Of a stretch of 64,000 nucleotides of DNA, positions 1 through 64,000 are shown piece by piece. Position 1 is the first letter of the stretch. Every line of letters begins with the position of its first letter. The position numbers and the translations under genes were made by a program. The DNA is taken from positions 10,348-74,347 of the forward strand of contig JBEEOT010000008.1 of assembly GCA_041191505.1 (NCBI GenBank). Reading direction: 5' to 3'. The notes under the pieces were generated by a model. That model did not search any database, was not told the DNA's origin, and saw only the letters and a list, made by a program, of their open reading frames with translations. The DNA is from Bacteroidota bacterium. Its GTDB lineage: Bacteria; Bacteroidota; Bacteroidia; Flavobacteriales_D; Crocinitomicaceae.

Positions 1-358
1 AATGCAGGTTCACTAAAACTTCGGCAGGTATCCCAAAAATACCGGCAGCAACTTGTTCTAAACCTGGCGGTAAGTCATCGGTGCAAATTTTTGTAAGGGT
101 GTCCGTTTGGGTGCCATTAGACAATACAACGATCGCATCGTCTACAAAACTATTCAGGTAAGATTCAAAGTTAGTACTAGAATACACATTGCTACTTTTG
201 GATAGCAAAACAATAGCGGGCTGCCCAGTTTCAATGCGACCATCTACGACGAGTTGTTCTTTGTAACCAGGTATATCGATCTTGACTTCTTTGGTGCAAC
301 TCCAAAAAAGCGTGAGTACTAAAAGATAGCTTGTGAATTTTAAAATTCGAAGTTCCAT
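1..358 (-). CDS. DUF4249-like lipoprotein (5' part only; gene runs off the window start)
   Basis: Not in the ORF track because it is truncated. Reverse-strand translation from the ATG at 358-356 gives MELRILKFTSYLLVLTLFWSCTKEVKIDIPGYKEQLVVDGRIETGQPAIVLLSKSS... and stays open to position 1. It has a lipobox (LFWSC). Its start overlaps the stop of the upstream TonB-dependent receptor by 19 nt, the usual receptor + DUF4249 pairing. Confidence 0.6.
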   Translation of the reverse strand, partial: MELRILKFTSYLLVLTLFWSCTKEVKIDIPGYKEQLVVDGRIETGQPAIVLLSKSSNVYSSTNFESYLNSFVDDAIVVLSNGTQTDTLTKICTDDLPPGLEQVAAGIFGIPAEVLVNLH

Positions 359-2739
359 GTGACACTTGGGATTATTGGAAATAAAGAAACCTGCTTGACA
401 CTCAAGGAGAAATTACCACTCATGAAGTCTCCGTCGTTGTCGACGTATAAAAAGAAGGGATTGAGTCGGTTATAAACGTTATAAACCGAAAAAGACCAAT
501 TACTGCGGTACGCTTTTTTGACTTGAATGTCTTTACCTGTAGCTGGGTCGGTTTTGGTTTTGTATTGCTTGCCAAAACGCGTAGCGCTCAGGTCTAAGCG
601 GTGATACGGCGCCATTCGTGTTGAATTTCGGGGGCCGTATTGAAACAATAGATTTTGATCTTGTACATACCAGCTCGCAGGAAGCGTGAGGGTATTGCCT
701 GTTGCGTAAATGAAGCTGGCACTGAAGGTCCAGGTGTCGTTGAGTTTGTAGGTGCCTACTAGCGTGAGGTCGTGGCGGCGGTCGTATTTGGCCGGATACA
801 CATTCCCTTCATTGATATCCGGAAAACGCCTTTCGGTTTTGGCCCAGGTGTAGCCGATCCAGCCGGTGAAGGCGCCTTCTGTTTTCTTCAAGAAGAACTC
901 AGTACCATAGGCCCAGCCATTGCCGTAGACCAATAAGTTATCGGTGTTGTCATTGACGTTGTCGCCAGGAAGCGCACCCTCTTTGAATTCAATAAGGTTT
1001 TTCATGCCCTTGTAATAGACCTCTACAGATGCTTCATAACGGTCTTTGGCAAAATTGCGAAAGTAACCAATTGAGGTTTGAAAACCTTGCTCTGGCTTGG
1101 CTTTATCGGTAGTAGGAAACCAGATGTCAGTGGGTAAGGAAACTGCGCTCAAGGTAACCAAATGCACATATTGATAGTTATAGGCGTAACCTGCCTTAAT
1201 GGAGCTGTTGTCAGGAAGTAAGTAGCGAAATGAAATGCGGGGCTCTAGACCCTGATAAAAAGCAATAATGTCTTTATTGGTGTATTTGACGACGCTATCT
1301 TGTGTGGAAATGCCGTCTCCTTTGATATAGCGATCAAAAGGCCCCACGTGTGCAAAATTACTGTAGCGCAAACCTGCATTAATGCGAAGCGCATCATTCA
1401 CATCGAATTCGTCTAATGCATAAATTGCGGATTCATGTGAATATAAATGCTGTGCAGCGCCCGTGTTAAAAGTAATGGTGTCGTCTTGAGCAGAAAGGCT
1501 AGTAGGCGTGAAATCGTGGTAAGTGTAAATAGCGCCCCACTTTACTCGGTGTTTTGGGTTCGGGAAATAAGAGAAGTCAACCTTGGCGGTGTAGTCTCGG
1601 ATGCCAGAGGCCAAAGCTACCCTGAATTCATCTTGAGAAGACGCAAACTCAAAGTTGTAATCCGAATAAGATAAGGTTGTGTTTAAAAATAACTTACTGG
1701 AAAACAGGTGATTCCATCGTAGAGCAGCGATTCCGTTGCCCCACGGCATTTCTACTTTGAAACCACCGTTGTTGTCTTTGAAAGAAAAGATGTCTTTTCC
1801 GTAATAGGCACTCAGGTAAATGCGGTCTTTGTCGGTGAGTTTGTAATTGAGTTTGGCATTGAGGTCATAGAAGAAATAGCCCGATCCTGCAAAAGGTGAG
1901 GAATCTGGAATGGCAGCTTTAACGAGTAAATCGATGTAGGTTCGGCGTGCCGAGACAACAAAAGAACCACGGTCTTTTTTGAGCGGACCTTCAACGGTAA
2001 GGCGAGACGAAATAGCACCAATACCACCTTTAACTTTGAATTTCTTGAGGTTCCCCTCGTTCATATTGACTTCTAGTACTGAAGATAGACGCCCTCCGTA
2101 ATTGGCAGGCATTCCACCTTTGATCAGGTTGACGCTGTTAATGGCGTCGGCATTGAAAACCGAAAAGAAACCAAATAAATGCGCCGCGTTGTAAACCACG
2201 CCTTCGTCTAATAAAACAAGGTTTTGATCGGGGCCACCACCGCGCACATAAAACCCCTGCCCTCCTTCGGATACAGACGAAACACCAGGCAACAATTGCA
2301 ATGTTTTAACGACATCGACCTCCCCCATAAATGCTGGTAGCGTCTTCACTTGGTCCATTTTGAGTTCCATCTGACCTAATTTGGCCGAAGTTACATTTTC
2401 GGAACGTTTGCCTGTAACGCGCACGTCTTGCGTTTCTTGCACCGCCATTTCGAGCTCTAGACTGATGGTTTGATTGCCTTGTAAATCTACGGATTTGAGC
2501 AAAGTTTGAAAACCATCGCAACGGTATTCAATTTGATAAGATCCGACAGGTAAGGTTAGGCTGTAGAAACCAAAATTATTGGCAACGGCTCCGGATTTGA
2601 GTTCCTTGACAAAAACGCGCGCAGTTCCGAGCGCTTCGCCGCTTCTTGCATCAGTAATGTAGCCGCTAATGGTGGCTTTTTTTTGTGCAAAAAGGAGCGT
2701 GGAAGATAAGATGATAAAAAAAGATAAGAGCGCTTTCAT
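340..2739 (-). CDS. TonB-dependent receptor with N-terminal carboxypeptidase-regulatory-like domain
   Basis: Signal peptide MKALLSFFIILSSTLLFAQ. CarbopepD_reg-like segment ISGYITDARSGEALGTARVFV. Plug/barrel length is about 800 aa and the protein ends in an aromatic residue (...TWNFEF). Start trimmed from the ORF-track 2937 to the ATG at 2739. Confidence 0.9.
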   Translation of the reverse strand: MKALLSFFIILSSTLLFAQKKATISGYITDARSGEALGTARVFVKELKSGAVANNFGFYSLTLPVGSYQIEYRCDGFQTLLKSVDLQGNQTISLELEMAVQETQDVRVTGKRSENVTSAKLGQMELKMDQVKTLPAFMGEVDVVKTLQLLPGVSSVSEGGQGFYVRGGGPDQNLVLLDEGVVYNAAHLFGFFSVFNADAINSVNLIKGGMPANYGGRLSSVLEVNMNEGNLKKFKVKGGIGAISSRLTVEGPLKKDRGSFVVSARRTYIDLLVKAAIPDSSPFAGSGYFFYDLNAKLNYKLTDKDRIYLSAYYGKDIFSFKDNNGGFKVEMPWGNGIAALRWNHLFSSKLFLNTTLSYSDYNFEFASSQDEFRVALASGIRDYTAKVDFSYFPNPKHRVKWGAIYTYHDFTPTSLSAQDDTITFNTGAAQHLYSHESAIYALDEFDVNDALRINAGLRYSNFAHVGPFDRYIKGDGISTQDSVVKYTNKDIIAFYQGLEPRISFRYLLPDNSSIKAGYAYNYQYVHLVTLSAVSLPTDIWFPTTDKAKPEQGFQTSIGYFRNFAKDRYEASVEVYYKGMKNLIEFKEGALPGDNVNDNTDNLLVYGNGWAYGTEFFLKKTEGAFTGWIGYTWAKTERRFPDINEGNVYPAKYDRRHDLTLVGTYKLNDTWTFSASFIYATGNTLTLPASWYVQDQNLLFQYGPRNSTRMAPYHRLDLSATRFGKQYKTKTDPATGKDIQVKKAYRSNWSFSVYNVYNRLNPFFLYVDNDGDFMSGNFSLSVKQVSLFPIIPSVTWNFEF

Positions 2740-2772
2740 AGAGAGAGTTGTCTTGTGGACGATTGAGAGGTA

Positions 2773-2780
2773 CAAAGGTA
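2773..2780 (-). promoter_or_regulatory. candidate Bacteroidota sigma-A -7 box (TAccTTTG) for the TonB-dependent receptor
   Basis: Plus strand CAAAGGTA equals TACCTTTG on the minus strand, an exact TAnnTTTG match 33 nt upstream of the ATG at 2739. Confidence 0.4.
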
Positions 2781-2844
2781 ACAAGCTCAAAACAAAAAAG
2801 TAGCGAAAAGGTTGGGAATTATTGGGGTTTGTGCGCGATGTTCG

Positions 2845-2852
2845 TAAATTTG
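2845..2852 (+). promoter_or_regulatory. candidate -7 box (TAaaTTTG) for pabB, 4 nt before the ATG
   Basis: Exact TAnnTTTG. Only AGGC separates it from the ATG at 2857, which implies a leaderless transcript. Confidence 0.5.
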
Positions 2853-2856
2853 AGGC

Positions 2857-4047
2857 ATGGAACCCACCTGTTTTTATTGGCAACACCCGCAACTCGGCCC
2901 CATGCTTGGCGTCGGCAAGCGCCATGAAATCATTCAAACCTCAACAGCGGCACTATCTGAATTACAGGACTTCCTCTCTACCCACGCAGGGCAATACATT
3001 TTTGGCTACCTCAGTTTTGAGCTCAAAAATGCGCTTGAAAACCTCCACTCTACTCATTTTGACCCTCTTGAGTTCCCACATGTTCATTTCTGGATTCCTG
3101 AAAGTTTGTTTCGGCTCGGAGATTCTATTACTCTCTTTTGGGGAGAAGACCAGGCCAGCAATTGGGCGAAAGCCACTTCTTTTCATCAAAATTTAAAACA
3201 AAAAAATGGCGTCCTAACAGCTCCATTCGAGGCCAGCACTTCGAAAGAAAGCTATTTTGAGCATTTTGACCTACTGAAAAATGCACTGCAACGCGGAGAC
3301 ATCTATGAAGTCAATTATTGTCAGGAATTTCATGTCGAAGACATCCGAATAGATGAACCTGTTGGTCTTTTTGGACGCTTGCTCCATGAAACCAAAGCCC
3401 CGCACTCAGCCTATATCCAAACTGCAGATCATTTGGTTTTCTGCGCCAGTCCTGAGCGCTTCTTGCAAAAAACGGGTATGCTTTTGCGTTCCGAACCCAT
3501 CAAAGGAACTGCACCCCGCTCCGCAGACCCCATTCAAGATCAAGCACTTGCGCACACACTACAAACCAACCCCAAAGAGCGTGCAGAAAACATCATGATT
3601 GTAGACCTCGTGCGCAACGACCTCTCCCAAATTGCACAAAAGAACTCTGTTCAGGTAGACGAACTTTGTCAAATCTATAGCTTTGAGACGGTGCACCAAA
3701 TGATCTCAAAAATCAGCTGCGAACTTAAGCCCGAAACGAGCTTTATTGAAATTCTCAAGGCTTGTTTTCCGATGGGCAGCATGACCGGCGCACCAAAGAT
3801 TTCCGCCCTCGAGCAAATCGAAAAACACGAAGACTTTAGAAGAGGCCTCTATTCCGGAAGCATCGGGCTCATTGAGCCCAACGGCGATTTTGATTTCAAT
3901 GTGGTCATTCGCAGCCTGCTTTACAACCGAAAAAAAGCCTATTTATCTTGTGCAGTTGGTAGTGCCATTACGATTACAGCTCAGGCCGAAGATGAATACA
4001 AAGAATGTTTATTGAAGGCGCAAAAATTGATCCATGGACTCCGCTAG
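2857..4047 (+). CDS. pabB: aminodeoxychorismate synthase component I (chorismate-binding enzyme)
   Basis: Chorismate-binding C-terminal motifs are present: SEPIKGTAPR (Lys in PIKGT as in PabB rather than the Ala of TrpE), MIVDLVRND, FPMGSMTGAPK and RGLYSGSIG. Confidence 0.8.
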   Translation: MEPTCFYWQHPQLGPMLGVGKRHEIIQTSTAALSELQDFLSTHAGQYIFGYLSFELKNALENLHSTHFDPLEFPHVHFWIPESLFRLGDSITLFWGEDQASNWAKATSFHQNLKQKNGVLTAPFEASTSKESYFEHFDLLKNALQRGDIYEVNYCQEFHVEDIRIDEPVGLFGRLLHETKAPHSAYIQTADHLVFCASPERFLQKTGMLLRSEPIKGTAPRSADPIQDQALAHTLQTNPKERAENIMIVDLVRNDLSQIAQKNSVQVDELCQIYSFETVHQMISKISCELKPETSFIEILKACFPMGSMTGAPKISALEQIEKHEDFRRGLYSGSIGLIEPNGDFDFNVVIRSLLYNRKKAYLSCAVGSAITITAQAEDEYKECLLKAQKLIHGLR

Positions 4048-5335
4048 CAAAAAGAAAACGGCTACCATCCTCGACGAATTGGCGCTGTTTTTCCAAAGCC
4101 ACCCCGCAGACACCTACCTTCTTGCTACAAGCGGAGGCAAAGACTCGATGCTGCTCTGCGAACTCTTGCGTCTACTTGCGCTACCCTTTGAAATCATGCA
4201 TGTCAATTACAAGCTTAGAGCGGAACAAAGTGAGCTCGACCAAGCTTTAGTTGAAGCATACTGCCTTAAACACAAACTCAAGTTGCATCTTTATCAGTTC
4301 GATTTAGGTGCTTATCTTCAATCCGAAAACGCCAATCTCCAAGCAAAAGCAAGAGCAATTCGTTATGAATTTTTCAGAGAAATTCAAGCAAAAACGCCAA
4401 ACAGCCTCATGTGCACTGCCCACCATGCCGATGATCAGCTCGAAACTTTTTGGTTGCAACTTTCGCGGGGGGCTGGCCTCAAAGGACTTGCTGGCATGCC
4501 GTCAGCACATGGCAACCTACTCAGGCCACTATTGCCATACCGACAACACACTTTACAAAAACTTGCTTTAGAATTGGGGCTCGTATGGCGCGAAGACCTC
4601 AGTAACCAATCACTCAAATACCGACGCAATTTGTGGCGACTTGAATTGCTGCCATTTTTGCGCAAGCAAGCCTCCACCATAGACCAATCAGTTACACTCT
4701 TACAAAAGCAGTTTACTTATGAGATAGAAGCCCAAGAAAACTTACTTCAGGAGGCGCTATCACATTTTAAAAATAAATCAAGTATTGAATTAAATAAAAT
4801 AGCTCAACTTACTTCTTATCAAATTGTTGAACTATTTAAATACTTAGATACACCAACACATGTCATCCGCAGAATCGGCGATTTATTCAGTGCTGAAAAC
4901 GGCAAATTCCTATCTTGGAGAGCAGCCAGTTCAGGCAGGTTATTTTATCTTGTAAGACAAAAAGAAACAATTGCTTTCTTTGATGACACCGTTTTGGAAT
5001 GGGCATTTGAATGGCGAGAACCAGATGTAAAATCGAATGACCCTTCGTTTGTTTCGCCGCCAATTTTTATAGATTTAGAAAAATTAGATGGCGATTTATA
5101 TTTCCGAAAAGTTCAAAACGGAGACCGCATTCGTATAAAAGGCTTGAAAGGCAGTAAAAAAGCACTGCAAATCTTCAAAGAAATGGGCTTTCCGGCTCCG
5201 CTTCGCAAAATACAATTTGTGCTGTGTGACCAACAAAAGGTCGTTGCGATCCCACCCATTCATATCAATGCAATTGTAGAAGCACAAGAAAACTCAAAAG
5301 AAGTTGCGCAACTTCTTTTTTCAAAAAAGCCGTAA
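4034..5335 (+). CDS. tilS: tRNA(Ile)-lysidine synthase
   Basis: PP-loop motif LLATSGGKDSMLL, then HVNYKLR and TAHHADDQLETF. Overlaps pabB by 14 nt. Confidence 0.85.
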   Translation: MDSASKKKTATILDELALFFQSHPADTYLLATSGGKDSMLLCELLRLLALPFEIMHVNYKLRAEQSELDQALVEAYCLKHKLKLHLYQFDLGAYLQSENANLQAKARAIRYEFFREIQAKTPNSLMCTAHHADDQLETFWLQLSRGAGLKGLAGMPSAHGNLLRPLLPYRQHTLQKLALELGLVWREDLSNQSLKYRRNLWRLELLPFLRKQASTIDQSVTLLQKQFTYEIEAQENLLQEALSHFKNKSSIELNKIAQLTSYQIVELFKYLDTPTHVIRRIGDLFSAENGKFLSWRAASSGRLFYLVRQKETIAFFDDTVLEWAFEWREPDVKSNDPSFVSPPIFIDLEKLDGDLYFRKVQNGDRIRIKGLKGSKKALQIFKEMGFPAPLRKIQFVLCDQQKVVAIPPIHINAIVEAQENSKEVAQLLFSKKP

Positions 5336-5337
5336 TT

Positions 5338-6660
5338 TTGAAAATGACTCTTTTGCCTACAGATTTCATAGCGCGCATTCAACAAGACGCCTTTGTTCCT
5401 GACCAACTTCTTGCAGCCCTAGAAACCGTAGCACCAACTTCAGTGCGCCTGCATCCAGAACGCACCGCACATTTTGAAAACAGCAGCCCGGTTCCCTGGA
5501 GTTCAAAAGGTATTTACCTCCAAGAGCGCCCATCCTTCACCTACGACCCCTTATTTCATGCTGGCGCATACTATCCACAAGAAGCAGGCTCGATGTATTT
5601 AGAACAAGTTTTAAAACAACTTGAACTCCCAGAACATCCGGTGGTTTTAGACCTAAGCGCTGCACCAGGTGGCAAAAGCACACTCATCGCTAGTTTCTTG
5701 AACCACAAAGGCGTTTTGCTTGCCAATGAAATCAATCGGTCGAGGGCCTATATTCTCAGTGAAAACCTCACCAAATGGGGCTATTCGAATGTGTTTGTTT
5801 GCCATCACAAACCCTCTGAGCTGCATTTGCTAGATGGCCAAGTAGATGTACTTGTAGTGGATGCACCTTGCTCTGGAGAAGGTATGTTTCGCAAAGATCC
5901 GCAATCCAGAACGGAGTGGACAAGCGCAAATGCCGCCACTTGCGCCACCAGGCAATCCGATATTCTCCAAGAAGTTTGGCCCTTGCTCAAAGAAGGCGGG
6001 TACCTTATTTACTCTACCTGCACCTTCAACCCAGCAGAAAACGAGCAACAACTGTTGCCCTACCTAGCAGCAAATGCTCGAAAAGTGGAGCTTCCTCATT
6101 TTGAAGGCCTTAAAGCCGATCGAAATGAACTCGGTTATTATTTCTTCCCGAGCGAGGTAAAAAGCGAAGGATTTTATATTGCGGCACTTCAAAAAACAAG
6201 CGGCAAGCAAAGCAAAATCAAGCCTTCGAAAAATAGTTTAGCAATTGGCTTACCTCAAGATTTAAGCAATTTACTTCGGGAAGTAAATGACTTTCAGTTT
6301 TGGCAAGAAGACGACGCAGTTTATGCCAGCACGGCTTTTGGACTTGACTTTTATACGCGCATCAGGTCACTTAAATTTTTGAAAAAAGCCCTCCACGTGG
6401 CTACGGCTCACAAGAAATCCTGGACACCTGCCTACGACATGGTGTATAGCCTACACATGCGTTGGGATTTTCCATTAAAACCTGTTTCATACGCAGAGGC
6501 CTTACAAATTTTAAACGGACAGAGTCAGCAATGGGAAGCGCCCGCAGGCTTTTACCTCGTCACTTATGAAGCGCAACCAATTGCGCTCATTAAACAAATT
6601 GGTCAGCGCTTTAACAATATGCACCCAACAGAGTGGCGCATCAGACACCTACCCAAATAA
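5338..6660 (+). CDS. RsmB/RsmF-like RNA cytosine-C5 methyltransferase (NOL1/NOP2/Sun family)
   Basis: Motifs LDLSAAPGGKST, VVDAPCSGEGMFRKDP and YSTCTFNPAENE. The start is TTG at 5338 or ATG at 5344. Confidence 0.8.
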   Translation: MKMTLLPTDFIARIQQDAFVPDQLLAALETVAPTSVRLHPERTAHFENSSPVPWSSKGIYLQERPSFTYDPLFHAGAYYPQEAGSMYLEQVLKQLELPEHPVVLDLSAAPGGKSTLIASFLNHKGVLLANEINRSRAYILSENLTKWGYSNVFVCHHKPSELHLLDGQVDVLVVDAPCSGEGMFRKDPQSRTEWTSANAATCATRQSDILQEVWPLLKEGGYLIYSTCTFNPAENEQQLLPYLAANARKVELPHFEGLKADRNELGYYFFPSEVKSEGFYIAALQKTSGKQSKIKPSKNSLAIGLPQDLSNLLREVNDFQFWQEDDAVYASTAFGLDFYTRIRSLKFLKKALHVATAHKKSWTPAYDMVYSLHMRWDFPLKPVSYAEALQILNGQSQQWEAPAGFYLVTYEAQPIALIKQIGQRFNNMHPTEWRIRHLPK

Positions 6661-6665
6661 TCTAT

Positions 6666-7274
6666 ATGGAACTCCAAGCAGCCTATCAAAAATTATTCGA
6701 CTACATGAGTCAGCGCGTTCCGCTCAAAGCCGATGAATTGGAATTGATGAAAAACTATTACCACCTCAGAAAAGTCAATAAAAAAGATTTTTTTCTAAAA
6801 GAGGGATCAAAGCATTTTCAGCAAGGATTCGTAGTTCAGGGTACCCTTCGTGTTTTCTACACCGACGCCAAAGGCAATGAACATGTTTTGTATTTTGCCT
6901 TTCCAGATTGGTGGGTCGGAGACCTCTCTGCTTTTCATTTCGACGACGCCGCCACCCTCAACGTACAAGCATTAGAAGATAGCTACATGCTTGAGATTTC
7001 TAGAGAAGACCTTGAATATCTTTTTGAGCAAGTGCCATCGTCGGAACGCCTCTTTCGGATCATGGCGCAGCGCACGCTTGCGGTGTTGCAAAAACGCTTC
7101 CTCATGACCGTCTCTGCACATGCCGAAGAACGCTACCAAGAACTCTTGCAACGACACCCCGGAATTGAGCAAATTGTTGCCCAACATCAGATTGCATCCT
7201 ATCTCGGAATTTTGCCTGAAAGCCTGAGTAGAATGAAAAAAAAACTTTACGTATCTTCGCCAAACAAAAAATAA
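6666..7274 (+). CDS. Crp/Fnr family transcriptional regulator
   Basis: Has a cNMP-binding-like beta-roll (FFLKEGSKHFQQGFVVQGTLRVFY) and a C-terminal HTH (QIASYLGILPESLSRMKKKL). Start trimmed to the ATG at 6666, after the upstream stop. Confidence 0.8.
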   Translation: MELQAAYQKLFDYMSQRVPLKADELELMKNYYHLRKVNKKDFFLKEGSKHFQQGFVVQGTLRVFYTDAKGNEHVLYFAFPDWWVGDLSAFHFDDAATLNVQALEDSYMLEISREDLEYLFEQVPSSERLFRIMAQRTLAVLQKRFLMTVSAHAEERYQELLQRHPGIEQIVAQHQIASYLGILPESLSRMKKKLYVSSPNKK

Positions 7275-7277
7275 ATC

Positions 7278-9419
7278 ATGACACAATTTAAACGTATAAC
7301 GCTTGCCCTCTTTTTATTTGTTGGGTTATTTGTTCGTGCCGACGAAGGCATGTGGTTCCTGATGTTCATCGATCGCCTGAATCACCGCGACATGCAAAAA
7401 ATGGGTCTGCAACTCACTGCAGAAGAAATTTACAGCATTAACAATTCTTCTTTAAAAGATGCCGTAGTTCAATTCAACGGAGGCTGTACGGCAGAGCTTA
7501 TCTCCAAAGATGGCTTGCTGCTTACCAACCACCACTGCGGTTACGACGCTATTGCGGAGCTCTCAACGCCAGAACACGACTACCTTACAAATGGTTTTTG
7601 GGCCGCAGACCGCAGCCAAGAACTCAAGCCAAAATCTTTGTATGTGCGCTTTTTTGTCCGCATGGACGACTGCACCAAGCGCATCTTGTCAAAAGTTTCT
7701 GATAACATGACAGAAGCGGAGCGCGATAAAGTCATTCGTGATGAAATCGCACTCATTGAAAAAGAAAACAGCGAAGGTGGCAAATACGTCGTGTCTGTTC
7801 GCTCATTTTTCCAAGGTAATGAGTTCTACTTTTTTGTATATCAAGATTTCAAAGATGTTCGTTTAGTAGGAACACCTCCAAACAGCATCGGAAAATTCGG
7901 AGGAGACACCGACAACTGGGAGTGGCCACGCCACACCGGAGACTTCTCCATGTTCCGCGTTTACGCAGATGCCAATGGCAACCCTTCAGACTACAGCACA
8001 ACCAACGTTCCTTTACATCCAAAGCACCACCTTCCCATCAACCTCAATGGTGTTAAAGAAGGGGATTTCGCCATGATCATGGGCTATCCTGGCCGCACCA
8101 ATCGCTGGCTCCCTGCAGGCGGCATTGATCAAAACGTAAAATACGCCTACCCTGCCTGGGTAGAAGCTTCCAAAACAGCCATGGACGCCATGAAATTCTA
8201 CATGGACAAAGATGCAGATGTACGCTTGAACTACGCCTCTAAATATGCACGCACGGCCAACTACTGGAAAAACCGCCAAGGCATGATTGATGCCCTTACT
8301 CAATTCCAGACTGCCGCCTCCAAAGCGAAAAACGAAGCCAAATTTGATGCATGGGCCAACAAGCCTGAAAATAAAGCCAAATACGGCACTGTGGTCAGCA
8401 CATTAAATGCATTTTATACAGCAACCAACGACAAATCAAGACACGATAACTACCTATCTATCCTTGTCAGAAATTCAGAATACGCTGGCATCTCTCGCGG
8501 TTTGGGCGCACAACTTATGGCTTATGCAAAAGCAGATGCAGCGAAAAGAAGCACCATGAAAGCCGACCTCGTTGCTGCTATCAATGAGTTCTTTGAAACC
8601 ACCTACGGACCTGCAGAAATGGACGTTCTCATCAAAGGACTTGATTTATACGCAGCCAAAGCAAACTACGAACTTGCCTCTGGGGTTGCTTCTATGTACG
8701 CAGACGGCACCACCACCAATGAAATTCGCGCGCTCTTTGCAATGTCGATACTCGCCTCTAAAAATGGTATGTTGGCATTCTTAGAAGCACCTAGCGAAGC
8801 TCAATTGAGCAATGACCCACTTTTCAAGTTGTCTGTAGATATGGTTGCACATCTCACAAAACGCAGCGATGAGCTCATTAAACTTACCGACGACTACAAC
8901 CGCGCTTATCGCCTACTTGTGGCTGGCCTCAGAGAATCTGGCTTGAGCACTATTTTGTATCCAGACGCGAACAGCACGCTTCGCCTTACCTATGGTAAAG
9001 TAAGCGCGCTTCCTGCCGACAAACGCAATGATGCCAAAATCAACAACTACACAACGCTGCAAGGTACCATCAACAAATACAAGCCTAACGACGAAGAATT
9101 CGATTTGCCACAACGCCTCATCGAACTCAACGCGAAAAAAGATTTTGGTCCTTATGCTGATAAAGCGGGCTACATGCCTGTCAATTTCTTGACCAACAAC
9201 GATATTACAGGCGGAAATTCAGGTTCTCCTGTATTGAATGGCAAAGGTGAACTCATCGGCTTGGCTTTTGATGGCAACATCGAAGCGATGGCAGGTGATG
9301 TTATTTTTGATCAAAAATTGCAAAAGACGATCAATGTCGATATCCGTTACGTATTGTTCATCATCGATAAATACGCAGGTGCAAAACACATTGTTGACGA
9401 AATGACCATCGTTAAATAA
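7278..9419 (+). CDS. S46 family dipeptidyl-peptidase (DPP7-like)
   Basis: Signal peptide followed by DEGMWF. Catalytic His context LLTNHHCGYD. Catalytic Ser context TGGNSGSPVLNGKGELIGLAFDGN. Length 713 aa. Confidence 0.9.
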   Translation: MTQFKRITLALFLFVGLFVRADEGMWFLMFIDRLNHRDMQKMGLQLTAEEIYSINNSSLKDAVVQFNGGCTAELISKDGLLLTNHHCGYDAIAELSTPEHDYLTNGFWAADRSQELKPKSLYVRFFVRMDDCTKRILSKVSDNMTEAERDKVIRDEIALIEKENSEGGKYVVSVRSFFQGNEFYFFVYQDFKDVRLVGTPPNSIGKFGGDTDNWEWPRHTGDFSMFRVYADANGNPSDYSTTNVPLHPKHHLPINLNGVKEGDFAMIMGYPGRTNRWLPAGGIDQNVKYAYPAWVEASKTAMDAMKFYMDKDADVRLNYASKYARTANYWKNRQGMIDALTQFQTAASKAKNEAKFDAWANKPENKAKYGTVVSTLNAFYTATNDKSRHDNYLSILVRNSEYAGISRGLGAQLMAYAKADAAKRSTMKADLVAAINEFFETTYGPAEMDVLIKGLDLYAAKANYELASGVASMYADGTTTNEIRALFAMSILASKNGMLAFLEAPSEAQLSNDPLFKLSVDMVAHLTKRSDELIKLTDDYNRAYRLLVAGLRESGLSTILYPDANSTLRLTYGKVSALPADKRNDAKINNYTTLQGTINKYKPNDEEFDLPQRLIELNAKKDFGPYADKAGYMPVNFLTNNDITGGNSGSPVLNGKGELIGLAFDGNIEAMAGDVIFDQKLQKTINVDIRYVLFIIDKYAGAKHIVDEMTIVK

Positions 9420-9460
9420 AGCATTGCAAGTTGGTGCTTCCAACTAACTTGTAAGGAAAG

Positions 9461-9482
9461 GGCCTCTTCGGAGGCCTTTTTT
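9461..9482 (+). terminator. rho-independent terminator after the S46 peptidase gene
   Basis: GGCCTC-TTCG-GAGGCC stem-loop followed by TTTTTT. It is preceded by a second hairpin, AGTTGG-TGCTT-CCAACT, at 9429-9445. Confidence 0.8.
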
Positions 9483-9514
9483 ATGCGCTTCACTTTTGGT
9501 TTTTGAATTAGCCG

Positions 9515-9522
9515 TAACTTTG
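9515..9522 (+). promoter_or_regulatory. candidate -7 box (TAacTTTG) for marC
   Basis: Exact TAnnTTTG, 15 nt before the ATG at 9538 and downstream of the terminator. Confidence 0.45.
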
Positions 9523-9537
9523 CAAAAAACAATCCCA

Positions 9538-10122
9538 ATGGCTTTCTTTGAACACATCAATCTCAAACAAATTGCTACGGCAACGATGGTGCTATTCGCC
9601 GTCATCGATATCATCGGCAGCATTCCAATCATTATCAATCTCAGGCAAAAAGTAGGTCATATTGAATCTGAAAAAGCCAGTATTGTTGCCCTACTCATCA
9701 TGGTTGTCTTCCTATTTATCGGCGACCAAATTCTTGCGTTAATTGGCATTGATGTTTATTCATTTGCTGTAGCGGGTTCCATTTTGATTTTTTTTATTGC
9801 CATTGAAATGATCCTTGGAATAACGCTGTATAAAGATGAAGAACCTGAAAGCGCCTCTATCGTACCTATTGCCTTTCCATTAATTGCTGGGGCAGGCACC
9901 ATGACCACCCTTTTGTCTATGCGTGCTGCTTATGCGGACATCAACATCATTGTTGCCATCATTATCAATGTAGGCTTGGTTTATGTCGTGCTAAAACTAT
10001 CTGGAAAGATTGGTGCATGGCTCGGAAAAGGCGGCATTGGGATCATTCGAAAAATATTCGGCATCATTCTGATGGCCATTGCGGTGAAGTTATTTACAGG
10101 AAATATTCAGCACTTGTTCTAA
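9538..10122 (+). CDS. MarC family (UPF0056) integral membrane protein
   Basis: Polytopic membrane protein of about 195 aa with the typical N-terminus MAFFEHINLKQIATATMVLFAVIDIIGSIP and the FPLIAGAGT motif. Confidence 0.8.
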   Translation: MAFFEHINLKQIATATMVLFAVIDIIGSIPIIINLRQKVGHIESEKASIVALLIMVVFLFIGDQILALIGIDVYSFAVAGSILIFFIAIEMILGITLYKDEEPESASIVPIAFPLIAGAGTMTTLLSMRAAYADINIIVAIIINVGLVYVVLKLSGKIGAWLGKGGIGIIRKIFGIILMAIAVKLFTGNIQHLF

Positions 10123-11180
10123 ACAATACAAGCCTCCATCGCTTTTTCGAATTCTTCGAAATTCAAGGTCTGATCGTAGACACAAGCGCCGATTTGAGTC
10201 AATAAACAAACCCTTACCATGCCTTGTGCATTCTTTTTGTCTTGCTGCATGAGCGCCCACAAAGTGTCGATGTCTTTTGGCGCTTGTAAAGGGTAAAACT
10301 TCTTGACCTGCAGCCTTATTTGCTCAAAAGCAGCATCTGATAATCCTGTTTTCATTTGAGAAAGCTTTGCTTCAATTAGCATTCCGAGCGCAACGGCATG
10401 GCCATGTGAAAGCGGTTGTTCAGTTTCTAAGTAATATGACTCAAGCGCATGCCCTACAGTGTGGCCAAAATTCAATATTTTGCGCTTCCCTCTCTCTAAT
10501 GGATCTTCTGAGACAATTGAATTTTTGATTTGAACACCTTGCTGAATGGTATCAGATTGAAGTTCCTGTTGGATATTTTGGATTTTTAAGAGTGCATCCC
10601 AAAGTGCTTGATCTGAAATGAGCGCATGCTTGAGTAGTTCTGCAAAACCATTGCGCCACTCTTCTTCAGGCAGGGTTTGTAAAAAGCCGGTATCAATGTA
10701 AGTAGCTAGTGCTTGCTGAAAACTTCCCAACTGATTTTTATAGCCTTCAAAGTCGATGCCTGTTTTTGCGCCAATAGCGGCATCAAGCATCCCGAGTAAA
10801 CTTGTTGGGATATTGATGAACGCGATGCCACGCTTGTAAACAGAAGCAACAAAACCACCTAAATCGGTGACCACGCCGCCGCCCAAATTTATAATAAGAT
10901 CATGGCGACCAAACCCAGCCTCAGTTAAGGTTTCCCAGACCTGAAAACAAACCTCGAGCACTTTGTTTTCTTCTCCGGCAGGCAATAATATAACTTCAGC
11001 CTCGGCCAAGGCTTCAAAACCCGTAATTAAAAATTCTAAGCAGTGATCATGGGTGTTTTCATCGACGATGATGGCGATTTTTGAGGGTGCATAGCTCGCA
11101 AGGAGCGATGAAAAAGTTGATGTTAAAAGTGGCCCCCATTCAAACGGACGCTGTTGTTCGGAAAAAGAAGGCAATTGCAT
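10119..11180 (-). CDS. aroB: 3-dehydroquinate synthase
   Basis: Motifs LGGGVVTDLGGFVAS and FGHTVGHALE. Length 353 aa. Its stop overlaps the marC stop (CTAA). Confidence 0.9.
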   Translation of the reverse strand: MQLPSFSEQQRPFEWGPLLTSTFSSLLASYAPSKIAIIVDENTHDHCLEFLITGFEALAEAEVILLPAGEENKVLEVCFQVWETLTEAGFGRHDLIINLGGGVVTDLGGFVASVYKRGIAFINIPTSLLGMLDAAIGAKTGIDFEGYKNQLGSFQQALATYIDTGFLQTLPEEEWRNGFAELLKHALISDQALWDALLKIQNIQQELQSDTIQQGVQIKNSIVSEDPLERGKRKILNFGHTVGHALESYYLETEQPLSHGHAVALGMLIEAKLSQMKTGLSDAAFEQIRLQVKKFYPLQAPKDIDTLWALMQQDKKNAQGMVRVCLLTQIGACVYDQTLNFEEFEKAMEACIV

Positions 11181-11184
11181 GGTT

Positions 11185-11192
11185 CAAATTTA
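11185..11192 (-). promoter_or_regulatory. candidate -7 box (TAaaTTTG) for aroB, 4 nt before the ATG
   Basis: Plus strand CAAATTTA. Four nt separate it from the aroB ATG (11180-11178). Confidence 0.5.
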
Positions 11193-11203
11193 CGAAAAGA
11201 CCT

Positions 11204-11211
11204 TAATTTTG
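11204..11211 (+). promoter_or_regulatory. candidate -7 box (TAatTTTG) for proline dehydrogenase, 4 nt before the ATG
   Basis: Exact TAnnTTTG. GTAC separates it from the ATG at 11216. Confidence 0.5.
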
Positions 11212-11215
11212 GTAC

Positions 11216-12418
11216 ATGATTTCTTTCGACAACACCGAAATTGCTTTTCGTTCAAAAAACAAACAAGACCTCCAACGCGCCTATTGGTTGTTTAAAATCA
11301 TCGGAGCGCCGTCTATTGTTAAAATCGGTAAGCTGCTGACGCCTCTGGCACTTCGCTTACACCTTCCGATTAAAGGAGCTATCAAGCAAACAATATTCAA
11401 GCAATTTTGTGGAGGTGAAACCATCGACGAATGCGATACAGCCATTCAAAGCCTTCATGCCTTTGGAATCGGAACCATTCTCGATTACTCCGTCGAAGGA
11501 AAAACACAAGAAGATGATTTTGAACAAACGACGCAAATCATCATCCAGACCATAGAGAAATCTGCCACCGATAAGCGCATTCCTTTCGCTGTTTTTAAAA
11601 TTACAGGCATCGCCCAACACCATATTCTTGAGTTGGTCTCAAGTCAGATACGAGCTATTCGTAAAGGCGAAAATTTCAGAGAATTCACACCTAGTGAAAG
11701 CGCTGGGATTTCCGCAATAATTGAGAGAATAGATAGAATTTGTGCGGCAGCAGCGCGCCATCAGACGCGTTTGTTTATCGACGCCGAAGAAACCTGGATA
11801 CAAACGGCCATTGACCAATGGACTTTTGACATGATGTGCAAGTACAATCAAACGAATTGTATTGTATACAATACCATTCAGATGTACCGCCACGACCGCT
11901 TGGCTTATTTGCATGCAGAATACGAACGCGCCAAGCAAGCCAACATCAAATACGGCGTCAAGTTGGTCAGGGGTGCTTACATGGAAAAAGAACGCGCAAG
12001 AGCGCTTGAAATGGGCTACTCCTCGCCTATTCAACCAAACAAAGCGGCAACCGACCAAGACTACGATGCCGCATTAACTTTTTTAGTAGCCCACAAAGAT
12101 ATTTTCTCTGTTTGTGCCGGAACACACAACGAACAAAGCTCGCTGTTCTTAGCCAATCTGCTGGCCAAAGAACAAATAGTAGCCAATGACCCTCAATTCT
12201 ATTTCGCGCAGCTATTAGGCATGTCTGATCATATCTCTTATAATTTATCAGACGCTGGCTACCAAGTAGCCAAGTACGTTCCTTTCGGACCCGTTCAAGA
12301 GGTTCTCCCTTATTTGCTCAGAAGAGCTGATGAAAATACGTCTGTAGCTGGGCAAACGAGTCGTGAACTCGGGCTCATCATCAAAGAAAGAGCGCGCAGA
12401 AAGCAGCCTACTGCTTGA
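11216..12418 (+). CDS. proline dehydrogenase (monofunctional PutA-like)
   Basis: The N-terminal pattern FDNTEIAF...IFKQFCGGE and the motifs VKLVRGAYMEKE and YLLRRADENTS are typical of Bacteroidota proline dehydrogenase family proteins. Confidence 0.8.
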   Translation: MISFDNTEIAFRSKNKQDLQRAYWLFKIIGAPSIVKIGKLLTPLALRLHLPIKGAIKQTIFKQFCGGETIDECDTAIQSLHAFGIGTILDYSVEGKTQEDDFEQTTQIIIQTIEKSATDKRIPFAVFKITGIAQHHILELVSSQIRAIRKGENFREFTPSESAGISAIIERIDRICAAAARHQTRLFIDAEETWIQTAIDQWTFDMMCKYNQTNCIVYNTIQMYRHDRLAYLHAEYERAKQANIKYGVKLVRGAYMEKERARALEMGYSSPIQPNKAATDQDYDAALTFLVAHKDIFSVCAGTHNEQSSLFLANLLAKEQIVANDPQFYFAQLLGMSDHISYNLSDAGYQVAKYVPFGPVQEVLPYLLRRADENTSVAGQTSRELGLIIKERARRKQPTA

Positions 12419-13880
12419 AAATCGGATAATTCTGCCCCTCCAATTTTAAAAGATATAAACCACTTGCAAATGTGGTCATCGGAATACCGTATGGTGCAGC
12501 TACAGTTTCTTTGAGCAGCAATGCGCCCTGCGCATTGTATAATTCAATGGCTTTTGCCTCGTTGCCAGGCCAAACAATGGTTAAATCTGCTGATACAGGG
12601 TTAGGGAAAACCAAAACTTTACTCCCTTCAAAAGAGGGCTTTAGCCCTACTAACTGATTGGTCGTAAAGACGGTATCTGTTTGTACATAAGCGGAGCCGT
12701 CGCCATTGACTTTTAAAACAAAAACGTTACTCCCGCCATTGAGCTGATTCTGACCGTCGACAATCACGGAGTTCATGCCAACAGCAATAAAACCACCGTC
12801 GAGGGTTGGCTTGATGTTGCCACAGTAATCGTAACCCTCATTGATTACCATGGTATAGGGCAAGCCTAACCAAAAACCAAATAGGGCATCTACAAAACCA
12901 AAATTAAGGTCATAATATTCTGAAAATGTACTGTCATTTTGAACCTGAATGCCATAAATACAAAGATCTTGCTGTGATAAATAAGCAATTTGTTGACATT
13001 TATCGTCAGAAAGAAAAGCTCCATCTTGAGGAGCATTCTGATTAATGATTTGTCCGTTGAGCGATATAGATCCTGAAAATACATTGTGGTTTTCTGGAGT
13101 AAAAGTATGATAACCAGCAAATTGAACCCCAAATGGTGTGTGCGTAAGGTCCGATATAACAAAATCTCCATTTAGGTGTCCTAGCGTATCAAACCATTGA
13201 ACAACTCCTTGATCATCCAATTTCATAACAAATCCTTTTGTTGCACTTGAATCTGCAACATACCACTCCCCTCCAACAATATAAGAACTATCTATAGTAC
13301 GCAAAATACTGTAGGCGCGATCATCGCCAGCGGTGCCAATTGTTTTGGTCCAGAGTGTGTCGCCAAATTGATTGAGTCTGAGTAGCAAGACATCGGCAGA
13401 ACCAGCCAATAACGCTTGCCGTTCACCCACCAAAACAAAACCAGAATCTATTGTTTGAACACCATCGTGAATGCGCTCCCAACTGGGATGCTGATAGGTT
13501 TTGACCCATTGTTGATTGCCATTCAAATCGGTAAAAACAAGCATGGGATCATAGTCACCTGAACTCCAAGAATTAGACATACCTGCGAGGTAATATCCAA
13601 CACCTGGCAAGTGAAAAACACGTTTGATTTCTTCGGTTTCTTGCGCACCATAGGCTTGGCTCCATTGGTAGTCTCCATTTTGATCAATTTTCATAAGGAA
13701 ACCCTGTGCATTTTCTTCCCAGCTTCCACTACTTCCGGCAACCAAAAACGATGAGTCGGGCAAGGCCAAGACATCTTCGCCCTTGTCGAAACCTGAGCCC
13801 GAATATAACTTGTAAAAACGATTTTGCGCATTTGCACCCAAAACCCAAACTACAAAAAACAAGAAACTTAAATATCGCAT
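12408..13880 (-). CDS. T9SS-secreted beta-propeller-repeat protein (C-terminal sorting domain)
   Basis: Signal peptide MRYLSFLFFVVWVLGANAQ. A blade-like motif recurs (NGDYQWSQAYG, NGNQQWVKTY, FGDTLWTKTIG, QGVVQWFDTLG). The CTD is VFPNPVSADLTIVW...GLYLLKLEG. Start trimmed to 13880. Confidence 0.7.
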   Translation of the reverse strand: MRYLSFLFFVVWVLGANAQNRFYKLYSGSGFDKGEDVLALPDSSFLVAGSSGSWEENAQGFLMKIDQNGDYQWSQAYGAQETEEIKRVFHLPGVGYYLAGMSNSWSSGDYDPMLVFTDLNGNQQWVKTYQHPSWERIHDGVQTIDSGFVLVGERQALLAGSADVLLLRLNQFGDTLWTKTIGTAGDDRAYSILRTIDSSYIVGGEWYVADSSATKGFVMKLDDQGVVQWFDTLGHLNGDFVISDLTHTPFGVQFAGYHTFTPENHNVFSGSISLNGQIINQNAPQDGAFLSDDKCQQIAYLSQQDLCIYGIQVQNDSTFSEYYDLNFGFVDALFGFWLGLPYTMVINEGYDYCGNIKPTLDGGFIAVGMNSVIVDGQNQLNGGSNVFVLKVNGDGSAYVQTDTVFTTNQLVGLKPSFEGSKVLVFPNPVSADLTIVWPGNEAKAIELYNAQGALLLKETVAAPYGIPMTTFASGLYLLKLEGQNYPIFKQ

Positions 13881-15031
13881 CTGAATTGAAGATAAAGTGA
13901 AGCGCCATTGTGCAAGGTGCAATTATCGGAGCGCAACAAGATTTGGGAATGCTTGAAACGAAGAGCAGAATATGCCTGCATACGCAAACCACCGAAGCCT
14001 CCATAAGCAAGACCAATACCAGTTTGCCACACTTTTTGCACACGCAAATGTGCGCCAGCATAGACCAACGGCGTATAAGTTTGACGCAATAGAAACTGTG
14101 CACCATAATATGCTTCTAGACGGCGAGAACTGTTCCAATCAAGGCATTTGGCCAATTGAATTTGGGCTGGCAATAAAATCCAAGACCCGGAAGTGGTTTG
14201 TTCGTAGCCCAAAGAATCCAAAAATGCTTGCGTGAGCTGCTGAACACTTGTTTGCTGCCACTCAGAAAAGGAAAACCCCGCATATTGCAACGCGCCAGAT
14301 ACGCGATAAGCTTTTGTGTCTATGGATCGGGCGATCCCTAGATTTTGAATCAATAATTGAAATTGCTGATCATTATTGGAGGAATCGCTCGCACCAAAAC
14401 GATAATCGATATCTACCGACAGGCCATATGCAGGTGCATTATTGATGTTGGCCTGCCCTAACAATTCAAGCTCTATTTGAGCTGATGTGGGCTGCTGATA
14501 CCAATTTCCTTTTGCTAAAGTAGCAGCTAAATGCTGCTGGACAGCAACAAAATTCAACGCAAAGGTTGATTGGGTTGTCAAATCTCGAAATCCAAGCCCA
14601 ACCTTGGCAAAAGAAGTGGCTTCTGCGCGCAAATTACTGAAATTGAGGGTGTCGCCGACGAAAGGCAAGCCGCCTTGAAAAACCAAACCAAAAAGATCTT
14701 TAGAAAATTGCACCCCAGCGTATTGATGCACACCGGCATTTAGCACCCAACTATAGCTCGAACCCCAATGCTTCGGATTTTTTGAGAGCACCCAAGGTGT
14801 TTGCCATTGGGCATTCAAACCCATTTTTAAACCAAATGAATTGCGGCCTTGAAGATTTGAAAAAGAACGGTTGATATCACTTGAGTCAATAAGGCCTCCA
14901 TAGAAAAAAGCATCGGCAATTTGCCTGCGAACGCCGGTACTGTTATAGACCCCATAACTATCAATAATCACGGCATGCTGTGCTTGGACAAAATGCGCAC
15001 TAAAGAGGAGTAATAAGAATAAATGGCGCAT
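13868..15031 (-). CDS. hypothetical outer-membrane protein, probable beta-barrel
   Basis: Signal peptide MRHLFLLLLFSAHFVQAQ. Alternating-hydrophobic, Gly/aromatic-rich strands (GIGLAYGGFGGLRMQAYSALRF). No family recognised. The start shares one nucleotide with the upstream stop (TAATG). Confidence 0.5.
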   Translation of the reverse strand: MRHLFLLLLFSAHFVQAQHAVIIDSYGVYNSTGVRRQIADAFFYGGLIDSSDINRSFSNLQGRNSFGLKMGLNAQWQTPWVLSKNPKHWGSSYSWVLNAGVHQYAGVQFSKDLFGLVFQGGLPFVGDTLNFSNLRAEATSFAKVGLGFRDLTTQSTFALNFVAVQQHLAATLAKGNWYQQPTSAQIELELLGQANINNAPAYGLSVDIDYRFGASDSSNNDQQFQLLIQNLGIARSIDTKAYRVSGALQYAGFSFSEWQQTSVQQLTQAFLDSLGYEQTTSGSWILLPAQIQLAKCLDWNSSRRLEAYYGAQFLLRQTYTPLVYAGAHLRVQKVWQTGIGLAYGGFGGLRMQAYSALRFKHSQILLRSDNCTLHNGASLYLQFRCDI

Positions 15032-16617
15032 TACGGTTTCATTTGAGTTTGTAACTGCAGTTGAACTTGGAGCGCTAAAAACGCATTGGCTTGCACCGCT
15101 TGCTGAACCGCCAAACCAGTGCTAGGATCAGTTGTGGCAAATGTGGCGCTTACCGCAACTTCATTGAGGTCTTGAAGGTCAGCAACCAACGCGGGCGGCA
15201 ACACAATTTTTAGTTTACTTTTCTTTTTGAGCAAACCGTCGCTTGGGTCGAGCTGTCCGAGGGTTGCAGAAGCCAATTGGGCATCGGCAATGATTGTATG
15301 CCAAATTTGTCCGTCTTTCATGAAATACAAAACGACGTCACAGGCTAATGGGAAGGCGTTGGTGGCATCTAAAATAAGCGTTGCGGCAGAAACATGTGAT
15401 TTTTGAAGGTCTTGAGCCAAATTAATGTCAAAGGTGTCTTGTAGTGCAAGGCCATCTGCATTGAGTGCCATTGGCATTTGTGCGCTCATTTTGATCCGAA
15501 GATGGCTATTGGCAAATGCTTCGTCGTGCCCCGAAGAAGTGTTGCCCCAAGGATTGGGCTGCAGCTGATAATTGATGTGCTGAAAAGCACCTAGATTTTC
15601 AAGATAACTTTTGACATTACTATTGTTTTGGTCAAAATGGAGGTTAAGCATACTAGGCTGAAGTGTATTCCAACTCCCCACTGCTGGTGAAATATACATA
15701 CTCGGGCCAATATTTGGTGCGTTCATGGCAACAGTCTGTCCTTGTGTATTGGTTGCGCTGAGTTCTTCAATTTGAGCGCGCAAGGCCATTTTAAAACCAT
15801 TTTCTATTTGTAAATCTAAACTCAAATCAGGTAAGGAAAGGGTGCCGGCAGTTATTTTATCGAGATACGGAAGGGTAAATTGCTCTTGAGCCGTAACAAT
15901 AGTAGATCCAAAATAGCCTTTGGCATAATCAAAGTGTAAGTTTTTGAAGGCCGCTTCAAATTTGAAGATTTGGTTGTTATAAATAGAAACCGTTTGCCCA
16001 TTAGGGTCGGTTTTGAGGGTCAGTTTAGACTGCAGTTGATTGAATTCTAAGCCTTGAGCGCCACCTAAATCGATGTCATAACCACTCAAATCTATATTTT
16101 CGGTGGCAATTGTAGGGTTCTGAACCGTACCTGGCGCAACAGTGTAGTTCTGCACAAAAACCTGCCCATTTTGACTCACGCCAGGAAGTTCAATCTGATA
16201 CAAAACCGCAGTGTTGAGCGGATTAAACACCTTCAGCTGTATTTGCCCACCAGATACGCGTACCTTTTTGAGTTGGATATCGCCGAGGTCAAATTCATGA
16301 GTCTTGACGTTATTCACAAAAACAAAACCTGGCGAAACGTTATTGACCGTAAAATTTGATTGAAATTGCTGAGAAATAGTGGTGTCTGGAATTTGAATAA
16401 GGTCGGTTAAGCTGAGATCGAGTAAGGTGCGACTCAGGTTGATATCGATTTGGTTTCCGTTGATCGAAAGCGTAGAATCGTTGTAGAAATGAGCAAGACT
16501 AAGCGTGTCGTTGAGCACAGGCAGCAACCAATCAGTTTGCCATCGGGTTGTCTCTTTTTTGCAGGAAAAAAGTAGCGCAACAAAAACAAATAAATAGCTC
16601 AGGCGCATTTTAGACAT
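15031..16617 (-). CDS. hypothetical lipoprotein (about 528 aa)
   Basis: Lipoprotein signal MSKMRLSYLFVFVALLFSC. The sequence is Gln/Asn/Thr-rich and predicted to be all-beta. No family recognised. The start is ATG at 16617 (ORF-track TTG at 16623, alternative ATG at 16608) and overlaps or abuts the thiolase stop. Confidence 0.6.
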   Translation of the reverse strand: MSKMRLSYLFVFVALLFSCKKETTRWQTDWLLPVLNDTLSLAHFYNDSTLSINGNQIDINLSRTLLDLSLTDLIQIPDTTISQQFQSNFTVNNVSPGFVFVNNVKTHEFDLGDIQLKKVRVSGGQIQLKVFNPLNTAVLYQIELPGVSQNGQVFVQNYTVAPGTVQNPTIATENIDLSGYDIDLGGAQGLEFNQLQSKLTLKTDPNGQTVSIYNNQIFKFEAAFKNLHFDYAKGYFGSTIVTAQEQFTLPYLDKITAGTLSLPDLSLDLQIENGFKMALRAQIEELSATNTQGQTVAMNAPNIGPSMYISPAVGSWNTLQPSMLNLHFDQNNSNVKSYLENLGAFQHINYQLQPNPWGNTSSGHDEAFANSHLRIKMSAQMPMALNADGLALQDTFDINLAQDLQKSHVSAATLILDATNAFPLACDVVLYFMKDGQIWHTIIADAQLASATLGQLDPSDGLLKKKSKLKIVLPPALVADLQDLNEVAVSATFATTDPSTGLAVQQAVQANAFLALQVQLQLQTQMKP

Positions 16618-17818
16618 TTTCAATTACAGCTGCATAACCCTGCCCCACACCAATACACATTGTGACTAATGCATAACGCTTATTGCTGCGCTTTAATTGC
16701 CTTGCGGCTGTGAGTAATAAGCGAGCGCCCGACATCCCGAGCGGATGCCCCAGTGAGATTGCACCACCATTTGGATTGATGCGCGCATCGCGGTCGTCTA
16801 GACCAAGCGCGCGCGTACAAGCCAACACTTGTGCGGAAAAAGCCTCATTGATTTCTATAAGGTCGATATCGGCCAAGGTAAGCCCTGCTCTTTCTAGCGC
16901 TTTATGACTAGCCGGAACTGGGCCAATGCCCATGATGCGCGGTTCTACACCTGCCACTGCTGCCGACAAAATTTTAGCCATTGGTGTCAGGCCGTGTTGG
17001 CGAACGCCATTTTCATTAGCTAACAACAAGGCTGCAGCGCCGTCGTTGAGCCCTGACGCATTCCCAGCGGTGACGCTACCGTCTTTTTTAAAGGCCGGAC
17101 GCAAATTGGCTAGCGTTTCTAAAGTGGTGCTAGCGCGTGCAAATTCATCGCGCTCAAAGACAATTGCAGCACCTTTTTTCTGAGGAATATGAATGGGTAG
17201 GATTTCATCTGTGTAAAAACCTGCCTCCTGGGCTGCTGCCGTTTTTTCTTGACTCCAGCAGGCAAAAGCATCTTGATCTGCCCTTGATATGTTGTACTGA
17301 GCCGCCAAGTTCTCGGCGGTCATACCCATGCTATCGACGCCGTAAAGCGCCTCCATTTGCGGATTGATAAAGCGCCAGCCAAAACTTGAATCGTGCATTT
17401 GGGCATCGCGGCCAAAAGCGCTTGAGGTTTTGGAAATAACCCAAGGGCCGCGCGTCATGTGTTCTACTCCGCCAGCTACGTATACATTGCCTTCGCCATT
17501 GCGCAAGGCGCGTGTTGCATTTACTGCCGCGGCCAAACCCGAAGCGCAAAGGCGATTGACGGTTTCTCCGGGAACTTCTATTGGATAACCTGCCAAAAGA
17601 GAAGACATGCGCGCTACATTGCGGTTGTCTTCGCCGGCTTGGTTGGCACAGCCTAATAAAACATCTTCTATGCTTTTTGGATCGAGTTTAGGCTGGCGCT
17701 CAAGCAAAGCTGCCAATACTTTTGCGGCTAAATCATCGGCGCGCATGGTTGCTAAACTTCCGCCAAAATTACCAATAGCACTGCGGATTCCGTCAATTAA
17801 ATATACTTCTTGAGACAT
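16610..17818 (-). CDS. acetyl-CoA C-acyltransferase (thiolase)
   Basis: Active-site Cys context VNRLCASGL and the C-terminal motifs NPNGGAISLGHPLGMSGARL and MCIGVGQGYA. Confidence 0.9.
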   Translation of the reverse strand: MSQEVYLIDGIRSAIGNFGGSLATMRADDLAAKVLAALLERQPKLDPKSIEDVLLGCANQAGEDNRNVARMSSLLAGYPIEVPGETVNRLCASGLAAAVNATRALRNGEGNVYVAGGVEHMTRGPWVISKTSSAFGRDAQMHDSSFGWRFINPQMEALYGVDSMGMTAENLAAQYNISRADQDAFACWSQEKTAAAQEAGFYTDEILPIHIPQKKGAAIVFERDEFARASTTLETLANLRPAFKKDGSVTAGNASGLNDGAAALLLANENGVRQHGLTPMAKILSAAVAGVEPRIMGIGPVPASHKALERAGLTLADIDLIEINEAFSAQVLACTRALGLDDRDARINPNGGAISLGHPLGMSGARLLLTAARQLKRSNKRYALVTMCIGVGQGYAAVIENV

Positions 17819-17835
17819 TGTTTCGATTTTCTATT

Positions 17836-17843
17836 CAAAGATA
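17836..17843 (-). promoter_or_regulatory. candidate -7 box (TAtcTTTG) for the thiolase-led gene string
   Basis: Plus strand CAAAGATA, 17 nt upstream of the thiolase ATG (17818). Confidence 0.45.
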
Positions 17844-17896
17844 AAATAAAATGTGCCGTCGGCAAGAATTCAGCATTTTTAGTTATGTTCGCATTC

Positions 17897-18745
17897 ATGG
17901 AAAAAATGCACTGTCCCATTTGTGATTCAACCGAACTCCGCCCCATATTTGACAACACCTTACTCAAATGCCAAAATTGTGGTCACGGATGGGCAAACCT
18001 CCAACTTGACCACACATACTTACAGCAACTTTACGCTGAAAATTATTTCAAAGGCGAAGAATACGCCGACTACCTCGCCGATAAAGAAATTCTACAGCTC
18101 AATTTTAGTAAACGGGCTAAGGAAATTGCAAGGCAAGGTGCTGCGCCACAAAATGGCTTAGAAATTGGTTGTGCCTATGGTTTCTTTTTTGAAACCATTC
18201 AAAAGGAATTTCCAAAGATGCGGTATCAAGGCTTTGACATCTCTGCCGACGCCATCCAATATGCTCAGCAAAACTACGGACCCCATTTTTCGGCAGAAAA
18301 TTACCTTGAGGCCACTACATCACAAACTTTTGACGCCATTTTCATGTGGGATGTCATCGAGCACCTTTCAGATCCGGGTGCTTTTTTAGCAAAAGCACAG
18401 GCTGAATGCCAAACAGGCGGAAAAATCTACCTCACCACTGGTGATTTCGGAGCTTTACTCCCCCGTTTACAAGGCAAAAAATGGCGCATGATCCACCCTC
18501 CTACTCACCTGCATTATTTCACCAAAAAATCGATGAGTACACTACTCAACAAACACGGGTTTAAACCCGTATTTTATCAGTATCCACCCGTCTATCGCTC
18601 GCTAGGACTCATTTACTTTGCCTTATTTATCTTGAATAAAAAGCCGAGTAGATTCCATCAGTGGCTATACAACAAAATACCTAAAGCCGCTTCTGTCCCC
18701 ATCAATACACGCGATATTTTCTTTGTTTGTGCTCAAAAAATGTAA
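17897..18745 (+). CDS. class I SAM-dependent methyltransferase with N-terminal zinc ribbon
   Basis: CPICDS...CQNCGH zinc ribbon. Motif I is GLEIGCAYGFF. Also has the acidic post-I motif and DVIEHL. The start is ATG at 17897, or alternatively 17885. Confidence 0.75.
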   Translation: MEKMHCPICDSTELRPIFDNTLLKCQNCGHGWANLQLDHTYLQQLYAENYFKGEEYADYLADKEILQLNFSKRAKEIARQGAAPQNGLEIGCAYGFFFETIQKEFPKMRYQGFDISADAIQYAQQNYGPHFSAENYLEATTSQTFDAIFMWDVIEHLSDPGAFLAKAQAECQTGGKIYLTTGDFGALLPRLQGKKWRMIHPPTHLHYFTKKSMSTLLNKHGFKPVFYQYPPVYRSLGLIYFALFILNKKPSRFHQWLYNKIPKAASVPINTRDIFFVCAQKM

Positions 18746-18750
18746 GTCCT

Positions 18751-20145
18751 ATGTTTAGCAATGTCACTCCTGCAGACCTTCTTTATTTTGAATCTTTACT
18801 AGGCGCTCGCTGCAAGCACGACGCAGATAGCCAAGACGCCTATAGCCACGATCACACCGAAGACCTTCGTTTCTTACCTGAGGTCGTGCTCCTTCCGGAA
18901 AACACGCAAGAGGTTTCGGCCATTTTGAGTTATTGTCACCAAAAAAATATCGCCGTCACACCCGCCGGAGCTCGCACAGGCCTTAGTGGAGGATGCCTTC
19001 CCATTCATGGCGGCGTACTGTTGAGCTCTGAAAAACTCAATCGCATCATTGAAATCGATGAAAAAAATGCACAAGTGATTACCGAGCCTGGCGTGATCAC
19101 TGAAGCCCTGCAAAATGCCGTCAAAGAAAAGGGCTTGTTTTATCCGCCGGATCCTGCTAGTAAAGGCTCTTGTTTTATTGGAGGCAATATCGCTGAAAAT
19201 TCAGGAGGGCCAAAGGCTGTTAAATATGGAGTTACCAAAGATTATGTCCTGAATCTTGAAATCGTTCTTGTAGACGGAACAATCATGTGGACAGGCGCCA
19301 ATGTACTCAAAAACGCCACTGGCTATAACTTAACTCAATTGGTCGTAGGCTCTGAAGGCACACTGGCTTTCGTTACAAAAATTGTATTAAAGCTCTTGCC
19401 GCACCCAACACATACGCTACTTATGTTGGTTCCGTTTTTTGACGCTGTTCAAGCCTGTGAAGCCGTTGCTGCAATTTTCAACGCTGGCATCACACCCAGC
19501 GGCCTGGAATTCATGGAGCACAACGCCCTTAAGTGGTCACAAGCCTTTTCGGAAGATTACAGTATAGAAGTCAAAGATAACCACGCCGCACATTTGCTCA
19601 TTGAGGTTGACGGTTTTGACCCCGAGCAACTCATGAAAGAATGCGAAGCTATTTTAGCAGTTTTAGAAAATTACCCCACCGATGAAATCCTATTTGCCGA
19701 ATCCGAGGCTCAAAAAAATACGCTCTGGAGCTTGCGCCGCAAAGTTGGTGAGGCCGTAAAGGTTCAGTCGGTTTACAAAGAAGAAGATACCGTTGTTCCC
19801 AGATATCAGCTCCCGCAGCTATTGGCAACTGTAAAAGCGATTGGCCATAAATATGGCTTTGAATCAGTTTGTTATGGACATGCAGGCGATGGCAATTTAC
19901 ATGTCAACATCATCAAAGGACAACTCAGCGACGCGTTTTGGAACCAAGAACTGACACTTGCTATCCGCGAACTATTTACCGAAGTGGTCAAAATGGGTGG
20001 TACTATTTCTGGCGAGCACGGTATAGGATTGGTTCAAAAACCCTACATGGACTTAGCGTTTAGTCAAACAGGTCTAGATTTGATGCGCGGCATCAAAAAA
20101 GTTTTCGACCCAAAAGGAATTCTGAATCCGGGTAAAATATTTTAA
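18751..20145 (+). CDS. FAD-linked oxidase (GlcD / D-lactate dehydrogenase-like)
   Basis: FAD-binding PCMH-type motifs PAGARTGLSGG and GSEGTLAFVTKIVLKL. C-terminal motifs GHAGDGNLHVNI and GTISGEHGIGL. Start trimmed to the ATG at 18751. Confidence 0.85.
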   Translation: MFSNVTPADLLYFESLLGARCKHDADSQDAYSHDHTEDLRFLPEVVLLPENTQEVSAILSYCHQKNIAVTPAGARTGLSGGCLPIHGGVLLSSEKLNRIIEIDEKNAQVITEPGVITEALQNAVKEKGLFYPPDPASKGSCFIGGNIAENSGGPKAVKYGVTKDYVLNLEIVLVDGTIMWTGANVLKNATGYNLTQLVVGSEGTLAFVTKIVLKLLPHPTHTLLMLVPFFDAVQACEAVAAIFNAGITPSGLEFMEHNALKWSQAFSEDYSIEVKDNHAAHLLIEVDGFDPEQLMKECEAILAVLENYPTDEILFAESEAQKNTLWSLRRKVGEAVKVQSVYKEEDTVVPRYQLPQLLATVKAIGHKYGFESVCYGHAGDGNLHVNIIKGQLSDAFWNQELTLAIRELFTEVVKMGGTISGEHGIGLVQKPYMDLAFSQTGLDLMRGIKKVFDPKGILNPGKIF

Positions 20146-20663
20146 GCTTTCATCCAATGAAGGTTGCGGCTATAAAGCAGCACCCAAATTCCGCCGTAAA
20201 CAATACCTACGATGGTCAGTATGGTTGGGATGCCCGTCATTGGATTGAATAAATACGGCAATACAACCAATCCGAGCGAATAGATGATGTAAAAATGAAA
20301 GCCTAGCTTCTGACCTCTGTACATCAATACAATTCCAATTAAGCCCATCATTAAAACAAGGAATTGAAAAGTATTGTAAGCTTGGAAATACTTGAACATA
20401 TTAACCGTCACTCCCTCCATTTGATCAATGATGTAAATGAAATCTTCGGCGTTGGCTTTTTCTAATTGCTCGCGCATATTGGCAAATTCGAGCTTGGTAC
20501 TTTTGAACATGGCTTTATCTGGCTTCGCACCAAGCATACCACTCAAAGCGCCTAACGCTGAAATTCCAATGTTGATGCCAGATAAAATCACCAAAACCAG
20601 CAAAAAAACAGGTCGTTTTGCCCTGAGCTGCTCAGGTTCTTGTTGGAATTCAAATTCACTCAT
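20142..20663 (-). CDS. hypothetical 4-TM membrane protein
   Basis: Four hydrophobic helices. The start overlaps the hutH stop by 8 nt. No family recognised. Confidence 0.55.
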   Translation of the reverse strand: MSEFEFQQEPEQLRAKRPVFLLVLVILSGINIGISALGALSGMLGAKPDKAMFKSTKLEFANMREQLEKANAEDFIYIIDQMEGVTVNMFKYFQAYNTFQFLVLMMGLIGIVLMYRGQKLGFHFYIIYSLGLVVLPYLFNPMTGIPTILTIVGIVYGGIWVLLYSRNLHWMKA

Positions 20664-22146
20664 GAGCTAAATGTTGTTTTAAAAATTGCTGTGCAGCATG
20701 CATGTCGGTTGCCATGATCCGATCGGTGTCAAGACTCGGAACTACCGCTCTAAATTCGGCATGTAGGTTTTCAGTCCAGACCGCAGCCTGAAGTGGACGT
20801 CTGAATTCAAGACCTTGTGCTGCATGGATAAGCTCAATAGCAAGTATTTTCTGGCAGTTGTCCAAGACGCGATAAAGTTTGGTGGCCGCATTTGCACCCA
20901 TGCTCACATGATCTTCTTGACCATTGCTGCTGTCTATGGTATCTACCGATGCTGGCGTACAGAGTTGTTTGTTTTGACTCACAATAGATGCACAAGTGTA
21001 ATGCGTAATCATGAGCCCAGAATTGAGCCCAGGGTTTTTCACTAAAAAAGCAGGAAGGCCGCGCAAACCGGAAATCAGTTTATAAGTACGACGCTCTGAT
21101 ATGCTTCCCATTTCAGCCATGGCGATAGCTAGGAAGTCGAGAATGAGTGCCAAAGGCTGCCCATGAAAGTTGCCTGCTGATACAACTTGATCGTCGTCTG
21201 GAAAGACCGTTGGGTTGTCTGTTACGGCATTGATTTCTCGGGTTACAATCTGAGCAGCATGGTCTATGGTATCTAGGGTTGCGCCATGAACCTGCGGAAT
21301 GCAGCGAAAAGAATAAGGATCTTGTACATGTGCTTTAGGCTGCTCCATGATCTGACTTCCTTCTAGGTGCGTTCTGAACCAAGCTGCCACGCGAATTTGC
21401 CCCACTTGATTGCGAATTTCGTTGACATTAGCGGCAAAAGGTTCTTTGCGCGCGTCGTAGGCTTCTATGGATAATGCAGCGACCTGGTTAAAACCATCGA
21501 ATAACTGATAAGACTGAGCTACCGCATATGATGCATAGGCCGACATAAATTGTGTGCCGTTGAGCAAAGCAAGCCCTTCTTTTGATTGTAAAACAATGGG
21601 GGTTAAATTAAATCTTTTGTTTAATTCAATTGCACTAATCTTTTGATTTTCAATATAAACTTCACCTTCACCAATTAATGGTAATGATAGGTGAGCCAAG
21701 GGAGCGAGGTCACCAGAGGCTCCTAAACTTCCTTGCTGATAAACTACTGGACAAATGCGCTCATTAAAGAAAAACAAGAGCCTTTCTACGGTGGCAAGCT
21801 GAACGCCAGAAGCTCCTTTTGACAAACCCAAAACCTTGAGCAATAGCATTCTGCGAACGATTTCTTGCGGAACCTCCTCACCCATTCCACAGGCATGAGA
21901 ACACACGAGATTGCGTTGCAATGCTTCGAGGTCTGAGGTGCTTATCGCGGTATCGCAAAGCGAACCAAAACCAGTATTGATGCCGTAGATAAGCTGCGCA
22001 CTACTTGCTACTTTTTGATCGAGGTATGTTCTACAATGTTGAATTTGATCTTTTAGTTCTTGCGATAAAACAAGTTTTTCTTTGGTATGGAGTAGAATCT
22101 CAAATTCTTCTAGACTGAGATAGTTCGAAGTAAGCTCTATTGACAT
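20656..22146 (-). CDS. hutH: histidine ammonia-lyase
   Basis: MIO-forming GSLGASGDLAPLAHL. Also YGINTGFG, the Ser-His pair in LVCSHACG (HAL-type, not the TAL/PAL type) and NGQEDHVSM. Confidence 0.9.
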   Translation of the reverse strand: MSIELTSNYLSLEEFEILLHTKEKLVLSQELKDQIQHCRTYLDQKVASSAQLIYGINTGFGSLCDTAISTSDLEALQRNLVCSHACGMGEEVPQEIVRRMLLLKVLGLSKGASGVQLATVERLLFFFNERICPVVYQQGSLGASGDLAPLAHLSLPLIGEGEVYIENQKISAIELNKRFNLTPIVLQSKEGLALLNGTQFMSAYASYAVAQSYQLFDGFNQVAALSIEAYDARKEPFAANVNEIRNQVGQIRVAAWFRTHLEGSQIMEQPKAHVQDPYSFRCIPQVHGATLDTIDHAAQIVTREINAVTDNPTVFPDDDQVVSAGNFHGQPLALILDFLAIAMAEMGSISERRTYKLISGLRGLPAFLVKNPGLNSGLMITHYTCASIVSQNKQLCTPASVDTIDSSNGQEDHVSMGANAATKLYRVLDNCQKILAIELIHAAQGLEFRRPLQAAVWTENLHAEFRAVVPSLDTDRIMATDMHAAQQFLKQHLAHE

Positions 22147-22157
22147 GTTGGGAACAA

Positions 22158-23132
22158 TTATGAACGCACAAACTGTGCAAAATCTTTGGCAAAATAAGTC
22201 AGGATGCCATCTGCACCGGCGCGGCGCATACTCAAGAGCATTTCACCTACCGCGCGCTCGTAGTCGAGCCATCCGTTTTTAGCTGCTGCATACACCATTG
22301 CGCATTCACCGCTAACATTATAGGCTGTTATGGGCATAGGAAAATTTTCTTTGAGCAAGGCAATAACATCTAGGTAACAAAGCGCTGGCTTTACCATTAG
22401 CATGTCGGCTCCTTCTTCAAAATCGAGCTGCGCCTCTAAAAGCGCCTCTCGCTTGTTGGCCGGATTCATTTGATATGTTTTTTTATCACCCGATTTAGGT
22501 GCAGAATTGAGTGCATCTCTAAAGGGCCCGTAAAAAGCGCTCGCATATTTTGCCGTGTACGACATAATAGAGACGTCAGTAAAGCCTTGCGCGTCTAAAG
22601 CACTGCGCAAATAACCAACGCGACCATCCATCATGTCTGAAGGCCCAATGATGTCTGCACCAGCTTGCGCTTGCGCAATGGTCATTTTCGCTAAAATAGG
22701 TAAGGTTTTGTCGTTGAGGATTTGCCCGTCTTGCACCAAGCCGTCGTGGCCATCAGAAGAATAGGGATCCATGGCAACGTCGGTCATGATGACGGCCTCA
22801 GGGAAACGCGATTTAATGGCTGAAATAGCGTGCAAATAAAAATTCTCAGACGCCCAACTGTAGCTGGCCATTTGATCTTTGAGTGCTTCGTCTACTGCAG
22901 GGAAAATATCAAAAGTTTTGATCCCGAGGTTCAGACAGGCCTCAATTTCAGGCAAAAGCATATCCAAAGACCAACGAAAGTTGTTGGGCAAAGAAGTAAC
23001 CTCGTCTTTGATTCCTTTTCCGTCCTTTAGAAAAATGGGATAAATGAGGTGCTGCACGCCGAGTTGCGTTTCCTCGACCATTTGTCGGATAGCGCTGTTT
23101 TTTCGGTTGCGTCTGGGGCGAATGGTATTCAT
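22158..23132 (-). CDS. hemB: porphobilinogen synthase (delta-aminolevulinate dehydratase)
   Basis: N-terminus RPRRNRK. Asp-rich metal site DVAMDPYSSDGHDG (the non-Cys, Zn-independent type). Schiff-base Lys contexts MVKPAL and YNVSGECAM. Start trimmed to 23132. Confidence 0.9.
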   Translation of the reverse strand: MNTIRPRRNRKNSAIRQMVEETQLGVQHLIYPIFLKDGKGIKDEVTSLPNNFRWSLDMLLPEIEACLNLGIKTFDIFPAVDEALKDQMASYSWASENFYLHAISAIKSRFPEAVIMTDVAMDPYSSDGHDGLVQDGQILNDKTLPILAKMTIAQAQAGADIIGPSDMMDGRVGYLRSALDAQGFTDVSIMSYTAKYASAFYGPFRDALNSAPKSGDKKTYQMNPANKREALLEAQLDFEEGADMLMVKPALCYLDVIALLKENFPMPITAYNVSGECAMVYAAAKNGWLDYERAVGEMLLSMRRAGADGILTYFAKDFAQFVRS

Positions 23133-23137
23133 AGGTA

Positions 23138-23884
23138 TTACATGAGCATACCGCCGCAAACATGAAGCGTTTGGCCGGTAATGTAAGCAGAAAGATCAGA
23201 AGCCAAGAAAACAGTTGCATTAGCCACATCTACAGGTTGCCCTCCGCGCTTGAGCGGAATACTGTTGCGCCAAGAAGCCACTACGTCTTGATCTAAAACT
23301 TCGGTCATTTCGGTTTCGATGAAACCAGGTGCGATGGCATTGCAACGTATATTGCGAGAGCCAAGCTCAGCTGCTATCGATTTGGTGAATCCGATTAATC
23401 CTGCTTTTGAAGCCGCATAGTTGGATTGACCTGCATTACCTTTCACACCAACAACAGAACTCATATTGATGATCGAGCCAGAACGCGCTTTGAGCATTGG
23501 CTTTTGTACGGCTTTGGTAAGGTTGAATGCCGACTTTAAATTGGTGTTAATGACTTCGTCCCATTGTTCTTCTGTCATGCGCATCAAAAGGGTGTCGCGG
23601 GTAATACCAGCGTTATTGACAAGTACATCCACGGTTCCAAATGCAGCGACAACATCATCTACAAGTTGTTGTGCGTCATCGAATTTAGAGGCATCTGAAC
23701 GAAAACCTTTAGCCACGCCGCCATTGGCAGTCAGTTCTGCCTCAAGGGCACGGGCTTTCTTTTCAGATGATAAATAGGTAAATGCAACCGTTGCACCTTG
23801 TTGAACGCAAGTTTCTGCAATGGCTTTACCAATTCCGCGAGAAGCGCCTGTAATTAAAACCACTTTATTGTCTAGTAATCCCAT
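23138..23884 (-). CDS. fabG: 3-oxoacyl-[ACP] reductase
   Basis: SDR motifs TGASRGIGKAIA, NNAGI and YAASKAG. Length 248 aa. Confidence 0.9.
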   Translation of the reverse strand: MGLLDNKVVLITGASRGIGKAIAETCVQQGATVAFTYLSSEKKARALEAELTANGGVAKGFRSDASKFDDAQQLVDDVVAAFGTVDVLVNNAGITRDTLLMRMTEEQWDEVINTNLKSAFNLTKAVQKPMLKARSGSIINMSSVVGVKGNAGQSNYAASKAGLIGFTKSIAAELGSRNIRCNAIAPGFIETEMTEVLDQDVVASWRNSIPLKRGGQPVDVANATVFLASDLSAYITGQTLHVCGGMLM

Positions 23885-23885
23885 G

Positions 23886-24551
23886 TTAGTTTGTGTTGTT
23901 ATTTATATTCAAAGATAGAAAAGTCTTGTTAGATATGATGCGCAAATCTTCGCGATGGATCCCCTTTCTCTTAAAAGTGGTGTCGCAAAGCGAACTAGCG
24001 TAGTGAGGAGTCACTTCTATTCTACCCGATTTAATGATCGGAAAAACTTCTTCGATTTTAGGTGCACTGCAATAAGGTGTTTGGCGTTTGCGCAGAGCGG
24101 TCTGAATATCTTGCAAGAGACCAGGAGATCCTTCTAATGCCAATTTCGAAATCTGTTTATCCTGAAGCGTGAATAAATAATTCACCACCGTTTTTCTTTT
24201 ACCTTCAGACATTGGGCAATCCATCCAGACTTCTTGATTCATGCTGAGTACTTTGTCAGTGGCCCAAAGAACTTGGTAGCGAATGCGCACACTGCGCTGC
24301 CCTACGCAAAACACACCAAGCGTGTCGGTCTTGATGAGTTGCTGCATTAATTTGGAGAAAGAATGGCCTCCGAAATAAGGATATTCGATTTGAATGCTAT
24401 CGCACTTTAGTTTTATATTGAAGTGCTTAATGGGTTCTGACTTTGCACTTTGCTCGAGCAAATCAAATTGATCCATGCGTGCGTGGTTCTCGCGACCGCA
24501 AGACAGCAGCGCCAAACCCAACAATAAAAAAGTTGCGACTTTCAAAATCAT
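23886..24551 (-). CDS. hypothetical lipoprotein
   Basis: Lipobox LLGLALLSCG. ATGA overlap with the rimO stop. No family recognised. Confidence 0.55.
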   Translation of the reverse strand: MILKVATFLLLGLALLSCGRENHARMDQFDLLEQSAKSEPIKHFNIKLKCDSIQIEYPYFGGHSFSKLMQQLIKTDTLGVFCVGQRSVRIRYQVLWATDKVLSMNQEVWMDCPMSEGKRKTVVNYLFTLQDKQISKLALEGSPGLLQDIQTALRKRQTPYCSAPKIEEVFPIIKSGRIEVTPHYASSLCDTTFKRKGIHREDLRIISNKTFLSLNINNNTN

Positions 24552-25861
24552 AGTATGAGGTCCCCATAGAGATCGTAGTGATCTGCACTGGTAATCAGTA
24601 CACGCGAAAAATCACCTAATCGAACATAGCCCGCTGATTTTTTGACCAACACTTCGTTGTCTACTTCAGGGGAATCAAATTCAGAACGACCAATATAATA
24701 GTCGCCTTCTGTGCGGTCAAAAAGCACTTTGAATTCTTTGCCAACCTTGAGCTGATTGAGTTCGTAAGAAATGCCACTTTGCAATTCCATGATGGCATCG
24801 GCGCGCTCTTTTTTGATCGCTGCCTCTACATCATCTGTAAACTGGTATGCATGTGTGTTTTCTTCGTGGGAGTATGTAAAGATGCCCAAACGATCAAAAC
24901 GCGTGCGCTCTACAAAGTCGTACATTTCCTGAAAATCAGCTTCTGTTTCTCCGGGATAGCCGGCAATGAGCGTAGTGCGCAAGGCCAAACCTGGCACTTT
25001 GGCACGAATGGTGGCCACCAATTCTTCGGTTTTTTCTCGGGTAATGCCTCGGCGCATGGCCTGCAGTATTTTGGTTGAACCGTGCTGCAAAGGCATGTCG
25101 AGGTAGTTGCAGATGTTGCTTCGTTCGGCCATAACATCTAAGACATCCATCGGAAAGCCAGACGGATACGCATAATGCAAGCGGATCCAATCCAGACCTT
25201 CAATATCCGAGAGTCGCTTGAGTAAATCGGAAAGAGCGCGTTTTTTATAGAGGTCTAGGCCGTAATAAGTGAGGTCTTGAGCGATGAGCATGATTTCTTT
25301 CACGCCTTTGGCAACCAAGCCTTTGGCCTGCAGAACTAAATCTTCGATCGGTGTAGAGGTATGGCCTCCTCGCATGAGTGGAATTGCGCAAAATGAGCAA
25401 GGGCGGTCACAACCTTCGGCTATCTTAAAATAGGCGTAATGACTTGGTGTAGTCAGGATACGCTCCCCAACGAGTTCGTGTTTGTAGTCGGCTTTGAGTG
25501 TTTTAAGAAGGCGCGGTAGTTCTCGAGTTCCAAAATAAGCATCGACTTCTGGGATTTCTCGCTCTAAATCTTCGCGATAGCGCTCAGACAAGCAGCCAGT
25601 AACGTACACCTTCTCGACCAAACCTTCTTGCTTGGCTTCAGCATAGCGTAAAATGGTATCGATGGATTCTTGCTTGGCGTTGTCTATAAAACCGCAAGTA
25701 TTGATGATCACGATCTCGGAGTCGTCTTGTTGGGCTTCGTGCTCTACCTCAAACTGATTGGCCTTCAACTGGGCCATTAGGAGTTCTGAGTCGAAAGTAT
25801 TTTTAGAACAGCCGAGCGTCACGACGTTGACTTTGTTCTTTTTGAGTGTTTTGGTCTTCAT
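24548..25861 (-). CDS. rimO: ribosomal protein S12 methylthiotransferase
   Basis: N-terminal VNVVTLGCSKN and INTCGFI. Radical-SAM cluster motif CDRPCSFCAIP. C-terminal TRAM-like region. Start trimmed to 25861. Confidence 0.9.
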   Translation of the reverse strand: MKTKTLKKNKVNVVTLGCSKNTFDSELLMAQLKANQFEVEHEAQQDDSEIVIINTCGFIDNAKQESIDTILRYAEAKQEGLVEKVYVTGCLSERYREDLEREIPEVDAYFGTRELPRLLKTLKADYKHELVGERILTTPSHYAYFKIAEGCDRPCSFCAIPLMRGGHTSTPIEDLVLQAKGLVAKGVKEIMLIAQDLTYYGLDLYKKRALSDLLKRLSDIEGLDWIRLHYAYPSGFPMDVLDVMAERSNICNYLDMPLQHGSTKILQAMRRGITREKTEELVATIRAKVPGLALRTTLIAGYPGETEADFQEMYDFVERTRFDRLGIFTYSHEENTHAYQFTDDVEAAIKKERADAIMELQSGISYELNQLKVGKEFKVLFDRTEGDYYIGRSEFDSPEVDNEVLVKKSAGYVRLGDFSRVLITSADHYDLYGDLIL

Positions 25862-25867
25862 TCGGCT

Positions 25868-25875
25868 ACAAAAAT
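25868..25875 (-). promoter_or_regulatory. candidate -7 box (TAttTTTG) for rimO, 6 nt before the ATG
   Basis: Plus strand CAAAAATA. Six nt separate it from the ATG at 25861. Confidence 0.45.
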
Positions 25876-25897
25876 AGGACTCTTTGCGCAAATGGTA

Positions 25898-25905
25898 TTA
25901 CTTTT
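25898..25905 (+). promoter_or_regulatory. candidate -7 box (TActTTTG) for the divergent lipoprotein gene
   Basis: Exact TAnnTTTG, 23 nt before the ATG at 25929. Confidence 0.45.
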
Positions 25906-25928
25906 GAGCCTGCATTAGCACCATAGTT

Positions 25929-26384
25929 ATGAAATATATCCTGTTTACTTCTAGCCTTTTGCTTTTATGGAGCTGCAGTCTTTCTCATAAAAGTGTCCAG
26001 ACATTGAAATACCCAAGTTCCCAAGACTCAAAAGCCCCATTAGAAAATAGCGTAGCGCTCATAGACGACGAACGTATTTCTAACCCAAGCGCAACACTCA
26101 CCATTGACTCTATAAAGCTGGAAGAAAACCAGTTATGGATTCAATATCACAATTTTACAGCGGATGGTCAATTAGAAATGGTGGGGCGCAGTGCTATTGC
26201 AAAATCGTTTCCCCCGATTCGAAGTTGTAAGATCATTGCTAAGCCCGGTGGTCAAAATAGCGCCCCAAGCGGCTGGCTCAAAATCGACATCAGTGCACTC
26301 AGCAATAAAAAAGTAAAAGACAATCCGATTTACCTTGAGCTCGAGGGTTGGTCAGAAAAAATCTTATATCTGTACCCCTACTAG
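25929..26384 (+). CDS. hypothetical lipoprotein
   Basis: Lipobox LLLLWSCS. Length 151 aa. No family recognised. Confidence 0.55.
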   Translation: MKYILFTSSLLLLWSCSLSHKSVQTLKYPSSQDSKAPLENSVALIDDERISNPSATLTIDSIKLEENQLWIQYHNFTADGQLEMVGRSAIAKSFPPIRSCKIIAKPGGQNSAPSGWLKIDISALSNKKVKDNPIYLELEGWSEKILYLYPY

Positions 26385-26404
26385 TACGCAACGACGACAA
26401 ACAA

Positions 26405-27139
26405 ATGGAAGAAGAACGCATTGACAAAATCATCCTCGAACGCGGCTTGGTCAGCAGTAGAGTACGCGCCGAGGAAATCATTAAAAAATACGGCGTAAAA
26501 GTCAATGGCAAGCTATTTTCCAAGCCCGGCAAGAAAGTACCCACAGATGCCGTCATTGAACTGCTGGCCGAAGAGATTCCATGGGTTTCAAGAGCCGCAT
26601 TTAAATTAATTGCCGCATTAGATTTCTGGAAAATCGAGGTCAAGAATCAAATTTTTATTGATTTAGGCGCCAGTACAGGTGGTTTTACAGAAGTTTTGTT
26701 GGAGCGCGGTTTGGCGAAGTCTTATTGCGTAGATGTGGGGCAAAAACAACTCCACGACAAAATCAAAGGCGACAAACGCGTCATCAATTTAGAAAAAACA
26801 CATGCCCGCGACCTCACCTCAAAATTGATTCCAGAACAAGTAGATGGTTTGGTGGTCGATGTCTCTTTTATTTCACTTGAAAAAGTACTACCCTTTACCA
26901 TTCCTTTTCTCAAAGAAAATGCTTCGGTCATCTTGTTAGTGAAACCACAATTTGAATTAGGGCCCGGTGCACTCAACAAAGCAGGCGTTGTCAAAGACAC
27001 CAGCCAGTATCCTGCACTTCTAGAAAACATCAAGCAAATGGCCCTGCGCAATCAATTACAATGGAAAGGCTACACAGACTCGCCGATTCTAGGTGGTGAT
27101 GGCAACGCTGAATTTTTAGGCTACTTTGAAAAGATTTAA
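26405..27139 (+). CDS. tlyA: TlyA family rRNA 2'-O-methyltransferase
   Basis: N-terminal S4-like domain RIDKIILERGLVSSRVRAEEIIKKYGVKVNG, followed by the FtsJ-type fold DLGASTGGFTEVLL and DVSFISL. Start trimmed to 26405. Confidence 0.85.
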   Translation: MEEERIDKIILERGLVSSRVRAEEIIKKYGVKVNGKLFSKPGKKVPTDAVIELLAEEIPWVSRAAFKLIAALDFWKIEVKNQIFIDLGASTGGFTEVLLERGLAKSYCVDVGQKQLHDKIKGDKRVINLEKTHARDLTSKLIPEQVDGLVVDVSFISLEKVLPFTIPFLKENASVILLVKPQFELGPGALNKAGVVKDTSQYPALLENIKQMALRNQLQWKGYTDSPILGGDGNAEFLGYFEKI

Positions 27140-27141
27140 GC

Positions 27142-27149
27142 TATTTTTG
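27142..27149 (+). promoter_or_regulatory. candidate -7 box (TAttTTTG), 7 nt before the ATG of the 122-aa ORF
   Basis: Exact TAnnTTTG just after the tlyA stop. Confidence 0.4.
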
Positions 27150-27156
27150 CAGCATC

Positions 27157-27525
27157 ATGATGAGCATTGAAGAATTAGAGCGCGCCTTTTTAGACATCGA
27201 TTTCCAGGCCAATCGCATCGCAAAACTCCCGCAAATCGATCCTGAACATTTGCGCAAATTCAATGTCCGCTCCGAAGAAATTCGCCAGCAATTGTTGCAC
27301 ATGGGGCTACACCCAGACCTGCATCAAAGTCTCAAAGACAAAGCGCCCATCGATGAAAACTTCATGCCCGCCTATAATTGGGGTAAGAAAATCCTAAATG
27401 TGCTCCTTCTTGGGCAGCACAAAAAGCGCTACATCCCAAAGCAACAAGAAATTTATTTCCGAAGAGAAGTGGCGGAGCGCAGCCGAATTTACAGCTACGC
27501 TCGTGGGCATTTGAGTGTGGATTGA
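27157..27525 (+). CDS. hypothetical protein (122 aa, helical, basic C-terminus)
   Basis: Only an ORF with a plausible promoter box. No recognisable motif. Confidence 0.45.
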   Translation: MMSIEELERAFLDIDFQANRIAKLPQIDPEHLRKFNVRSEEIRQQLLHMGLHPDLHQSLKDKAPIDENFMPAYNWGKKILNVLLLGQHKKRYIPKQQEIYFRREVAERSRIYSYARGHLSVD

Positions 27526-27547
27526 TTAACGACTCGTTAAGACGGCA

Positions 27548-29827
27548 TTAAATTGCTGCCTCCACCTTTGAATTCACATCGATAGCGACCTCCTTACCCA
27601 ACAACTGACAAACAACTGGTTGAGCACCTAAGTTTTCAATTGTCACCTTTTGCTGTGTAATGGAAAGTGCAAGGGGCTGATTCTGATAGCGAATCTGGAA
27701 TGAATAGGCTCTCCAAGATTTTGGAATATTTGGATGAATTGACAATCCTTCATCGGTTACCCTCACACCTGCCAAACCTTCGACAACAGACATCCAGGTA
27801 CCAGCCATAGAAGTAATGTGCAAGCCTTCGTCAGCTTCGTGGTTGTAATCATCTAGATCCAAACGACTAGTGCGCAAGTACAACTCAAGTGCTTTGTCCA
27901 TGCGGCCAATTTTTGCGGCTAAAATCACGTGGACACAAGGCGACAACGACGATTCATGAACCGTTTTAGGTTCGTAAAAATCAAAGTTTTCGCGAATGAC
28001 TTCTTCTGAGAAATGATCTTCGAATAAATATAAGCCTTGCAATACATCGGCCTGCTTGATAAAGATGGAGCGCAAAATGCGATCCCAGGACCAATGCTGG
28101 TTAATTGGGCGCTCTGCAATTGGAATATCAGAGGCGCTCAACTGTTCTTTATCCATGAAGCCATCTTGCTGCAAGAAGATGTTCGTGCCTTCTAACTGCG
28201 GGAAATAAACGTTGGTAACAATATGCTCGAACTTTTCAATCTCTTTGGCACTCAATTGCTGTGGAAGCTTGCTTTTTACCTGAGCATTAACTTCTAAGCA
28301 ATAAGCGATACACCAACGTGCAATGTAGTTCGTATACCAGTTGTTATTGACGTTGTTTTCGTATTCATTAGGACCAGTAACACCCAACATGACGTAGGCC
28401 TTCTTGGCTTCAGACCAATTGAAACGCTGCGCCCAGAAGCGTGCAATACCAGCTAAAACAGGCAAACCGTAGGTATCGAGGTAAGCGACATCGCCCGTAT
28501 GACGAATGTAGTTGTAGATACCAAAGGCAATTGCACCGTTTCGGTGGATTTCCTCGAAGGTGATTTCCCATTCGTTGTGACACTCTTCACCGTTCATGGT
28601 AACCATCGGATAGAGCGCTGCACCATCTTTAAAGCCCAGTTTTTCAGCATTTTCGATTGCGCGGTCAAGGTGATGGTAGCGATACACCAAAAGTTGGCGT
28701 GCTACTTTCGGGTCTGCTGTTTTGAGGTAAAAAGGCAAGCAATACGCTTCGGTATCCCAATAGGTAGCGCCGCCATATTTTTCACCAGTAAAGCCTTTTG
28801 GCCCAATATTGAGCTTGGCGTTTTTACCGGTGTATGTTTGGTATAAATGGAAAATATTGAAGCGGATTCCTTGCTGAGAAGCCACATCGCCTTCTATTTC
28901 AATATCGGCGCTTTTCCAGATGTCTGCCCAGGCAGCTTCGTGCTCTTCGCGCAAGGTGTCAAAACCTGTTGTGTAAGCATCGCGCACACGCTTAATAGCC
29001 TTGGCGGCAAGTTCAAATTCAGAATGGTTGATTGTAGAGGTAACCGCTACATATTTTTTGAGCGTAAAACGCACGCCCTGCTCAAGGTAATGCTCGAAAT
29101 TATTTTCAACGTAAAATTCGCGTTGGGCAACATTCGGATGAATGGTGAGCAACTCTTGCTCTCTCCAGAAACTGAAGCGCATTGCCGTTGCTACACAAAA
29201 ATCTGTTTTTTTGGTGCGCGTGCACAAGATACCTTTTTGTAAATCAACTTTGCGCGAATCTTCTTGCCAAAAGAATTCGTCGTAGTTGGCATCGTGATTG
29301 CTCACTTTTCCATCGAGGTAAGGCGTGAATTTAACGTTGCCGCTGAAATTCAAGGGTGTAACAGCATAAGAAATAGCGGCAATCTCTTCGCGGGCCATAG
29401 AACAAAAGCGAAGGCTTTCAATTTCTAGCTCTTTACCGCTGCCAAAAACCACGCGTACAGTGCGCTTAAGCAAACCATTTTGCATATCGAGCTCGCGGTG
29501 AAAATATTTCACTTGTTGGTTATTGAGGTCGAGTTGTTCGCCGTCAATACTGATATCGATGCCTATCCAGTTGGTAGAGTTGAGCACTTTTGCAAAATAC
29601 TCTGGATAACCGTTTTTCCACCAACCCACTCTTGTTTTATCGGGGTAATAAACACCACCGATGTAGCTACCTTGCAACGAAGGCCCGCTGTATTTTTCTT
29701 CGAAATTGGCACGCTGTCCAAAAGAACCATTGCCAATACTAAATATACTTTCTGCTTGTTGTTGTTTACTTGGATCAAATTTGCTTTCAATGATTTTCCA
29801 AGGGTCAATTTCAAATAAATTACGCAT
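27548..29827 (-). CDS. glycoside hydrolase family 65 phosphorylase (maltose phosphorylase-like)
   Basis: 759 aa with the GH65 pattern: NGSFGQRANFEE near the N-terminus and ATYWDTE. The catalytic-region context is EGLHITSMAGTWMSVVEGLAG. Directly coupled to pgmB by an 8-nt overlap. Confidence 0.85.
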   Translation of the reverse strand: MRNLFEIDPWKIIESKFDPSKQQQAESIFSIGNGSFGQRANFEEKYSGPSLQGSYIGGVYYPDKTRVGWWKNGYPEYFAKVLNSTNWIGIDISIDGEQLDLNNQQVKYFHRELDMQNGLLKRTVRVVFGSGKELEIESLRFCSMAREEIAAISYAVTPLNFSGNVKFTPYLDGKVSNHDANYDEFFWQEDSRKVDLQKGILCTRTKKTDFCVATAMRFSFWREQELLTIHPNVAQREFYVENNFEHYLEQGVRFTLKKYVAVTSTINHSEFELAAKAIKRVRDAYTTGFDTLREEHEAAWADIWKSADIEIEGDVASQQGIRFNIFHLYQTYTGKNAKLNIGPKGFTGEKYGGATYWDTEAYCLPFYLKTADPKVARQLLVYRYHHLDRAIENAEKLGFKDGAALYPMVTMNGEECHNEWEITFEEIHRNGAIAFGIYNYIRHTGDVAYLDTYGLPVLAGIARFWAQRFNWSEAKKAYVMLGVTGPNEYENNVNNNWYTNYIARWCIAYCLEVNAQVKSKLPQQLSAKEIEKFEHIVTNVYFPQLEGTNIFLQQDGFMDKEQLSASDIPIAERPINQHWSWDRILRSIFIKQADVLQGLYLFEDHFSEEVIRENFDFYEPKTVHESSLSPCVHVILAAKIGRMDKALELYLRTSRLDLDDYNHEADEGLHITSMAGTWMSVVEGLAGVRVTDEGLSIHPNIPKSWRAYSFQIRYQNQPLALSITQQKVTIENLGAQPVVCQLLGKEVAIDVNSKVEAAI

Positions 29828-30464
29828 GTTGTTCTACTCTAAATTCTGTCAAATCGTTCAAATATAAATCTGCTTGTGCTTGAATGTTTGGATTACCTAC
29901 CCCTACGGCAAAAAAGCCACCTGCTTTTGCGGCTGCGATTCCAGATGCGGCGTCTTCAAATACCATACAATTTTCAGGAAGAAGGCCTAAAGCTTTGGCG
30001 CCATTTAAAAAGACTTCCGGGTGCGGTTTTGGATCTGTTACGCCGTTGCCGTCGATCACCACCTCAAAATAGGAGCGGATACTCAGTTTTTCTAAGATGA
30101 AATTGGCGTTCTTGCTAGAAGAACCAACGCCGAGGTGTATGCCTCTCTGTTTTGACTCTTGCAACAGATGTAAAACGCCTGGCAATAAATGATCTTGATT
30201 CAAGTCTTGGATAGATTCCAGATAAAAGTCGTTTTTGCTTTTTAGTAAAGCCTCGAACTCAGCACTTGAAATGGTTTTTGAACCAAGTTTTAGTATTTTT
30301 TTAAGGGAATCTACCCTACTCACGCCCTTCAAAAGTTCATTTTCTTTCTCAGTAAATTCAATTCCTAAAGAATGTGCACAGCGCTGCCATGCAATAAAAT
30401 GGTTGTGTTCAGTACTGACCAAGACGCCGTCGAGGTCGAATAAAAAAGCGGAGAATTTAGACAT
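29820..30464 (-). CDS. pgmB: beta-phosphoglucomutase (HAD superfamily)
   Basis: HAD motif I FLFDLDGVLV. Also GVGSSSKNA and VFEDAASGIAAAKAGG. Length 214 aa. Confidence 0.9.
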   Translation of the reverse strand: MSKFSAFLFDLDGVLVSTEHNHFIAWQRCAHSLGIEFTEKENELLKGVSRVDSLKKILKLGSKTISSAEFEALLKSKNDFYLESIQDLNQDHLLPGVLHLLQESKQRGIHLGVGSSSKNANFILEKLSIRSYFEVVIDGNGVTDPKPHPEVFLNGAKALGLLPENCMVFEDAASGIAAAKAGGFFAVGVGNPNIQAQADLYLNDLTEFRVEQHA

Positions 30465-31761
30465 TTTCTTCTCGAATACGCAAGGTTAGAAAGCCAGCAA
30501 CAATAAGCAAGATGCCGCCGATTGTCACTGCGGCAATGCGCGAGTTATCTAGCCAGGCAGACATGATGTCACCAAAAAATAAGGAAGCAATGATTTCAGG
30601 TAATACAATGAAGAAATTAAAGATGCCCATGTAGACACCAATTTGATGCGGTGGCAAACTCGGAACAAGCATAGCGTATGGCATAGAAAGAATACTACTC
30701 CATGCAATACCGACGAGCGCCATGATCAAAAAGAGCATCCAAGCGCTATTTGCATCTACAAAATTAATGAGCATCAGACCACAGCCGCCAATCATTAAAC
30801 TTGTGAAATGCGTCCATTTTTGACCAATTTTTGCAGCTAAAAAAGGAAGCGCCAAAGCGAATAAAAAAGTAACTATATTTTCAAATGAATAGGCCAAACC
30901 TGCGAGGTCGGCTCCTTTTCCATAAGCCTCAGAACCTGGGGCCCCTTTAAAAATCTCAGATGCAACGGCAGTTGTAAAGAAAAACCACATCAAAAACAAA
31001 CCTGGCCATGTCAAGAATTGTACTAGCGCCAACTGACGCATGCGTTTGGGCATATGAGTGATAGCTTCAAAGATTTCTTTGACGCCATTTGCAAATCCTT
31101 TTGTTTGTTTTTGTTCTGCAAGCTGTTCAGCCGTTGGCGCATATTCTTTGGTTGTAAATACGGTATAAAGTACAGCTCCGAGAAAAGCCAATGCACCAAT
31201 ATAAAAACTCCATTTTACATTGGCTGCAATTTGACCACTAGACGCAGTGCCATCCATATCAAACCAATTGGTGAAAATCCAAGGCAATGCACTTGCAATT
31301 GTAGCACCTACTCCAATAAAGAAACTTTGCATAGAAAAGCCGCGCGTGCGTTGCTCAGCAGGGAGTTGATCGGCAACAAAAGCTCTAAAAGGCTCCATGC
31401 TAATATTGATCGATGAGTCGAGCACCCAAAGTAAGCCTGCAGCCATCCAAAGAGTTGAAGAGGAAGGCATTAAAAACAAGCACAATGAACTAAGAATAGC
31501 GCCAATAAGGAAGAAAGGTCGGCGACGACCCCTAACTGGATGCCAAGTGCGGTCACTCATGTAACCGATGATCGGCTGAACCAACAAGCCCGTAAGCGGC
31601 GCTGCTAACCAAAGACCGGGTATTTGTTCAGGCTTAGCGCCAAGGCTTTCATAGATCGAACTCATGTTGGCCATTTGAAGGCCCCATCCAAATTGGATAC
31701 CCATGAAGCCGAAGCTCATGTTCCAGATTTGCCAAAACGAAAGTGTAGGTTTAGTTTGCAT
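30457..31761 (-). CDS. MFS (SLC45/GPH-like) sugar:cation symporter, probable maltose transporter
   Basis: 12-TM protein with the N-terminal FWQIWNMSFGFMGIQFGWGLQ and the RRRPF loop typical of SLC45-like disaccharide transporters. Sits within the maltose operon. Confidence 0.8.
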   Translation of the reverse strand: MQTKPTLSFWQIWNMSFGFMGIQFGWGLQMANMSSIYESLGAKPEQIPGLWLAAPLTGLLVQPIIGYMSDRTWHPVRGRRRPFFLIGAILSSLCLFLMPSSSTLWMAAGLLWVLDSSINISMEPFRAFVADQLPAEQRTRGFSMQSFFIGVGATIASALPWIFTNWFDMDGTASSGQIAANVKWSFYIGALAFLGAVLYTVFTTKEYAPTAEQLAEQKQTKGFANGVKEIFEAITHMPKRMRQLALVQFLTWPGLFLMWFFFTTAVASEIFKGAPGSEAYGKGADLAGLAYSFENIVTFLFALALPFLAAKIGQKWTHFTSLMIGGCGLMLINFVDANSAWMLFLIMALVGIAWSSILSMPYAMLVPSLPPHQIGVYMGIFNFFIVLPEIIASLFFGDIMSAWLDNSRIAAVTIGGILLIVAGFLTLRIREENV

Positions 31762-31783
31762 GGCTAGAAATGATCTAAGGTTG

Positions 31784-33103
31784 TTATTGAACGTAGACAG
31801 CGTAGCCCCAAGGAGCTAAGGTCATGACTTGTTTGCCTTTTAAATTCTCTTTTTTATTGGTAAAAAGATTCATGTAGGTACCGGCTGCATCAGAACTAAG
31901 CACTACTTTTTTGCTTTGAGCACTCAAATTTAGCAGCACCAAAACCTTTGAATTAGCATGCTCACGCGTGTAAACCAAGATGTCCTTTTCCGCTTTGGTA
32001 CTCAAGAACTTAGGAGCAGATTGCTCCATACCTACATAAAGTGCTGGCGTATTTTGATGCATGTGAAGCAAGCGACTGTAAAAATCAACTAAATCCATTT
32101 TATCCCAATTGATGCTGTCTTTGTCAAAGAATTTCAATCGGCGATCTAAGGATGTTTCTTGCCCGTTATAGACCAACGGCATACCTTGAATCGTTGCCGC
32201 CATAACAGCCATAGCAAAACGCGCCTCGCCCATGCGTTCCATTTCTGTACCGTTCCAAGAGTTTTCGTCGTGGTTCGAGGTAAAGTTCATGTGAAATGCT
32301 CCGGCGGGAAGCTCAGCACGTTCAAAGTAGGATTGAATATCTGCAGCATTTTTCTTACCCTTCGACACATCGTTCATGATGTGATGAAACTCCCAACCAT
32401 AGGTCATTTCAAAAGCGGTGTATAGTTCTTTACCCTCAGCTTCTGCCAACATAAATACAGGCTTGATTTGATCTAAAGCAGCACGAGCGGCATTCCAGAA
32501 TTCCATTGGCACCCAGCCAGCGACGTCGCAACGGTAACCATCAATATTGAAGTCGCGCACCCAGTACTCCATACAAGAAATCATTTCATTGCGCATTTCG
32601 GGATTTTCGTAATTGAGGTCAGCTACATCCCACCAGTCTGTGCCAATTGTTGGCTGCACTCTACCAAGAGAATCTAGGGTATACCAATCGAGTTTCTTTT
32701 GTTCGATCCAAAGTGCATCTGGAGATGTATGGTTGGCTACCCAATCAATAATGACTTTCATGCCTAAGTTGTGCGCAGATTCCACTAAATGTTGGAAATC
32801 TTCATGTGTGCCAAATTCTGGATTGATACCACGATAGTCTCGAACCGCATAATAACTGCCTAGACTTCCTTTTCTATTGAGTTCACCTATGGGGTGAATT
32901 GGCATCAGCCAGAGGATGTCAACGCCCATGGACTTGAGGCGCGGCAAATGCTTTTCAAAGGCAGCGAAAGTTCCTTCTGGAGTAAACTGACGAATGTTTA
33001 CTTCGTAAATTGTTGCATTCTTAACCCATTCAGGAGTTTTGAGCTGGGCAAAAGCAATGAGCGAGAAAAAACCAAATAGAATAGAAATCGTAATTTTTTT
33101 CAT
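31784..33103 (-). CDS. GH13 alpha-amylase family enzyme (secreted/periplasmic)
   Basis: Signal peptide. GH13 regions VDILWLMPIHP, DWVANH, DGYRCDVAG, MLAEAEG and FTSNHDEN. Confidence 0.9.
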   Translation of the reverse strand: MKKITISILFGFFSLIAFAQLKTPEWVKNATIYEVNIRQFTPEGTFAAFEKHLPRLKSMGVDILWLMPIHPIGELNRKGSLGSYYAVRDYRGINPEFGTHEDFQHLVESAHNLGMKVIIDWVANHTSPDALWIEQKKLDWYTLDSLGRVQPTIGTDWWDVADLNYENPEMRNEMISCMEYWVRDFNIDGYRCDVAGWVPMEFWNAARAALDQIKPVFMLAEAEGKELYTAFEMTYGWEFHHIMNDVSKGKKNAADIQSYFERAELPAGAFHMNFTSNHDENSWNGTEMERMGEARFAMAVMAATIQGMPLVYNGQETSLDRRLKFFDKDSINWDKMDLVDFYSRLLHMHQNTPALYVGMEQSAPKFLSTKAEKDILVYTREHANSKVLVLLNLSAQSKKVVLSSDAAGTYMNLFTNKKENLKGKQVMTLAPWGYAVYVQ

Positions 33104-33106
33104 GAC

Positions 33107-33970
33107 TTAAACAGTTTCTGTTTTAAGAATATATTTGAGGTGGTAATTAACAAGACCAATAACTGGCTTTTGAATAATTGAGGCAATTTGTATGCCAAGT
33201 TCTGCAGCGGCCTTATCGAGTTCTTTTTCGAAGATTTTAGACAAGGATCCTACAAAATGTACTTCGGTAGAGCGGTAATTGTCATAGCAACAAACGTGCA
33301 CTTGCATAAAGTGCTTAAACCCCTTGTAAACCATTTCTGAAAAAAATGGATTTTCCTTGTGTTTCGCGATAAACGGCATAAAAGAAGCGATAAACACATT
33401 TGCATTTGGTTCGCGGTAAACGCGATCTACGATCATGTCTTTATCTAATTGATAGGTCGCAATGAAGTCTGCTTCAATGTCGGCAGGCAGCTGATGATAC
33501 AAGAAAGAAGCGAGTAATTGTTTACCAAAATAACTACCACTGCCTTCGTCGCCAAGGACATAACCTAAAGCCGGCACCTCCTCAAGTAAGTTTTTACCAT
33601 CGAAATAACAAGAATTGCTACCTGTTCCGATAATGCAAGAAATACCAGGGTTGCCTGTGTAAGTTGCGTAGGCACAAGCCAATAGGTCGTGCTCAACTAA
33701 AATAGTGGAATTGATGAATATGCTGCGGAGCCCTTCCTCGACAATTTGATTGAGTTCAGGACTTGAACAACCAGCGCCATAAAAGTAAAGACCTTTGATG
33801 CTTGGCGCAAGCTGCATGATTTCGGTGTTTTTCTTCAACTCAGCCTCGATGATGTCAGCGGAGTGAAAATATGGATTGAAGCCCATTGTTGAAAAAAAAC
33901 TTTGGTTATTTTTGTTGTCTACTAATACCCAGTCGCTTTTGGTAGAACCACTTTCAATAATGAAATACAT
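33107..33970 (-). CDS. BadF/BadG/BcrA/BcrD-type ATPase, N-acetylglucosamine/glucose kinase-like
   Basis: Motifs IIESGSTKSDW, IIGTGSNSC and GYVLGDEGSGSYFG. Confidence 0.75.
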   Translation of the reverse strand: MYFIIESGSTKSDWVLVDNKNNQSFFSTMGFNPYFHSADIIEAELKKNTEIMQLAPSIKGLYFYGAGCSSPELNQIVEEGLRSIFINSTILVEHDLLACAYATYTGNPGISCIIGTGSNSCYFDGKNLLEEVPALGYVLGDEGSGSYFGKQLLASFLYHQLPADIEADFIATYQLDKDMIVDRVYREPNANVFIASFMPFIAKHKENPFFSEMVYKGFKHFMQVHVCCYDNYRSTEVHFVGSLSKIFEKELDKAAAELGIQIASIIQKPVIGLVNYHLKYILKTETV

Positions 33971-34017
33971 AGTTTGTTATAGAGTGAATGATAGCTTTGT
34001 GTCAATTTTACACTATC

Positions 34018-34025
34018 CAAATATA
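34018..34025 (-). promoter_or_regulatory. candidate -7 box (TAtaTTTG) for the maltose operon
   Basis: Plus strand CAAATATA, 47 nt upstream of the kinase ATG (33970) and 17 nt from the divergent regulator's GTG. Confidence 0.45.
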
Positions 34026-34042
34026 TAGATAATACTTCATAC

Positions 34043-34798
34043 GTGCAGCACAATCAAAAAAAAATCAATTCAGAACTCAATCCTAACGTATCTGTCGACT
34101 GCGTCATTTTCGGTTTTGACCTCGAACAACTCACCGTGCTGCTCATTGATCGCGGCGAAATCTCCTCTGCCTTTGGCCCTCGCCTTGCCCTACCCGGCAA
34201 CCTTATCTACGACAACGAAAATCTAGATATGGCTGCCAATCGCGTTCTCGACGAACTCACCGGCCTCAACAACATTTACCTCGAACAAGTGGGCGCCTTC
34301 GGTGACCCAGACCGCATTCACAAAGAATCTGACCGCGAATGGCTCAAGAGCATCCGTGCGGAACCAGAAGCACGCGTGATCACCGTCGCTTATTTTACCC
34401 TGGTGCCGATGTCCAACTACAAACCACAGGCTTCGTCATTCGCGAAAAATGCAGATTGGGTTCCGGTCAACGAAATCAAAGAATTGGCTTTTGACCACTT
34501 TGAAATCCTGCAAGCCGCCAAAGAAAAACTCAAACAAAAAATCAAGATTCAGCCGATCGGTTTCAATTTGCTCCCAGAAAAGTTCACATTAAGCCAATTA
34601 CACCGCCTTTACGAATCTATCCTCGACAAACCACTTGATAAAAGAAATTTCAGACGCAAAATTCAAAAGCTCGACATCTTAACAAGCCTCCGCGAAAAGC
34701 AGCGCGGTGTGCCGCACAAACCATCATTGCTTTACGAATTCAACGAGGATAAGTACCAAGAACTCACCCAAACAGGTTTTGACAACTTCGGATTTTAG
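34043..34798 (+). CDS. Nudix-fold + winged-helix transcriptional regulator (NrtR-like)
   Basis: The N-terminal Nudix fold has a degenerate Nudix box (GNLIYDNENLDMAANRVLDELTG) in which the catalytic RE..EE glutamates are partly lost. The C-terminal part is wHTH-like (LDKRNFRRKIQKLDIL). GTG start. Confidence 0.7.
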   Translation: MQHNQKKINSELNPNVSVDCVIFGFDLEQLTVLLIDRGEISSAFGPRLALPGNLIYDNENLDMAANRVLDELTGLNNIYLEQVGAFGDPDRIHKESDREWLKSIRAEPEARVITVAYFTLVPMSNYKPQASSFAKNADWVPVNEIKELAFDHFEILQAAKEKLKQKIKIQPIGFNLLPEKFTLSQLHRLYESILDKPLDKRNFRRKIQKLDILTSLREKQRGVPHKPSLLYEFNEDKYQELTQTGFDNFGF

Positions 34799-34901
34799 TC
34801 CGCACTTTTTTATCCGGTAAAAAAATCGTAATTTTCTAAGGTAAAAGTTATTACCCTGTAACTTTTACGCCAAACAAATTGTTCTACTGCCAGACACAAT
34901 T

Positions 34902-35393
34902 TTGAACCGCTACGACTACAATACCTGTGTGGACCTCCACAGCGATGCGCTGTATAGGTTTTGTTTGCATTTCTTACGAGATGTCGAACTAGCCCGCGAT
35001 ATTGTACAAGATTGCTTTGAAAAATTGTGGATCAACAAGAAAGATGTTACGCTAGAGAAAGCTAAATCTTGGTTGTTTACTTGCGCCAATCACCTTATGC
35101 TTAACCAAGTGAAGCGCAACAAAGTAAAACAACAGCATTTAGAATCGCTCTACTGGAACAACACGCCTAGCGCAGACTCCACCTTTGAAAACCAGCAACT
35201 CATCCAGCTGCTCGTCGAAGATTTGCCTCCTATGCAAAAAAGCATCTTGTTGCTCCGAGACCTCGAAGGCTACACTTATCAAGAAATCGGTTCAATGCTC
35301 TCCTTGACCGAAGCCCAAGTAAAAGTGTACCTATTTAGAGCGAGGCTCAAAGTTAAGAAACGTGCTAAAGGACAATTTGTATTGGCTTCATGA
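34902..35393 (+). CDS. ECF-type RNA polymerase sigma-70 factor
   Basis: Region 2 is ARDIVQDCFEKLW. Region 4 HTH is LPPMQKSILLLRDLEGYTYQEIGSMLSLTEAQVKVYLFRARLKVKK. TTG start. Confidence 0.85.
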   Translation: MNRYDYNTCVDLHSDALYRFCLHFLRDVELARDIVQDCFEKLWINKKDVTLEKAKSWLFTCANHLMLNQVKRNKVKQQHLESLYWNNTPSADSTFENQQLIQLLVEDLPPMQKSILLLRDLEGYTYQEIGSMLSLTEAQVKVYLFRARLKVKKRAKGQFVLAS

Positions 35394-37024
35394 AACCAAC
35401 CCTAGACAACATCGATCAATGGCTCTTTGATGCCCTCGAAGGCAATCTAAGCGCTGAGCAAGAACAAATGCTCGAGGAGTTTATTGCCCAAAATCCAGAA
35501 TTTGAAATCGAGCAAGATGCTTGGTTACACACCAGCTACTCAGCCGCTCCTATCACTTTCGAACCAAAATCAGCGCTGTATCGCAAACGTCAATTTTCTT
35601 ACAAACATTTTGCAGCTGCAGCGATCCTACTTCTCCTACTTGCTGTCAAAGCAATCTTCTTCAATCAGAGCTCTCCTTCACTTACCGTTGAGAAAGAATC
35701 GAATCCAACGCGCCGTGTATCAACTTCTATCCATCATACGTCAGCACCCCAACAATCCACCACGACAACATCATTACAATCGAAATCTACCAAATCTATT
35801 GCCACTCCAACAAGCAGCACAATTGCTCATCCTGCATTCATTTCTCCCGATTTCACCCGAATTAATTCATTCCATTCTTCGTCTGCCACTCCTCTTTCTA
35901 GCGCTGCTTTAGGAGCTTCTTTAAACCGCTCTATTTTGCCAAGTTCTATTGAGCAATCGAAGCTACAAACATTGCCAACAGAACAAATCACTGGCTACCG
36001 CACAGATTTAAACTTTGAATCTTTGGCTGGAATAGCATCCGAATTCAAGATCAATAGCAATCTGCGTTGGCCGGCCTTGCAGCGCCTGAGTCAGTTCGCA
36101 CAAAAAGAACTTGGCCTTAGCAACAACCAATCCTATGACCTTTTAGCACCTGGCAAAAGTAACATAGATGCCAATATCAGCAGCGTTGGCACCCTTTCGC
36201 AATTGCGTTTTCAAAGCACAAGCATGGCACGGAGCACTACAGAAAACGCTCAAACGGTGCTTGGCCAACAATTCAGTCTCGATGGTTACTCGCGCAGCAT
36301 GAGAGCCGGCATTGGCGTACAAGCCAATTACAAACAATATGCACAAGGTGCGATCAGTGATTACGAGCTCGGGCTTATTGCCGCACCCAAAATCATGATC
36401 AGTAGAAGGTTCATCTTGGAGCCAGCCGCGCGCTTGCGCATGGGTGCGCGCTACGCAACTACATCAAAACTACAACAACTCTCATTTATTGAATTCGAAA
36501 ACGCCGATTTAAGAACCGTTCAAATAGATACCGCCCAAGCGGTTGGGCGTCGTTTGTTCTACAAAGACCTCGATCTAAGTTTAGCGATCCAAACCCCCAT
36601 TCTCTTTGCGAGCGCTCAACTTGAAAACGCTTTCCAACATTTTGACTACGCAATGGGTAACGAACTCAATCCAAGCAACAGCCATGCGCCACAAGTGTTA
36701 ACCGTTTCATTAGGTACTCAATACGCGTCACGCAACGAAAAAATGCGCATTTCACCATACGTGCAATACCGCAGCAACCGACTACAAACCCAGTATCTAG
36801 CTGGCCTACAATTGAACATCAACAAATGGCAGTTCGGTCTTAACATTGCCAATAACAAGCAATACCAAGCTGCAATGGGCTATTTTGGCAAACACAGTGC
36901 CGTATTATTACAAAGTTGCCAACTTCAACTTCTAACACTCAACCAGCCGAGCTACTATCATCAAGTCACCTTCCGAATTTACTCTCAACCAAGCCGAAAA
37001 GCGAGACGCTATATAGACCTATAA
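35390..37024 (+). CDS. anti-sigma-like / single-TM / Ser-Thr-rich linker / PorP-SprF-like beta-barrel fusion protein
   Basis: ATGA overlap with the sigma gene. The N-terminus is LFDALEGNLSAEQEQMLEEFIAQNPEF. TM helix at aa 74-91. S/T/P-rich region at aa 94-200. By-eye alignment of aa ~240-544 to the neighbouring PorP/SprF gives AGIGVQANYKQYAQGAI vs GGVGLVALHDQQGQGTI, ISPYVQY vs LSPNIIY, and YHQVTFRI..RKARRY vs SHEVSLGI..KPARDFRR. Confidence 0.55.
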   Translation: MKPTLDNIDQWLFDALEGNLSAEQEQMLEEFIAQNPEFEIEQDAWLHTSYSAAPITFEPKSALYRKRQFSYKHFAAAAILLLLLAVKAIFFNQSSPSLTVEKESNPTRRVSTSIHHTSAPQQSTTTTSLQSKSTKSIATPTSSTIAHPAFISPDFTRINSFHSSSATPLSSAALGASLNRSILPSSIEQSKLQTLPTEQITGYRTDLNFESLAGIASEFKINSNLRWPALQRLSQFAQKELGLSNNQSYDLLAPGKSNIDANISSVGTLSQLRFQSTSMARSTTENAQTVLGQQFSLDGYSRSMRAGIGVQANYKQYAQGAISDYELGLIAAPKIMISRRFILEPAARLRMGARYATTSKLQQLSFIEFENADLRTVQIDTAQAVGRRLFYKDLDLSLAIQTPILFASAQLENAFQHFDYAMGNELNPSNSHAPQVLTVSLGTQYASRNEKMRISPYVQYRSNRLQTQYLAGLQLNINKWQFGLNIANNKQYQAAMGYFGKHSAVLLQSCQLQLLTLNQPSYYHQVTFRIYSQPSRKARRYIDL

Positions 37025-37026
37025 CT

Positions 37027-37989
37027 ATGAAAAATTTAACCTTAACCTTTTTGTTTATTTTGGCCGCTGGTCAGTTACTTGCTCAGGACCCTACATTTAC
37101 TCAGTTTTATTCCAATCCTGTGTATTTGAATCCTGCGTTGGCCGGATCGAGCGGTTGCCCACGTGTAGCACTCAATTACCGCAATGAGTGGCCACAATTA
37201 ACGGGCAATTACGTTACTTATGCCGCTTCTTACGACAGCTACTTTAAAAACATCTCAGGAGGCGTTGGCTTGGTAGCCTTGCATGACCAACAAGGGCAAG
37301 GAACAATCCAAACTTCTATGATTGGCGCGAGCTACTCCAATTACCTCAAAGTCAATCGCAAGTTTCGTCTAATGTTTGGCGCGCAAGCTGCCTATTACCA
37401 GAAATACCTCGACTGGAGTCAACTCACTTTCGGCGACATGATAGATCCGCGCCGAGGATTTATCTATCAAACAGGCGATGTACCAAGAGGTGACGGCCAT
37501 AGAGGATTTTTTGACGTATCGGCTGGCATCGTAGGTTTTAGCAAGAATTTTTATTTCGGCGCGGCTTTCCACCACCTGAACAGACCTGATGAATCCATGA
37601 TACTTGGTCAGTCCAGACTTCCTGTAAAGATCACAGGCCACCTCGGGGCGAACATCAAACTCGGGCAGCGCGGCCGTTATTCAAGCTCCACCTTCTTGTC
37701 ACCGAATATCATCTACCAATACCAGAATGGCTTTCAGCAATTAAATGTAGGTGCTTACCTCAAATACGAGAGTTTCACCATTGGTGCCTGGTATCGCAAT
37801 AAAGATGCTTTTATATTAACGCTTGGCATCAACACTGACAAATACCGCATTGGTTACAGCTATGACCTCACGGTCTCACCATTAGGCAATGGCATCAGTG
37901 GCGGTTCACATGAAGTTTCGCTTGGCATCAATCTAAAATGTAAAAAACCAGCCCGAGATTTCAGACGCATAAGCTGTCCTTCTTTCTAG
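37027..37989 (+). CDS. type IX secretion system membrane protein, PorP/SprF family
   Basis: Signal peptide followed by the hallmark QDPTFTQFYSNPVYLNPALAG. The C-terminus ...GGSHEVSLGINL...ISCPSF is typical of the family. Start trimmed to 37027. Confidence 0.85.
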   Translation: MKNLTLTFLFILAAGQLLAQDPTFTQFYSNPVYLNPALAGSSGCPRVALNYRNEWPQLTGNYVTYAASYDSYFKNISGGVGLVALHDQQGQGTIQTSMIGASYSNYLKVNRKFRLMFGAQAAYYQKYLDWSQLTFGDMIDPRRGFIYQTGDVPRGDGHRGFFDVSAGIVGFSKNFYFGAAFHHLNRPDESMILGQSRLPVKITGHLGANIKLGQRGRYSSSTFLSPNIIYQYQNGFQQLNVGAYLKYESFTIGAWYRNKDAFILTLGINTDKYRIGYSYDLTVSPLGNGISGGSHEVSLGINLKCKKPARDFRRISCPSF

Positions 37990-38028
37990 GTCTTTGAACA
38001 GCTAGATTGCAATTCGTAATTTAGCCAA

Positions 38029-39753
38029 ATGAACAGATCAATCTTCATCTTTACTATCAGTTTGTTTGGTCAACTATTTGCCCAACAAAATTGGCTAGGC
38101 AACACCTCCCCTACCTACGACGAACTCATTGCGCATCTCAAAACAATAGATCGCGCGCACAAAGAGGTAAAATTGTACAACATGGGTGCCTCAGATTTTG
38201 GACAACCCATTTACCTCTGCGTGGTGAATGGACACAAAGATTCTCTCAAAACTTTTGAAAAAGCACGCAGTTCTACAACAATCTTGATCAATAACGCCAT
38301 ACATCCTGGCGAACCCGACGGCATCAATGCTTGTCTCATTTGGCTAGATCAATGGATTCGCGCAGGCAAACCCCTGAAGAGTCGAGACGGCGGTGATTTA
38401 CCAGTAATTGCCTTTATTCCAGCATATAATGTAGGTGGTATGTACAACCGTTCTGGAACGAGCCGCGCTAATCAAAATGGCCCTGAGGAATATGGCTTTC
38501 GAGGCTCTGCCAAAAATCTTGACCTTAACAGGGATTTTACCAAAATGGATGCCGTGAACACACATACTTTTGTACGCATCTTTCAAGCACTCGACCCAGA
38601 CATTTTCATAGATAACCACGTATCGAATGGCGCTGACTATCCTTATACCCTTACGTACATCAGCTCACTTAAAGAGCGACTTGCTCCGAGTATGCGCACC
38701 CTAACCTATGACAACTGTATACCTACCCTCAAAGAATATTGCCAAATAGGAAACTTTGAATTGTTCCCTTATGTCGAATTGAAAGAAGAAACACCTGATA
38801 ATGGGATCATTGCTTTCAATGACTTACCTCGCTATGCCATGGGTTATGCCAGCTTGTTTCATTCCCTTTCGTTTACCGTCGAAACCCATATGCTCAAACC
38901 ATTTGCTCAGCGCGTTCAGGCCACATTGCAATTCATGAATGCGACAATCGCTTTTGCTATGGAGCAAGATGCTGATCTTGAAAAAGCGCGAAGGGAAGCC
39001 AAAGAATGGGCTCAGGTTCAAACTCAATTTAAATTCAATTATCAATTAAATACCCAAAAAGTCGACAGTATCCGATTCAAGGGCTACGAAGCGACCTACC
39101 CTATTCACCCGATTACGGGTTTGGCTCAATTAGAGTACAACCGAGAAAAACCTTATGAAAAATACATCTCCTATTACAACGAATACTTCCCTCAGGACTC
39201 CATCGCCATCCCAAAATATTATGTGGTGGGAGCCCAGGAAGCAGCAGTTATCAAAAACCTACAGTTAAATGGTGTTCATTTTGAAACCGTTCAAGATTTT
39301 CACAAAGAAAAACTCACTTGTATGGTAGTAAAGAGTTACAAGGCTCCAACCCGACCCTACGAAGGTCATTTTAAACTATCCGAGATTGAACTTATGCGTA
39401 CAGAACAAGAAATCATGCTCAAACCGGGTGATATCATTATTCCGACACAACAAGAACGCGCATATTTTATTCATGCAGTTTTGCAACCAAAAGCCGAAGA
39501 CAGCTACTTTACTTGGAATTATTTTGATTCTTATCTACAACAAAAAGAGTATTTCTCTGCATATGTGTTCAAAGCGCAGATCGAAGACCTGCTCTCTAAA
39601 AATCCAGAACTCAAAAAATCCTATGAAGAAAAAAAAGCACTCGATATCAAATTTGCTCAAAGCGAATGGGATCAGCTTTTTTATATCTATCAAAGAAGTC
39701 CTTATTTTGAACCAACCTTTATGCGTTTGCCCGTTTACGAATTGAACGACTAA
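38029..39753 (+). CDS. M14 family zinc carboxypeptidase
   Basis: Signal peptide. Zn-ligand HxxE in NNAIHPGEPDG. Second motifs GFRGSAKNLDLNRDF and FIDNHVSNG. Confidence 0.85.
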   Translation: MNRSIFIFTISLFGQLFAQQNWLGNTSPTYDELIAHLKTIDRAHKEVKLYNMGASDFGQPIYLCVVNGHKDSLKTFEKARSSTTILINNAIHPGEPDGINACLIWLDQWIRAGKPLKSRDGGDLPVIAFIPAYNVGGMYNRSGTSRANQNGPEEYGFRGSAKNLDLNRDFTKMDAVNTHTFVRIFQALDPDIFIDNHVSNGADYPYTLTYISSLKERLAPSMRTLTYDNCIPTLKEYCQIGNFELFPYVELKEETPDNGIIAFNDLPRYAMGYASLFHSLSFTVETHMLKPFAQRVQATLQFMNATIAFAMEQDADLEKARREAKEWAQVQTQFKFNYQLNTQKVDSIRFKGYEATYPIHPITGLAQLEYNREKPYEKYISYYNEYFPQDSIAIPKYYVVGAQEAAVIKNLQLNGVHFETVQDFHKEKLTCMVVKSYKAPTRPYEGHFKLSEIELMRTEQEIMLKPGDIIIPTQQERAYFIHAVLQPKAEDSYFTWNYFDSYLQQKEYFSAYVFKAQIEDLLSKNPELKKSYEEKKALDIKFAQSEWDQLFYIYQRSPYFEPTFMRLPVYELND

Positions 39754-41510
39754 CGCACGATTAATTTGCCCGCATGTCTCAAGCCCTCTATTTGCCACAA
39801 ATAAAGTCCGCTTGGAAAGGAACTCAAGGAAATCGTAAATGTCTTTGAATTGATATTTTCAATTCGCATTACTTTTCCGTCAATGGAATAGATATTCATT
39901 TTACCAAAGACAGGTTTGGAAAAAGAAAAGGTGACTAAATCTTGTGTCGGATTTGGGTAAACAAATGACGTGAATACATTTTCAATTGATCCGGCATCGG
40001 TATTTCCACAAGAACTTGAAAAATAACTTTGCGTCTCATACCTACTCTGTGCCGGAATTGGATATGAAATTACCGGTTGCTCCCCAATTTTCAACCACAT
40101 GGATTGTGGTACAAAATCAGGGCAAAATGCATAGGCAAATGAAGTATCTGTTTGAAGTGAGGTACCTGCCGGAACAATTGTACCCTTGTTATTATTGGCA
40201 AATTCAAAATGACCTGTACCCTGCAAGCTGTAATTAACCAAACTATAAGGGAAAGCCGTATTGGTTACTTCATTGCCAATAAAAAGTTGATTTGGAGAAC
40301 TTTGGTCGCTAAAAAAAATACCATACAAAAAAGCTCGATTGCGATAAAATAGATTATCAGGTCCATTTGCGCCGTGAGAGTTATCGATCACGATATTATT
40401 GACGACATTTTGCTCCAACAAATTGGCATAAACATAATTGCCATGAAGTACTAAATCACCTGCGCTATTTGTGCCCAACAAAGGACTTGAATTTATCCAA
40501 TACGCATCTGTACTAAAATTGAAAGCAGCAACATTACCATTTGCCCCGGACTGAAGCAAGATGGCGTGGCGCAAGTGCTTAAAAATATTGTCTTCAATAC
40601 GACAATCACCAGTACTAGACTGCAGCACAACACCATAGGCGCGGCCTCCTCCACCATAATCAAAAGCCTCAGTGAGGTAATTTTTATGGACCAAAATCTG
40701 GGCGCAACTATTTAAAGCGATATGCGCAAAAGTGCAGTATCTAGAAAAGAGCCCGCTGATTTGCGAATTAACGACAAAATTAAATTCTATAGAACTACTT
40801 TGCTCTGGTGCTGTATCATCGATTCGCTCAATTGAAAAACACCTCAATTGAATATGCTCCTTCGGAATAATTCTCTGAACTGTACAAGGCAATTCATTGA
40901 CATAGGATCTACGGATCTTAGCAGTCAAAAAAAGTGTGTCGCCAGCCACCGCCTCAACCTGAAGCAGCTGCCCTACCGTACCAAGCGCCCATGAAGAAGT
41001 CACAAGTGAGGCATCTTGACACCTCAAATAAAGCCAATCTTTGGGCTGAAAATCATGAGCTGGGCATATTAGAAAGTGGTCGTTTTCAAGTGGTGGCAAC
41101 ACAACAGCTGGCTGATTGGTGGAGAGCGAGCCGCTGGCTTGAATCGCACTTTGTGATCCGCCTAAGTTGAATTGAAAATGAGTGAGATCAGGCCCTTCCC
41201 CTTCTATGATGAGTAGCGACTTCAATTGTAGGGTCTGTGTGAACAAAAATGTACCTTCCGGAAAGTGAATTCTTACCGTATCGTTTGAATATTGTTGTAA
41301 CAAGGCATTGATCGGAGCTGAACAATCTTGTTGGCCAGTCGGATCTAAATTGAGTGCTGCGAGGTCGAGAACTTGATAACATGAATCCGGAAGCACAGAG
41401 GAATTTACGCTTTGCCAATCTGAAAAACGATCGTAGGGAAAAGTTGTTTGGGCCTGAACGGTTTTCAGACCAAGGCATGCAAAAAGAAGTAGTAAGCAAC
41501 GCATATTCAA
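39750..41510 (-). CDS. T9SS-secreted right-handed parallel beta-helix protein
   Basis: Signal peptide MNMRCLLLLFACLGLKTVQAQ. Beta-helix-like repeats (NIFKHLRHAILLQSGANGNVAAFNF, LEQNVVNNIVIDNSHGANG). The CTD is VYPNPTQDLVTFSF...GLYLWQIEG. Confidence 0.75.
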   Translation of the reverse strand: MNMRCLLLLFACLGLKTVQAQTTFPYDRFSDWQSVNSSVLPDSCYQVLDLAALNLDPTGQQDCSAPINALLQQYSNDTVRIHFPEGTFLFTQTLQLKSLLIIEGEGPDLTHFQFNLGGSQSAIQASGSLSTNQPAVVLPPLENDHFLICPAHDFQPKDWLYLRCQDASLVTSSWALGTVGQLLQVEAVAGDTLFLTAKIRRSYVNELPCTVQRIIPKEHIQLRCFSIERIDDTAPEQSSSIEFNFVVNSQISGLFSRYCTFAHIALNSCAQILVHKNYLTEAFDYGGGGRAYGVVLQSSTGDCRIEDNIFKHLRHAILLQSGANGNVAAFNFSTDAYWINSSPLLGTNSAGDLVLHGNYVYANLLEQNVVNNIVIDNSHGANGPDNLFYRNRAFLYGIFFSDQSSPNQLFIGNEVTNTAFPYSLVNYSLQGTGHFEFANNNKGTIVPAGTSLQTDTSFAYAFCPDFVPQSMWLKIGEQPVISYPIPAQSRYETQSYFSSSCGNTDAGSIENVFTSFVYPNPTQDLVTFSFSKPVFGKMNIYSIDGKVMRIENINSKTFTISLSSFPSGLYLWQIEGLRHAGKLIVR

Positions 41511-41515
41511 AGGTA

Positions 41516-41543
41516 TAAAAAAAGCCCCGAAAAACTCGGGGCT
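41516..41543 (-). terminator. rho-independent terminator after the giant adhesin gene
   Basis: On the minus strand: AGCCCCGA-GTTTT-TCGGGGCT followed by TTTTTTAT. Confidence 0.85.
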
Positions 41544-41567
41544 TTACCTTGGATGGAATAACTAGTT

Positions 41568-44500
41568 TTAGTTTTTCACTATTCGAATCGCTTCGGCTGC
41601 TTCGGCTACTTTTAAGAAGTAGATCCCTCTTGCAACTTGGTCAATATCGATTGTAGTTGATGTACCTGTAAGCGTACCAGTGCTTACTACTTTTCCTTGT
41701 GCATCTTGAATCACATAAGTGCTATATAATGCTTCAGATGCTTTCAAAGTAAAGATAGCGTCAGTAGGGTTTGGCTGTACTGAGAAGCTCACAAAGCCAT
41801 TCTCATCTAGACCAACCGTAAGCGTAAGGTTCAAAGTAATGGTAGAATCACAACCAGCAGCATTGAGCAACACTTGCGTGTAAGTACCCGACTGCGTGTA
41901 AATGATTTCATTCAATACATAGCTTTGAAGCGCTGTAACGTTGAGTGTTGTTGAGGTAGGCTGAGCAGCAGTCACAACTATTTGTTCAGAAGCAGTAGTA
42001 CATCCGTTTGCACTTGTTGTCAAACAGCTGTAGGTACCCGGTGCATTGACCGTAATTTCTGACGTTGCAGGACCGTTAGACCAGCTGTAGGTGTTACCCG
42101 GCTGTGCTGAAATGGTAAGCGATTCACCAGGACACAAGCTCGCGTTACCATCTAGAATCAAGTCTGCTGACGGAGCTTCATTGACTGTAACAACTACTTC
42201 AGCTAAGTCAGGACATCCATTGGCTCCATAACCGGTAACAACATATGTACCCGGACTCATAATGGTTTGCGTCACTGAAGTACTGTTGTTTGCCCAAACA
42301 TAAGTGTTGGCACCACCAGCTGTTAAGGTAACTGAGCCACCTTCACAGAAAGTAAGTGGGCCAGATGCAGAGATGGTTGTTGTTGGCACTGGAAGAACCG
42401 TTACGTTGATCGGCGCTGATGTTCCAGTACAACCTTGTGTATTCGTAACCGTGACGGTTACCGGACCGTTTAAGCCTACGTTCACACCTTGAGTAGTTTG
42501 ACCATTAGACCAAACATAAGATGCTCCTGGTGAAGCCACGAGTGTAGCATAAGCACCAGCACAAACTGTGGTTGGTGAAACAGCTGTAATACTTGGGGTA
42601 AATGAAGTTTGAGCGTTCACTAAAATTTCATTCGAAACGGTACTACAACCAGCAGCATTTGTCACTGTTACAAAGTAAATTCCAGAGGTAGTTGCAGTAA
42701 TGCTAGGTGTAGTAGCACCATTGCTCCATACATACGAAGTACCGTTTGTATTTGAATTTAAGGTAACACTCTGACCTTGACAGAACGAAGTTGAACCTGC
42801 GGCAGAAATAGCCACTGTCGGATTCGAGCTCACAGCAATTGCTAATGGAGCAGACGAAGCAGTACAACCGTTTGCATCTGTCACAGTTACTGAGTAGTTT
42901 CCTGCAGTTGAGACATTGATACTTGAGTTGGTTGAACCGTTACTCCACAAATATGAAGCAGCAGTGCTAGACGAAAGTGTTGCTGCCGTTCCTTGACAAA
43001 TTGCAACGTTATTCGTTGTCACAATCGGGTTGCTCACTGAGTAAAGAGAGACAAGCACTGGTGCTGAAGTTGCAGAACATCCCTGGTGGGTAGTTTGTAC
43101 CGTTACAGGACCACCCGTTGTAACAGCAATACTTTGAGATGTCTCTCCGGTACTCCATACATAGGCGTCCGCATTTTCGGCCGTAAGCACTACACTTGCC
43201 CCAGGACAGAAAGTCGTTGGGCCATTTGTAAATACTTGAGGTGTTGGAACTGCTTGTACAAGAACTTGTTTTGTAACAGTCGTTGAACAAGCACCACTGT
43301 TGGTTACTGTATAGTTAATTGTAGCTGTCCCTCCCTGTAATCCTGAGATTTGACCATTGGCATCAACACTCGCCACATTGGCATTTGAACTCGACCAAAC
43401 ACCACCCGTGGTTGCATTTGTATATTGTTGAGTTGCTCCAACACAAACACTATTTGAACCAGCAATAGCAGATACAATTGGCATTGGCGCTGCCGTTACA
43501 ATAGTAGCGGCACTCGTAGTTGAACAACCATTTGCAGCGGTAAGTGTGTAAGTATAAGAACCTGATGTTGAGACAGAAATACTTGAAGCAGTTTGACCGT
43601 TATTCCAAATGTATGATCCTGCGCCATTTGCTGACAAAATAACAGAGCCTCCATCACAGAATGAAGTTGGGCCGTTAGCAGTAATGGTTGCAGCCGGAAC
43701 CGGTAAAACATTTACCACGATTGGTGCTCCTGTCGCAGAACAACCATTGTTGTCAGTACAAATAGGGAAATATGTACCTGATGTATTAACAGTGTTTGCA
43801 GCGGTAAAAGTTCCGTTATTCCATAAGTAAGATGATCCTCCTGTCGCAGTAAGCGTTACTGAAGATCCTGAACAGAATGTAGTTGGTCCGCTTAATGCAA
43901 CATTCACCACTGGTGGTTGATTAACCGTAAGTGCAAGTGGTGCAGATGGATTAGAAACACAACCAGCAGCACTTGTAATAGTCACTGCGTAACTACCACC
44001 CGCTGTTACAGAAATTGTTGGTGTAGTTGCACCTGTATTCCAAGCATAAGAGGCCGCAGCTGGTGCAGAAAGCGTTGTTGCAGAACCCTGACAAATTGAG
44101 TTGCCATTTGAAGATGTAATCGTTGCAACAGGAAGTGCTTCTACAGCAATGTTGGCGGTTGTTGTTGAAGTACAACCATTTGTTGCTGTTGTGGTGTAGG
44201 CAACAGTTGCTGTACCTGCACTCATACCAACGATGTCTCCGGTGCTACCATTTAAGCTCATGAGCGATGGCGTTGAACTAGACCAAGTACCATTTGGAAC
44301 CGGGTTAGAAACCGTTGCGTTGTTACCTACACACAAGATAGATGGCGCAACGATTGGCGCGTTAGCAGGAGATTGATTCACGTTGACAACAACCTGATCC
44401 GAACCAACACAACCATTCGTGCCAGTTGCGCTCACTATATATGTGGTAGTTGCTGTTGGTGTAGCTACAGGATTTAGAATACCCGCATTTGACAAACTTG

Positions 44501-47500
44501 CAGAAGGTGTCCAGACTGGTGTTATTGAAGGGCAACCAGATGCAGTACCATTCCATGTGCCACTCCAGTATGGGTAGTAGTTGGTAACTAAGTTAGCTCC
44601 TGCTCCATCTTGAATCGTAAAATAAGGCTCACTTGGCCAAGAAGCGGCAGTGAAAGTTACTTGAATTGGTGCGCCGTTAGAGGCAGTGAAAGTAAATGGC
44701 ACCGGACCAGCACCCCAACCGGTGATGCCAATATTTGTCAAGACTGGAACCCCTCCCACCAATACGGTAGCGGTACAACCATTCCAACCATCACCATAAG
44801 AATCGTAAAGAATAATGGTGTGGGTACAAGACGTATTGAAGTTAACCGTTGCGTTCATGTTCGCAGGCTGACCACTACAAATAGTTACGTCAGTACCAGC
44901 ATTCACAACCGGCGAAGGTAATACGGTTACCGTACGCGTTGCGGTTGAAGGCGGACACCAAGTTGTTGGGTTGGTGATGGTATAAGTCATGGTTGCCGTG
45001 CCAGCAGATACACCCGTAACTACTCCCGTATTCGGGTTGATCGTCGCAATGGCGTTGTTACTAGAAGACCAAGTACCACCTGTGCTTGTTGTCGAGAAAT
45101 TGACTGTAGCACCAGCACAAACCGATTGCGTACCCGCAAGTGGTGCAATTTGAGCAGTTGCTTGAACAGTAATGGTATTTGAAACAGGACCAGTAGATGT
45201 ACAACCCGATGCATTCAGGTAGTTCAAAGAAACGGTTTGGCTACCGCTAGTTAAATACTGAACGGTTGTTGTATTTGATGTAGTTGTTCCACCAGAGATG
45301 ATGTTGTAATTGACTCCAGCTGTACCTGGGAAGCCCCATGTGTATGCTTGCATACCTGCCTGTGTAGTATAGGTATAATCAGTAAATGTACATGCTTGGT
45401 TGCCAGGAGTTACCGTAAAGCTAGGTGTAAACGGAACGGCTGCAATAATTTGAACGTTGTAATCTTCTGTTTCACCATAGTAGTAGGTAGCACACGGATC
45501 AATTGATGCACCTGGTGTGTAGTAAACACCTCTTACACGCATGCGGTGCGTACCAAGTGGCGGCGTACAAGCCAAGTTGATATTGAAAGATACCGTTTGG
45601 AAAGCAGCGGTAGTATAAGCTGTAGAGAAACCTACTTTTTCTGAAGCTTCAAAGGTGTAGTTGTCATTGTAATCAATCCAAACCGCGAAAGCTTGATATG
45701 GGAAAGAACCACAAGATACTTGCACTTGATAGCTAGAGGCCGCAGACATAACAGCTGCTGGCAAGTTATTGTAATAAGTATAATAAGGACTTGATGTAGA
45801 TGTTCCTGAGTTATTACTCAAAGTTGTTCCTGTGATTGCTACATTCGAAATCAAGTCACCATATTGTGTGCCGTAAACGTAGGCTGGGTTACAATAAGGA
45901 TTGTATAGAATTTGAACAGGATTCGATGTAGCAGTGCTAGAAGAGTTCGTACAAGTCACAACACATTGATACCATGTTGTGGCGGTTGGTGTAGCGACAT
46001 AATTGTATGAATTGGCGCCAGAAATGTTCGTCCAAGGCCCTGTTGCACTTGGTGCACTTTGCCATTGGTAAGTTACACCTGTACCAGATGTGTTGTTTTG
46101 TAATGACAACGAAGTAGTTTGACCCGCAAAAATAGACGTTGCACTTGCAAGGGTATTACCCGGTGTTGGTGTTCCAGCACATGGCGGTGGAAGTGTTACT
46201 GTAAAGCAGTAATCTTCTGTTTCACCGTAGTAGTAGAGGTTGTGTGCGTAATTGGTCGCAGTTGCACTTGATTCAGCGTTCACTACACGCATGCGAGTTG
46301 TACCGAGGGTTGCTCCAGCTGGCACCAAGAAAGAACCAGTAATAGTTTGGTTACCATAAGCACCCGTTGGCTGGTTGTAAACAAATTCACCAGCGTCTAG
46401 GAAATCGCCATCTTGGTTGAAGTCAACAAAAACCTGGAAAATGTTGGTATATGCACCACCACAAGAAGTCTGTGTCAAGCTGAAGTTAACGACATCACCT
46501 TGGTTCACAGAAGGGCCCGTTACAAAACCAGTGTAATTAGAATAACGTTGGTTGATGGATCCAGTACCTGGCGCTGTAGTGGCACAAGTTGAACTGTTGT
46601 TCATAGTACCAACCGTTACATTCGTGATTTCTTCATCGTAAGTAGTATTTGAATAGTTTGCAGGATATGACCCACATTCACACTGACCACCTGCTGGCGT
46701 AAAGGACACAACGTTTGAGTTATTGCTACTTGCAGAATATAAACAAGCTGTCACCATTCGGTAGTAGGTTGTTGCGGCTGTGGCTGTAGTGTAAGACAAT
46801 GAGCTAGCACCAGAAATATTTGTCCAAGGACCAGTTGCCGAAGGAGCACTTTGCCATTGGTAAGATATACCATTACCAATAGAAAGACCACTCGCAGTCA
46901 ATGTGATACTTTGATTCGGACAACCTGTAGAAGCAGTGATTGTCGAAGAACCTGCATTTGGTGTACCAGAACAGTTTGGTGCTGGAATTACAGTGATGCG
47001 GAAATCTTTGGTTTCACCATAAGTAAGCGTTGAACAAGCAGAACTTGAACTTAGCGTATAACCTGCATATTCAGTTCTAATGCGCATGGCAATTTCACCG
47101 TTAAATGCGTTATTTGGAACGGTAACTGCAACCGTTCCAGACCACATTAACCATGATGTATTGGAACCAAACGACACGTATTCAGTTGTTTCGAATACCG
47201 TGTTGTTATTCCAATCAAACCAAGCGCCAGCAGCATTATAGTAACCTGTATTTAAGGTCAGGTTGTAAGTAACACCCGCCATAACGGTTGTGGTCGTTGA
47301 AGCAGCCGGGTAAGAAGCATAGAAAGGAGATGCTAACGAACCACTTGCTGTATGTGACAGCGTATTGAAATTCACCGAATTGATCATGCCGTAGTAGCCT
47401 GATCCGGCACCATAATAGGAGGTAGAAATACATGGGCCCGTTACAATTTGAATTGGGTTTGAAGTACCTGCATTCACGCCACAAGTGACGACACAGCGGT

Positions 47501-48503
47501 ACCAAGTTGGTGCCGAGTATGTAAGCAAGTAAGTGGCTGCCGTTGCCCCCGAAATGTTTGTCCAAGGACCTGTAGAGGAAGTTCCAGACTGCCATTGGTA
47601 AGTTGCACCTGTTCCAGTTGCGTTTTGTAAAGACAAGGTGGTGGTTGCGCCTACTGGCACTGCTGCAAAAGTAGCGAGTGTGTTTCCTGGAGTTGGCGTT
47701 CCAGAACAGCCAGAGCACGGCCCTACTCCAACATAAGCAATAGAAGTTGTTCTACATGCTGAAACCGAGGAACAAGCAGAATTCCCACTCCAATGGCAAT
47801 AATAAGTACCTGCAACTGTTGAGGTCCAGGTAAGAGGCCCTACACCAGATGCAATCACCGGACCTGAAACAGATCCTTGTCTGACTGTAATAAAATCTGT
47901 TGCTACACTAGATGAAACACGATACGCAGTACCAGCTACAACCGAGCTTAAAGTGGAATATTCTCCACCATAACTACAAGTTGAAAAATTCACTGAGCCG
48001 GCTGTTGGTGCTGTTGCAGAACCATAAGCAGAAGTATTTGAACATTGGAGACCGTTCGTTGCGCCACAAGATGCACAACTTATTGTAGTAGTTGTACAGC
48101 CTGATGCGGTTCCACAAGCACTGTTTGTATTCCAGTGTGCGTAATAGGTACCTGCACATGGAGCCGTAAACTGTAGCGGTGAAAAGCCAGCTGCTACAAC
48201 CGTTCCATTTGAAGTTCCAAAACGAATGGTAATAAATGAACCAGCGGCGCTATTCGTTACAACATATCTGTTGCCCGCAACAACACTCGAAATCGTGGAG
48301 TATTCAGACAAATAGGAACATGTAGAAATGGTTGTAACGGCGGTTCCTGTCGGAGCAACAGCGGAGCCATAAGCACTGGTGTTGGTACATTGTGAAAAAG
48401 TTGTACCATACGATGCGGATAGAAACATCGCAAATAGGAGAAAGAACTGAAACAACGTTCTTTTTTTTGCCGTTTTTAGCGGCGAGGATAGCAGTTTATA
48501 CAT
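41568..48503 (-). CDS. giant (2311 aa) modular T9SS-secreted surface protein / adhesin
   Basis: Signal peptide, then in order: 2x Cys-rich module, 3x (Ig-like + GEVED-type YGETEDY module), a PKD-like module, 3x Big_2-like modules, 9x 72-aa Ig-like repeats, and a type-A-like CTD (VQPNPTDAIFTL...GIYFLKV). Confidence 0.9.
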   Translation of the reverse strand: MYKLLSSPLKTAKKRTLFQFFLLFAMFLSASYGTTFSQCTNTSAYGSAVAPTGTAVTTISTCSYLSEYSTISSVVAGNRYVVTNSAAGSFITIRFGTSNGTVVAAGFSPLQFTAPCAGTYYAHWNTNSACGTASGCTTTTISCASCGATNGLQCSNTSAYGSATAPTAGSVNFSTCSYGGEYSTLSSVVAGTAYRVSSSVATDFITVRQGSVSGPVIASGVGPLTWTSTVAGTYYCHWSGNSACSSVSACRTTSIAYVGVGPCSGCSGTPTPGNTLATFAAVPVGATTTLSLQNATGTGATYQWQSGTSSTGPWTNISGATAATYLLTYSAPTWYRCVVTCGVNAGTSNPIQIVTGPCISTSYYGAGSGYYGMINSVNFNTLSHTASGSLASPFYASYPAASTTTTVMAGVTYNLTLNTGYYNAAGAWFDWNNNTVFETTEYVSFGSNTSWLMWSGTVAVTVPNNAFNGEIAMRIRTEYAGYTLSSSSACSTLTYGETKDFRITVIPAPNCSGTPNAGSSTITASTGCPNQSITLTASGLSIGNGISYQWQSAPSATGPWTNISGASSLSYTTATAATTYYRMVTACLYSASSNNSNVVSFTPAGGQCECGSYPANYSNTTYDEEITNVTVGTMNNSSTCATTAPGTGSINQRYSNYTGFVTGPSVNQGDVVNFSLTQTSCGGAYTNIFQVFVDFNQDGDFLDAGEFVYNQPTGAYGNQTITGSFLVPAGATLGTTRMRVVNAESSATATNYAHNLYYYGETEDYCFTVTLPPPCAGTPTPGNTLASATSIFAGQTTSLSLQNNTSGTGVTYQWQSAPSATGPWTNISGANSYNYVATPTATTWYQCVVTCTNSSSTATSNPVQILYNPYCNPAYVYGTQYGDLISNVAITGTTLSNNSGTSTSSPYYTYYNNLPAAVMSAASSYQVQVSCGSFPYQAFAVWIDYNDNYTFEASEKVGFSTAYTTAAFQTVSFNINLACTPPLGTHRMRVRGVYYTPGASIDPCATYYYGETEDYNVQIIAAVPFTPSFTVTPGNQACTFTDYTYTTQAGMQAYTWGFPGTAGVNYNIISGGTTTSNTTTVQYLTSGSQTVSLNYLNASGCTSTGPVSNTITVQATAQIAPLAGTQSVCAGATVNFSTTSTGGTWSSSNNAIATINPNTGVVTGVSAGTATMTYTITNPTTWCPPSTATRTVTVLPSPVVNAGTDVTICSGQPANMNATVNFNTSCTHTIILYDSYGDGWNGCTATVLVGGVPVLTNIGITGWGAGPVPFTFTASNGAPIQVTFTAASWPSEPYFTIQDGAGANLVTNYYPYWSGTWNGTASGCPSITPVWTPSASLSNAGILNPVATPTATTTYIVSATGTNGCVGSDQVVVNVNQSPANAPIVAPSILCVGNNATVSNPVPNGTWSSSTPSLMSLNGSTGDIVGMSAGTATVAYTTTATNGCTSTTTANIAVEALPVATITSSNGNSICQGSATTLSAPAAASYAWNTGATTPTISVTAGGSYAVTITSAAGCVSNPSAPLALTVNQPPVVNVALSGPTTFCSGSSVTLTATGGSSYLWNNGTFTAANTVNTSGTYFPICTDNNGCSATGAPIVVNVLPVPAATITANGPTSFCDGGSVILSANGAGSYIWNNGQTASSISVSTSGSYTYTLTAANGCSTTSAATIVTAAPMPIVSAIAGSNSVCVGATQQYTNATTGGVWSSSNANVASVDANGQISGLQGGTATINYTVTNSGACSTTVTKQVLVQAVPTPQVFTNGPTTFCPGASVVLTAENADAYVWSTGETSQSIAVTTGGPVTVQTTHQGCSATSAPVLVSLYSVSNPIVTTNNVAICQGTAATLSSSTAASYLWSNGSTNSSINVSTAGNYSVTVTDANGCTASSAPLAIAVSSNPTVAISAAGSTSFCQGQSVTLNSNTNGTSYVWSNGATTPSITATTSGIYFVTVTNAAGCSTVSNEILVNAQTSFTPSITAVSPTTVCAGAYATLVASPGASYVWSNGQTTQGVNVGLNGPVTVTVTNTQGCTGTSAPINVTVLPVPTTTISASGPLTFCEGGSVTLTAGGANTYVWANNSTSVTQTIMSPGTYVVTGYGANGCPDLAEVVVTVNEAPSADLILDGNASLCPGESLTISAQPGNTYSWSNGPATSEITVNAPGTYSCLTTSANGCTTASEQIVVTAAQPTSTTLNVTALQSYVLNEIIYTQSGTYTQVLLNAAGCDSTITLNLTLTVGLDENGFVSFSVQPNPTDAIFTLKASEALYSTYVIQDAQGKVVSTGTLTGTSTTIDIDQVARGIYFLKVAEAAEAIRIVKN
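41958..43244 (-). repeat. six tandem 71-73-aa two-Cys Ig-like repeats (aa 1754-2182)
   Basis: Same consensus as 43479..44129, for example ICQGTAATLSSSTAASYLWSNGSTNSSINVSTAGNYSVTVTDANGC. Confidence 0.8.
43479..44129 (-). repeat. three tandem ~72-aa two-Cys Ig-like repeats (aa 1459-1675)
   Basis: The consensus is ..G.T.FC.G.SV.L.A.G..SY.W..G.T...I.V...G.Y.V.....GC. Confidence 0.8.
45432..47699 (-). repeat. three consecutive units of [Ig-like YQWQ..GPWTNISGA module + GEVED-type module]
   Basis: Ig-like modules at aa 269-357, 510-607 and 775-869 share TYQWQS(A/G)..(S/A)TGPWTNISGA...Y.CVVTC. Interleaved modules end in YGETKDF, YYGETEDY and YYGETEDY. The GPWTNISGA-coding stretch of about 50 nt recurs near 47541-47600, 46811-46865 and 46021-46075. 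Confidence 0.8.
47700..48389 (-). repeat. tandem duplication of a 115-aa Cys-rich module (aa 39-153 and 154-268)
   Basis: Copy 1 is CTNTSAYGSAVAPTG...STCSY..EYSTISSVVAG...AGTYYAHWNTNSAC. Copy 2 is CSNTSAYGSATAPTAG...STCSYGGEYSTLSSVVAG...AGTYYCHWSGNSAC. Confidence 0.8.
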
Positions 48504-48697
48504 AGTTTATAGTTTGTTACAATTTTAATCCAAACGCGTAAGGCATTTGCTACTAGGAGCTTAAATTTATCCACAAACATTGGCAATCTGCATTTAGTTG
48601 AATATTCATAGGTGTTTAATGAATAAAAATAACATCCTGTCGATTATTACGATTTTGTTATCTGTTTTTTAAGAAAGCATAACCCTTGAAAAATGAC

Positions 48698-48705
48698 TAT
48701 TTTTG
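48698..48705 (+). promoter_or_regulatory. candidate -7 box (TAttTTTG), 9 nt before the metallophosphoesterase ATG
   Basis: Exact TAnnTTTG. Confidence 0.45.
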
Positions 48706-48714
48706 TTAATAACT

Positions 48715-49239
48715 ATGAAACGCATCGGCTTACTCTCTGATACCCACGGTTTTTTAGACCCTAAAGTCTGGAAATACTTCGCTGATGTCGATGAAATTTG
48801 GCATGCTGGCGACATCGGAGATTTGGCCACCCTTGAGGCCCTCGAACAATTCAAACCTTTGCGCGTGGTTTATGGCAACATAGACGACCACCGCCTGCGC
48901 GCCGCTTGCCCTGAATTTTTACGTTTTCAAATAGAAGATGTTCAAGTACTCATGACCCACATAGGTGGTCGGCCAGGAAAATACGCCAAACCCGCCTTAG
49001 AGGCCTTACTTCAAGGACCTTCCCCACAATTATTCGTATGCGGGCACTCTCACATCGCGCTTGCGCAATACGACAAACGCTTTCAAATGCTTTGGCTTAA
49101 CCCTGGCGCGTGTGGCTACAAGGGCTTTCATCAGGTCAAAACGATATTTAGGTTTTCCATCACTGGTCCTCAAATCCATGATTTGGAGTGCATTGAACTT
49201 GGACCTCGCATCAGTAAACTTACCGATACAAATCAGTAA
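48715..49239 (+). CDS. YfcE/MJ0936-type metallophosphoesterase
   Basis: Motifs IGLLSDTHG, WHAGDIGD, YGNID, THIGG and CGHSH. Start trimmed to 48715. Confidence 0.85.
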   Translation: MKRIGLLSDTHGFLDPKVWKYFADVDEIWHAGDIGDLATLEALEQFKPLRVVYGNIDDHRLRAACPEFLRFQIEDVQVLMTHIGGRPGKYAKPALEALLQGPSPQLFVCGHSHIALAQYDKRFQMLWLNPGACGYKGFHQVKTIFRFSITGPQIHDLECIELGPRISKLTDTNQ

Positions 49240-49314
49240 TTCAAGAAAGTTCCGTATTTCTACTGAGTAAAACCATTCACCCCTTCTCTAATTTCGTTTT
49301 CAAACTGATTGAAA

Positions 49315-51051
49315 ATGAAAAAACTTCTTACCACTTTATTATTGCTAAACACCGTCATTATTTTTGGACAAGGCTGTATCGTTGATTATTCCCAAAACCA
49401 AGTTGGCATTTACCCCGACACGCTTCCCACCGGAACTGTAGGGCAGTTTTACAGTCAAGACATCACATTTGTATTACCCCTAGACACCATGGGTTTTGAC
49501 TTCACCAATTTTGAAATTCTAACGATCACACTTCCTGTTGGCTTAAATTGGTCTTGTAATAATACAAGCGCAAACTGCAACTACAACCCGCAAGTTTCTA
49601 ACCTAGGTTGCGTACAAATTTATGGCACCCCTCTTCTTGCTGGCAATTTCACGGTTCAAGTAACCATTCTTGCAGACCTCACTATCTTATCTGGCTATCC
49701 CTTCGTTTTTGAACTGCCACTTCAAATATCGACACCCCCCGTCAATTCCGTTAATATCGGCTTTTCAATCACAGGTGCGCCCGCTTGTGCACCTGCACTC
49801 ATTGAATTTAACAATCTACACCCGGGCCTACTCTATTATTACTGGGATTTTGGCAATGGCAACTTTTCTTTAGAAGAAAATCCTTCACCGCAATATTATC
49901 TTGGGTCAGGCACATATGTGGTCCAATATGAGGCCTATACTGCGCTCGATACCACACTTATATATACTCTAGAAAATTTAGCGATCAACAGCATGACGAA
50001 TTTCGGCGGCGGCTTCCCTTCTTTTGAAAGCGCCGACGCCTATTTTAAAATCCTTGAAAACGGGACTCCTGTTTATCAATCTACCATCATTGGGGATCAA
50101 AACCCACCCGTGTTCTGGACGCTCAATTTAAACATCAACCCAAATAACTCTTATCAAATAGAAATATGGGAGGCCGACAATAGCTACGGAGAACCCTATT
50201 TTGGTGCAGACGACTTCATCGGCAGCATGGTGCTCAACCTGAATGGTTGCACAGCTTGTCTGGCTGGAACTGCTAATGTCAATTATCAGATTAGTGAGCT
50301 CGAGCTCTTGCCCGCCCCTGCCGTTCTTGCCATTGACACGCTCGTTGTTTACGCTGTTCCGGCAATACCCCTTATCAATTTTGATTCACTTTCCCATATC
50401 CTAAACACTCCCAACCTCAGCCTTTACTACCAATGGTATTTAAATGGTTCACCCATTCCGGGTGCAACCGATACAGAACTGGTCATTCAACAGAGCGGCA
50501 ATTATTATTTAGTAGCAATCAATGCTAACGGTTGCGTGGCTTTTTCAGATACCTTAACAGCCGTTTACTGCAATCCTAATCTTCAGCCGTCACTTGCCGA
50601 AAATGACGGAGCCATTTACATCTCAAATGCAGTTCAAAACGCCACATTTTCTTGGTTTCTGGATGGACAAATAATTCCGAACGCACAAGGCAACACGTTT
50701 AATTACACCCAAAATGGAATTTATCAATGTGTGGTCACAGACCCATTTGGTTGCGCAGACACCTCGAGTATCCTTCTAATGAATGTTGGCAACCAAAACA
50801 ATTCTTTAGAAAACCCGAAAATCTTTCCGAATCCGGCCAAAGATGTTCTTAACATCTCCCTACCGGGCCATTGGCTTGGTTCATCACTTGACATCATTGA
50901 CCTTTTCGGAAAAGTTATTTACACCGAACGCTCCATTAACCAAGCATTTTCGATACCATTAAACACCATTCAATCTGGCACTTACCTTATTCGATGCTCA
51001 GCTCAAAACAACCTTTACTATCAACTCATCAGTATTTCTTTATCGCAGTAA
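49315..51051 (+). CDS. T9SS-secreted protein with PKD-like and Ig-like modules
   Basis: Signal peptide. PKD-like motif YYWDFGNGNFS. Ig-like modules (YYQWYLNGSPIPGATDTELVIQQSGNYYLVAINANGC, FSWFLDGQIIPNAQGNTFNYTQNGIYQCVVTDPFGC). The CTD is IFPNPAKDVLNISL...GTYLIRC. ATG at 49315 (ORF-track TTG at 49309). Confidence 0.8.
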   Translation: MKKLLTTLLLLNTVIIFGQGCIVDYSQNQVGIYPDTLPTGTVGQFYSQDITFVLPLDTMGFDFTNFEILTITLPVGLNWSCNNTSANCNYNPQVSNLGCVQIYGTPLLAGNFTVQVTILADLTILSGYPFVFELPLQISTPPVNSVNIGFSITGAPACAPALIEFNNLHPGLLYYYWDFGNGNFSLEENPSPQYYLGSGTYVVQYEAYTALDTTLIYTLENLAINSMTNFGGGFPSFESADAYFKILENGTPVYQSTIIGDQNPPVFWTLNLNINPNNSYQIEIWEADNSYGEPYFGADDFIGSMVLNLNGCTACLAGTANVNYQISELELLPAPAVLAIDTLVVYAVPAIPLINFDSLSHILNTPNLSLYYQWYLNGSPIPGATDTELVIQQSGNYYLVAINANGCVAFSDTLTAVYCNPNLQPSLAENDGAIYISNAVQNATFSWFLDGQIIPNAQGNTFNYTQNGIYQCVVTDPFGCADTSSILLMNVGNQNNSLENPKIFPNPAKDVLNISLPGHWLGSSLDIIDLFGKVIYTERSINQAFSIPLNTIQSGTYLIRCSAQNNLYYQLISISLSQ

Positions 51052-51066
51052 CCCATAAATTAACTG

Positions 51067-51074
51067 TAATTTTG
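51067..51074 (+). promoter_or_regulatory. candidate -7 box (TAatTTTG), 4 nt before the GTG of the MFS gene
   Basis: Exact TAnnTTTG. CCCC separates it from the GTG at 51079. Confidence 0.4.
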
Positions 51075-51078
51075 CCCC

Positions 51079-52314
51079 GTGAAAGAAAACAAAAGCCCGC
51101 TCAGCAAGTACCAATGGTTGGTAGTTGCCATCTTAGCCCTCACCCAATTTACGGTAGTTTTAGATTTCATGGTGATGTCCCCCTTAGGAGACCTCCTCAT
51201 GAAAGACTTGCAAGTCAAACCCTATCAGTTTGGAATTGTCGTTTCAAGTTATGCACTCGCCGCAGGCCTTTCAGGTTTTCTAACTGCGGGTTTTGCAGAT
51301 CGTTTTGACCGCAAGCGCTTGTTGGTTTTCTTTTACTCGGGCTTTATCATTGGCACCTCGTTTTGCGGTCTCGCGCAGTCTTATGAACAGCTTGTATTAG
51401 CACGTATTTTTACGGGAATTTTTGGAGGTGTGATGTCTTCGATTGCTATGGCCGTTGTTGCCGACCTATTTAGCCTACAACAACGCGGACGCGTCATGGG
51501 TTTTATGCAAATGGGCTTTGGCCTGAGCCAAATTTTAGGGATTCCAATTAGCTTGTATATTGCTGCAAAATCCAACTGGCAAACCCCATTTTACATGATT
51601 GTAATTTTATCACTGATCATGCTAACAGCTATTTTAATGGGCATGAAACCCGTTCGCACGCACCTCGACCGACAAACGGAAAAATCGGCATTCAAGCACT
51701 TATTGGCAACAATTAAAAACCGCAATTACCGCATTGGTTTTATGGCCACTGCATTTATGTCGCTAGGCGGTTACTTCATGATGCCATGGGGCAGCGCTTT
51801 CGCTGTTAACAATGTGGGGATCTCACAAAAAGAACTTCCTCTTTTATTTATGATTGTCGGGGTTTCTACCTTTATGATCATGCCGCTCATTGGCTTGCTC
51901 GCCGATAAAATCAATAAATTCCAACTTTTTATGTGGGCATCCATTACCATGATATTTTCCGTTTTGGTATATGTACACCTTGGCGAAACCAGTCTTTTGA
52001 TCTTAATTGTCGTCAATATTTTCATGATGGGTGGCATCATGGCTCGCATGGTGCCCTCTCAGGCCCTCACGAGCTCTGTTCCAGAACTCCACGACCGCGG
52101 TGCGTTTATGAGCATCAATTCTTCGCTTCAGCAAATTGCGGGTGGTATTGCCGCAATTATTGGCGGTAAAATAGTTTGGCAAGCGAGCCCGAGTGCTCCA
52201 CTCATGAATTTTGACCTACTAGGTTATGTTGTTGTGGCCGTTATCATCATCAATATCTACCTGACGCGACGCGTCTATCTTTACGTCGACCGTAAAAACA
52301 AAGAGGCGGCCTAG
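51079..52314 (+). CDS. MFS transporter (DHA1-like)
   Basis: 12 TM segments. The GFADRFDRKRLL loop is MFS motif A-like. GTG start. Confidence 0.85.
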   Translation: MKENKSPLSKYQWLVVAILALTQFTVVLDFMVMSPLGDLLMKDLQVKPYQFGIVVSSYALAAGLSGFLTAGFADRFDRKRLLVFFYSGFIIGTSFCGLAQSYEQLVLARIFTGIFGGVMSSIAMAVVADLFSLQQRGRVMGFMQMGFGLSQILGIPISLYIAAKSNWQTPFYMIVILSLIMLTAILMGMKPVRTHLDRQTEKSAFKHLLATIKNRNYRIGFMATAFMSLGGYFMMPWGSAFAVNNVGISQKELPLLFMIVGVSTFMIMPLIGLLADKINKFQLFMWASITMIFSVLVYVHLGETSLLILIVVNIFMMGGIMARMVPSQALTSSVPELHDRGAFMSINSSLQQIAGGIAAIIGGKIVWQASPSAPLMNFDLLGYVVVAVIIINIYLTRRVYLYVDRKNKEAA

Positions 52315-52350
52315 ACCACCTCTTTTCACAATTCCAATACAGCTCAAGGC

Positions 52351-55300
52351 TTACTCTTCAGTAAGTTTGGCTAAGCGATTGAACTTGATTTTATCCTTAA
52401 TGCGGTCTACGGTATAGTACATCATTGGCACCACGATAATCGTCAAAAACATAGAGCTCGTCAGGCCTCCGATGAGTACCCAAGCCAAGCCGTTTTTCCA
52501 TTCTGCTCCAGCGCCTGTTGCCGTTGCAATTGGAACCATACCAATTACCATAGCAATTGTCGTCATTAAGATCGGGCGCATACGTTCTTTAACAGACTCC
52601 AAGAGTGCTGAGTAAGTAGACATCCCCTTTTCTTTTAAGTGATTGGTGAAATCCACGATGAGGATGGCATTTTTAGCCACAAGCCCCAGGAGCATGAGCA
52701 TACCGAGCATGGTAAAAATACCCATGTTAGAAGCACTGAGCGCCAAAGCCAAAATGGCTCCTACCAAAGAAACTAAAATAGAGAACAAGACTACAAATGG
52801 ATAGATAAAGTTGTCGTAGAGTGCCACCATAATCAGGTAAACCAAAATGACACCAATTCCCATTGCGGTTCCGAGCGCTCCGAAAGACTCTTTTTGACGC
52901 TTGATTTCGCCACCCCAAGTTAAGCGTACGTTCGGATCGAGCGGATTCTTTTTGAGGTATTTTTCAATATCTGCGGCAACTGTTCCTGGAGCCGTTCCGA
53001 GCACGTAACAACGCAATGTAGTATTGGAGATCCTGTTTTTGCGCTCGAGTGTACCCGCTGCGTTGTCTACAGAAATAGTGGCGAATTCGCTCAGGCGCAC
53101 TTGCTTACCCTCGTTATTAGTGAAGGTCATGCTTTGGATATCTTCGACGTCTTTGCGATTGGCCGCATCGAGCATCACGCGAATGTCGTATTCAGAGCCG
53201 TCGAGGTCTAGCTGGCTGTCGTTGTTACCAGATAAAGAACCCTGTAATTGCATGCCGATAGCCGCTACATTGACACCAAGTTGGCCCATTTTTTCGCGGT
53301 CAAGTGCAATTTTGACTTCTGGTGTCACATCTTCTGTGCTGAGATATGGGTCTTTGGCTCCATTCATGGCTTTAATAGCAGTTTTCAAGCGGCGTGCCTC
53401 TTTGATCATGAGGTCTTTGTCGTTACTCGAAATAAAGATTTCGATTGGCGCTTGTTCTGAATCGATCAAGCCCATGTTCAGTGCTTTCACTTCTACACCC
53501 GGATACTCGTTTTCAATTTTGGACCGGATCATGTTCATGTACTCCACTGTCGGAATCTCTTTTTGCTTGCCTTTTTTGAGCATCACCGTGATCTCAGAAC
53601 GGTTTTCCGAACCAAAAGCAGCTGCACCCAAACCAGCACTCGGGCCGCCCACGTTCGAAAAGACAATATCTATCATGTCTTTCTGAGCCAAGAGCAATTG
53701 CTCAATTTTCATGGTGGTAAGGTTATTTTCGGCAAAAGTGGCGCTCTTTTCGTATTTCAATTTGAGCATGAACTTACCTTGATCACCTTGTGAGACAAAT
53801 TCTTGCCCAACAATACCGAGGCCCATTGTGGCAAAAGAGGCAACGAATATGGCAATAATGATCAGACCCATCGAAATTTTGTGGCGCAAGGCCCAACCCA
53901 CGATTTTCACATAAGAGTTGGTAAAGATGCTCACTCGGCGCTCAAACCAAAGTAAAATCGCCTGAAAAGGTTTTTTAGGATCGAGTTTAACCTCTTTGGC
54001 AAAGCGCGAAGCCAACCAAGGAGTTAAGGTAAAACATACAAAAAGAGACATCAGGGTAGAAACCACTACCACTATAGAGAACTGATGCAAAATGTCAGAA
54101 ATCGTTCCTTCGATGAACACCACCGGGGAAAACACCACGACATCAACAAGCGTAATTGCCAAAGCGGTAAAGCCAATTTCATTTCGACCATCTAAGGCTG
54201 CCTGACGGCGTTTTTTACCCATTTGCAGGTGGCGGTAGATGTTCTCCAAAACTACAATGGAGTCATCGACAAGAATTCCGATGACCAAAGACATCGCTAA
54301 AAGTGTCATGAGGTTGAGCGTATAGCCCAATAAATACATGGCCACAAAAGTAGAAATGAGCGATGCTGGAATTGAGACAAGGACAATAAAGGCATTGCGC
54401 ATGGTGTGCAAGAACAAGAGCATCACGAGCGCCACCAAAAATACGGCAAGTTCGAGGTCGTGAATAACGGCGTCTACAGACTCAATGGTAGGCAAAGAGG
54501 TATCGGTAGCTACAGTAAAGCCGAGGCCCTCTTTTTTATATTTTTCTTCTAGATCCTTGAATTTTGCTTTGGTGGCATTTGCAACATCAACGGCATTTGC
54601 ATCCGATTGCTTTTTAATGCGCAAACCAATACCATTTACCCCATTTAAACGCGAAATTGTAATCTGATCTTCGCTGGCATCTACGACATCGGCTACATCG
54701 CGCAGGCGAATGGAACTGGTGCCTTTGGCCACCAATACCAAATCCTGAAGATCTGCCAAATTCTTGTACTTACCCGTAAGGCGAACCGTAATTTGTTCGT
54801 TGTTGCTTTTGATTTTCCCTGTAGGGAAATCCAAATTGGAAAGCGCCACCGCTTGATTGATTTGCGCCATAGACAAACCGAGCTTGCGCATTTTTTCTTT
54901 GTCGACGTTTACGCGAAACGAGCGACGCTCGCCACCTATAACTTGAACTTCGGCAACACCTTTTACTTGCTTAATAGCAGGCAAAAGTTGGTCGTCCATG
55001 AGGCGCATAAGTTCTGCATCAGATAAGTTTTTAGCTACCGCACTCAATTGCAATACTGGCGTTGCATTGGGCTCAATTTTGGCCACCATCGGATTTTGTG
55101 CATCGTCTGGCAACTTACTGAGGTTGTTGTTGATTTTGCGCTGGGCATCTGCCAGGGCATCGTCAATATTGGCAGAGGCCTTGAACTCCAACAAAACGAA
55201 AGAAGCGTTGTCAAAAGAAAAAGAAGTGACTTCATCGACGTTTTCCATGCCGCTCAGTACATCTTCTAGCGGCTTAGATACCTGACTCTCAACGGTAGAT

Positions 55301-55467
55301 GGCGAAGCACCAGGGTAAGCGGTTGTAATGGTCAAAAGTGGTGCCGAGAAATCGGGCATCAGTTCATAAGAGAGCTGTTTGTAGCTTAAGAGACCGCCAC
55401 CAACTAGAATAGTAAAGATGACGATGATAAATGATGGCCTTTTGATGGCCAGTTCGGTGAGTGTCAT
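52351..55467 (-). CDS. RND efflux transporter permease (AcrB/HAE1-like)
   Basis: 1038 aa with N-terminus LAIKRPSFIIVIFTILV, 12 TM segments, two large periplasmic loops, and VGILVDDSIVVLENI. Confidence 0.95.
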   Translation of the reverse strand: MTLTELAIKRPSFIIVIFTILVGGGLLSYKQLSYELMPDFSAPLLTITTAYPGASPSTVESQVSKPLEDVLSGMENVDEVTSFSFDNASFVLLEFKASANIDDALADAQRKINNNLSKLPDDAQNPMVAKIEPNATPVLQLSAVAKNLSDAELMRLMDDQLLPAIKQVKGVAEVQVIGGERRSFRVNVDKEKMRKLGLSMAQINQAVALSNLDFPTGKIKSNNEQITVRLTGKYKNLADLQDLVLVAKGTSSIRLRDVADVVDASEDQITISRLNGVNGIGLRIKKQSDANAVDVANATKAKFKDLEEKYKKEGLGFTVATDTSLPTIESVDAVIHDLELAVFLVALVMLLFLHTMRNAFIVLVSIPASLISTFVAMYLLGYTLNLMTLLAMSLVIGILVDDSIVVLENIYRHLQMGKKRRQAALDGRNEIGFTALAITLVDVVVFSPVVFIEGTISDILHQFSIVVVVSTLMSLFVCFTLTPWLASRFAKEVKLDPKKPFQAILLWFERRVSIFTNSYVKIVGWALRHKISMGLIIIAIFVASFATMGLGIVGQEFVSQGDQGKFMLKLKYEKSATFAENNLTTMKIEQLLLAQKDMIDIVFSNVGGPSAGLGAAAFGSENRSEITVMLKKGKQKEIPTVEYMNMIRSKIENEYPGVEVKALNMGLIDSEQAPIEIFISSNDKDLMIKEARRLKTAIKAMNGAKDPYLSTEDVTPEVKIALDREKMGQLGVNVAAIGMQLQGSLSGNNDSQLDLDGSEYDIRVMLDAANRKDVEDIQSMTFTNNEGKQVRLSEFATISVDNAAGTLERKNRISNTTLRCYVLGTAPGTVAADIEKYLKKNPLDPNVRLTWGGEIKRQKESFGALGTAMGIGVILVYLIMVALYDNFIYPFVVLFSILVSLVGAILALALSASNMGIFTMLGMLMLLGLVAKNAILIVDFTNHLKEKGMSTYSALLESVKERMRPILMTTIAMVIGMVPIATATGAGAEWKNGLAWVLIGGLTSSMFLTIIVVPMMYYTVDRIKDKIKFNRLAKLTEE

Positions 55468-55472
55468 GAGGC

Positions 55473-56525
55473 CTATTTATTGCGTTTGATATTCATTCCA
55501 TCTTCCAAGTTCACTTGGCCTTTCACAACGATTTCATCGGATACACTCAAGCCTGAAACAACTTCAATGTAGTTTCCGTCGGAGGTGCCCGGGCTAAATG
55601 GTGTCAATACTGCTTTACCGTTTGACACGACGTAAATCTGCGGATTTTTGGTAGATCCTATTAGCGCTTTGCGCGGAACAGCAAGCGCCTTCACGCTTTC
55701 GTCGTTAGACAACGATACATTTCCGTACATGCCTGCAAGAATTTTTTCAGCACTAACATTGCTCACTAAAACCTGAATCTTAAAATTGTGAAGTGCATCG
55801 GCCTGAACAGAGATACTATAAATACTGCCCTTCACTTCTTTATCGTGGGCGTCTACGGTAACGTTCACTTTCTGTCCTTTTTTAAATTTAAGGACATCGC
55901 GTTCAGGCACTGAAATAGTAAGTTTAAGTTGAGAGATATCAGTCAGTTCAACGATTGGGGTGCCAGGCATCACCATAGAGCCGAGGTCTGCCATTTTTTT
56001 AGTCACAACGCCTGAAAATGGTGCAAGCACTTTTGTGCCGCGCAATTGCTTTTGTAGCTGCTTGAGTTGCACTTCTGCAGACTTGAGGGCAAGTTCCATT
56101 TTTTCAGCTTCCATAGAAGAGACCGCTTGTTCTTTTCTTAGGTTGGCAAAACGTGCGTTGTCATTTTTGAGTTGCGCAATGTTGAGCTTAGCATTCTCGA
56201 TTTGCAAAGAAATGAGTTCGTCGTCGAGCTTTGCGATAACCTGACCTTTACGGACTTGATCACCTTCTTTAACAAGTAGTTCGGTGAGTTTTCCCGAACC
56301 TTCAGAGGCCACATTGTTTTGGTGCATGGCATCAAAGACACCTAAATAAGAAAAAGCGCTTTCAAAAGTGTGCATCTGTGGCTTGTCGGTATCGACCAAA
56401 ACAGCTGCTTCCATGTCGTGGATGTAAATTTTCTTTTTTGCCTCTTCGGCATTAGAAAAAAGTTTGAAAATGGTGAGCCCCAATAGAGCCACAACCGCTA
56501 GAGAGATAAAAATGATGCGTTTCAT
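55473..56525 (-). CDS. RND efflux periplasmic adaptor (membrane fusion protein)
   Basis: N-terminal TM, a lipoyl/biotinyl-like hairpin (VKEGDQVRKGQVIAKLD ... APFSGVVTKK), and a coiled-coil between them. Confidence 0.9.
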   Translation of the reverse strand: MKRIIFISLAVVALLGLTIFKLFSNAEEAKKKIYIHDMEAAVLVDTDKPQMHTFESAFSYLGVFDAMHQNNVASEGSGKLTELLVKEGDQVRKGQVIAKLDDELISLQIENAKLNIAQLKNDNARFANLRKEQAVSSMEAEKMELALKSAEVQLKQLQKQLRGTKVLAPFSGVVTKKMADLGSMVMPGTPIVELTDISQLKLTISVPERDVLKFKKGQKVNVTVDAHDKEVKGSIYSISVQADALHNFKIQVLVSNVSAEKILAGMYGNVSLSNDESVKALAVPRKALIGSTKNPQIYVVSNGKAVLTPFSPGTSDGNYIEVVSGLSVSDEIVVKGQVNLEDGMNIKRNK

Positions 56526-56531
56526 GAGTAG

Positions 56532-57839
56532 TTATTTGATATTTCCGTTTGATTTTAAGTATTCGAGTTCTGCCTGGCGCAAAGCTACATAAGCTGCCAC
56601 CACCCCAGTTTGTGCCTGCTCAAGACCAGTTTGTGCCTGAAGCAAATCATTGGTGCCAATGAGGCCTTCTGTAAACTTAAGGCTCGCATGTTGGTGCACG
56701 GCCTCTGCGAGCTTGAGTTGCTCTTTGGAGATTTCGAGCGCATTTGCTTTTACGTCTATGAGGCGTTTGTTTTGGTCGATTTGCAATTGTAATTGTTGTT
56801 GGACAAGTGCTGTTTTGGCCTCGAGTTGTTCTTGCTTAAGTGCGTTCACTGCAGCTTTGTGGTGTTTGTCAAGCCCGTCAAAAAGATTCCAATCGACGCG
56901 CAAACCAACAAACGCACCATCGATTCCTGTTCTGAAATCAGTTTCCGGGTTCATATTGACATTGTATTGATAAATGCCATATAAGTTTACATTAGGCAAA
57001 TACCCCATCTTGATACCCTTGGCTTCTTCTTGGGTCATGAGCTTTTGTTGTTCGAGTAATTGAAGCGCAAGTAAATTGCTCGCATTTTGGTCAACCAAGA
57101 TGGTTTTTTGAACCATTTGATCAGATTGCAAGCTGATTTTGGATTTAGGATCAACGCCAATCAAAATTTTGAGTAGGTCTTCGAGCTGGCTTTGTGTGGC
57201 GAGTAAATTAGCTTGTGTGTTTTCTAAATTCAAGCGATTGATGCGAATTTTATCGGCTTCTGTTTGAACGAGCATCCCTTGCCCCACCATCAAATCCATG
57301 TTTTTGAGAATGCGATTGGCGTAAGTAATGTTGCTATCGATAAACTGAAGCTGCTGATAAAGTCCTTGCAAGATAAAGAACGTGTTGGCTACTTGGTATT
57401 TGACATCTTGGATGGTCATGTCTCTTTGGATCTTGACAATTTCGCTATTGATGCGAAGGGCAGCCAAGCCATAATTTACTTGAGAATTAAACAAGATTTG
57501 ATTGAGCTGCAAGGTATTGCTCAACACAATTGGAACACCAAACTTTACTTCGGCAAAAGTCCCTGCTGGGCCACCAAAAAACTGTGCAGGAACGACCTGC
57601 CCCGGGATAATTGCATTGTATTTGTAGTCGCCAACAAAATTAAGCGAAGGCAAGCGCGTGGAGAGATACGCTGACCTTTGACTTTCGTTGATGGCCACAT
57701 CGAGCTGGGCGCTTCTAATTTGCGCATTCGCCGTTTCGGCAGATCGCAAGCAAGCCGCCAAATCATAGCTTTGGGCATAGCTGCTAAAGCCAATAAATAG
57801 GCTAAGCAGTCCAGCGGAGAACAGGGTTTTCATTTTCAT
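56532..57839 (-). CDS. TolC family outer-membrane efflux protein
   Basis: Signal peptide and two internally repeated coiled-coil/beta halves. Length 435 aa. ATGA overlap with the tetR stop. Confidence 0.9.
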   Translation of the reverse strand: MKMKTLFSAGLLSLFIGFSSYAQSYDLAACLRSAETANAQIRSAQLDVAINESQRSAYLSTRLPSLNFVGDYKYNAIIPGQVVPAQFFGGPAGTFAEVKFGVPIVLSNTLQLNQILFNSQVNYGLAALRINSEIVKIQRDMTIQDVKYQVANTFFILQGLYQQLQFIDSNITYANRILKNMDLMVGQGMLVQTEADKIRINRLNLENTQANLLATQSQLEDLLKILIGVDPKSKISLQSDQMVQKTILVDQNASNLLALQLLEQQKLMTQEEAKGIKMGYLPNVNLYGIYQYNVNMNPETDFRTGIDGAFVGLRVDWNLFDGLDKHHKAAVNALKQEQLEAKTALVQQQLQLQIDQNKRLIDVKANALEISKEQLKLAEAVHQHASLKFTEGLIGTNDLLQAQTGLEQAQTGVVAAYVALRQAELEYLKSNGNIK

Positions 57840-58456
57840 GCTTTTGTGTTTGATATAAATAGATAATTAGTAATGAGTTCTTTGACAATTTCTTTGTGCT
57901 TTTTTAGGTCTTCATCAAATTCTTCGGTGCTAATGCCGTGAAATTGTTTGGTGAGTTTTTTGGACATAAAAGGGTAATGCACGTTAGACATCAGGAGCAT
58001 GGTTACATTGCGAATACTGACATCTCTTATCTCTCCTCTGGCTTTTGCCTGCTCGAATTGCTCAAAAATGCCGGTGTTGGCAATGGGCTCTAAAAAGTGT
58101 GAAGGCATTGGCGCATCAGTTTTGTTCTGATGCAAGGATTGCAAGATAAACATGGGCAATTCTGGGTGCTCCATAAAGAAAGAGAATTCTTTATCGATGA
58201 GTTGTTCTACCTTTTCTTTGAGACTAAGATCTGAACTAAAAACGGCAATCATGGACTGCAGAAAATCGCTCATGGCGCCTTCGAAAATGAGTTCAAAGAG
58301 CTTTTCTTTGGAACGAAAATAATAATTCAAGAGCGCAACATTACTCCCTACTTCTTTGGCGATATCGCGCACAGAACAGCCATCGAAGCCTTTTGTCATA
58401 AAGACTTTTTTGGCGGCTGCCTTGATCTTTTCTTCTGTACTTTGATCTCTTTTCAT
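57836..58456 (-). CDS. TetR/AcrR family transcriptional regulator
   Basis: N-terminal HTH IKAAAKKVFMTKGFDGCSVRDIAKEVGSNVALLNYYFRSKEKLF. Confidence 0.9.
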   Translation of the reverse strand: MKRDQSTEEKIKAAAKKVFMTKGFDGCSVRDIAKEVGSNVALLNYYFRSKEKLFELIFEGAMSDFLQSMIAVFSSDLSLKEKVEQLIDKEFSFFMEHPELPMFILQSLHQNKTDAPMPSHFLEPIANTGIFEQFEQAKARGEIRDVSIRNVTMLLMSNVHYPFMSKKLTKQFHGISTEEFDEDLKKHKEIVKELITNYLFISNTKA

Positions 58457-58480
58457 GCTTTATTTTGCGCAAAGGCGCTG

Positions 58481-58488
58481 CAAATTTA
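58481..58488 (-). promoter_or_regulatory. candidate -7 box (TAaaTTTG) of the tetR-tolC-mfp-rnd operon
   Basis: Plus strand CAAATTTA, 24 nt upstream of the tetR ATG (58456). Confidence 0.5.
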
Positions 58489-58498
58489 AACACTCTTT

Positions 58499-58514
58499 TT
58501 AAACAAATGTTTAA
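58499..58514. promoter_or_regulatory. candidate TetR operator 1 (TTAAACA-AA-TGTTTAA)
   Basis: 7+7 inverted repeat with a 2-nt centre. Lies where the -33 element of the tetR promoter should be. Confidence 0.55.
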
Positions 58515-58528
58515 GAATCCAAAAAATA

Positions 58529-58544
58529 TTAAACAATTGTTTAA
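58529..58544. promoter_or_regulatory. candidate TetR operator 2 (perfect 16-nt palindrome TTAAACAATTGTTTAA)
   Basis: Perfect palindrome, 30 bp centre-to-centre from operator 1. An extra half-site TTAAACA lies at 58486-58492. Confidence 0.55.
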
Positions 58545-58582
58545 ATTTTGGCAAACTCGAGCCGTTTTTGTTTCTTTGATTC

Positions 58583-59944
58583 ATGAAGTTTTTATTGGTG
58601 TTCAGCCTCTTGTTACCCCGTCTTTTATTTGCTCAGCAAACCGAATGGTTCTCGGACGCCAAGCTCGGTATTTTTATACATTGGGGCATGTATGCCGTAG
58701 ATGGCACTTCAGAAAGCTGGGCTTTTCATAACAGAACGGTTCCATACAATCAGTACATGAGCCAGATGAACGGTTTTGCTACCCAAAACTACAACCCCAC
58801 TGCCTGGGCCCAACTGATCAAAGAAAGTGGAGCCAAATACTGTGTAGTAACCACCAAACACCACGATGGCTTAGCCCTTTACAATACGCAATTAAAGACA
58901 ACTCCCGATACAAAGCATACATTTTGGAACCAAAAGTATCCTTTGAGCACCCTCTACCAAACACCTGCAAAGAAAGACCTGATTGCGCCGCTTTTTAAAG
59001 AATTAGAACAACTTGGCATCAAAAAAGGAGCATACTATTCTTTGCTCGATTGGTCTTCTCATGACTACCCAGGATTTTACAAAGATTCGAGCCGTTATCA
59101 AATAGAAAACGACCCCGCGCGTTGGCAGCGCTTCTTGAATTTCATGCATGGGCAAATCGTCGAAATCAATACACAATTGAAACCAGATCTATTTTGGTTC
59201 GACGGCGATTGGGAGCACTCCGAAGCAGAATGGCAGGCCGCAAAAATTGATTCGCTCATTCACCAAAGTAATCCGAACGCTATCTTAAATGGCCGACTCA
59301 AAACATACGGCGACTACGACACCCCCGAGCAAAACATGCCGCTTATTCACCCTGATCGCCATACTTGGGAACTCTGCCTTACCACCAACGACAACTGGGG
59401 CTTTCGCCCCCAGGACACCAACTTCAAAAGCCATTTTGAGCTACTCAGCATTTTCACCGAATGCTTGGGCATGGGGGGCAATCTACTTCTGGACATCGGC
59501 CCAAAAGCAGATGGCAGCATTCCCGAAGAACAAATAGCCATTCTCAAAGAATTCGGTCGGTGGACCCAAAAGCACAGCTCCGCCATCTACGGCACCATCG
59601 CAGGCCTCCCCTATGGTCACTTCCACGGCAACTCAACACTCAGCCAAGATTCAACAGTCCTCAATTTATTTATTCCGAGCCCTCAAGGAGCACTTGATAA
59701 TAAGGGCACCCTAATGATTCCTATCTATGTAAAAGGCTTAAAAAGCGTTCCAAAATCGATTGCGCTCCTCGGATCTGACACACAAATTGCCAGCCATGAA
59801 GTCGGAAAAATCTCTTGGAGTAGCGTTCCTGGCACCTTATTTATGGAAATTCCTTATTCGGAAATGGACCCGATGATCAGTGTGGTTCAGATTAAATTTG
59901 ATCAACCCATCCAACTTTACCGCGGCAAAGGCGGTTTTCATTAA
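58583..59944 (+). CDS. GH29 alpha-L-fucosidase
   Basis: Signal peptide. Motifs LGIFIHWGMYAV, YCVVTTKHHDGLALY and FWFDGDW. Confidence 0.9.
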   Translation: MKFLLVFSLLLPRLLFAQQTEWFSDAKLGIFIHWGMYAVDGTSESWAFHNRTVPYNQYMSQMNGFATQNYNPTAWAQLIKESGAKYCVVTTKHHDGLALYNTQLKTTPDTKHTFWNQKYPLSTLYQTPAKKDLIAPLFKELEQLGIKKGAYYSLLDWSSHDYPGFYKDSSRYQIENDPARWQRFLNFMHGQIVEINTQLKPDLFWFDGDWEHSEAEWQAAKIDSLIHQSNPNAILNGRLKTYGDYDTPEQNMPLIHPDRHTWELCLTTNDNWGFRPQDTNFKSHFELLSIFTECLGMGGNLLLDIGPKADGSIPEEQIAILKEFGRWTQKHSSAIYGTIAGLPYGHFHGNSTLSQDSTVLNLFIPSPQGALDNKGTLMIPIYVKGLKSVPKSIALLGSDTQIASHEVGKISWSSVPGTLFMEIPYSEMDPMISVVQIKFDQPIQLYRGKGGFH

Positions 59945-59949
59945 CAAAT

Positions 59950-62121
59950 ATGCGCAATATTATTTTCATCCTGCTGTTCAGCCCTCTCTTATTATGGGCC
60001 CAACAAGAAGTCTCATACCCGGGTTTGCAGTCTACTTTTGATTTCTATCTCAGACAAACAGGCCTCACAAACCATCACTTCGCGCTGCGCTTATTCACTC
60101 CTGATCCGCAGCTCTTTGCCGACCATCAAAAATGGGGTACCGATGGCTTTGGCGTCGTTACCAATCAAAAACAAATTTTCATTTACGGCAACACAGAACA
60201 AGCCTTCCAAAATGGGATTTACGATGTTTTGCAGCGCAAATTTGGTTTTGAGTACTATCAATCCAGCGCCGTTCAAATACCGGCCCAATTACCCAAAAAT
60301 TTTGCTTTTGACAAATATGAATCTATTCCTGCGTTTAGCTACCGCGAAGTCTTCTACGGAGAAACGCGCAGAAGTGGCTTTGCCGATTGGCACAAACTCA
60401 CAAGTGGCGAATCTTCGTTTACATTTGAAAACCACCCTGGCTGGGGTTTATGGGTGCATACGCTCCACCGCCTTTTACCACCTGAACAATACTTTGATGC
60501 ACATCCAGAATACTACGCTTTACGCAATGGCGTCAGGCTCAAAGACCAAGTTTGCCTGAGCAATCCTGAGGTGCTCGATATCGTTTGCAGCAATCTCTCT
60601 AAAGAAATTGCCAAGAACCCCAAAGCAAAGTATTGGTCAGTTAGTCAGATGGATAACTACAATTACTGCGAATGCGGGCAGTGCCTACATACTGACTCGC
60701 TCGAACAAAGCCACGCTGGCAGCATGCTGCAATTTGTCAATAAAGTAGCGCTGCGCTTCCCTGAACAAATCATCTCTACCCTCGCCTATCAATATACCCG
60801 CTCAGCACCTTTACGCACGAAGCCCGAGAAAAATGTGAACATCATGCTTTGCACCATTGAAGAGGATCGGGCCAAAAGCTTGCGCGGCACCAGTTTTGAA
60901 AAAGACCTGAAAAATTGGGCTGCGCTCACCCACAACATCCTGATCTGGGATTACGTCATCAACTTTTCACATATGGTGATGCCTTTTCCAAATTGGCCCA
61001 CCTTGCAAGAAAACATGCTCATGTTTAAGGAATATGGCGTACAAATGCTTTTTGAGCAAGGGTATAACGCTCCTTCTTCCGAAATGCAGCCCCTGCGCGC
61101 TTATTTACTTTCCAAATGGTCCTGGGACCCAACGCTAGACGCCAATTTGCTGCTCAAAAATTTCACCGACTACTTCTACGGGCCTGCTGGCGCTATTGTA
61201 CGCGAGGTCCTTCAAACCCAAGTTAAGGAACTCCAAATGAGTGGCAAAGCGCTCACACTTTACGAGCCGCCAATCACACATATTGGGGGCTACCTCAATC
61301 CGGCATCTTTGAAATGGGCCTTACAAATGTACGAGCGCGCAAAAAAACTTCCGGGCATCACCACAGCCCAAATTGAACGGATAGACATGGCCGAGCAGAG
61401 CATCCGTTATGCGTTACTAGAAATCGGGAAGTCTCCACTTGCCGGCCCAGACTGGTATTTCAGCGACAATCAAGACTTTTATCAAAAAATGCTTAAAGAT
61501 TTTGTCTGGATGGCCACTCAAAACGGGCCAAAATTGCTCCATGAAACAAGGCTCAGCCCAACAGAATTCTATGATAACACGCTCAAGTTTTGGAAAGAAG
61601 CAAAAGTAGCGCACTTGGCCAAAGGCCAACCAATTAAATACCTAAGCTTGCCTTCAAACAACTACAAAGATGGTTTAACCATAAAAGATACCTCCTCATG
61701 GACCCAAACATCATCGATCAACGACGGCCTGCGCTCCACTCAAGAATACCAGCGCGGTTGGCAAGGATGGCAGGGCCAAGATGCGGCTTTAGAAATTACC
61801 CTCGACAAACCTTACATCATTGATTCTGTGCGCATCCACTATTTAGCCAACAACCAGTCCTGGATCATGGGCCCGAGTTACATTGAAGCGAAGGGGAAAA
61901 ACGATTTAAATCAAGTATTTGAAATCCGAAAAGACAATCCTTTTGTGAACCTCGCTCAAATGAACGGAGCCTACCCCTTAACGCTCCAGGAATTTCCGAA
62001 CACACCTATCCAAACCTTAGAACTCACAATTGGCAATCCGGGCCCACTTCCTAAGTGGCGCGGTGTCGCTGGCGAGGGTTGGTTATTTATCGATGAAATT
62101 GAAGTTTATGGACATGACTAA
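59950..62121 (+). CDS. DUF4838-like glycoside-hydrolase-related protein with C-terminal discoidin-like domain
   Basis: Signal peptide. YWSVSQMDNYNYCECGQCL motif as I recall it for DUF4838. A TIM-like central part. The C-terminal ~150 aa has F5/8-type-C character (GWQGWQGQDAALEITLDKPYIIDSVRIHY). Confidence 0.6.
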   Translation: MRNIIFILLFSPLLLWAQQEVSYPGLQSTFDFYLRQTGLTNHHFALRLFTPDPQLFADHQKWGTDGFGVVTNQKQIFIYGNTEQAFQNGIYDVLQRKFGFEYYQSSAVQIPAQLPKNFAFDKYESIPAFSYREVFYGETRRSGFADWHKLTSGESSFTFENHPGWGLWVHTLHRLLPPEQYFDAHPEYYALRNGVRLKDQVCLSNPEVLDIVCSNLSKEIAKNPKAKYWSVSQMDNYNYCECGQCLHTDSLEQSHAGSMLQFVNKVALRFPEQIISTLAYQYTRSAPLRTKPEKNVNIMLCTIEEDRAKSLRGTSFEKDLKNWAALTHNILIWDYVINFSHMVMPFPNWPTLQENMLMFKEYGVQMLFEQGYNAPSSEMQPLRAYLLSKWSWDPTLDANLLLKNFTDYFYGPAGAIVREVLQTQVKELQMSGKALTLYEPPITHIGGYLNPASLKWALQMYERAKKLPGITTAQIERIDMAEQSIRYALLEIGKSPLAGPDWYFSDNQDFYQKMLKDFVWMATQNGPKLLHETRLSPTEFYDNTLKFWKEAKVAHLAKGQPIKYLSLPSNNYKDGLTIKDTSSWTQTSSINDGLRSTQEYQRGWQGWQGQDAALEITLDKPYIIDSVRIHYLANNQSWIMGPSYIEAKGKNDLNQVFEIRKDNPFVNLAQMNGAYPLTLQEFPNTPIQTLELTIGNPGPLPKWRGVAGEGWLFIDEIEVYGHD

Positions 62122-63547
62122 ATCCCTCCTTTATTGCTTTATTGCACTCTTCCTTCCTTTTTTGGGGAGCGCCCAACATCACGAACAACAGTATGTCCCG
62201 CCAACCGATCTTTTGGTGCAAGAAAAACTAGAAACTTGGCAAGACTACAAATTTGGTTTGCTCATGCACTGGGGCGCCTACAGCCAATGGGGCGTCGTAG
62301 AAAGTTGGAGCATTTGCCCCGAAGACGAAGATTGGTGCACGCGTCGTGGGCCCTACGCGGCAAATTATTTTGAATATGTCAAGGCATATCAAAACCTGCA
62401 AACTACCTTCAACCCTACTCAATTTGACCCCACGCGTTGGGCCAAAGCCGCCAAAAATGCGGGCATGAAATACATGGTGTTTACCACCAAGCACCACGAC
62501 GGTTTTTGCATGTTCGATTCCAAACTCACCAATTATACCGTTGCCAACCCCGCCTGCCCCAACAGCCAAAGCAACCACCCCGACCTCACCAAAAGTATTT
62601 TTGACGCATTTAGGGCCGAAGGCCTCTGGATTGGCGCCTATTTCTCCAAACCAGATTGGCACCACCCCGACTACTGGGACCCCAAATTCCCACCCTACGA
62701 CCGCAACCCCAACTACGACCTTCTGAAGAAACCTGAAAAATGGGAAAGCTTTGTCAATTTCACCCACAACCAGATCAACGAGCTCATGGCCAACTACGGA
62801 AAAATCGACATCCTGTGGCTCGATGGCGGATGGGTGCAACCCTACACCGCAACCTCGCCCAAATGGGGCTACAAACCTGTTGATCAAGATATTTTCATGA
62901 ACGAAATTGCCGCCCAAGCACGCTCGCTACAACCGGGTTTAATTGTCGTGGACCGAGCCGTAGAAGGCCCCAACCAAAACTACCTCACACCGGAGCAAAG
63001 CATCCCGGAAAAGCCCTTACCCTACCCTTGGGAAACCTGCATGACCATGGCCAACAGCTGGAGTTATGTTCCCGGCGACCAATACAAAAGCAGCGCCACA
63101 CTGCTCAAAAACCTTTGTCTAATCGTATCGCGCGGCGGCAATTTCTTACTCAATATTGCCCCCGACCCACAAGGGCGCTTTGACAGCATTGCATACACGC
63201 GCCTAGAAGAAATCGGCGCCTGGATGCAAATCAATGGGCAAGCCATCTACAACTCCAAACCAATTGCACCATACGAAATCAAAAATGGCGACGCCGGAAC
63301 ATGGGTGTTTACGCAAGTAGAAAAAGTCATTTACGCGATTTGGATTCCGGGCAAGCAAGCTACAGGTCAAGTGAGTCTAGATTTATCTTCATTGAATTTG
63401 AATACAATATCGTTATACTCGATTAGGGAAGCAAAGCCTTTGAATTCTTTAAATAAAGTTCAAATCAAAAAGGAGGAGTTAATTCTAAAAATTTCAGAAA
63501 ATCAATTAATTACTCCTCAAATTATTAGGTTAAAATTGAAATTTTAG
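62114..63547 (+). CDS. GH29 alpha-L-fucosidase (second copy)
   Basis: Signal peptide MTKSLLYCFIALFLPFLGSAQ. Motifs FGLLMHWGAYSQWG, YMVFTTKHHDGFCMFDS and LWLDGGW. Start trimmed to 62114, an 8-nt overlap with the upstream gene. Confidence 0.9.
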   Translation: MTKSLLYCFIALFLPFLGSAQHHEQQYVPPTDLLVQEKLETWQDYKFGLLMHWGAYSQWGVVESWSICPEDEDWCTRRGPYAANYFEYVKAYQNLQTTFNPTQFDPTRWAKAAKNAGMKYMVFTTKHHDGFCMFDSKLTNYTVANPACPNSQSNHPDLTKSIFDAFRAEGLWIGAYFSKPDWHHPDYWDPKFPPYDRNPNYDLLKKPEKWESFVNFTHNQINELMANYGKIDILWLDGGWVQPYTATSPKWGYKPVDQDIFMNEIAAQARSLQPGLIVVDRAVEGPNQNYLTPEQSIPEKPLPYPWETCMTMANSWSYVPGDQYKSSATLLKNLCLIVSRGGNFLLNIAPDPQGRFDSIAYTRLEEIGAWMQINGQAIYNSKPIAPYEIKNGDAGTWVFTQVEKVIYAIWIPGKQATGQVSLDLSSLNLNTISLYSIREAKPLNSLNKVQIKKEELILKISENQLITPQIIRLKLKF

Positions 63548-63574
63548 TAATTTTAAATAAACTAAAATTTATAT

Positions 63575-64000
63575 ATGACTAAAAATTATTTTAAAATTCT
63601 TGTCGCGATAGCGTTAGGAACTATGAGCTTTAATCAAACAACTTATGCTCAAGCGGTAGAAGAAGAAAACATCGTGATCGAAGCTTATTACGGTTTTCCA
63701 AACCTTTACACATCAGTTTTTAAAACTGCTTATGCCAATTCTGGTACTGAACTAGACCTCAATGTTGGTGGCACCGGCCCATTAGGTGTTAGATTTGAAT
63801 ACCTCGTCACTGACAAAATTGGTTTAGGTCTAGATGTTGGTCTATCAGGATCGTCCATTTCATACAATGAAATGACGACTGTTTTCAATACAACAACTGG
63901 CAACTACGACGATGTGATTTACAATTATGATTTCTCAACTCGTAAATTTGGAGCCTTATTTTGCTTGAATTACCATTTCCTTGACAATGATGAGTTTGAC
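63575..64000 (+). CDS. outer-membrane beta-barrel protein (5' part; runs off the window end)
   Basis: Not in the ORF track. ATG at 63575 gives MTKNYFKILVAIALGTMSFNQTTYAQAVEEENIVIEAYYGFPNLYTS...GLGLDVGLSGSS..., open to position 64000. Has a signal peptide and alternating beta-strand pattern. Confidence 0.55.
   Translation, partial: MTKNYFKILVAIALGTMSFNQTTYAQAVEEENIVIEAYYGFPNLYTSVFKTAYANSGTELDLNVGGTGPLGVRFEYLVTDKIGLGLDVGLSGSSISYNEMTTVFNTTTGNYDDVIYNYDFSTRKFGALFCLNYHFLDNDEFD

What the first reader, a model, noticed from the sequence alone, without database searches (positions are those of the whole stretch)
35390..37024. Single polypeptide combining an anti-sigma-like N-terminus, an inner-membrane anchor, a Ser/Thr-rich spacer and a PorP/SprF-type outer-membrane barrel
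Seen in the sequence:
- The ORF starts in an ATGA overlap with the stop of an ECF sigma gene (34902..35393), the classic sigma/anti-sigma arrangement.
- Residues 1-50 (IDQWLFDALEGNLSAEQEQMLEEFIAQNPEFEIEQDAW) have the helical LxG.LS..E...LE..L..NPE pattern of anti-sigma N-domains.
- There is one hydrophobic helix at aa 74-91 (nt 35609-35662).
- Residues 94-200 (nt 35669-35989) are low-complexity S/T/P-rich.
- Residues ~240-544 (nt ~36107-37021) align block by block, by eye, with the bona fide PorP/SprF protein encoded 2 nt downstream. The blocks are MRAGIGVQANYKQYAQGAISDYELGL vs ISGGVGLVALHDQQGQGTIQTSMIGA, SRRFILEPAARL vs NRKFRLMFGAQA, ISPYVQYRS vs LSPNIIYQY, WQFGLNIANN vs FTIGAWYRNK, and the C-terminal YHQVTFRIYSQPSRKARRY vs SHEVSLGINLKCKKPARDFRR.

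Inference: a cytoplasmic sigma-binding domain would be physically tethered, across the periplasm, to a T9SS-family outer-membrane barrel. That would be a one-protein trans-envelope sensor linking T9SS or cargo status to transcription.

I do not know of a described anti-sigma::PorP/SprF fusion. Known Bacteroidota trans-envelope signalling uses FecR-type anti-sigmas plus separate SusC-like transducers.

The design also raises a topology problem. It would have to keep an uncleaved inner-membrane anchor and a BAM-inserted barrel in the same chain, unless the protein is processed.
Basis: partly seen in the sequence, partly recalled or inferred. Interest (0 to 1): 0.8.

Follow-up and report, generated by a model that had tools for sequence, protein, structure and literature searches.

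The report
Two-membrane anti-sigma with PorP barrel
One protein appears to hold a transcription factor at the inner membrane while its far end sits in the outer membrane as a type IX secretion (PorP/SprF) barrel. The two-membrane design was described in 2024 for gut Bacteroides, but I found no description of this secretion-linked version, which is widespread in environmental Bacteroidota.

Summary
ORF 35390..37024 (544 aa) overlaps the stop of an ECF sigma gene by ATGA.

It encodes, in order:
- a confident 3-helix N-domain whose best fold matches are anti-sigma domains (individually non-significant);
- one inner-membrane helix (aa 74-91);
- a ~150-aa Ser/Thr-rich disordered linker;
- a complete but diverged PorP/SprF barrel (aa ~240-543).

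The window protein itself gets no Pfam or NCBIfam hit. Full-length relatives do hit PF11751 (45-127 bits). A profile-profile comparison with the neighbouring PorP gives 100% probability, E 6e-43, over 295 columns.

This is a large family, with more than 100 clusters at 50% identity. It always sits in the cassette ECF sigma -> fusion -> free ~320-aa PorP, behind a conserved promoter motif (TGTAAC-N16-TTGTTYTA).

[quoted passage not shown] Those carry 8-stranded barrels and have no stated T9SS link.

Verdict: a new variant of a known kind. Sigma binding, the two-membrane topology and the signal sensed are inferred, not shown. Interest 0.6.

The parts
34857..34886 (+). Conserved promoter-like motif TGTAAC-N16-TTGTTCTA, 16 nt upstream of the sigma start. 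It is probably the autoregulated ECF promoter of the cassette.
   Evidence: There is one exact copy in 64 kb, against 0 expected, and none further at up to 2 mismatches. Exactly one copy occurs in 56 of 63 related loci, always just upstream of the sigma gene. Close variants occur in L059 and in the distant loci L064, L065, L067 and L068.
34902..35393 (+). ECF sigma factor gene (163 aa, TTG start).
   Evidence: Sigma70_r2 4.7e-11 and Sigma70_r4_2 9.1e-15. The best NCBIfam match is NF058625, GFO_1088/PG0214-type ECF sigma, at 118 bits, below its cut-off of 130. Identity to the equivalent gene in nine related loci is 48-73%.
35390..35530 (+). Fusion protein aa 1-47: three-helix N-domain (helices 8-17, 22-34, 37/38-46/47), the putative cytoplasmic sigma-binding (anti-sigma) domain.
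   Evidence: AF2 on the N-domain alignment gives pLDDT 89. Foldseek against the PDB returns 12 hits at E<=10. Seven of them are anti-sigma N-domains: RsiW, DdvA, RslA, MucA, ChrR (top E 0.49). NF052375 'antisigma' hits relatives P0061 and P0059 at aa 18-48 (1e-5 and 4e-5). The motif NIDxWLFDxxEGNLS...NPE...D.W is conserved across the whole family.
35531..35608 (+). aa 48-73: conserved basic juxtamembrane segment (PITFEPKSALYRKRQ...), predicted cytoplasmic.
   Evidence: T56, F57, E58, P59, K60, L63 and Y64 are invariant or nearly so in alignment A1. K+R enrichment before the TM helix is 3.8 against 1.4 after it, over 175 family members.
35609..35662 (+). aa 74-91: single hydrophobic helix, the inner-membrane anchor (N-in).
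   Evidence: Hydropathy 2.33. AF2 predicts a helix at aa 71-94. Its position is conserved across the family (median start residue 73).
35663..36106 (+). aa 92-239: Ser/Thr-rich intrinsically disordered linker (periplasmic tether), ending in a short conserved helix (aa 228-240).
   Evidence: pLDDT is below 50 for aa 92-247. S and T dominate its composition. Length and sequence vary between homologues. The family median linker is about 170 aa and S/N/T-rich.
36107..37018 (+). aa 240-543: diverged but complete PorP/SprF-family domain. It comprises the N-terminal periplasmic segment, a ~14-stranded barrel (aa 271-531) and a basic C-tail without cysteines.
   Evidence: hhalign 100%, E 6.1e-43, 295 columns against neighbour-PorP residues 15-316. 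PF11751 hits in full-length relatives: P0081 52 bits and P0080 46 bits; P0335 127, P0344 86, P0326 77 and P0301 77 bits. AF2 predicts a barrel with pLDDT about 70-90. Foldseek matches FadL, TodX and OmpG barrels, E 2e-7 to 1e-5.
37027..37989 (+). Free PorP/SprF gene (320 aa; signal peptide; conserved C-tail ...KCKK-x9-SCPSF). It is an obligate partner of the cassette.
   Evidence: PF11751 4.2e-58 and TIGR03519 4.8e-69. It lies directly downstream of the fusion in every locus examined. It is the most conserved gene of the trio (51-87% identity). The C-x11-C-P-[ST]-F tail is kept in all distant loci.
38029..39753 (+). M14 carboxypeptidase-like gene, 39 nt downstream on the same strand. It is possibly co-transcribed and is clade-specific, not part of the core cassette.
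   Evidence: Peptidase_M14 1.2e-8. It is present in L004-L007 and absent after the PorP gene in L001, L003 and L064-L068.

Best explanation

**Proposed working**
1. The three-helix N-domain sequesters the co-translated ECF sigma factor at the cytoplasmic face of the inner membrane.
2. Residues 74-91 anchor the chain N-in.
3. The ~150-aa disordered Ser/Thr-rich tether crosses the periplasm.
4. The C-terminal ~300 aa fold as a 14-stranded FadL-like PorP/SprF barrel in the outer membrane.
5. When the state of that barrel changes, the tether becomes a substrate for regulated proteolysis (site-1 cleavage, then an RseP-like site-2 cleavage). My best guess is that the change is its engagement with the same T9SS partners that the free PorP uses: the translocon, the GldK/N track or a type B cargo. 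Failure to assemble in the outer membrane is an alternative.
6. The sigma factor is released and transcribes from the conserved TGTAAC-N16-TTGTTYTA promoter. That raises sigma, the fusion and, above all, the free, highly conserved PorP encoded 2 nt downstream.
7. The barrel would thus act as a tethered sensor paralogue of the PorP whose supply it controls.

**Shown here**
- The domain architecture.
- PorP/SprF homology.
- The conserved three-gene cassette.
- The conserved promoter-like motif.
- The family's breadth.

**Inferred**
- Sigma binding.
- The two-membrane topology (by analogy with Dma1).
- The proteolytic release.
- The T9SS nature of the signal.
- That the motif is this sigma's promoter.
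For: **Architecture**
- ATGA overlap with the ECF sigma gene.
- N-domain model with pLDDT 89; 7 of 12 PDB fold hits are anti-sigma N-domains.
- NF052375 antisigma and PRK13920 hits in relatives.
- Weak zf-HC2 and DUF4880 hits on paralogous copies of the N-domain.
- A TM helix obeying the positive-inside rule, conserved over 175 members.
- A disordered linker.

**PorP/SprF identity of the C-domain**
- hhalign 100%, E 6e-43.
- PF11751 above its gathering score in relatives that align full-length with the query at E 1e-73 to 1e-92.
- FadL/OmpG-like barrel fold. Published work describes PorP-like proteins as 14-stranded FadL-family barrels (PMC9143113).

**Cassette**
- The order sigma -> fusion -> 319-327-aa PorP holds in all 14 individually annotated loci, L001-L007 and L064-L068, down to 17-28% barrel identity.

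**Promoter**
- One copy per locus, directly upstream of the sigma gene.

**Precedent for the topology and for anti-sigma function**
- Dma1 pulls down Das1, and full-length protein is detected with both N- and C-terminal tags. Only C-terminal fragments are found in OMVs. Deleting Dma1 de-represses the sigma regulon (PMC10927553).
- Dma2 has the same four-part plan (PMC13088901).
Against: - The window protein itself hits no anti-sigma or PorP/SprF model.
- The N-domain profile finds nothing in PDB sequences, and its fold matches are individually non-significant (best E 0.49).
- One clade (Lishizhenia-like: L006, L024, L025, L027, L029, L031, L032) lacks helices 1-2 of the N-domain yet keeps the overlap with sigma. 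Sigma sequestration may therefore not be universal, or it may need only part of the domain.
- The fusion barrel is the fastest-evolving part (17-61% identity, against 51-87% for the free PorP). [quoted passage not shown] It may therefore no longer interact with T9SS parts.
- No second promoter copy was seen in the 64-kb window or in the ~9-14-kb loci, so no regulon beyond the cassette is visible.
- No interaction, localisation or expression data exist for this family.
Confidence: 0.5

Rival explanations
1. It has the same Dma-like architecture and anti-sigma role, but the barrel is only a generic outer-membrane anchor or envelope-stress sensor, as proposed for Dma1/Dma2. It would be derived from a duplicated PorP and no longer functionally connected to type IX secretion.
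For: - The fusion barrel evolves much faster than the free PorP.
- It has lost the PorP consensus in the window's clade, with no PF11751 hit.
- It lacks the tail cysteines kept by the free PorP (PMC12635249).
- The Dma family shows that any barrel may serve.
Against: - The strict, ancient linkage to a free and highly conserved PorP gene in every locus is hard to explain without a PorP-related function.
- The PorP N-terminal periplasmic segment and all barrel blocks remain alignable over 295 columns.
- The more distant family members keep strong PF11751 scores (77-127 bits).
Confidence: 0.25
2. The chain is cut soon after export, by signal-peptidase-like or site-1 cleavage near the TM helix or within the linker. 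At steady state there would be a short membrane anti-sigma stub and a separate free PorP-like barrel, with no standing trans-envelope link. The fusion would serve only for co-expression or stoichiometry.
For: - V-K-A follows the hydrophobic core (aa 86-88), a possible -3/-1 site read from the sequence.
- C-terminal fragments of Dma1 occur in OMVs.
- Long disordered linkers are protease-sensitive.
Against: - The VKA site is not conserved in homologues.
- The hydrophobic stretch is TM-length: 18 residues, modelled as a 24-residue helix.
- Linkers are long throughout the family, with a median of about 170 aa, as expected if they must span the periplasm.
- Full-length Dma1 is detected with both tags in membranes.
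Confidence: 0.15
3. The N-domain is not an anti-sigma domain. The protein would be a structural T9SS or gliding component, a PorP paralogue tethered to the inner membrane, merely co-transcribed with a sigma factor that is regulated in another way.
For: - There is no significant sequence hit of the query to anti-sigma models.
- One clade has a truncated N-domain.
- Soluble proteins carry 4-6 tandem copies of the same domain, so the domain is not restricted to sigma partners.
Against: - The 4-nt overlap with an ECF sigma gene holds in all but two of the annotated loci (14 nt in L064; a 3-nt gap in L068).
- Anti-sigma domains are enriched among the fold hits.
- NF052375, PRK13920 and zf-HC2 hits occur in relatives.
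- The placement is the same as in Dma1 and Reo, whose N-regions bind their sigma factors.
Confidence: 0.08
4. The ORF is an artefact: two genes (a small anti-sigma and a PorP) joined by a sequencing or assembly frameshift.
For: None found.
Against: - The same uninterrupted ORF of about 510-730 aa occurs in hundreds of independent metagenome and MAG assemblies.
- The linker is in frame and varies in length.
- There is no signal peptide or start codon at the barrel's N-terminus.
Confidence: 0.01

Closest known systems
[quoted passage not shown] 2024, PMC10927553; PMC13088901)
   Same: - Same four-part plan: N-terminal sigma-binding region, one TM helix, a long disordered tether and a C-terminal outer-membrane beta-barrel.
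- Encoded next to (here overlapping) an ECF sigma gene in a small operon.
- Restricted to Bacteroidota.
- The proposed release mechanism is proteolysis.
   Different: - The Dma1 barrel is an 8-stranded OMP_b-brl_2 domain. Here it is a ~300-aa, ~14-stranded PorP/SprF (PF11751) domain.
- Dma sigmas are ECF21; the group of this sigma was not determined.
- The Dma regulon concerns vesiculation (NigD1). Here the only visible target is the cassette itself, including a free PorP.
- B. thetaiotaomicron has no T9SS (my own knowledge).
- Sequence relatedness of the N-domains could not be tested.
PorP/SprF family of T9SS outer-membrane carrier/anchor proteins (P. gingivalis PorP, F. johnsoniae SprF; PF11751, TIGR03519)
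   Same: The C-terminal 300 aa are homologous over the whole mature PorP. They have the same predicted FadL-like barrel class, with periplasmic N- and C-termini.
   Different: - Classical members are free-standing ~300-330-aa proteins with a cleaved signal peptide.
- They usually sit next to their type B CTD cargo gene.
- SprF has tail cysteines that bond to GldK.
- The fusion replaces the signal peptide by an anti-sigma domain, TM helix and tether. It has no tail cysteines, sits next to another PorP rather than a cargo gene, and is much more divergent.
Cell-surface signalling: FecA-FecR-FecI, and the SusC-like transducer / FecR-type anti-sigma / ECF sigma systems of Bacteroidota
   Same: An outer-membrane barrel controls an ECF sigma factor through a single-pass inner-membrane anti-sigma factor.
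   Different: There the receptor and the anti-sigma are separate proteins that touch in the periplasm and depend on TonB. Here both are one chain joined by a disordered tether, and the barrel is not a TonB-dependent transporter.
PorA-PorY-PorX-SigP pathway of P. gingivalis (PMC7712824, PMC12152298)
   Same: A known route by which a T9SS-related surface protein feeds back on an ECF sigma factor that controls T9SS genes.
   Different: It works through a two-component system and stabilisation of SigP, with no anti-sigma factor. The components are unrelated to the window cassette.
RseA/sigmaE-type regulated intramembrane proteolysis; class I anti-sigma domains (RsiW, RslA, ChrR, MucA)
   Same: A short helical cytoplasmic domain followed by one TM helix. 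These are the best (weak) fold matches of the N-domain.
   Different: There is no zinc-binding HxxxCxxC motif. The domain has only three helices in about 47 aa. The extracytoplasmic part is a tether plus a membrane barrel, not a soluble periplasmic domain.

Membership tests
[quoted passage not shown] | Gene adjacent to, and co-oriented with, an ECF sigma gene. | tested here: met
   There is a 4-nt ATGA overlap in the window. The same arrangement holds in all annotated related loci.
[quoted passage not shown] | The N-terminal cytoplasmic region binds and inhibits the cognate sigma factor. | not testable with these tools
   Only indirect evidence is available: a 3-helix fold, weak anti-sigma fold and HMM matches, and gene context.
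[quoted passage not shown] | A single alpha-helical TM segment after the N-domain. | tested here: met
   aa 74-91 (hydropathy 2.33; AF2 helix at 71-94). It is conserved at about residue 73 in 175 members and follows the positive-inside rule.
[quoted passage not shown] | A long intrinsically disordered tether. | tested here: met
   pLDDT is below 50 for aa 92-247. The region is S/T-rich and varies in length and sequence; the family median is about 170 aa.
[quoted passage not shown] | A C-terminal outer-membrane beta-barrel. | tested here: met
   AF2 predicts a barrel at aa 271-531 with pLDDT 70-90. Foldseek matches FadL, OmpG and autotransporter barrels at E 2e-7 to 1e-5.
[quoted passage not shown] | The barrel is of the 8-stranded OMP_b-brl_2 type, as in Dma1. 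| tested here: not met
   There is no OMP_b-brl_2 hit. The domain is PorP/SprF, about 14 strands and about 300 aa.
[quoted passage not shown] | The cognate sigma belongs to group ECF21. | not tested
   No ECF-group classifier was on hand. The best NCBIfam match is NF058625 (PG0214/GFO_1088 type), below its cut-off.
[quoted passage not shown] | Sequence homology to Dma1, Dma2 or Dma3. | not testable with these tools
   The B. thetaiotaomicron sequences could not be fetched.
[quoted passage not shown] | One polypeptide physically present in both membranes. | not testable with these tools
   This needs tagging and fractionation, as was done for Dma1.
PorP/SprF (PF11751 / TIGR03519) | The protein itself scores above the curated HMM threshold. 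| tested here: not met
   There is no hit at E<=1 in Pfam or NCBIfam. Only 3 of 23 close-family members hit PF11751.
PorP/SprF (PF11751 / TIGR03519) | Homology over the whole domain, shown by profile methods or through intermediates. | tested here: met
   hhalign 100%, E 6.1e-43, 295 columns. Full-length relatives score 45-127 bits on PF11751, covering profile positions 3-273.
PorP/SprF (PF11751 / TIGR03519) | A 14-stranded FadL-family outer-membrane barrel. | tested here: met
   The top PDB fold hits are FadL, TodX and OmpG. The model has about 14-15 strands. The family description comes from PMC9143113.
PorP/SprF (PF11751 / TIGR03519) | A free-standing protein of about 300 aa with a cleavable Sec signal peptide. 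| tested here: not met
   The barrel is preceded by 239 aa: the N-domain, the TM helix and the tether.
PorP/SprF (PF11751 / TIGR03519) | Periplasmic C-tail cysteines (SprF CxC, disulfide-bonded to GldK). | tested here: not met
   The fusion tail QPSRKARRYIDL has no Cys. The neighbouring free PorP keeps C-x11-C-P-S-F. The motif's role is taken from PMC12635249.
PorP/SprF (PF11751 / TIGR03519) | Binds and anchors a type B CTD cargo, or associates with the T9SS core. | not testable with these tools
   No interaction data exist. No type B CTD gene is conserved next to the cassette.
Class I anti-sigma domain (ASD / zf-HC2, PF13490) | An HMM match to an anti-sigma N-domain model. | tested here: inconclusive
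   The query has none. Relatives match NF052375 at 1e-5 and PRK13920 at 0.003. Paralogous domain copies give weak zf-HC2 and DUF4880 hits. The profile against PDB sequences finds nothing.
Class I anti-sigma domain (ASD / zf-HC2, PF13490) | The helical ASD fold. | tested here: inconclusive
   The model is a confident 3-helix bundle. Seven of 12 Foldseek hits are anti-sigma domains, but the best E is 0.49 and TM-scores are about 0.4-0.5.
Class I anti-sigma domain (ASD / zf-HC2, PF13490) | Zinc ligands HxxxCxxC. | tested here: not met
   The equivalent stretch reads FIAQNPEFE, with no His or Cys.

The most novel reading that the evidence does not exclude
The tethered PorP/SprF barrel would be a working T9SS carrier mimic. 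It docks on the translocon or the moving GldK/N track like SprF or PorP. Because it is tied to the inner membrane by a ~150-aa tether, secretion or gliding activity pulls on it. That force, or the resulting exposure of the tether to a site-1 protease, releases the sigma factor. The cell would then read the mechanical or occupancy state of its type IX machinery directly and adjust the supply of the free PorP accordingly. This would be a force- or occupancy-gated trans-envelope anti-sigma factor.
Probability: 0.12. Interest if true: 0.85.

Novelty: new variant of a known kind. Interest (0 to 1): 0.6.

Why it matters
[quoted passage not shown] They are so far known only from T9SS-less gut Bacteroides, with small generic barrels and unknown signals.

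- **It broadens the Dma class.** This family shows the same design built on a barrel with a defined cellular role: a PorP/SprF carrier of the type IX secretion and gliding machinery. It is locked into a conserved cassette with its sigma factor, its promoter and a second, highly conserved PorP. The design becomes a modular principle (any outer-membrane barrel on a tether) rather than a single family.
- **It suggests a signal.** The candidate signal is concrete and testable: the state of T9SS or PorP partners. That is exactly what is missing for Dma1 and Dma2.
- **It points to unnoticed regulation.** PorP-type T9SS components in environmental Flavobacteriales and other Bacteroidota may have a transcriptional control layer that has gone unnoticed.
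- **It bears on barrel assembly.** It provides a second, independent test case for how BAM assembles a barrel that stays tied to the inner membrane.

Tried and rejected
- **Direct family scans.** Pfam and NCBIfam scans of the window protein found nothing relevant. Identity had to come from relatives and profile-profile comparison.
- **PDB sequence searches.** Searches with the full-length alignment and with the N-domain alignment gave no meaningful hit. No PorP/SprF structure surfaced in the PDB fold search, only generic 12-16-stranded barrels.
- **Regulon search.** The promoter motif at up to 2 mismatches found no second site in the window, and related loci have one site each. The regulon beyond the cassette stays unknown.
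- **Taxonomy of distant members.** The third word-indexed homologue search, using a diverse alignment (A3), returned essentially the same 82 proteins and no new named organisms. Cluster look-ups gave almost no names. The distant members' taxonomy is unresolved beyond 'Bacteroidota'. The single genome scan reached only Crocinitomicaceae, Cryomorphaceae and Flavobacteriales MAGs, plus a few MAGs whose labels look like binning or labelling errors (Sphingomonadales, Chryseobacterium gleum, Chitinophaga pinensis).
- **ECF reclassification paper.** Its supplement might list this sigma/anti-sigma group, but it is not held. The main text does not mention PorP/SprF or ECF21.
- **PG0214 lead.** This came from the NCBIfam name. 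The P. gingivalis PG0214-0218 cluster is described only as 'hypothetical', and the window sigma is below that model's cut-off, so I dropped it.
- **Frameshift artefact.** Rejected, because the ORF recurs in many independent assemblies.
- **Extended signal peptide.** Rejected as unlikely, given the 73-aa folded N-domain, the TM-length helix and the non-conserved cleavage motif.
- **Sigma/N-domain co-fold.** Not possible: the tool takes one chain, and the two genes are in different frames.

Full report
**1. The observation**

The ORF at 35390..37024 (+) is real and reads through 544 codons. Its ATG lies inside the ATGA that ends the preceding gene (..GCT TCA TGA).

The preceding gene, 34902..35393, encodes a 163-aa ECF sigma factor. 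It has Sigma70_r2 (4.7e-11) and Sigma70_r4_2 (9.1e-15) domains. Its best NCBIfam match is NF058625, the PG0214/GFO_1088 type, at 118 bits, below that model's cut-off of 130.

Two nucleotides after the stop of the 544-aa ORF, an ATG opens a 320-aa gene. It is an unambiguous PorP/SprF protein (PF11751 4.2e-58; TIGR03519 4.8e-69).

**2. Anatomy of the protein**

AlphaFold2 was run on an alignment of 23 full-length homologues. It gives:
- three short helices (8-17, 22-34, 37-47; pLDDT about 77);
- a long helix at 71-94;
- no structure at all for aa 92-247 (pLDDT 23-46);
- a beta-barrel from 271 to 531 (pLDDT mostly 70-90).

The barrel matches solved outer-membrane barrels. FadL is at the top (E 2e-7), followed by TodX and the 14-stranded OmpG (TM-score about 0.6 relative to the target). 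That fits the published description of PorV and PorP-like proteins as 14-stranded FadL-family barrels (PMC9143113).

The hydrophobic segment has 5 Lys/Arg in the 15 residues before it and 1 after. Over 175 family members the figures are 3.8 against 1.4, with the segment starting at a median residue 73. This predicts an N-in anchor: the N-domain in the cytoplasm and everything after residue 91 outside it.

**3. Is the C-terminal half PorP/SprF?**

Not by a direct scan. The window protein hits nothing in Pfam or NCBIfam, and only 3 of 23 close relatives reach PF11751. Three lines of evidence settle it even so.

- *The neighbour.* BLASTP against the neighbouring PorP gives a colinear 110-residue match (E 4e-5).
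- *Relatives that do hit PF11751.* These relatives align with the query over 100% of its length.
  - P0080 aligns at E 3e-92 and P0081 at 3e-73. They score 45.6 and 52.4 bits on PF11751 against a gathering score of 22.3, covering profile positions 25-273 of 273.
  - More distant members with the same architecture score 77-127 bits.
- *Profile-profile comparison.* hhalign of the family C-domain against an alignment of neighbour PorPs gives 92.7% with the shallow alignment. With 123 diverse family members it gives 100%, E 6.1e-43, over 295 columns. The match covers mature PorP from residue 15 to 316 of 322. That includes the N-terminal periplasmic segment (QDPxFTQFYxNPxxLNPA.. against ..RDPxYxxP......N.S..G) and the last strand.

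The domain is therefore complete, corresponding to aa ~240-543 of the window protein.

**4. Is the N-terminus an anti-sigma domain?**

The evidence is consistent but softer.

*For:*
- The motif NIDxWLF[DE]xxEGNLSxxQxxxLxxFLxxNPExxxDxDxW is the best-conserved sequence feature across the whole family.
- An AF2 model of aa 1-68 is confident (pLDDT 89).
- Its Foldseek search of 350,542 PDB chains returns only 12 hits at E<=10. Seven are cytoplasmic domains of anti-sigma factors: RsiW twice, DdvA, RslA twice, MucA and ChrR. None is individually significant (best E 0.49).
- Two relatives match the N-terminus of NCBIfam NF052375 'anti-sigma factor' (1e-5 and 4e-5) and PRK13920.
- Tandem copies of the same domain in a different protein type give weak zf-HC2 and DUF4880 hits.

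*Against:*
- There are no zinc ligands.
- A profile search of PDB sequences finds nothing.

The strongest argument is context. In all but two of the annotated loci the gene overlaps the stop of an ECF sigma gene by 4 nt; the exceptions are a 14-nt overlap in L064 and a 3-nt gap in L068.

**5. A family and a cassette, not a one-off**

*Size of the family*
- The word-indexed search found 82 clusters at 90% identity, all labelled hypothetical.
- The exhaustive HMMER search of 1.84 billion representatives found 136 proteins below 1e-30. Most are 520-730 aa long and match the profile from position ~2 to ~545. That means well over 100 clusters at 50% identity share the full architecture.
- Some are annotated 'PorP/SprF family membrane protein', and none is annotated as an anti-sigma factor.
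- Named sources are Crocinitomicaceae, Cryomorphaceae and Flavobacteriales MAGs and 'Bacteroidota bacterium'.

*The cassette*
- In all 14 individually annotated loci the order is ECF sigma -> fusion -> free PorP/SprF of 319-327 aa. This includes loci where the barrel is only 17-28% identical to the window's. The flanking genes differ.
- The free PorP is the most conserved gene (51-87% identity). Next come sigma (48-73%), the N-domain (32-56%) and the fusion barrel (17-61%).
- The free PorP keeps a C-tail C-x11-C-P-[ST]-F everywhere. The fusion tail has no cysteine. This matters because the tail cysteines of SprF form the disulfide bond to GldK that couples it to the moving track (PMC12635249).

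**6. A conserved promoter**

Sixteen nucleotides upstream of the sigma start lies TGTAACTTTTACGCCAAACAAATTGTTCTA (34857-34886).

- The pattern TGTAAC-N15-17-TTGTTYTA occurs once in the 64-kb window, against 0 expected.
- It occurs exactly once in 56 of 63 related loci, always in the same place.
- Six of the seven loci without it are cut off upstream. The seventh, L059, has a one-base variant.
- The core TGTAACTTTT-N11-12-TTGT is also present in four of the five most distant loci (L064, L065, L067, L068), and L066 keeps only the TGTAACTTTT element.

This has the form of an autoregulated ECF promoter, which is an inference. No second copy exists in the window, even at 2 mismatches. The only visible target is therefore the cassette itself, which includes the free PorP.

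**7. What is known**

[quoted passage not shown] They have an N-terminal sigma-binding region, a TM helix, a long disordered tether and a C-terminal 8-stranded OMP_b-brl_2 barrel, next to ECF21 sigma genes.
- The authors report that Dma1 binds its sigma factor Das1. Full-length protein is seen with both N- and C-terminal tags in membranes, while only C-terminal fragments reach OMVs. Deletion de-represses the sigma regulon.
- They propose sensing by the barrel followed by proteolytic release. They also note that it is unknown how such a protein is assembled.
- A 2026 follow-up on Dma2 restates the four-part definition (PMC13088901).
- Neither paper mentions PorP, SprF or type IX secretion.
- Their search for further members was confined to sigma/anti-sigma pairs of B. 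thetaiotaomicron, plus tblastn with Dma1-3 at 95% query cover. That approach could not have found this family.
- Full-text searches found no description of the fusion. The terms were: anti-sigma with PorP, SprF, T9SS or type IX secretion with beta-barrel; PorP-like with sigma; PF11751; and the Dma phrase.
- This literature check is limited to open-access papers and bioRxiv.

**8. Most likely mechanism**

I read the protein as a Dma-type anti-sigma factor with a PorP/SprF barrel.

*Shown:*
- the architecture;
- the homology;
- the cassette;
- the promoter motif;
- the family's breadth.

*Inferred by analogy with Dma1/Reo and general ECF biology:*
- The N-domain holds the sigma factor at the inner membrane.
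- The tether crosses the periplasm. About 150 aa would reach well beyond the periplasmic width if extended.
- The barrel sits in the outer membrane.
- A change at the barrel leads to cleavage of the tether and then intramembrane cleavage, which frees sigma to transcribe the cassette.

*My specific proposal, at low to moderate confidence:*
- The barrel is a sensor paralogue of the free PorP.
- It monitors the same partner: the translocon, the GldK/N track or a type B cargo.
- The cell thereby adjusts PorP supply.

The invariable pairing with a free PorP favours a T9SS link. Two observations count against it: the barrel evolves fast, and it has lost the tail cysteines. Both would equally fit a generic outer-membrane anchor (rival 1).

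**9. Loose ends**

- One clade lacks about 30 residues, helices 1-2 of the N-domain. It comprises L006, L024, L025, L027, L029, L031 and L032, some labelled Lishizhenia. A stop codon lies 8 codons upstream of the ATG, so this is not a miscalled start. Either sigma control there needs only helix 3 and the juxtamembrane segment, or it has been lost.
- The taxonomy of the distant branches is unresolved.
- So are the sigma's ECF group, any sequence relation of the N-domain to Dma1, and the regulon outside the cassette.

**10. Verdict**

The architecture holds, the novelty claim is outdated as stated, and function is untested.
- Interest is 0.6. It would not astonish a specialist who knows the Dma work. 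It does widen that class considerably, ties it to a defined machine and offers a testable signal.

Noticed in passing
window 34857-34886 (+); one copy in each of L001-L016, L019-L032, L034-L045, L047-L049, L051-L058, L060, L061, L063: A deeply conserved promoter-like motif, TGTAAC-N16-TTGTT[CT]TA, lies immediately upstream of the ECF sigma gene. It occurs once per locus and nowhere else in the 64-kb window. The core is kept even where the proteins are only 20-50% identical.
   Followed up: yes
window 34841-34868; equivalent positions in 48 distinct related promoters: Short inverted repeats bracket or overlap the TGTAAC element. In the window they are GTAAAAGTTA...TAACTTTTAC. The mean best stem is 5.6 bp, against 3.8 in shuffled controls, and the arms differ between clades. 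This could be an operator or a duplicated -35 element; its meaning is unknown.
   Followed up: partly
L006 6001-; also L024, L025, L027, L029, L031, L032: A clade of the family lacks about 30 N-terminal residues (helices 1-2 of the putative sigma-binding domain). It still overlaps the sigma gene. A stop codon 8 codons upstream rules out a longer start.
   Followed up: partly
proteins P0331, P0338, P0342, P0343, P0345, P0347 (from; not in the window): These proteins of 517-613 aa carry 4-6 tandem copies of the same N-domain, with no TM helix and no PorP domain. They give weak zf-HC2 and DUF4880 hits. They look like a soluble multi-anti-sigma-domain protein type of unknown role.
   Followed up: partly
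window 37027-37989 and its counterparts in L001-L007, L064-L068: The free PorP of the cassette is far more conserved than the fusion or the sigma (51-87% identity). It ends in an invariant C-x11-C-P-[ST]-F tail. That tail may be the counterpart of the SprF CxC motif that is disulfide-bonded to GldK.
   Followed up: partly
L064 2530-4293, L065 2542-4305, L066 2549-4312, L067 2368-4134, L068 3485-5242 (all minus strand): In the five most distant loci a 585-588-aa AMP-binding (acyl-CoA synthetase-like) gene lies upstream of the sigma gene on the opposite strand, directly adjacent in four of them. In L067 an NMO-family gene (4249-5256, plus strand) lies between the two. It is curious next to FadL-family barrels, but it may simply be shared synteny.
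   Followed up: no
window 27548-34798: Upstream of the cassette lie an NrtR-like NUDIX/winged-helix regulator (34043-34798, +) and a minus-strand maltose/alpha-glucan cluster. The cluster comprises GH65, a HAD phosphatase, an MFS transporter, an alpha-amylase and a BadF-type kinase-like gene. This neighbourhood is conserved in the closer relatives (L003-L006).
   Followed up: partly
window 39750-41510 (-), 41568-48503 (-), 49309-51051 (+): Three T9SS type A cargo genes (Por_Secre_tail C-terminal domains) lie near the cassette. They are a beta-helix protein, a 2311-aa GEVED/Ig-repeat giant and a PKD/Ig protein. No type B (CHU_C) cargo was seen among the window genes scanned.
   Followed up: partly
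window 36916-37989: The mechanical ORF list starts the PorP gene at TTG 36916, overlapping the fusion by 109 nt. The biologically sensible start is ATG 37027 (MKNLTLTF..., a signal peptide), as in all homologues.
   Followed up: yes
L016, L022, L036, L055, L056, L060 (record titles): Several MAGs that carry the cassette are labelled Sphingomonadales, Chryseobacterium gleum or Chitinophaga pinensis. Their loci are close to those of Crocinitomicaceae MAGs, so the labels probably reflect binning or labelling errors.
   Followed up: no

What the first reader, a model, noticed from the sequence alone, without database searches (positions are those of the whole stretch)
34902..39753. Four-gene co-directional unit: ECF sigma, the fusion protein, a canonical PorP/SprF and an M14 carboxypeptidase, facing T9SS cargo genes
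Gene spacing is tight: a 4-nt overlap, then a 2-nt gap, then a 39-nt gap. This suggests one transcription unit.

In Flavobacterium johnsoniae, SprF-like proteins act as cargo-specific partners of large adhesins such as SprB. They are usually encoded next to that cargo, and those cargos carry type-B CTDs. Here the unit converges on two cargo genes (39750..41510 and the 2311-aa gene 41568..48503), and a third cargo lies at 49315..51051. All three CTDs look type-A-like (NP....L.. near the start, G.Y.L.. near the end), so the expected PorP/SprF-to-type-B pairing is not obvious.

Two PorP/SprF paralogues, one of them tethered to a sigma-control module, plus a secreted zinc carboxypeptidase, form a combination I cannot map to a described system. 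The unit could be a regulatory or quality-control module for surface-protein export.
Basis: partly seen in the sequence, partly recalled or inferred. Interest (0 to 1): 0.65.

Follow-up and report, generated by a model that had tools for sequence, protein, structure and literature searches.

The report
Sigma/anti-sigma switch fused to PorP barrel
The conserved unit has three genes, not four: a stress-type sigma factor, a probable anti-sigma factor fused to an outer-membrane barrel of the type IX secretion PorP/SprF family, and a standard PorP; this looks like an undescribed link between the secretion machine and gene control, while the carboxypeptidase and the cargo genes are only neighbours.

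Summary
Comparative data change the unit.

- **Conserved core.** ECF sigma, then the 544-aa fusion, then a canonical PorP/SprF. This triad is in all 56 related genome loci, in all 18 informative metagenome loci, and in the cultured Paracrocinitomix mangrovi and Crocinitomix algicola.
- **Promoter.** Every locus with upstream sequence has an ECF-type promoter, TGTAACTWT-N9-YAAWTTGTTYTA, just before sigma. It occurs once in the 64-kb window (34857-34886).
- **M14 peptidase.** Co-directional only in close relatives, inverted in another clade, absent elsewhere.
- **Cargo genes.** They vary between loci and lack the promoter.
- **Fusion protein.** A three-helix N-terminal domain whose best PDB matches are the anti-sigma factors RsiW and MucA, though not significantly. 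Then a membrane helix, a 120-240-aa disordered Ser/Asn/Thr-rich linker, and a PorP-like beta-barrel.

Best reading: an autoregulated sigma/anti-sigma module whose sensor is a PorP-like outer-membrane barrel, controlling at least the partner PorP. The anti-sigma function and the mechanism are inferred. I found no description in the searchable literature; databases call these proteins plain PorP/SprF. Verdict: a new variant of a known kind.

The parts
34857..34886 (+). ECF-type promoter TGTAACTTTTACGCCAAACAAATTGTTCTA (TGTAAC -35-like element, TTGTTCTA -10-like element), ending 15 nt before the sigma start codon
   Evidence: The same motif sits at the same position in all 51 loci that have upstream sequence. 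It is also present in L057, L058, L059, L060, L180 and L182. It is the only site in the 64-kb window on either strand, by PWM and by relaxed regular expressions. That sigma itself recognises it is inferred.
34902..35393 (+). ECF (group 4) sigma-70 factor, 163 aa, TTG start
   Evidence: Sigma70_r2 E 4.7e-11 and Sigma70_r4_2 E 9e-15. TIGR02937 72.4 bits against a cut-off of 42.9. The best specific model is NF058625 (sigma_PG0214/GFO_1088 family) at 118.3 bits, below its cut-off of 130.
35390..35527 (+). Fusion protein residues 1-46: cytoplasmic three-helix domain with the motif NIDxWLFDxxEGNLSxxQxxxLExFxxxxPE...DAW; putative anti-sigma domain
   Evidence: The start ATG overlaps the sigma stop (ATGA). 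AF2 pLDDT is 86-96 for this domain in the 95-residue model, with helices at 8-17, 22-34 and 38-46. The best PDB fold matches are RsiW (5wuq; E 0.25, probability 0.69) and the cytoplasmic domain of MucA; neither is significant. zf-HC2 matches 4 of 32 members (best E 0.016) and DUF4880 matches 1 of 32 (E 0.0069). The zinc ligands are absent.
35600..35662 (+). Fusion residues 71-91: single transmembrane helix, preceded by the basic stretch YRKRQFSYKH (N-terminus inside)
   Evidence: AF2 helix at 71-91. A hydrophobic window at about residue 70-80 is present in nearly all full-length family members listed and in all 288 members analysed.
35663..36100 (+). Fusion residues 92-237: disordered Ser/Thr/Asn-rich linker
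   Evidence: pLDDT is 30-42. The sequence is not conserved, but the length is held: median 173 aa, 5th percentile 134 aa in 288 family members.
36101..37024 (+). Fusion residues 238-544 plus stop: PorP/SprF-like outer-membrane beta-barrel with a basic C-terminal tail, SRKARRYIDL
   Evidence: hhalign against gene 3: probability 90%, E 1.4e-6. PF11751 hits in distant family members. The AF2 barrel spans 271-531 at pLDDT 70-86. Foldseek matches FadL, OmpG and porins.
37027..37989 (+). Canonical PorP/SprF family protein, 320 aa, with signal peptide MKNLTLTFLFILAAGQLLAQ
   Evidence: PF11751 E 4e-58 and TIGR03519 233 bits. It always follows the fusion gene. Identity to the window copy is 71-93% in close loci and 54-57% in the most divergent modules, where the fusion has fallen to 30% or less.
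38029..39753 (+). M14 zinc carboxypeptidase, 574 aa, with a signal peptide and no CTD. A lineage-specific neighbour that may be co-transcribed here; not part of the conserved module.
   Evidence: PF00246 35.4 bits. No terminator-like hairpin lies in the 39-nt gap. Its orientation and presence vary between relatives.

Best explanation
The real unit is a three-gene, self-regulated ECF sigma module of Crocinitomicaceae-type Flavobacteriales.

**Model**
- Sigma is transcribed from its own ECF-type promoter together with two downstream genes.
- Gene 2 is a single-pass membrane protein. Its N-terminal three-helix cytoplasmic domain holds sigma inactive, as an anti-sigma domain.
- Its membrane helix anchors it in the inner membrane.
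- A disordered linker of 120-240 aa crosses the periplasm.
- Its C-terminal domain is a beta-barrel of the PorP/SprF family (described as 14-stranded), set in or delivered to the outer membrane.
- Gene 3 is a strongly conserved ordinary PorP/SprF.

**Most likely working**
The PorP-like barrel acts as the sensor. Its engagement with the type IX secretion apparatus, with the partner PorP or with a cargo, or its failure to engage, leads to destruction or release of the anti-sigma part. Sigma is then freed and raises transcription of the operon, hence of PorP, and probably of other envelope genes elsewhere in the genome.

**Shown**
- Gene order, translational coupling, and a conserved promoter that is unique in the window.
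- The domain architecture and remote PorP homology.
- The conserved linker length.

**Inferred**
- Sigma binding by the N-terminal domain.
- Recognition of the promoter by this sigma.
- The envelope-spanning topology, the signal and the proteolytic release.

The M14 peptidase and the type-A cargo genes are neighbours in this lineage, not parts of the system.

The confidence of 0.55 is for the package 'three-gene sigma / anti-sigma::PorP-like / PorP module driven by its own ECF promoter'. The specific trans-envelope sensing mechanism alone I put at about 0.3.
For: **Synteny**
- The sigma-fusion-PorP order is kept in all 56 genome loci.
- It is kept in all 18 metagenome loci that have enough downstream DNA.
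- It is kept in Paracrocinitomix mangrovi CP091819.1 and in an unnamed 6.9-Mb assembly, and in Crocinitomix algicola.
- It is kept in the most divergent member found.
- It persists where all flanking genes differ (L044, L047-L053, L056-L058, L060, L180-L182).

**Coupling**
- ATGA overlap between sigma and the fusion; 2-nt gap between the fusion and PorP.

**Promoter**
- The motif is invariant upstream of sigma.
- It occurs once in the window.

**Architecture**
- AF2 models.
- The barrel matches FadL, OmpG and porins.
- The best PDB matches of the N-terminal domain are anti-sigma domains, with weak zf-HC2 and DUF4880 hits.

**Family size**
- 136 representatives at 50% identity score E <= 1e-30. 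Nearly all are full-length, 520-730 aa, with the same N-terminal motif, membrane helix and barrel.

**Linker**
- Length is conserved and sequence is not.

**Partner PorP**
- It is under much stronger constraint than the fusion barrel.

**Same 30-mer elsewhere in metagenomes**
- 14-15 unique sites lie within 120 nt upstream of signal-peptide ORFs, against 0 in the control orientation.
- These ORFs include a PorP_SprF gene, two type-A CTD cargo genes, a DUF4139 protein and a Crocinitomicaceae lipoprotein.

**Precedent**
- PorP-like proteins are 14-stranded FadL-family outer-membrane barrels that bind T9SS parts and cargo (PMC9143113).
- ECF control of T9SS genes has been reported or inferred in P. 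gingivalis and F. psychrophilum (PMC9723704).
Against: - No significant sequence or fold match ties the N-terminal domain to a known anti-sigma family. The Foldseek E-value is 0.25 and the Pfam hits are below threshold. The HxxxCxxC zinc motif is absent.
- No experiment or complex prediction shows that it binds sigma.
- I know of no documented polypeptide anchored in the inner membrane and folded as an outer-membrane barrel. The helix could be cleaved by signal peptidase, which would separate the two halves.
- The window fusion itself does not reach any Pfam or NCBIfam threshold.
- Non-sigma promoter hits cannot be assigned to organisms that carry this sigma, apart from one Crocinitomicaceae lipoprotein cluster.
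- No second site lies within 8 kb on either side of any module, so the regulon beyond the operon is unknown.
- Whether gene 3 is the housekeeping PorP or a dedicated paralogue is unknown.
Confidence: 0.55

Rival explanations
1. Split-after-export variant. Genes and promoter are as above, but the hydrophobic helix is cleaved, by signal peptidase or by self-cleavage in the linker. The barrel then becomes an ordinary free outer-membrane PorP paralogue. The short membrane stub is quickly degraded, so sigma activity reports the rate of synthesis and export of the protein rather than an outer-membrane signal.
For: - The topological difficulty of a protein held in both membranes (my own reasoning).
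- AVKA follows the helix core in the window protein.
- FecR-type anti-sigma factors are known to self-cleave in the periplasm (established knowledge, not tested here).
Against: - No conserved cleavage motif follows the helix or lies in the linker across the family.
- A minimum linker length of about 110-130 aa is conserved. This is hard to explain if the linker does not have to bridge a distance.
- A 70-residue folded domain ahead of the helix is atypical of a cleavable signal peptide.
Confidence: 0.2
2. All four genes, including the M14 carboxypeptidase, form one functional operon that acts as a regulatory or quality-control module for the adjacent T9SS cargo proteins.
For: - In the window and its closest relatives (L001-L027) M14 is co-directional, 25-55 nt after PorP.
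- There is no terminator-like hairpin between PorP and M14.
- M14 has a signal peptide and an intact HPGE motif.
- Cargo genes abut it.
Against: - M14 is inverted in L028-L046 and L059, displaced in L050/L051, and absent from L044, L047-L049, L057, L058, L060 and L182.
- Where M14 adjacency is kept, the upstream maltose-utilisation genes are kept too. That points to general synteny rather than functional linkage.
- Cargo1 and cargo2 are variably present. L002 has neither and L016 lacks cargo2.
- No sigma-type promoter precedes any cargo gene or M14.
- A fourth cargo gene lies 21 kb away, so such genes are frequent here.
Confidence: 0.1
3. The N-terminal extension is not an anti-sigma domain. 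Gene 2 is simply a long PorP/SprF paralogue with an unusual leader or a periplasmic extension, and sigma is controlled in some other way. The three genes are linked only because sigma drives expression of the two PorP genes.
For: - No significant match to any anti-sigma family.
- Public annotation calls these proteins plain PorP/SprF.
- Some ECF groups lack anti-sigma factors, for example SigP (PMC7826278).
Against: - The gene occupies the classical anti-sigma position with a start/stop overlap in every locus.
- The N-terminal domain is the second best conserved part of the protein across the family.
- Basic residues ahead of the helix place the domain in the cytoplasm.
- The top fold matches in the whole PDB are RsiW and MucA.
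- A conserved cytoplasmic folded domain on an outer-membrane protein has no other obvious role.
Confidence: 0.12
4. The two PorP/SprF proteins are cargo-specific adaptors of the SprF type for a large adhesin. Sigma only provides condition-specific expression, and the partner cargo has a type-B CTD and is encoded elsewhere.
For: - PorP-like proteins bind type-B CTD proteins: SprF with SprB, PorP with PG1035 (PMC9143113).
- F. johnsoniae has 10 such paralogues (PMC9143113).
Against: - No type-B CTD gene sits next to the module in the window.
- None appears in the Pfam-annotated contexts of six other genomes.
- No porE-like gene is adjacent.
- This does not explain the cytoplasmic domain or the membrane helix.
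Confidence: 0.08

Closest known systems
Cell-surface (trans-envelope) signalling: FecA-FecR-FecI in Proteobacteria, and SusC-like transducer / anti-sigma / ECF sigma in Bacteroides
   Same: An ECF sigma, a single-pass inner-membrane anti-sigma factor encoded immediately downstream, and an outer-membrane beta-barrel as the sensing element. The sigma gene is autoregulated.
   Different: - Here the barrel is of the PorP/SprF type (FadL-like, described as 14-stranded), not a 22-stranded TonB-dependent transducer.
- It is fused to the anti-sigma factor rather than contacting it through an N-terminal signalling domain.
- No FecR domain (PF04773) or plug was detected. A TonB box was not looked for.
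- A second, free barrel of the same family is always encoded next to it.
[quoted passage not shown]
   Same: Gene 3 is a full member (TIGR03519, PF11751). The fusion barrel is a remote homologue with the same fold class and the same type of basic C-terminal tail after the ...SH(E/Q)V(S/T)... last strand.
   Different: - Known PorP-like genes sit beside their type-B CTD cargo and often beside porE-like genes (PMC9143113). Here there is neither.
- The neighbours are type-A cargo or unrelated genes.
- I found no described PorP-like protein with a cytoplasmic domain and a membrane helix.
PorXY-SigP (with PorA) control of T9SS genes in Porphyromonas gingivalis, and the SM6 ECF-type promoters of T9SS genes in Flavobacterium psychrophilum
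   Same: An ECF sigma is linked to expression of T9SS components. porP is in the SigP regulon by my recollection of established knowledge. An ECF-type motif lies upstream of gldN and porU in F. psychrophilum (PMC9723704).
   Different: - SigP has no anti-sigma factor and is stabilised by a response regulator (PMC7826278).
- Here the control element is an anti-sigma-like domain fused to a T9SS-family barrel.
- The window sigma scores best with the PG0214-type model, not as SigP, and falls below that model's cut-off.
Class I anti-sigma factors (RsiW, RseA/MucA, ZAS proteins)
   Same: A short helical cytoplasmic domain followed by one membrane helix, encoded directly after the sigma gene. RsiW and MucA are the best fold matches.
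   Different: - Three helices rather than four.
- No HxxxCxxC motif.
- Matches are not significant.
- The extracytoplasmic part is an outer-membrane barrel.

Membership tests
ECF (group 4) sigma-70 factors | Regions 2 and 4 only, about 160-200 aa; passes TIGR02937 | tested here: met
   Sigma70_r2 42.8 bits (cut-off 24), Sigma70_r4_2 54.5 bits (cut-off 25.7). TIGR02937 72.4 bits (cut-off 42.9). Length 163 aa.
NF058625 sigma_PG0214 / GFO_1088 family ECF sigma (equivalog) | Score at or above the curated cut-off of 130 bits | tested here: not met
   118.3 bits, E 2.8e-34. It is the best-scoring model but falls below its cut-off. The window sigma is a relative, not a member.
PorP/SprF family (TIGR03519 / PF11751): gene 3 | Passes the curated HMM cut-offs over the full length; has a signal peptide | tested here: met
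   TIGR03519 233 bits (cut-off 90.55), profile positions 4-291 of 292. PF11751 197.5 bits. N-terminus MKNLTLTFLFILAAGQLLAQ.
PorP/SprF family: C-terminal domain of the fusion | Passes PF11751 or TIGR03519 | tested here: not met
   The window protein has no hit, even at E <= 10.
PorP/SprF family: C-terminal domain of the fusion | Homology shown by profile comparison and through intermediate sequences; beta-barrel fold | tested here: met
   - hhalign: probability 90%, E 1.4e-6 over 233 columns.
- Barrel HMM against gene 3: E 3.5e-8, the only other hit in the window.
- 3 of 20 family members hit PF11751, best E 7e-14.
- All 120 listed members of the P0141 branch carry PF11751.
- AF2 barrel at pLDDT 70-86, matching FadL and OmpG.
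PorP-like cargo adaptor (SprF-SprB type) | Encoded next to a type-B CTD (TIGR04131) cargo gene and/or a porE-like gene | tested here: not met
   All three adjacent cargo genes are TIGR04183 type A, with no type-B hit. The other contexts hold no CTD or OmpA/PorE-like neighbour directly next to the triad; the nearest CTD-bearing gene is about 2 kb upstream in L182.
Zinc-binding anti-sigma (ZAS, zf-HC2 PF13490) | HxxxCxxC zinc motif; passes PF13490 | tested here: not met
   The motif is absent from the sequence...LEEFIAQNPEFEIE.... PF13490 hits are below threshold in only 4 of 32 N-terminal domains, best E 0.016.
Class I anti-sigma domain (general) | Helical cytoplasmic domain that binds the cognate sigma, followed by one membrane helix, encoded next to the sigma gene | tested here: inconclusive
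   Gene position, overlap, topology and the three-helix fold fit. The top PDB fold hits are RsiW and MucA, but at E 0.25-8. Binding to sigma was not testable.
FecR-type cell-surface signalling anti-sigma | FecR periplasmic domain (PF04773) and a TonB-dependent transducer partner | tested here: not met
   No FecR hit; DUF4880 appears only below threshold (E about 0.007-0.12) in a few family members. There is no TonB-dependent receptor in the module.
Peptidase M14 (gene 4) | Passes PF00246; has the HxxE zinc motif | tested here: met
   35.4 bits (cut-off 21.6), residues 35-343. IHPGEPDG is in the sequence. No solved relative was found by sequence.
T9SS type-A CTD cargo (three neighbours) | C-terminal TIGR04183 / PF18962 domain above the cut-off | tested here: met
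   TIGR04183 40.3, 29.2 and 31.8 bits against a cut-off of 23, at the extreme C-termini. PF18962 about 41 bits for each.

The most novel reading that the evidence does not exclude
One polypeptide runs from the cytoplasm to the outer membrane. It has an anti-sigma domain, an inner-membrane helix, a periplasm-spanning tether and a PorP-family barrel that sits in or beside the type IX secretion machine. The state of the secretion apparatus (free PorP sites, cargo load or barrel assembly) is then passed directly to an ECF sigma that sets PorP levels and an envelope and T9SS regulon. This would be a new class of cell-surface signalling and a new membrane-protein topology.
Probability: 0.3. Interest if true: 0.85.

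Novelty: new variant of a known kind. Interest (0 to 1): 0.62.

Why it matters
How Bacteroidota match expression of type IX secretion components to the state of the machine is known only for PorXY-SigP in P. gingivalis. This module would be a second, differently built route, in a family of abundant freshwater and marine Flavobacteriales.

It would add a new sensor domain, an outer-membrane barrel of a secretion-system family, to the known types of ECF anti-sigma factor.

It raises a question of membrane biogenesis: can one chain be anchored in the inner membrane and also assembled by BAM into the outer membrane?

It corrects current annotation, which labels these 520-730-aa proteins as plain PorP/SprF.

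It can be tested directly, because two cultured species, Paracrocinitomix mangrovi and Crocinitomix algicola, carry the module.

Tried and rejected
- **Direct Pfam and NCBIfam scans of the fusion** found nothing, even at E <= 10. Homology had to be shown by profiles.
- **PDB sequence searches** with the family profile, the N-terminal profile and M14 found nothing useful. No PorP/SprF entry turned up in the sequence searches or among the 50 listed fold matches.
- **PG0214 lead.** The sigma's best model is the PG0214 family. The P. gingivalis literature describes only a PG0214-PG0218 cluster of hypothetical proteins (PMC11018363), and the score is below the cut-off. I dropped the lead.
- **Literature searches.** 'PorP' with 'anti-sigma', 'SprF' with 'anti-sigma' or 'ECF sigma', and 'GFO_1088' found no description of the fusion. 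The hits were 'Porphyromonas' matching 'PorP'. No supplements of the ECF re-classification paper are held.
- **Sigma-70-type promoter scan** found no more sites than in shuffled sequence. It does not model Bacteroidota promoters, so I did not use it.
- **Second promoter sites near the module.** None within 8 kb on either side in 58 loci.
- **Last homologue search**, with the most divergent member, returned only 2 proteins. It did allow the context look-up.
- **My sigma-recognition heuristic failed**, flagging none. The sigma and non-sigma counts come from the BLAST classification.
- **M14 as a T9SS cargo or lipoprotein** is rejected. It has no CTD hit and no cysteine in its signal peptide.

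Full report
**1. Observation**

- Sigma: 34902-35393 (TTG start).
- Fusion: 35390-37024. Its ATG overlaps the sigma TGA as ATGA.
- PorP: 37027-37989, starting 2 nt after the fusion stop.
- M14: 38029-39753, after a 39-nt gap.

Domain searches confirm the assignments.
- Gene 1 is an ECF sigma.
- Gene 3 is a full-length PorP/SprF: TIGR03519 233 bits against a cut-off of 90.55.
- Gene 4 is an M14 peptidase.
- The three neighbouring large genes carry type-A CTDs (TIGR04183 above its cut-off), with no type-B hit.

The M14 stop and the convergent cargo gene's stop overlap by 4 nt, at 39750-39753.

**2. The fusion protein**

The fusion protein matches no curated family on its own. Its C-terminal 300 residues are nevertheless homologous to gene 3.
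- BLASTP: E 4e-5.
- Family profile against gene 3: 90% probability, E 1.4e-6 over 233 columns.
- A barrel HMM finds gene 3 as the only other hit among 134 ORF segments of the window, E 3.5e-8.
- More distant family members pass PF11751.

AlphaFold2 with a 20-sequence alignment gives the following layout.
- Three N-terminal helices.
- A membrane helix at residues 71-91.
- A disordered stretch at residues 93-248.
- A barrel at residues 271-531, pLDDT 70-86. It matches FadL, OmpG and porins in the PDB. Gorasia et al. (PMC9143113) describe PorP-like proteins as 14-stranded FadL-family barrels, which fits.

Modelled alone, the first 95 residues reach pLDDT 85. The best PDB matches are RsiW in complex with SigW, followed by several MucA-AlgU entries. 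The E-values are 0.25 and worse, so this is a lead and not proof. Sub-threshold zf-HC2 and DUF4880 hits point the same way. The zinc ligands are absent.

**3. Family and distribution**

- The word-indexed search found 82 clusters, all from uncultured Bacteroidota.
- The exhaustive HMM search found 136 representatives at 50% identity with E <= 1e-30. Nearly all are 520-730 aa with the same plan: NIDxWLFDYxEGNLS...DAW, a hydrophobic helix near residue 75, a long polar linker and a PorP-like barrel.
- Where a taxon is named more precisely than Bacteroidota, it is Crocinitomicaceae. This includes the cultured Paracrocinitomix mangrovi and Crocinitomix algicola. The proteins are annotated simply as 'PorP/SprF family'.
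- In 288 full-length members the linker has a median length of 173 aa and a 5th percentile of 134 aa. It is rich in Ser, Asn and Thr and its sequence is not conserved. A length kept without sequence conservation is what a spacer that must bridge the periplasm would show.

**4. Synteny**

- A scan of one genome per species found 56 loci, all labelled Crocinitomicaceae, Cryomorphaceae or Lishizhenia, or mislabelled bins.
- Every locus with the relevant DNA has sigma-fusion-PorP in that order on one strand.
- The same holds in P. mangrovi and in a 6.9-Mb genome, in two further metagenome contigs, in C. algicola, and in the most divergent member.
- It also holds in all 18 informative metagenome loci (two of these fell just below my 60% identity filter).
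- In several loci the flanking genes are entirely different. The triad is therefore held together by function and not by general synteny.
- The third gene is far better conserved than the fusion: 71-93% against 28-68% identity, and still 54-57% where the fusion is 30% or less.

M14 behaves differently.
- It is co-directional in L001-L027.
- It is on the opposite strand in L028-L046 and L059.
- It is displaced in L050/L051.
- It is absent from L044, L047-L049, L057, L058, L060 and L182.

Where M14 is adjacent, the upstream NrtR and maltose-utilisation genes are also conserved, so its adjacency reflects local synteny.

The cargo genes vary even among close relatives. The window has a fourth type-A cargo gene at 12408-13922.

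**5. Promoter**

- Aligning 160 nt upstream of sigma from 51 loci shows an invariant TGTAACTWT-N9-YAAWTTGTTYTA, which begins 44-50 nt before (and ends about 15-20 nt before) the start codon.
- It persists in the divergent modules as TGTAAC-N-TGTTT.
- The spacing and the TGTAAC -35 element are typical of ECF promoters (established knowledge).
- In the window it lies at 34857-34886. It is the only occurrence on either strand, by PWM and by relaxed patterns. M14 and the cargo genes do not have it.
- No terminator-like hairpin separates PorP from M14, so read-through into M14 is possible in this lineage.

An exact-pattern scan of metagenome contigs gave 120 sites.
- 56 are directly upstream of sigma homologues.
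- Of the remaining unique sites, 14-15 lie within 120 nt upstream of ORFs with signal peptides, against none in the control orientation.
- Those ORFs include a stand-alone PorP_SprF gene (L081), two type-A CTD cargo genes in one contig (L131), a DUF4139/DUF4140 protein, outer-membrane-like barrels, and a small CarboxypepD_reg-like lipoprotein. The lipoprotein was found at four independent sites; the one looked up (L146) belongs to Crocinitomicaceae.
- This suggests that sigmas of this specificity drive envelope and T9SS genes. Apart from that lipoprotein, I cannot show that those contigs come from organisms carrying this module.

**6. Mechanism**

The best-supported model is an autoregulated ECF sigma/anti-sigma pair. 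The extracytoplasmic part of the anti-sigma factor is a PorP-family outer-membrane barrel, and the pair is co-expressed with a conserved PorP.

I propose that the barrel reports on the T9SS or the outer membrane, and that sigma release raises PorP and other envelope genes. The signal could be interaction with the partner PorP, with PorK/GldK or the translocon, or with a cargo.

- Shown: the architecture, the coupling, the promoter and the conservation.
- Inferred: sigma binding, promoter recognition by this sigma, the dual-membrane topology, the signal and the proteolysis.

The main variant is that the chain is cut after export, so that the two halves act separately. The conserved linker length argues against this but does not exclude it.

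**7. Comparison with known systems**

- The logic resembles FecA-FecR-FecI and the Bacteroides SusC-like/anti-sigma/ECF systems. The barrel family, the fusion, and the absence of FecR and plug domains are different; a TonB box was not looked for.
- It resembles PorXY-SigP in linking an ECF sigma to the T9SS, but has a different control device.
- It departs from the SprF-SprB and PorP-PG1035-PorE pattern, because no type-B CTD gene or porE-like gene accompanies it.
- The sigma is nearest to the PG0214-type model but below that model's cut-off.
- Full-text searches found no description of an anti-sigma/PorP fusion. The library does not cover most subscription journals.

**8. Verdict**

The unit is real and not described in the literature I could search, but it has three genes. 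The carboxypeptidase and the facing cargo genes are incidental.
- Novelty: a new variant of a known kind.
- Interest: 0.62.

Noticed in passing
window 37960-37989 (C-terminus of gene 3); L171:7793-9523: The canonical PorP ends ...ARDFRRISCPSF. An unrelated 576-aa DUF4140/DUF4139 (TIGR02231-family) protein from a metagenome contig ends ...RFRTVSCPSF and is preceded by the same ECF-type promoter motif. This shared C-terminal R-x-(I/V)-S-C-P-S-F tail could be a common outer-membrane or sorting signal.
   Followed up: partly
L131:5457-5486 and 7196-7225 (the same sites as L099 and L115): Two adjacent T9SS type-A CTD cargo genes (526 and 786 aa) in one metagenome contig. Each is preceded, 51-52 nt upstream, by the promoter 30-mer with nearly identical spacers. 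In some organism a sigma of this specificity therefore appears to drive cargo genes, unlike in the window.
   Followed up: partly
L120, L146, L168, L172 (metagenome contigs): A family of small lipoproteins, about 125-145 aa, with a weak CarboxypepD_reg-like match. It carries the promoter motif upstream at four independent sites with different spacers. One cluster is annotated Crocinitomicaceae and is seen on 281 contigs. It is a candidate regulon member.
   Followed up: partly
P0212, P0219, P0222, P0226, P0227, P0229: Proteins of about 520-610 aa begin with the same ...EGNLS... N-terminal motif (MNINRxNxEAWxLDxxEGNLS). They repeat it in tandem and have neither the membrane helix at about residue 75 nor the PorP barrel. 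The putative anti-sigma module therefore also occurs with other C-terminal parts.
   Followed up: no
window 39750-39753: The M14 gene (+) and the convergent type-A cargo gene (-) overlap by 4 nt at their stop codons, with no terminator-like hairpin between them.
   Followed up: no
window 27548-34798: Upstream of the module lies a maltose/starch-type block on the minus strand: GH65 phosphorylase, HAD hydrolase, MFS transporter, alpha-amylase and a BadF-type ATPase. Next to it is a divergently oriented Nudix/NrtR-like regulator (34043-34798). This block is syntenic with the module in most close relatives.
   Followed up: partly
window 41568-48503 (-): The 2311-aa cargo protein has three GEVED domains and Ig-like repeats. 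It also has a partial match (75 bits over three stretches) to the C-terminal region of a Leptospira thermolysin model (NF047971, best stretch residues 684-769), but no peptidase domain hit.
   Followed up: no
window 12408-13922 (-): A fourth T9SS type-A CTD protein (504 aa; PF18962 E 5.8e-7), with no other recognisable domain, 21 kb from the module.
   Followed up: no
L062, L070, L075, L079, L087, L088, L090, L106, L136, L163, L170: The exact 30-mer TGTAACTTTGCATTACATCAAATTGTTTTA recurs in 11 contigs, several from human gut metagenomes. None has an ORF within 200 nt downstream. It is probably an unrelated conserved element that happens to fit the pattern.
   Followed up: no
L172:3181-3210 and 7989-8444: One contig has the promoter motif before the small lipoprotein gene, and 4.8 kb away a 42%-identical ECF sigma with no fusion or PorP gene detected beside it. 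Related sigmas may share the promoter specificity without the PorP module.
   Followed up: no
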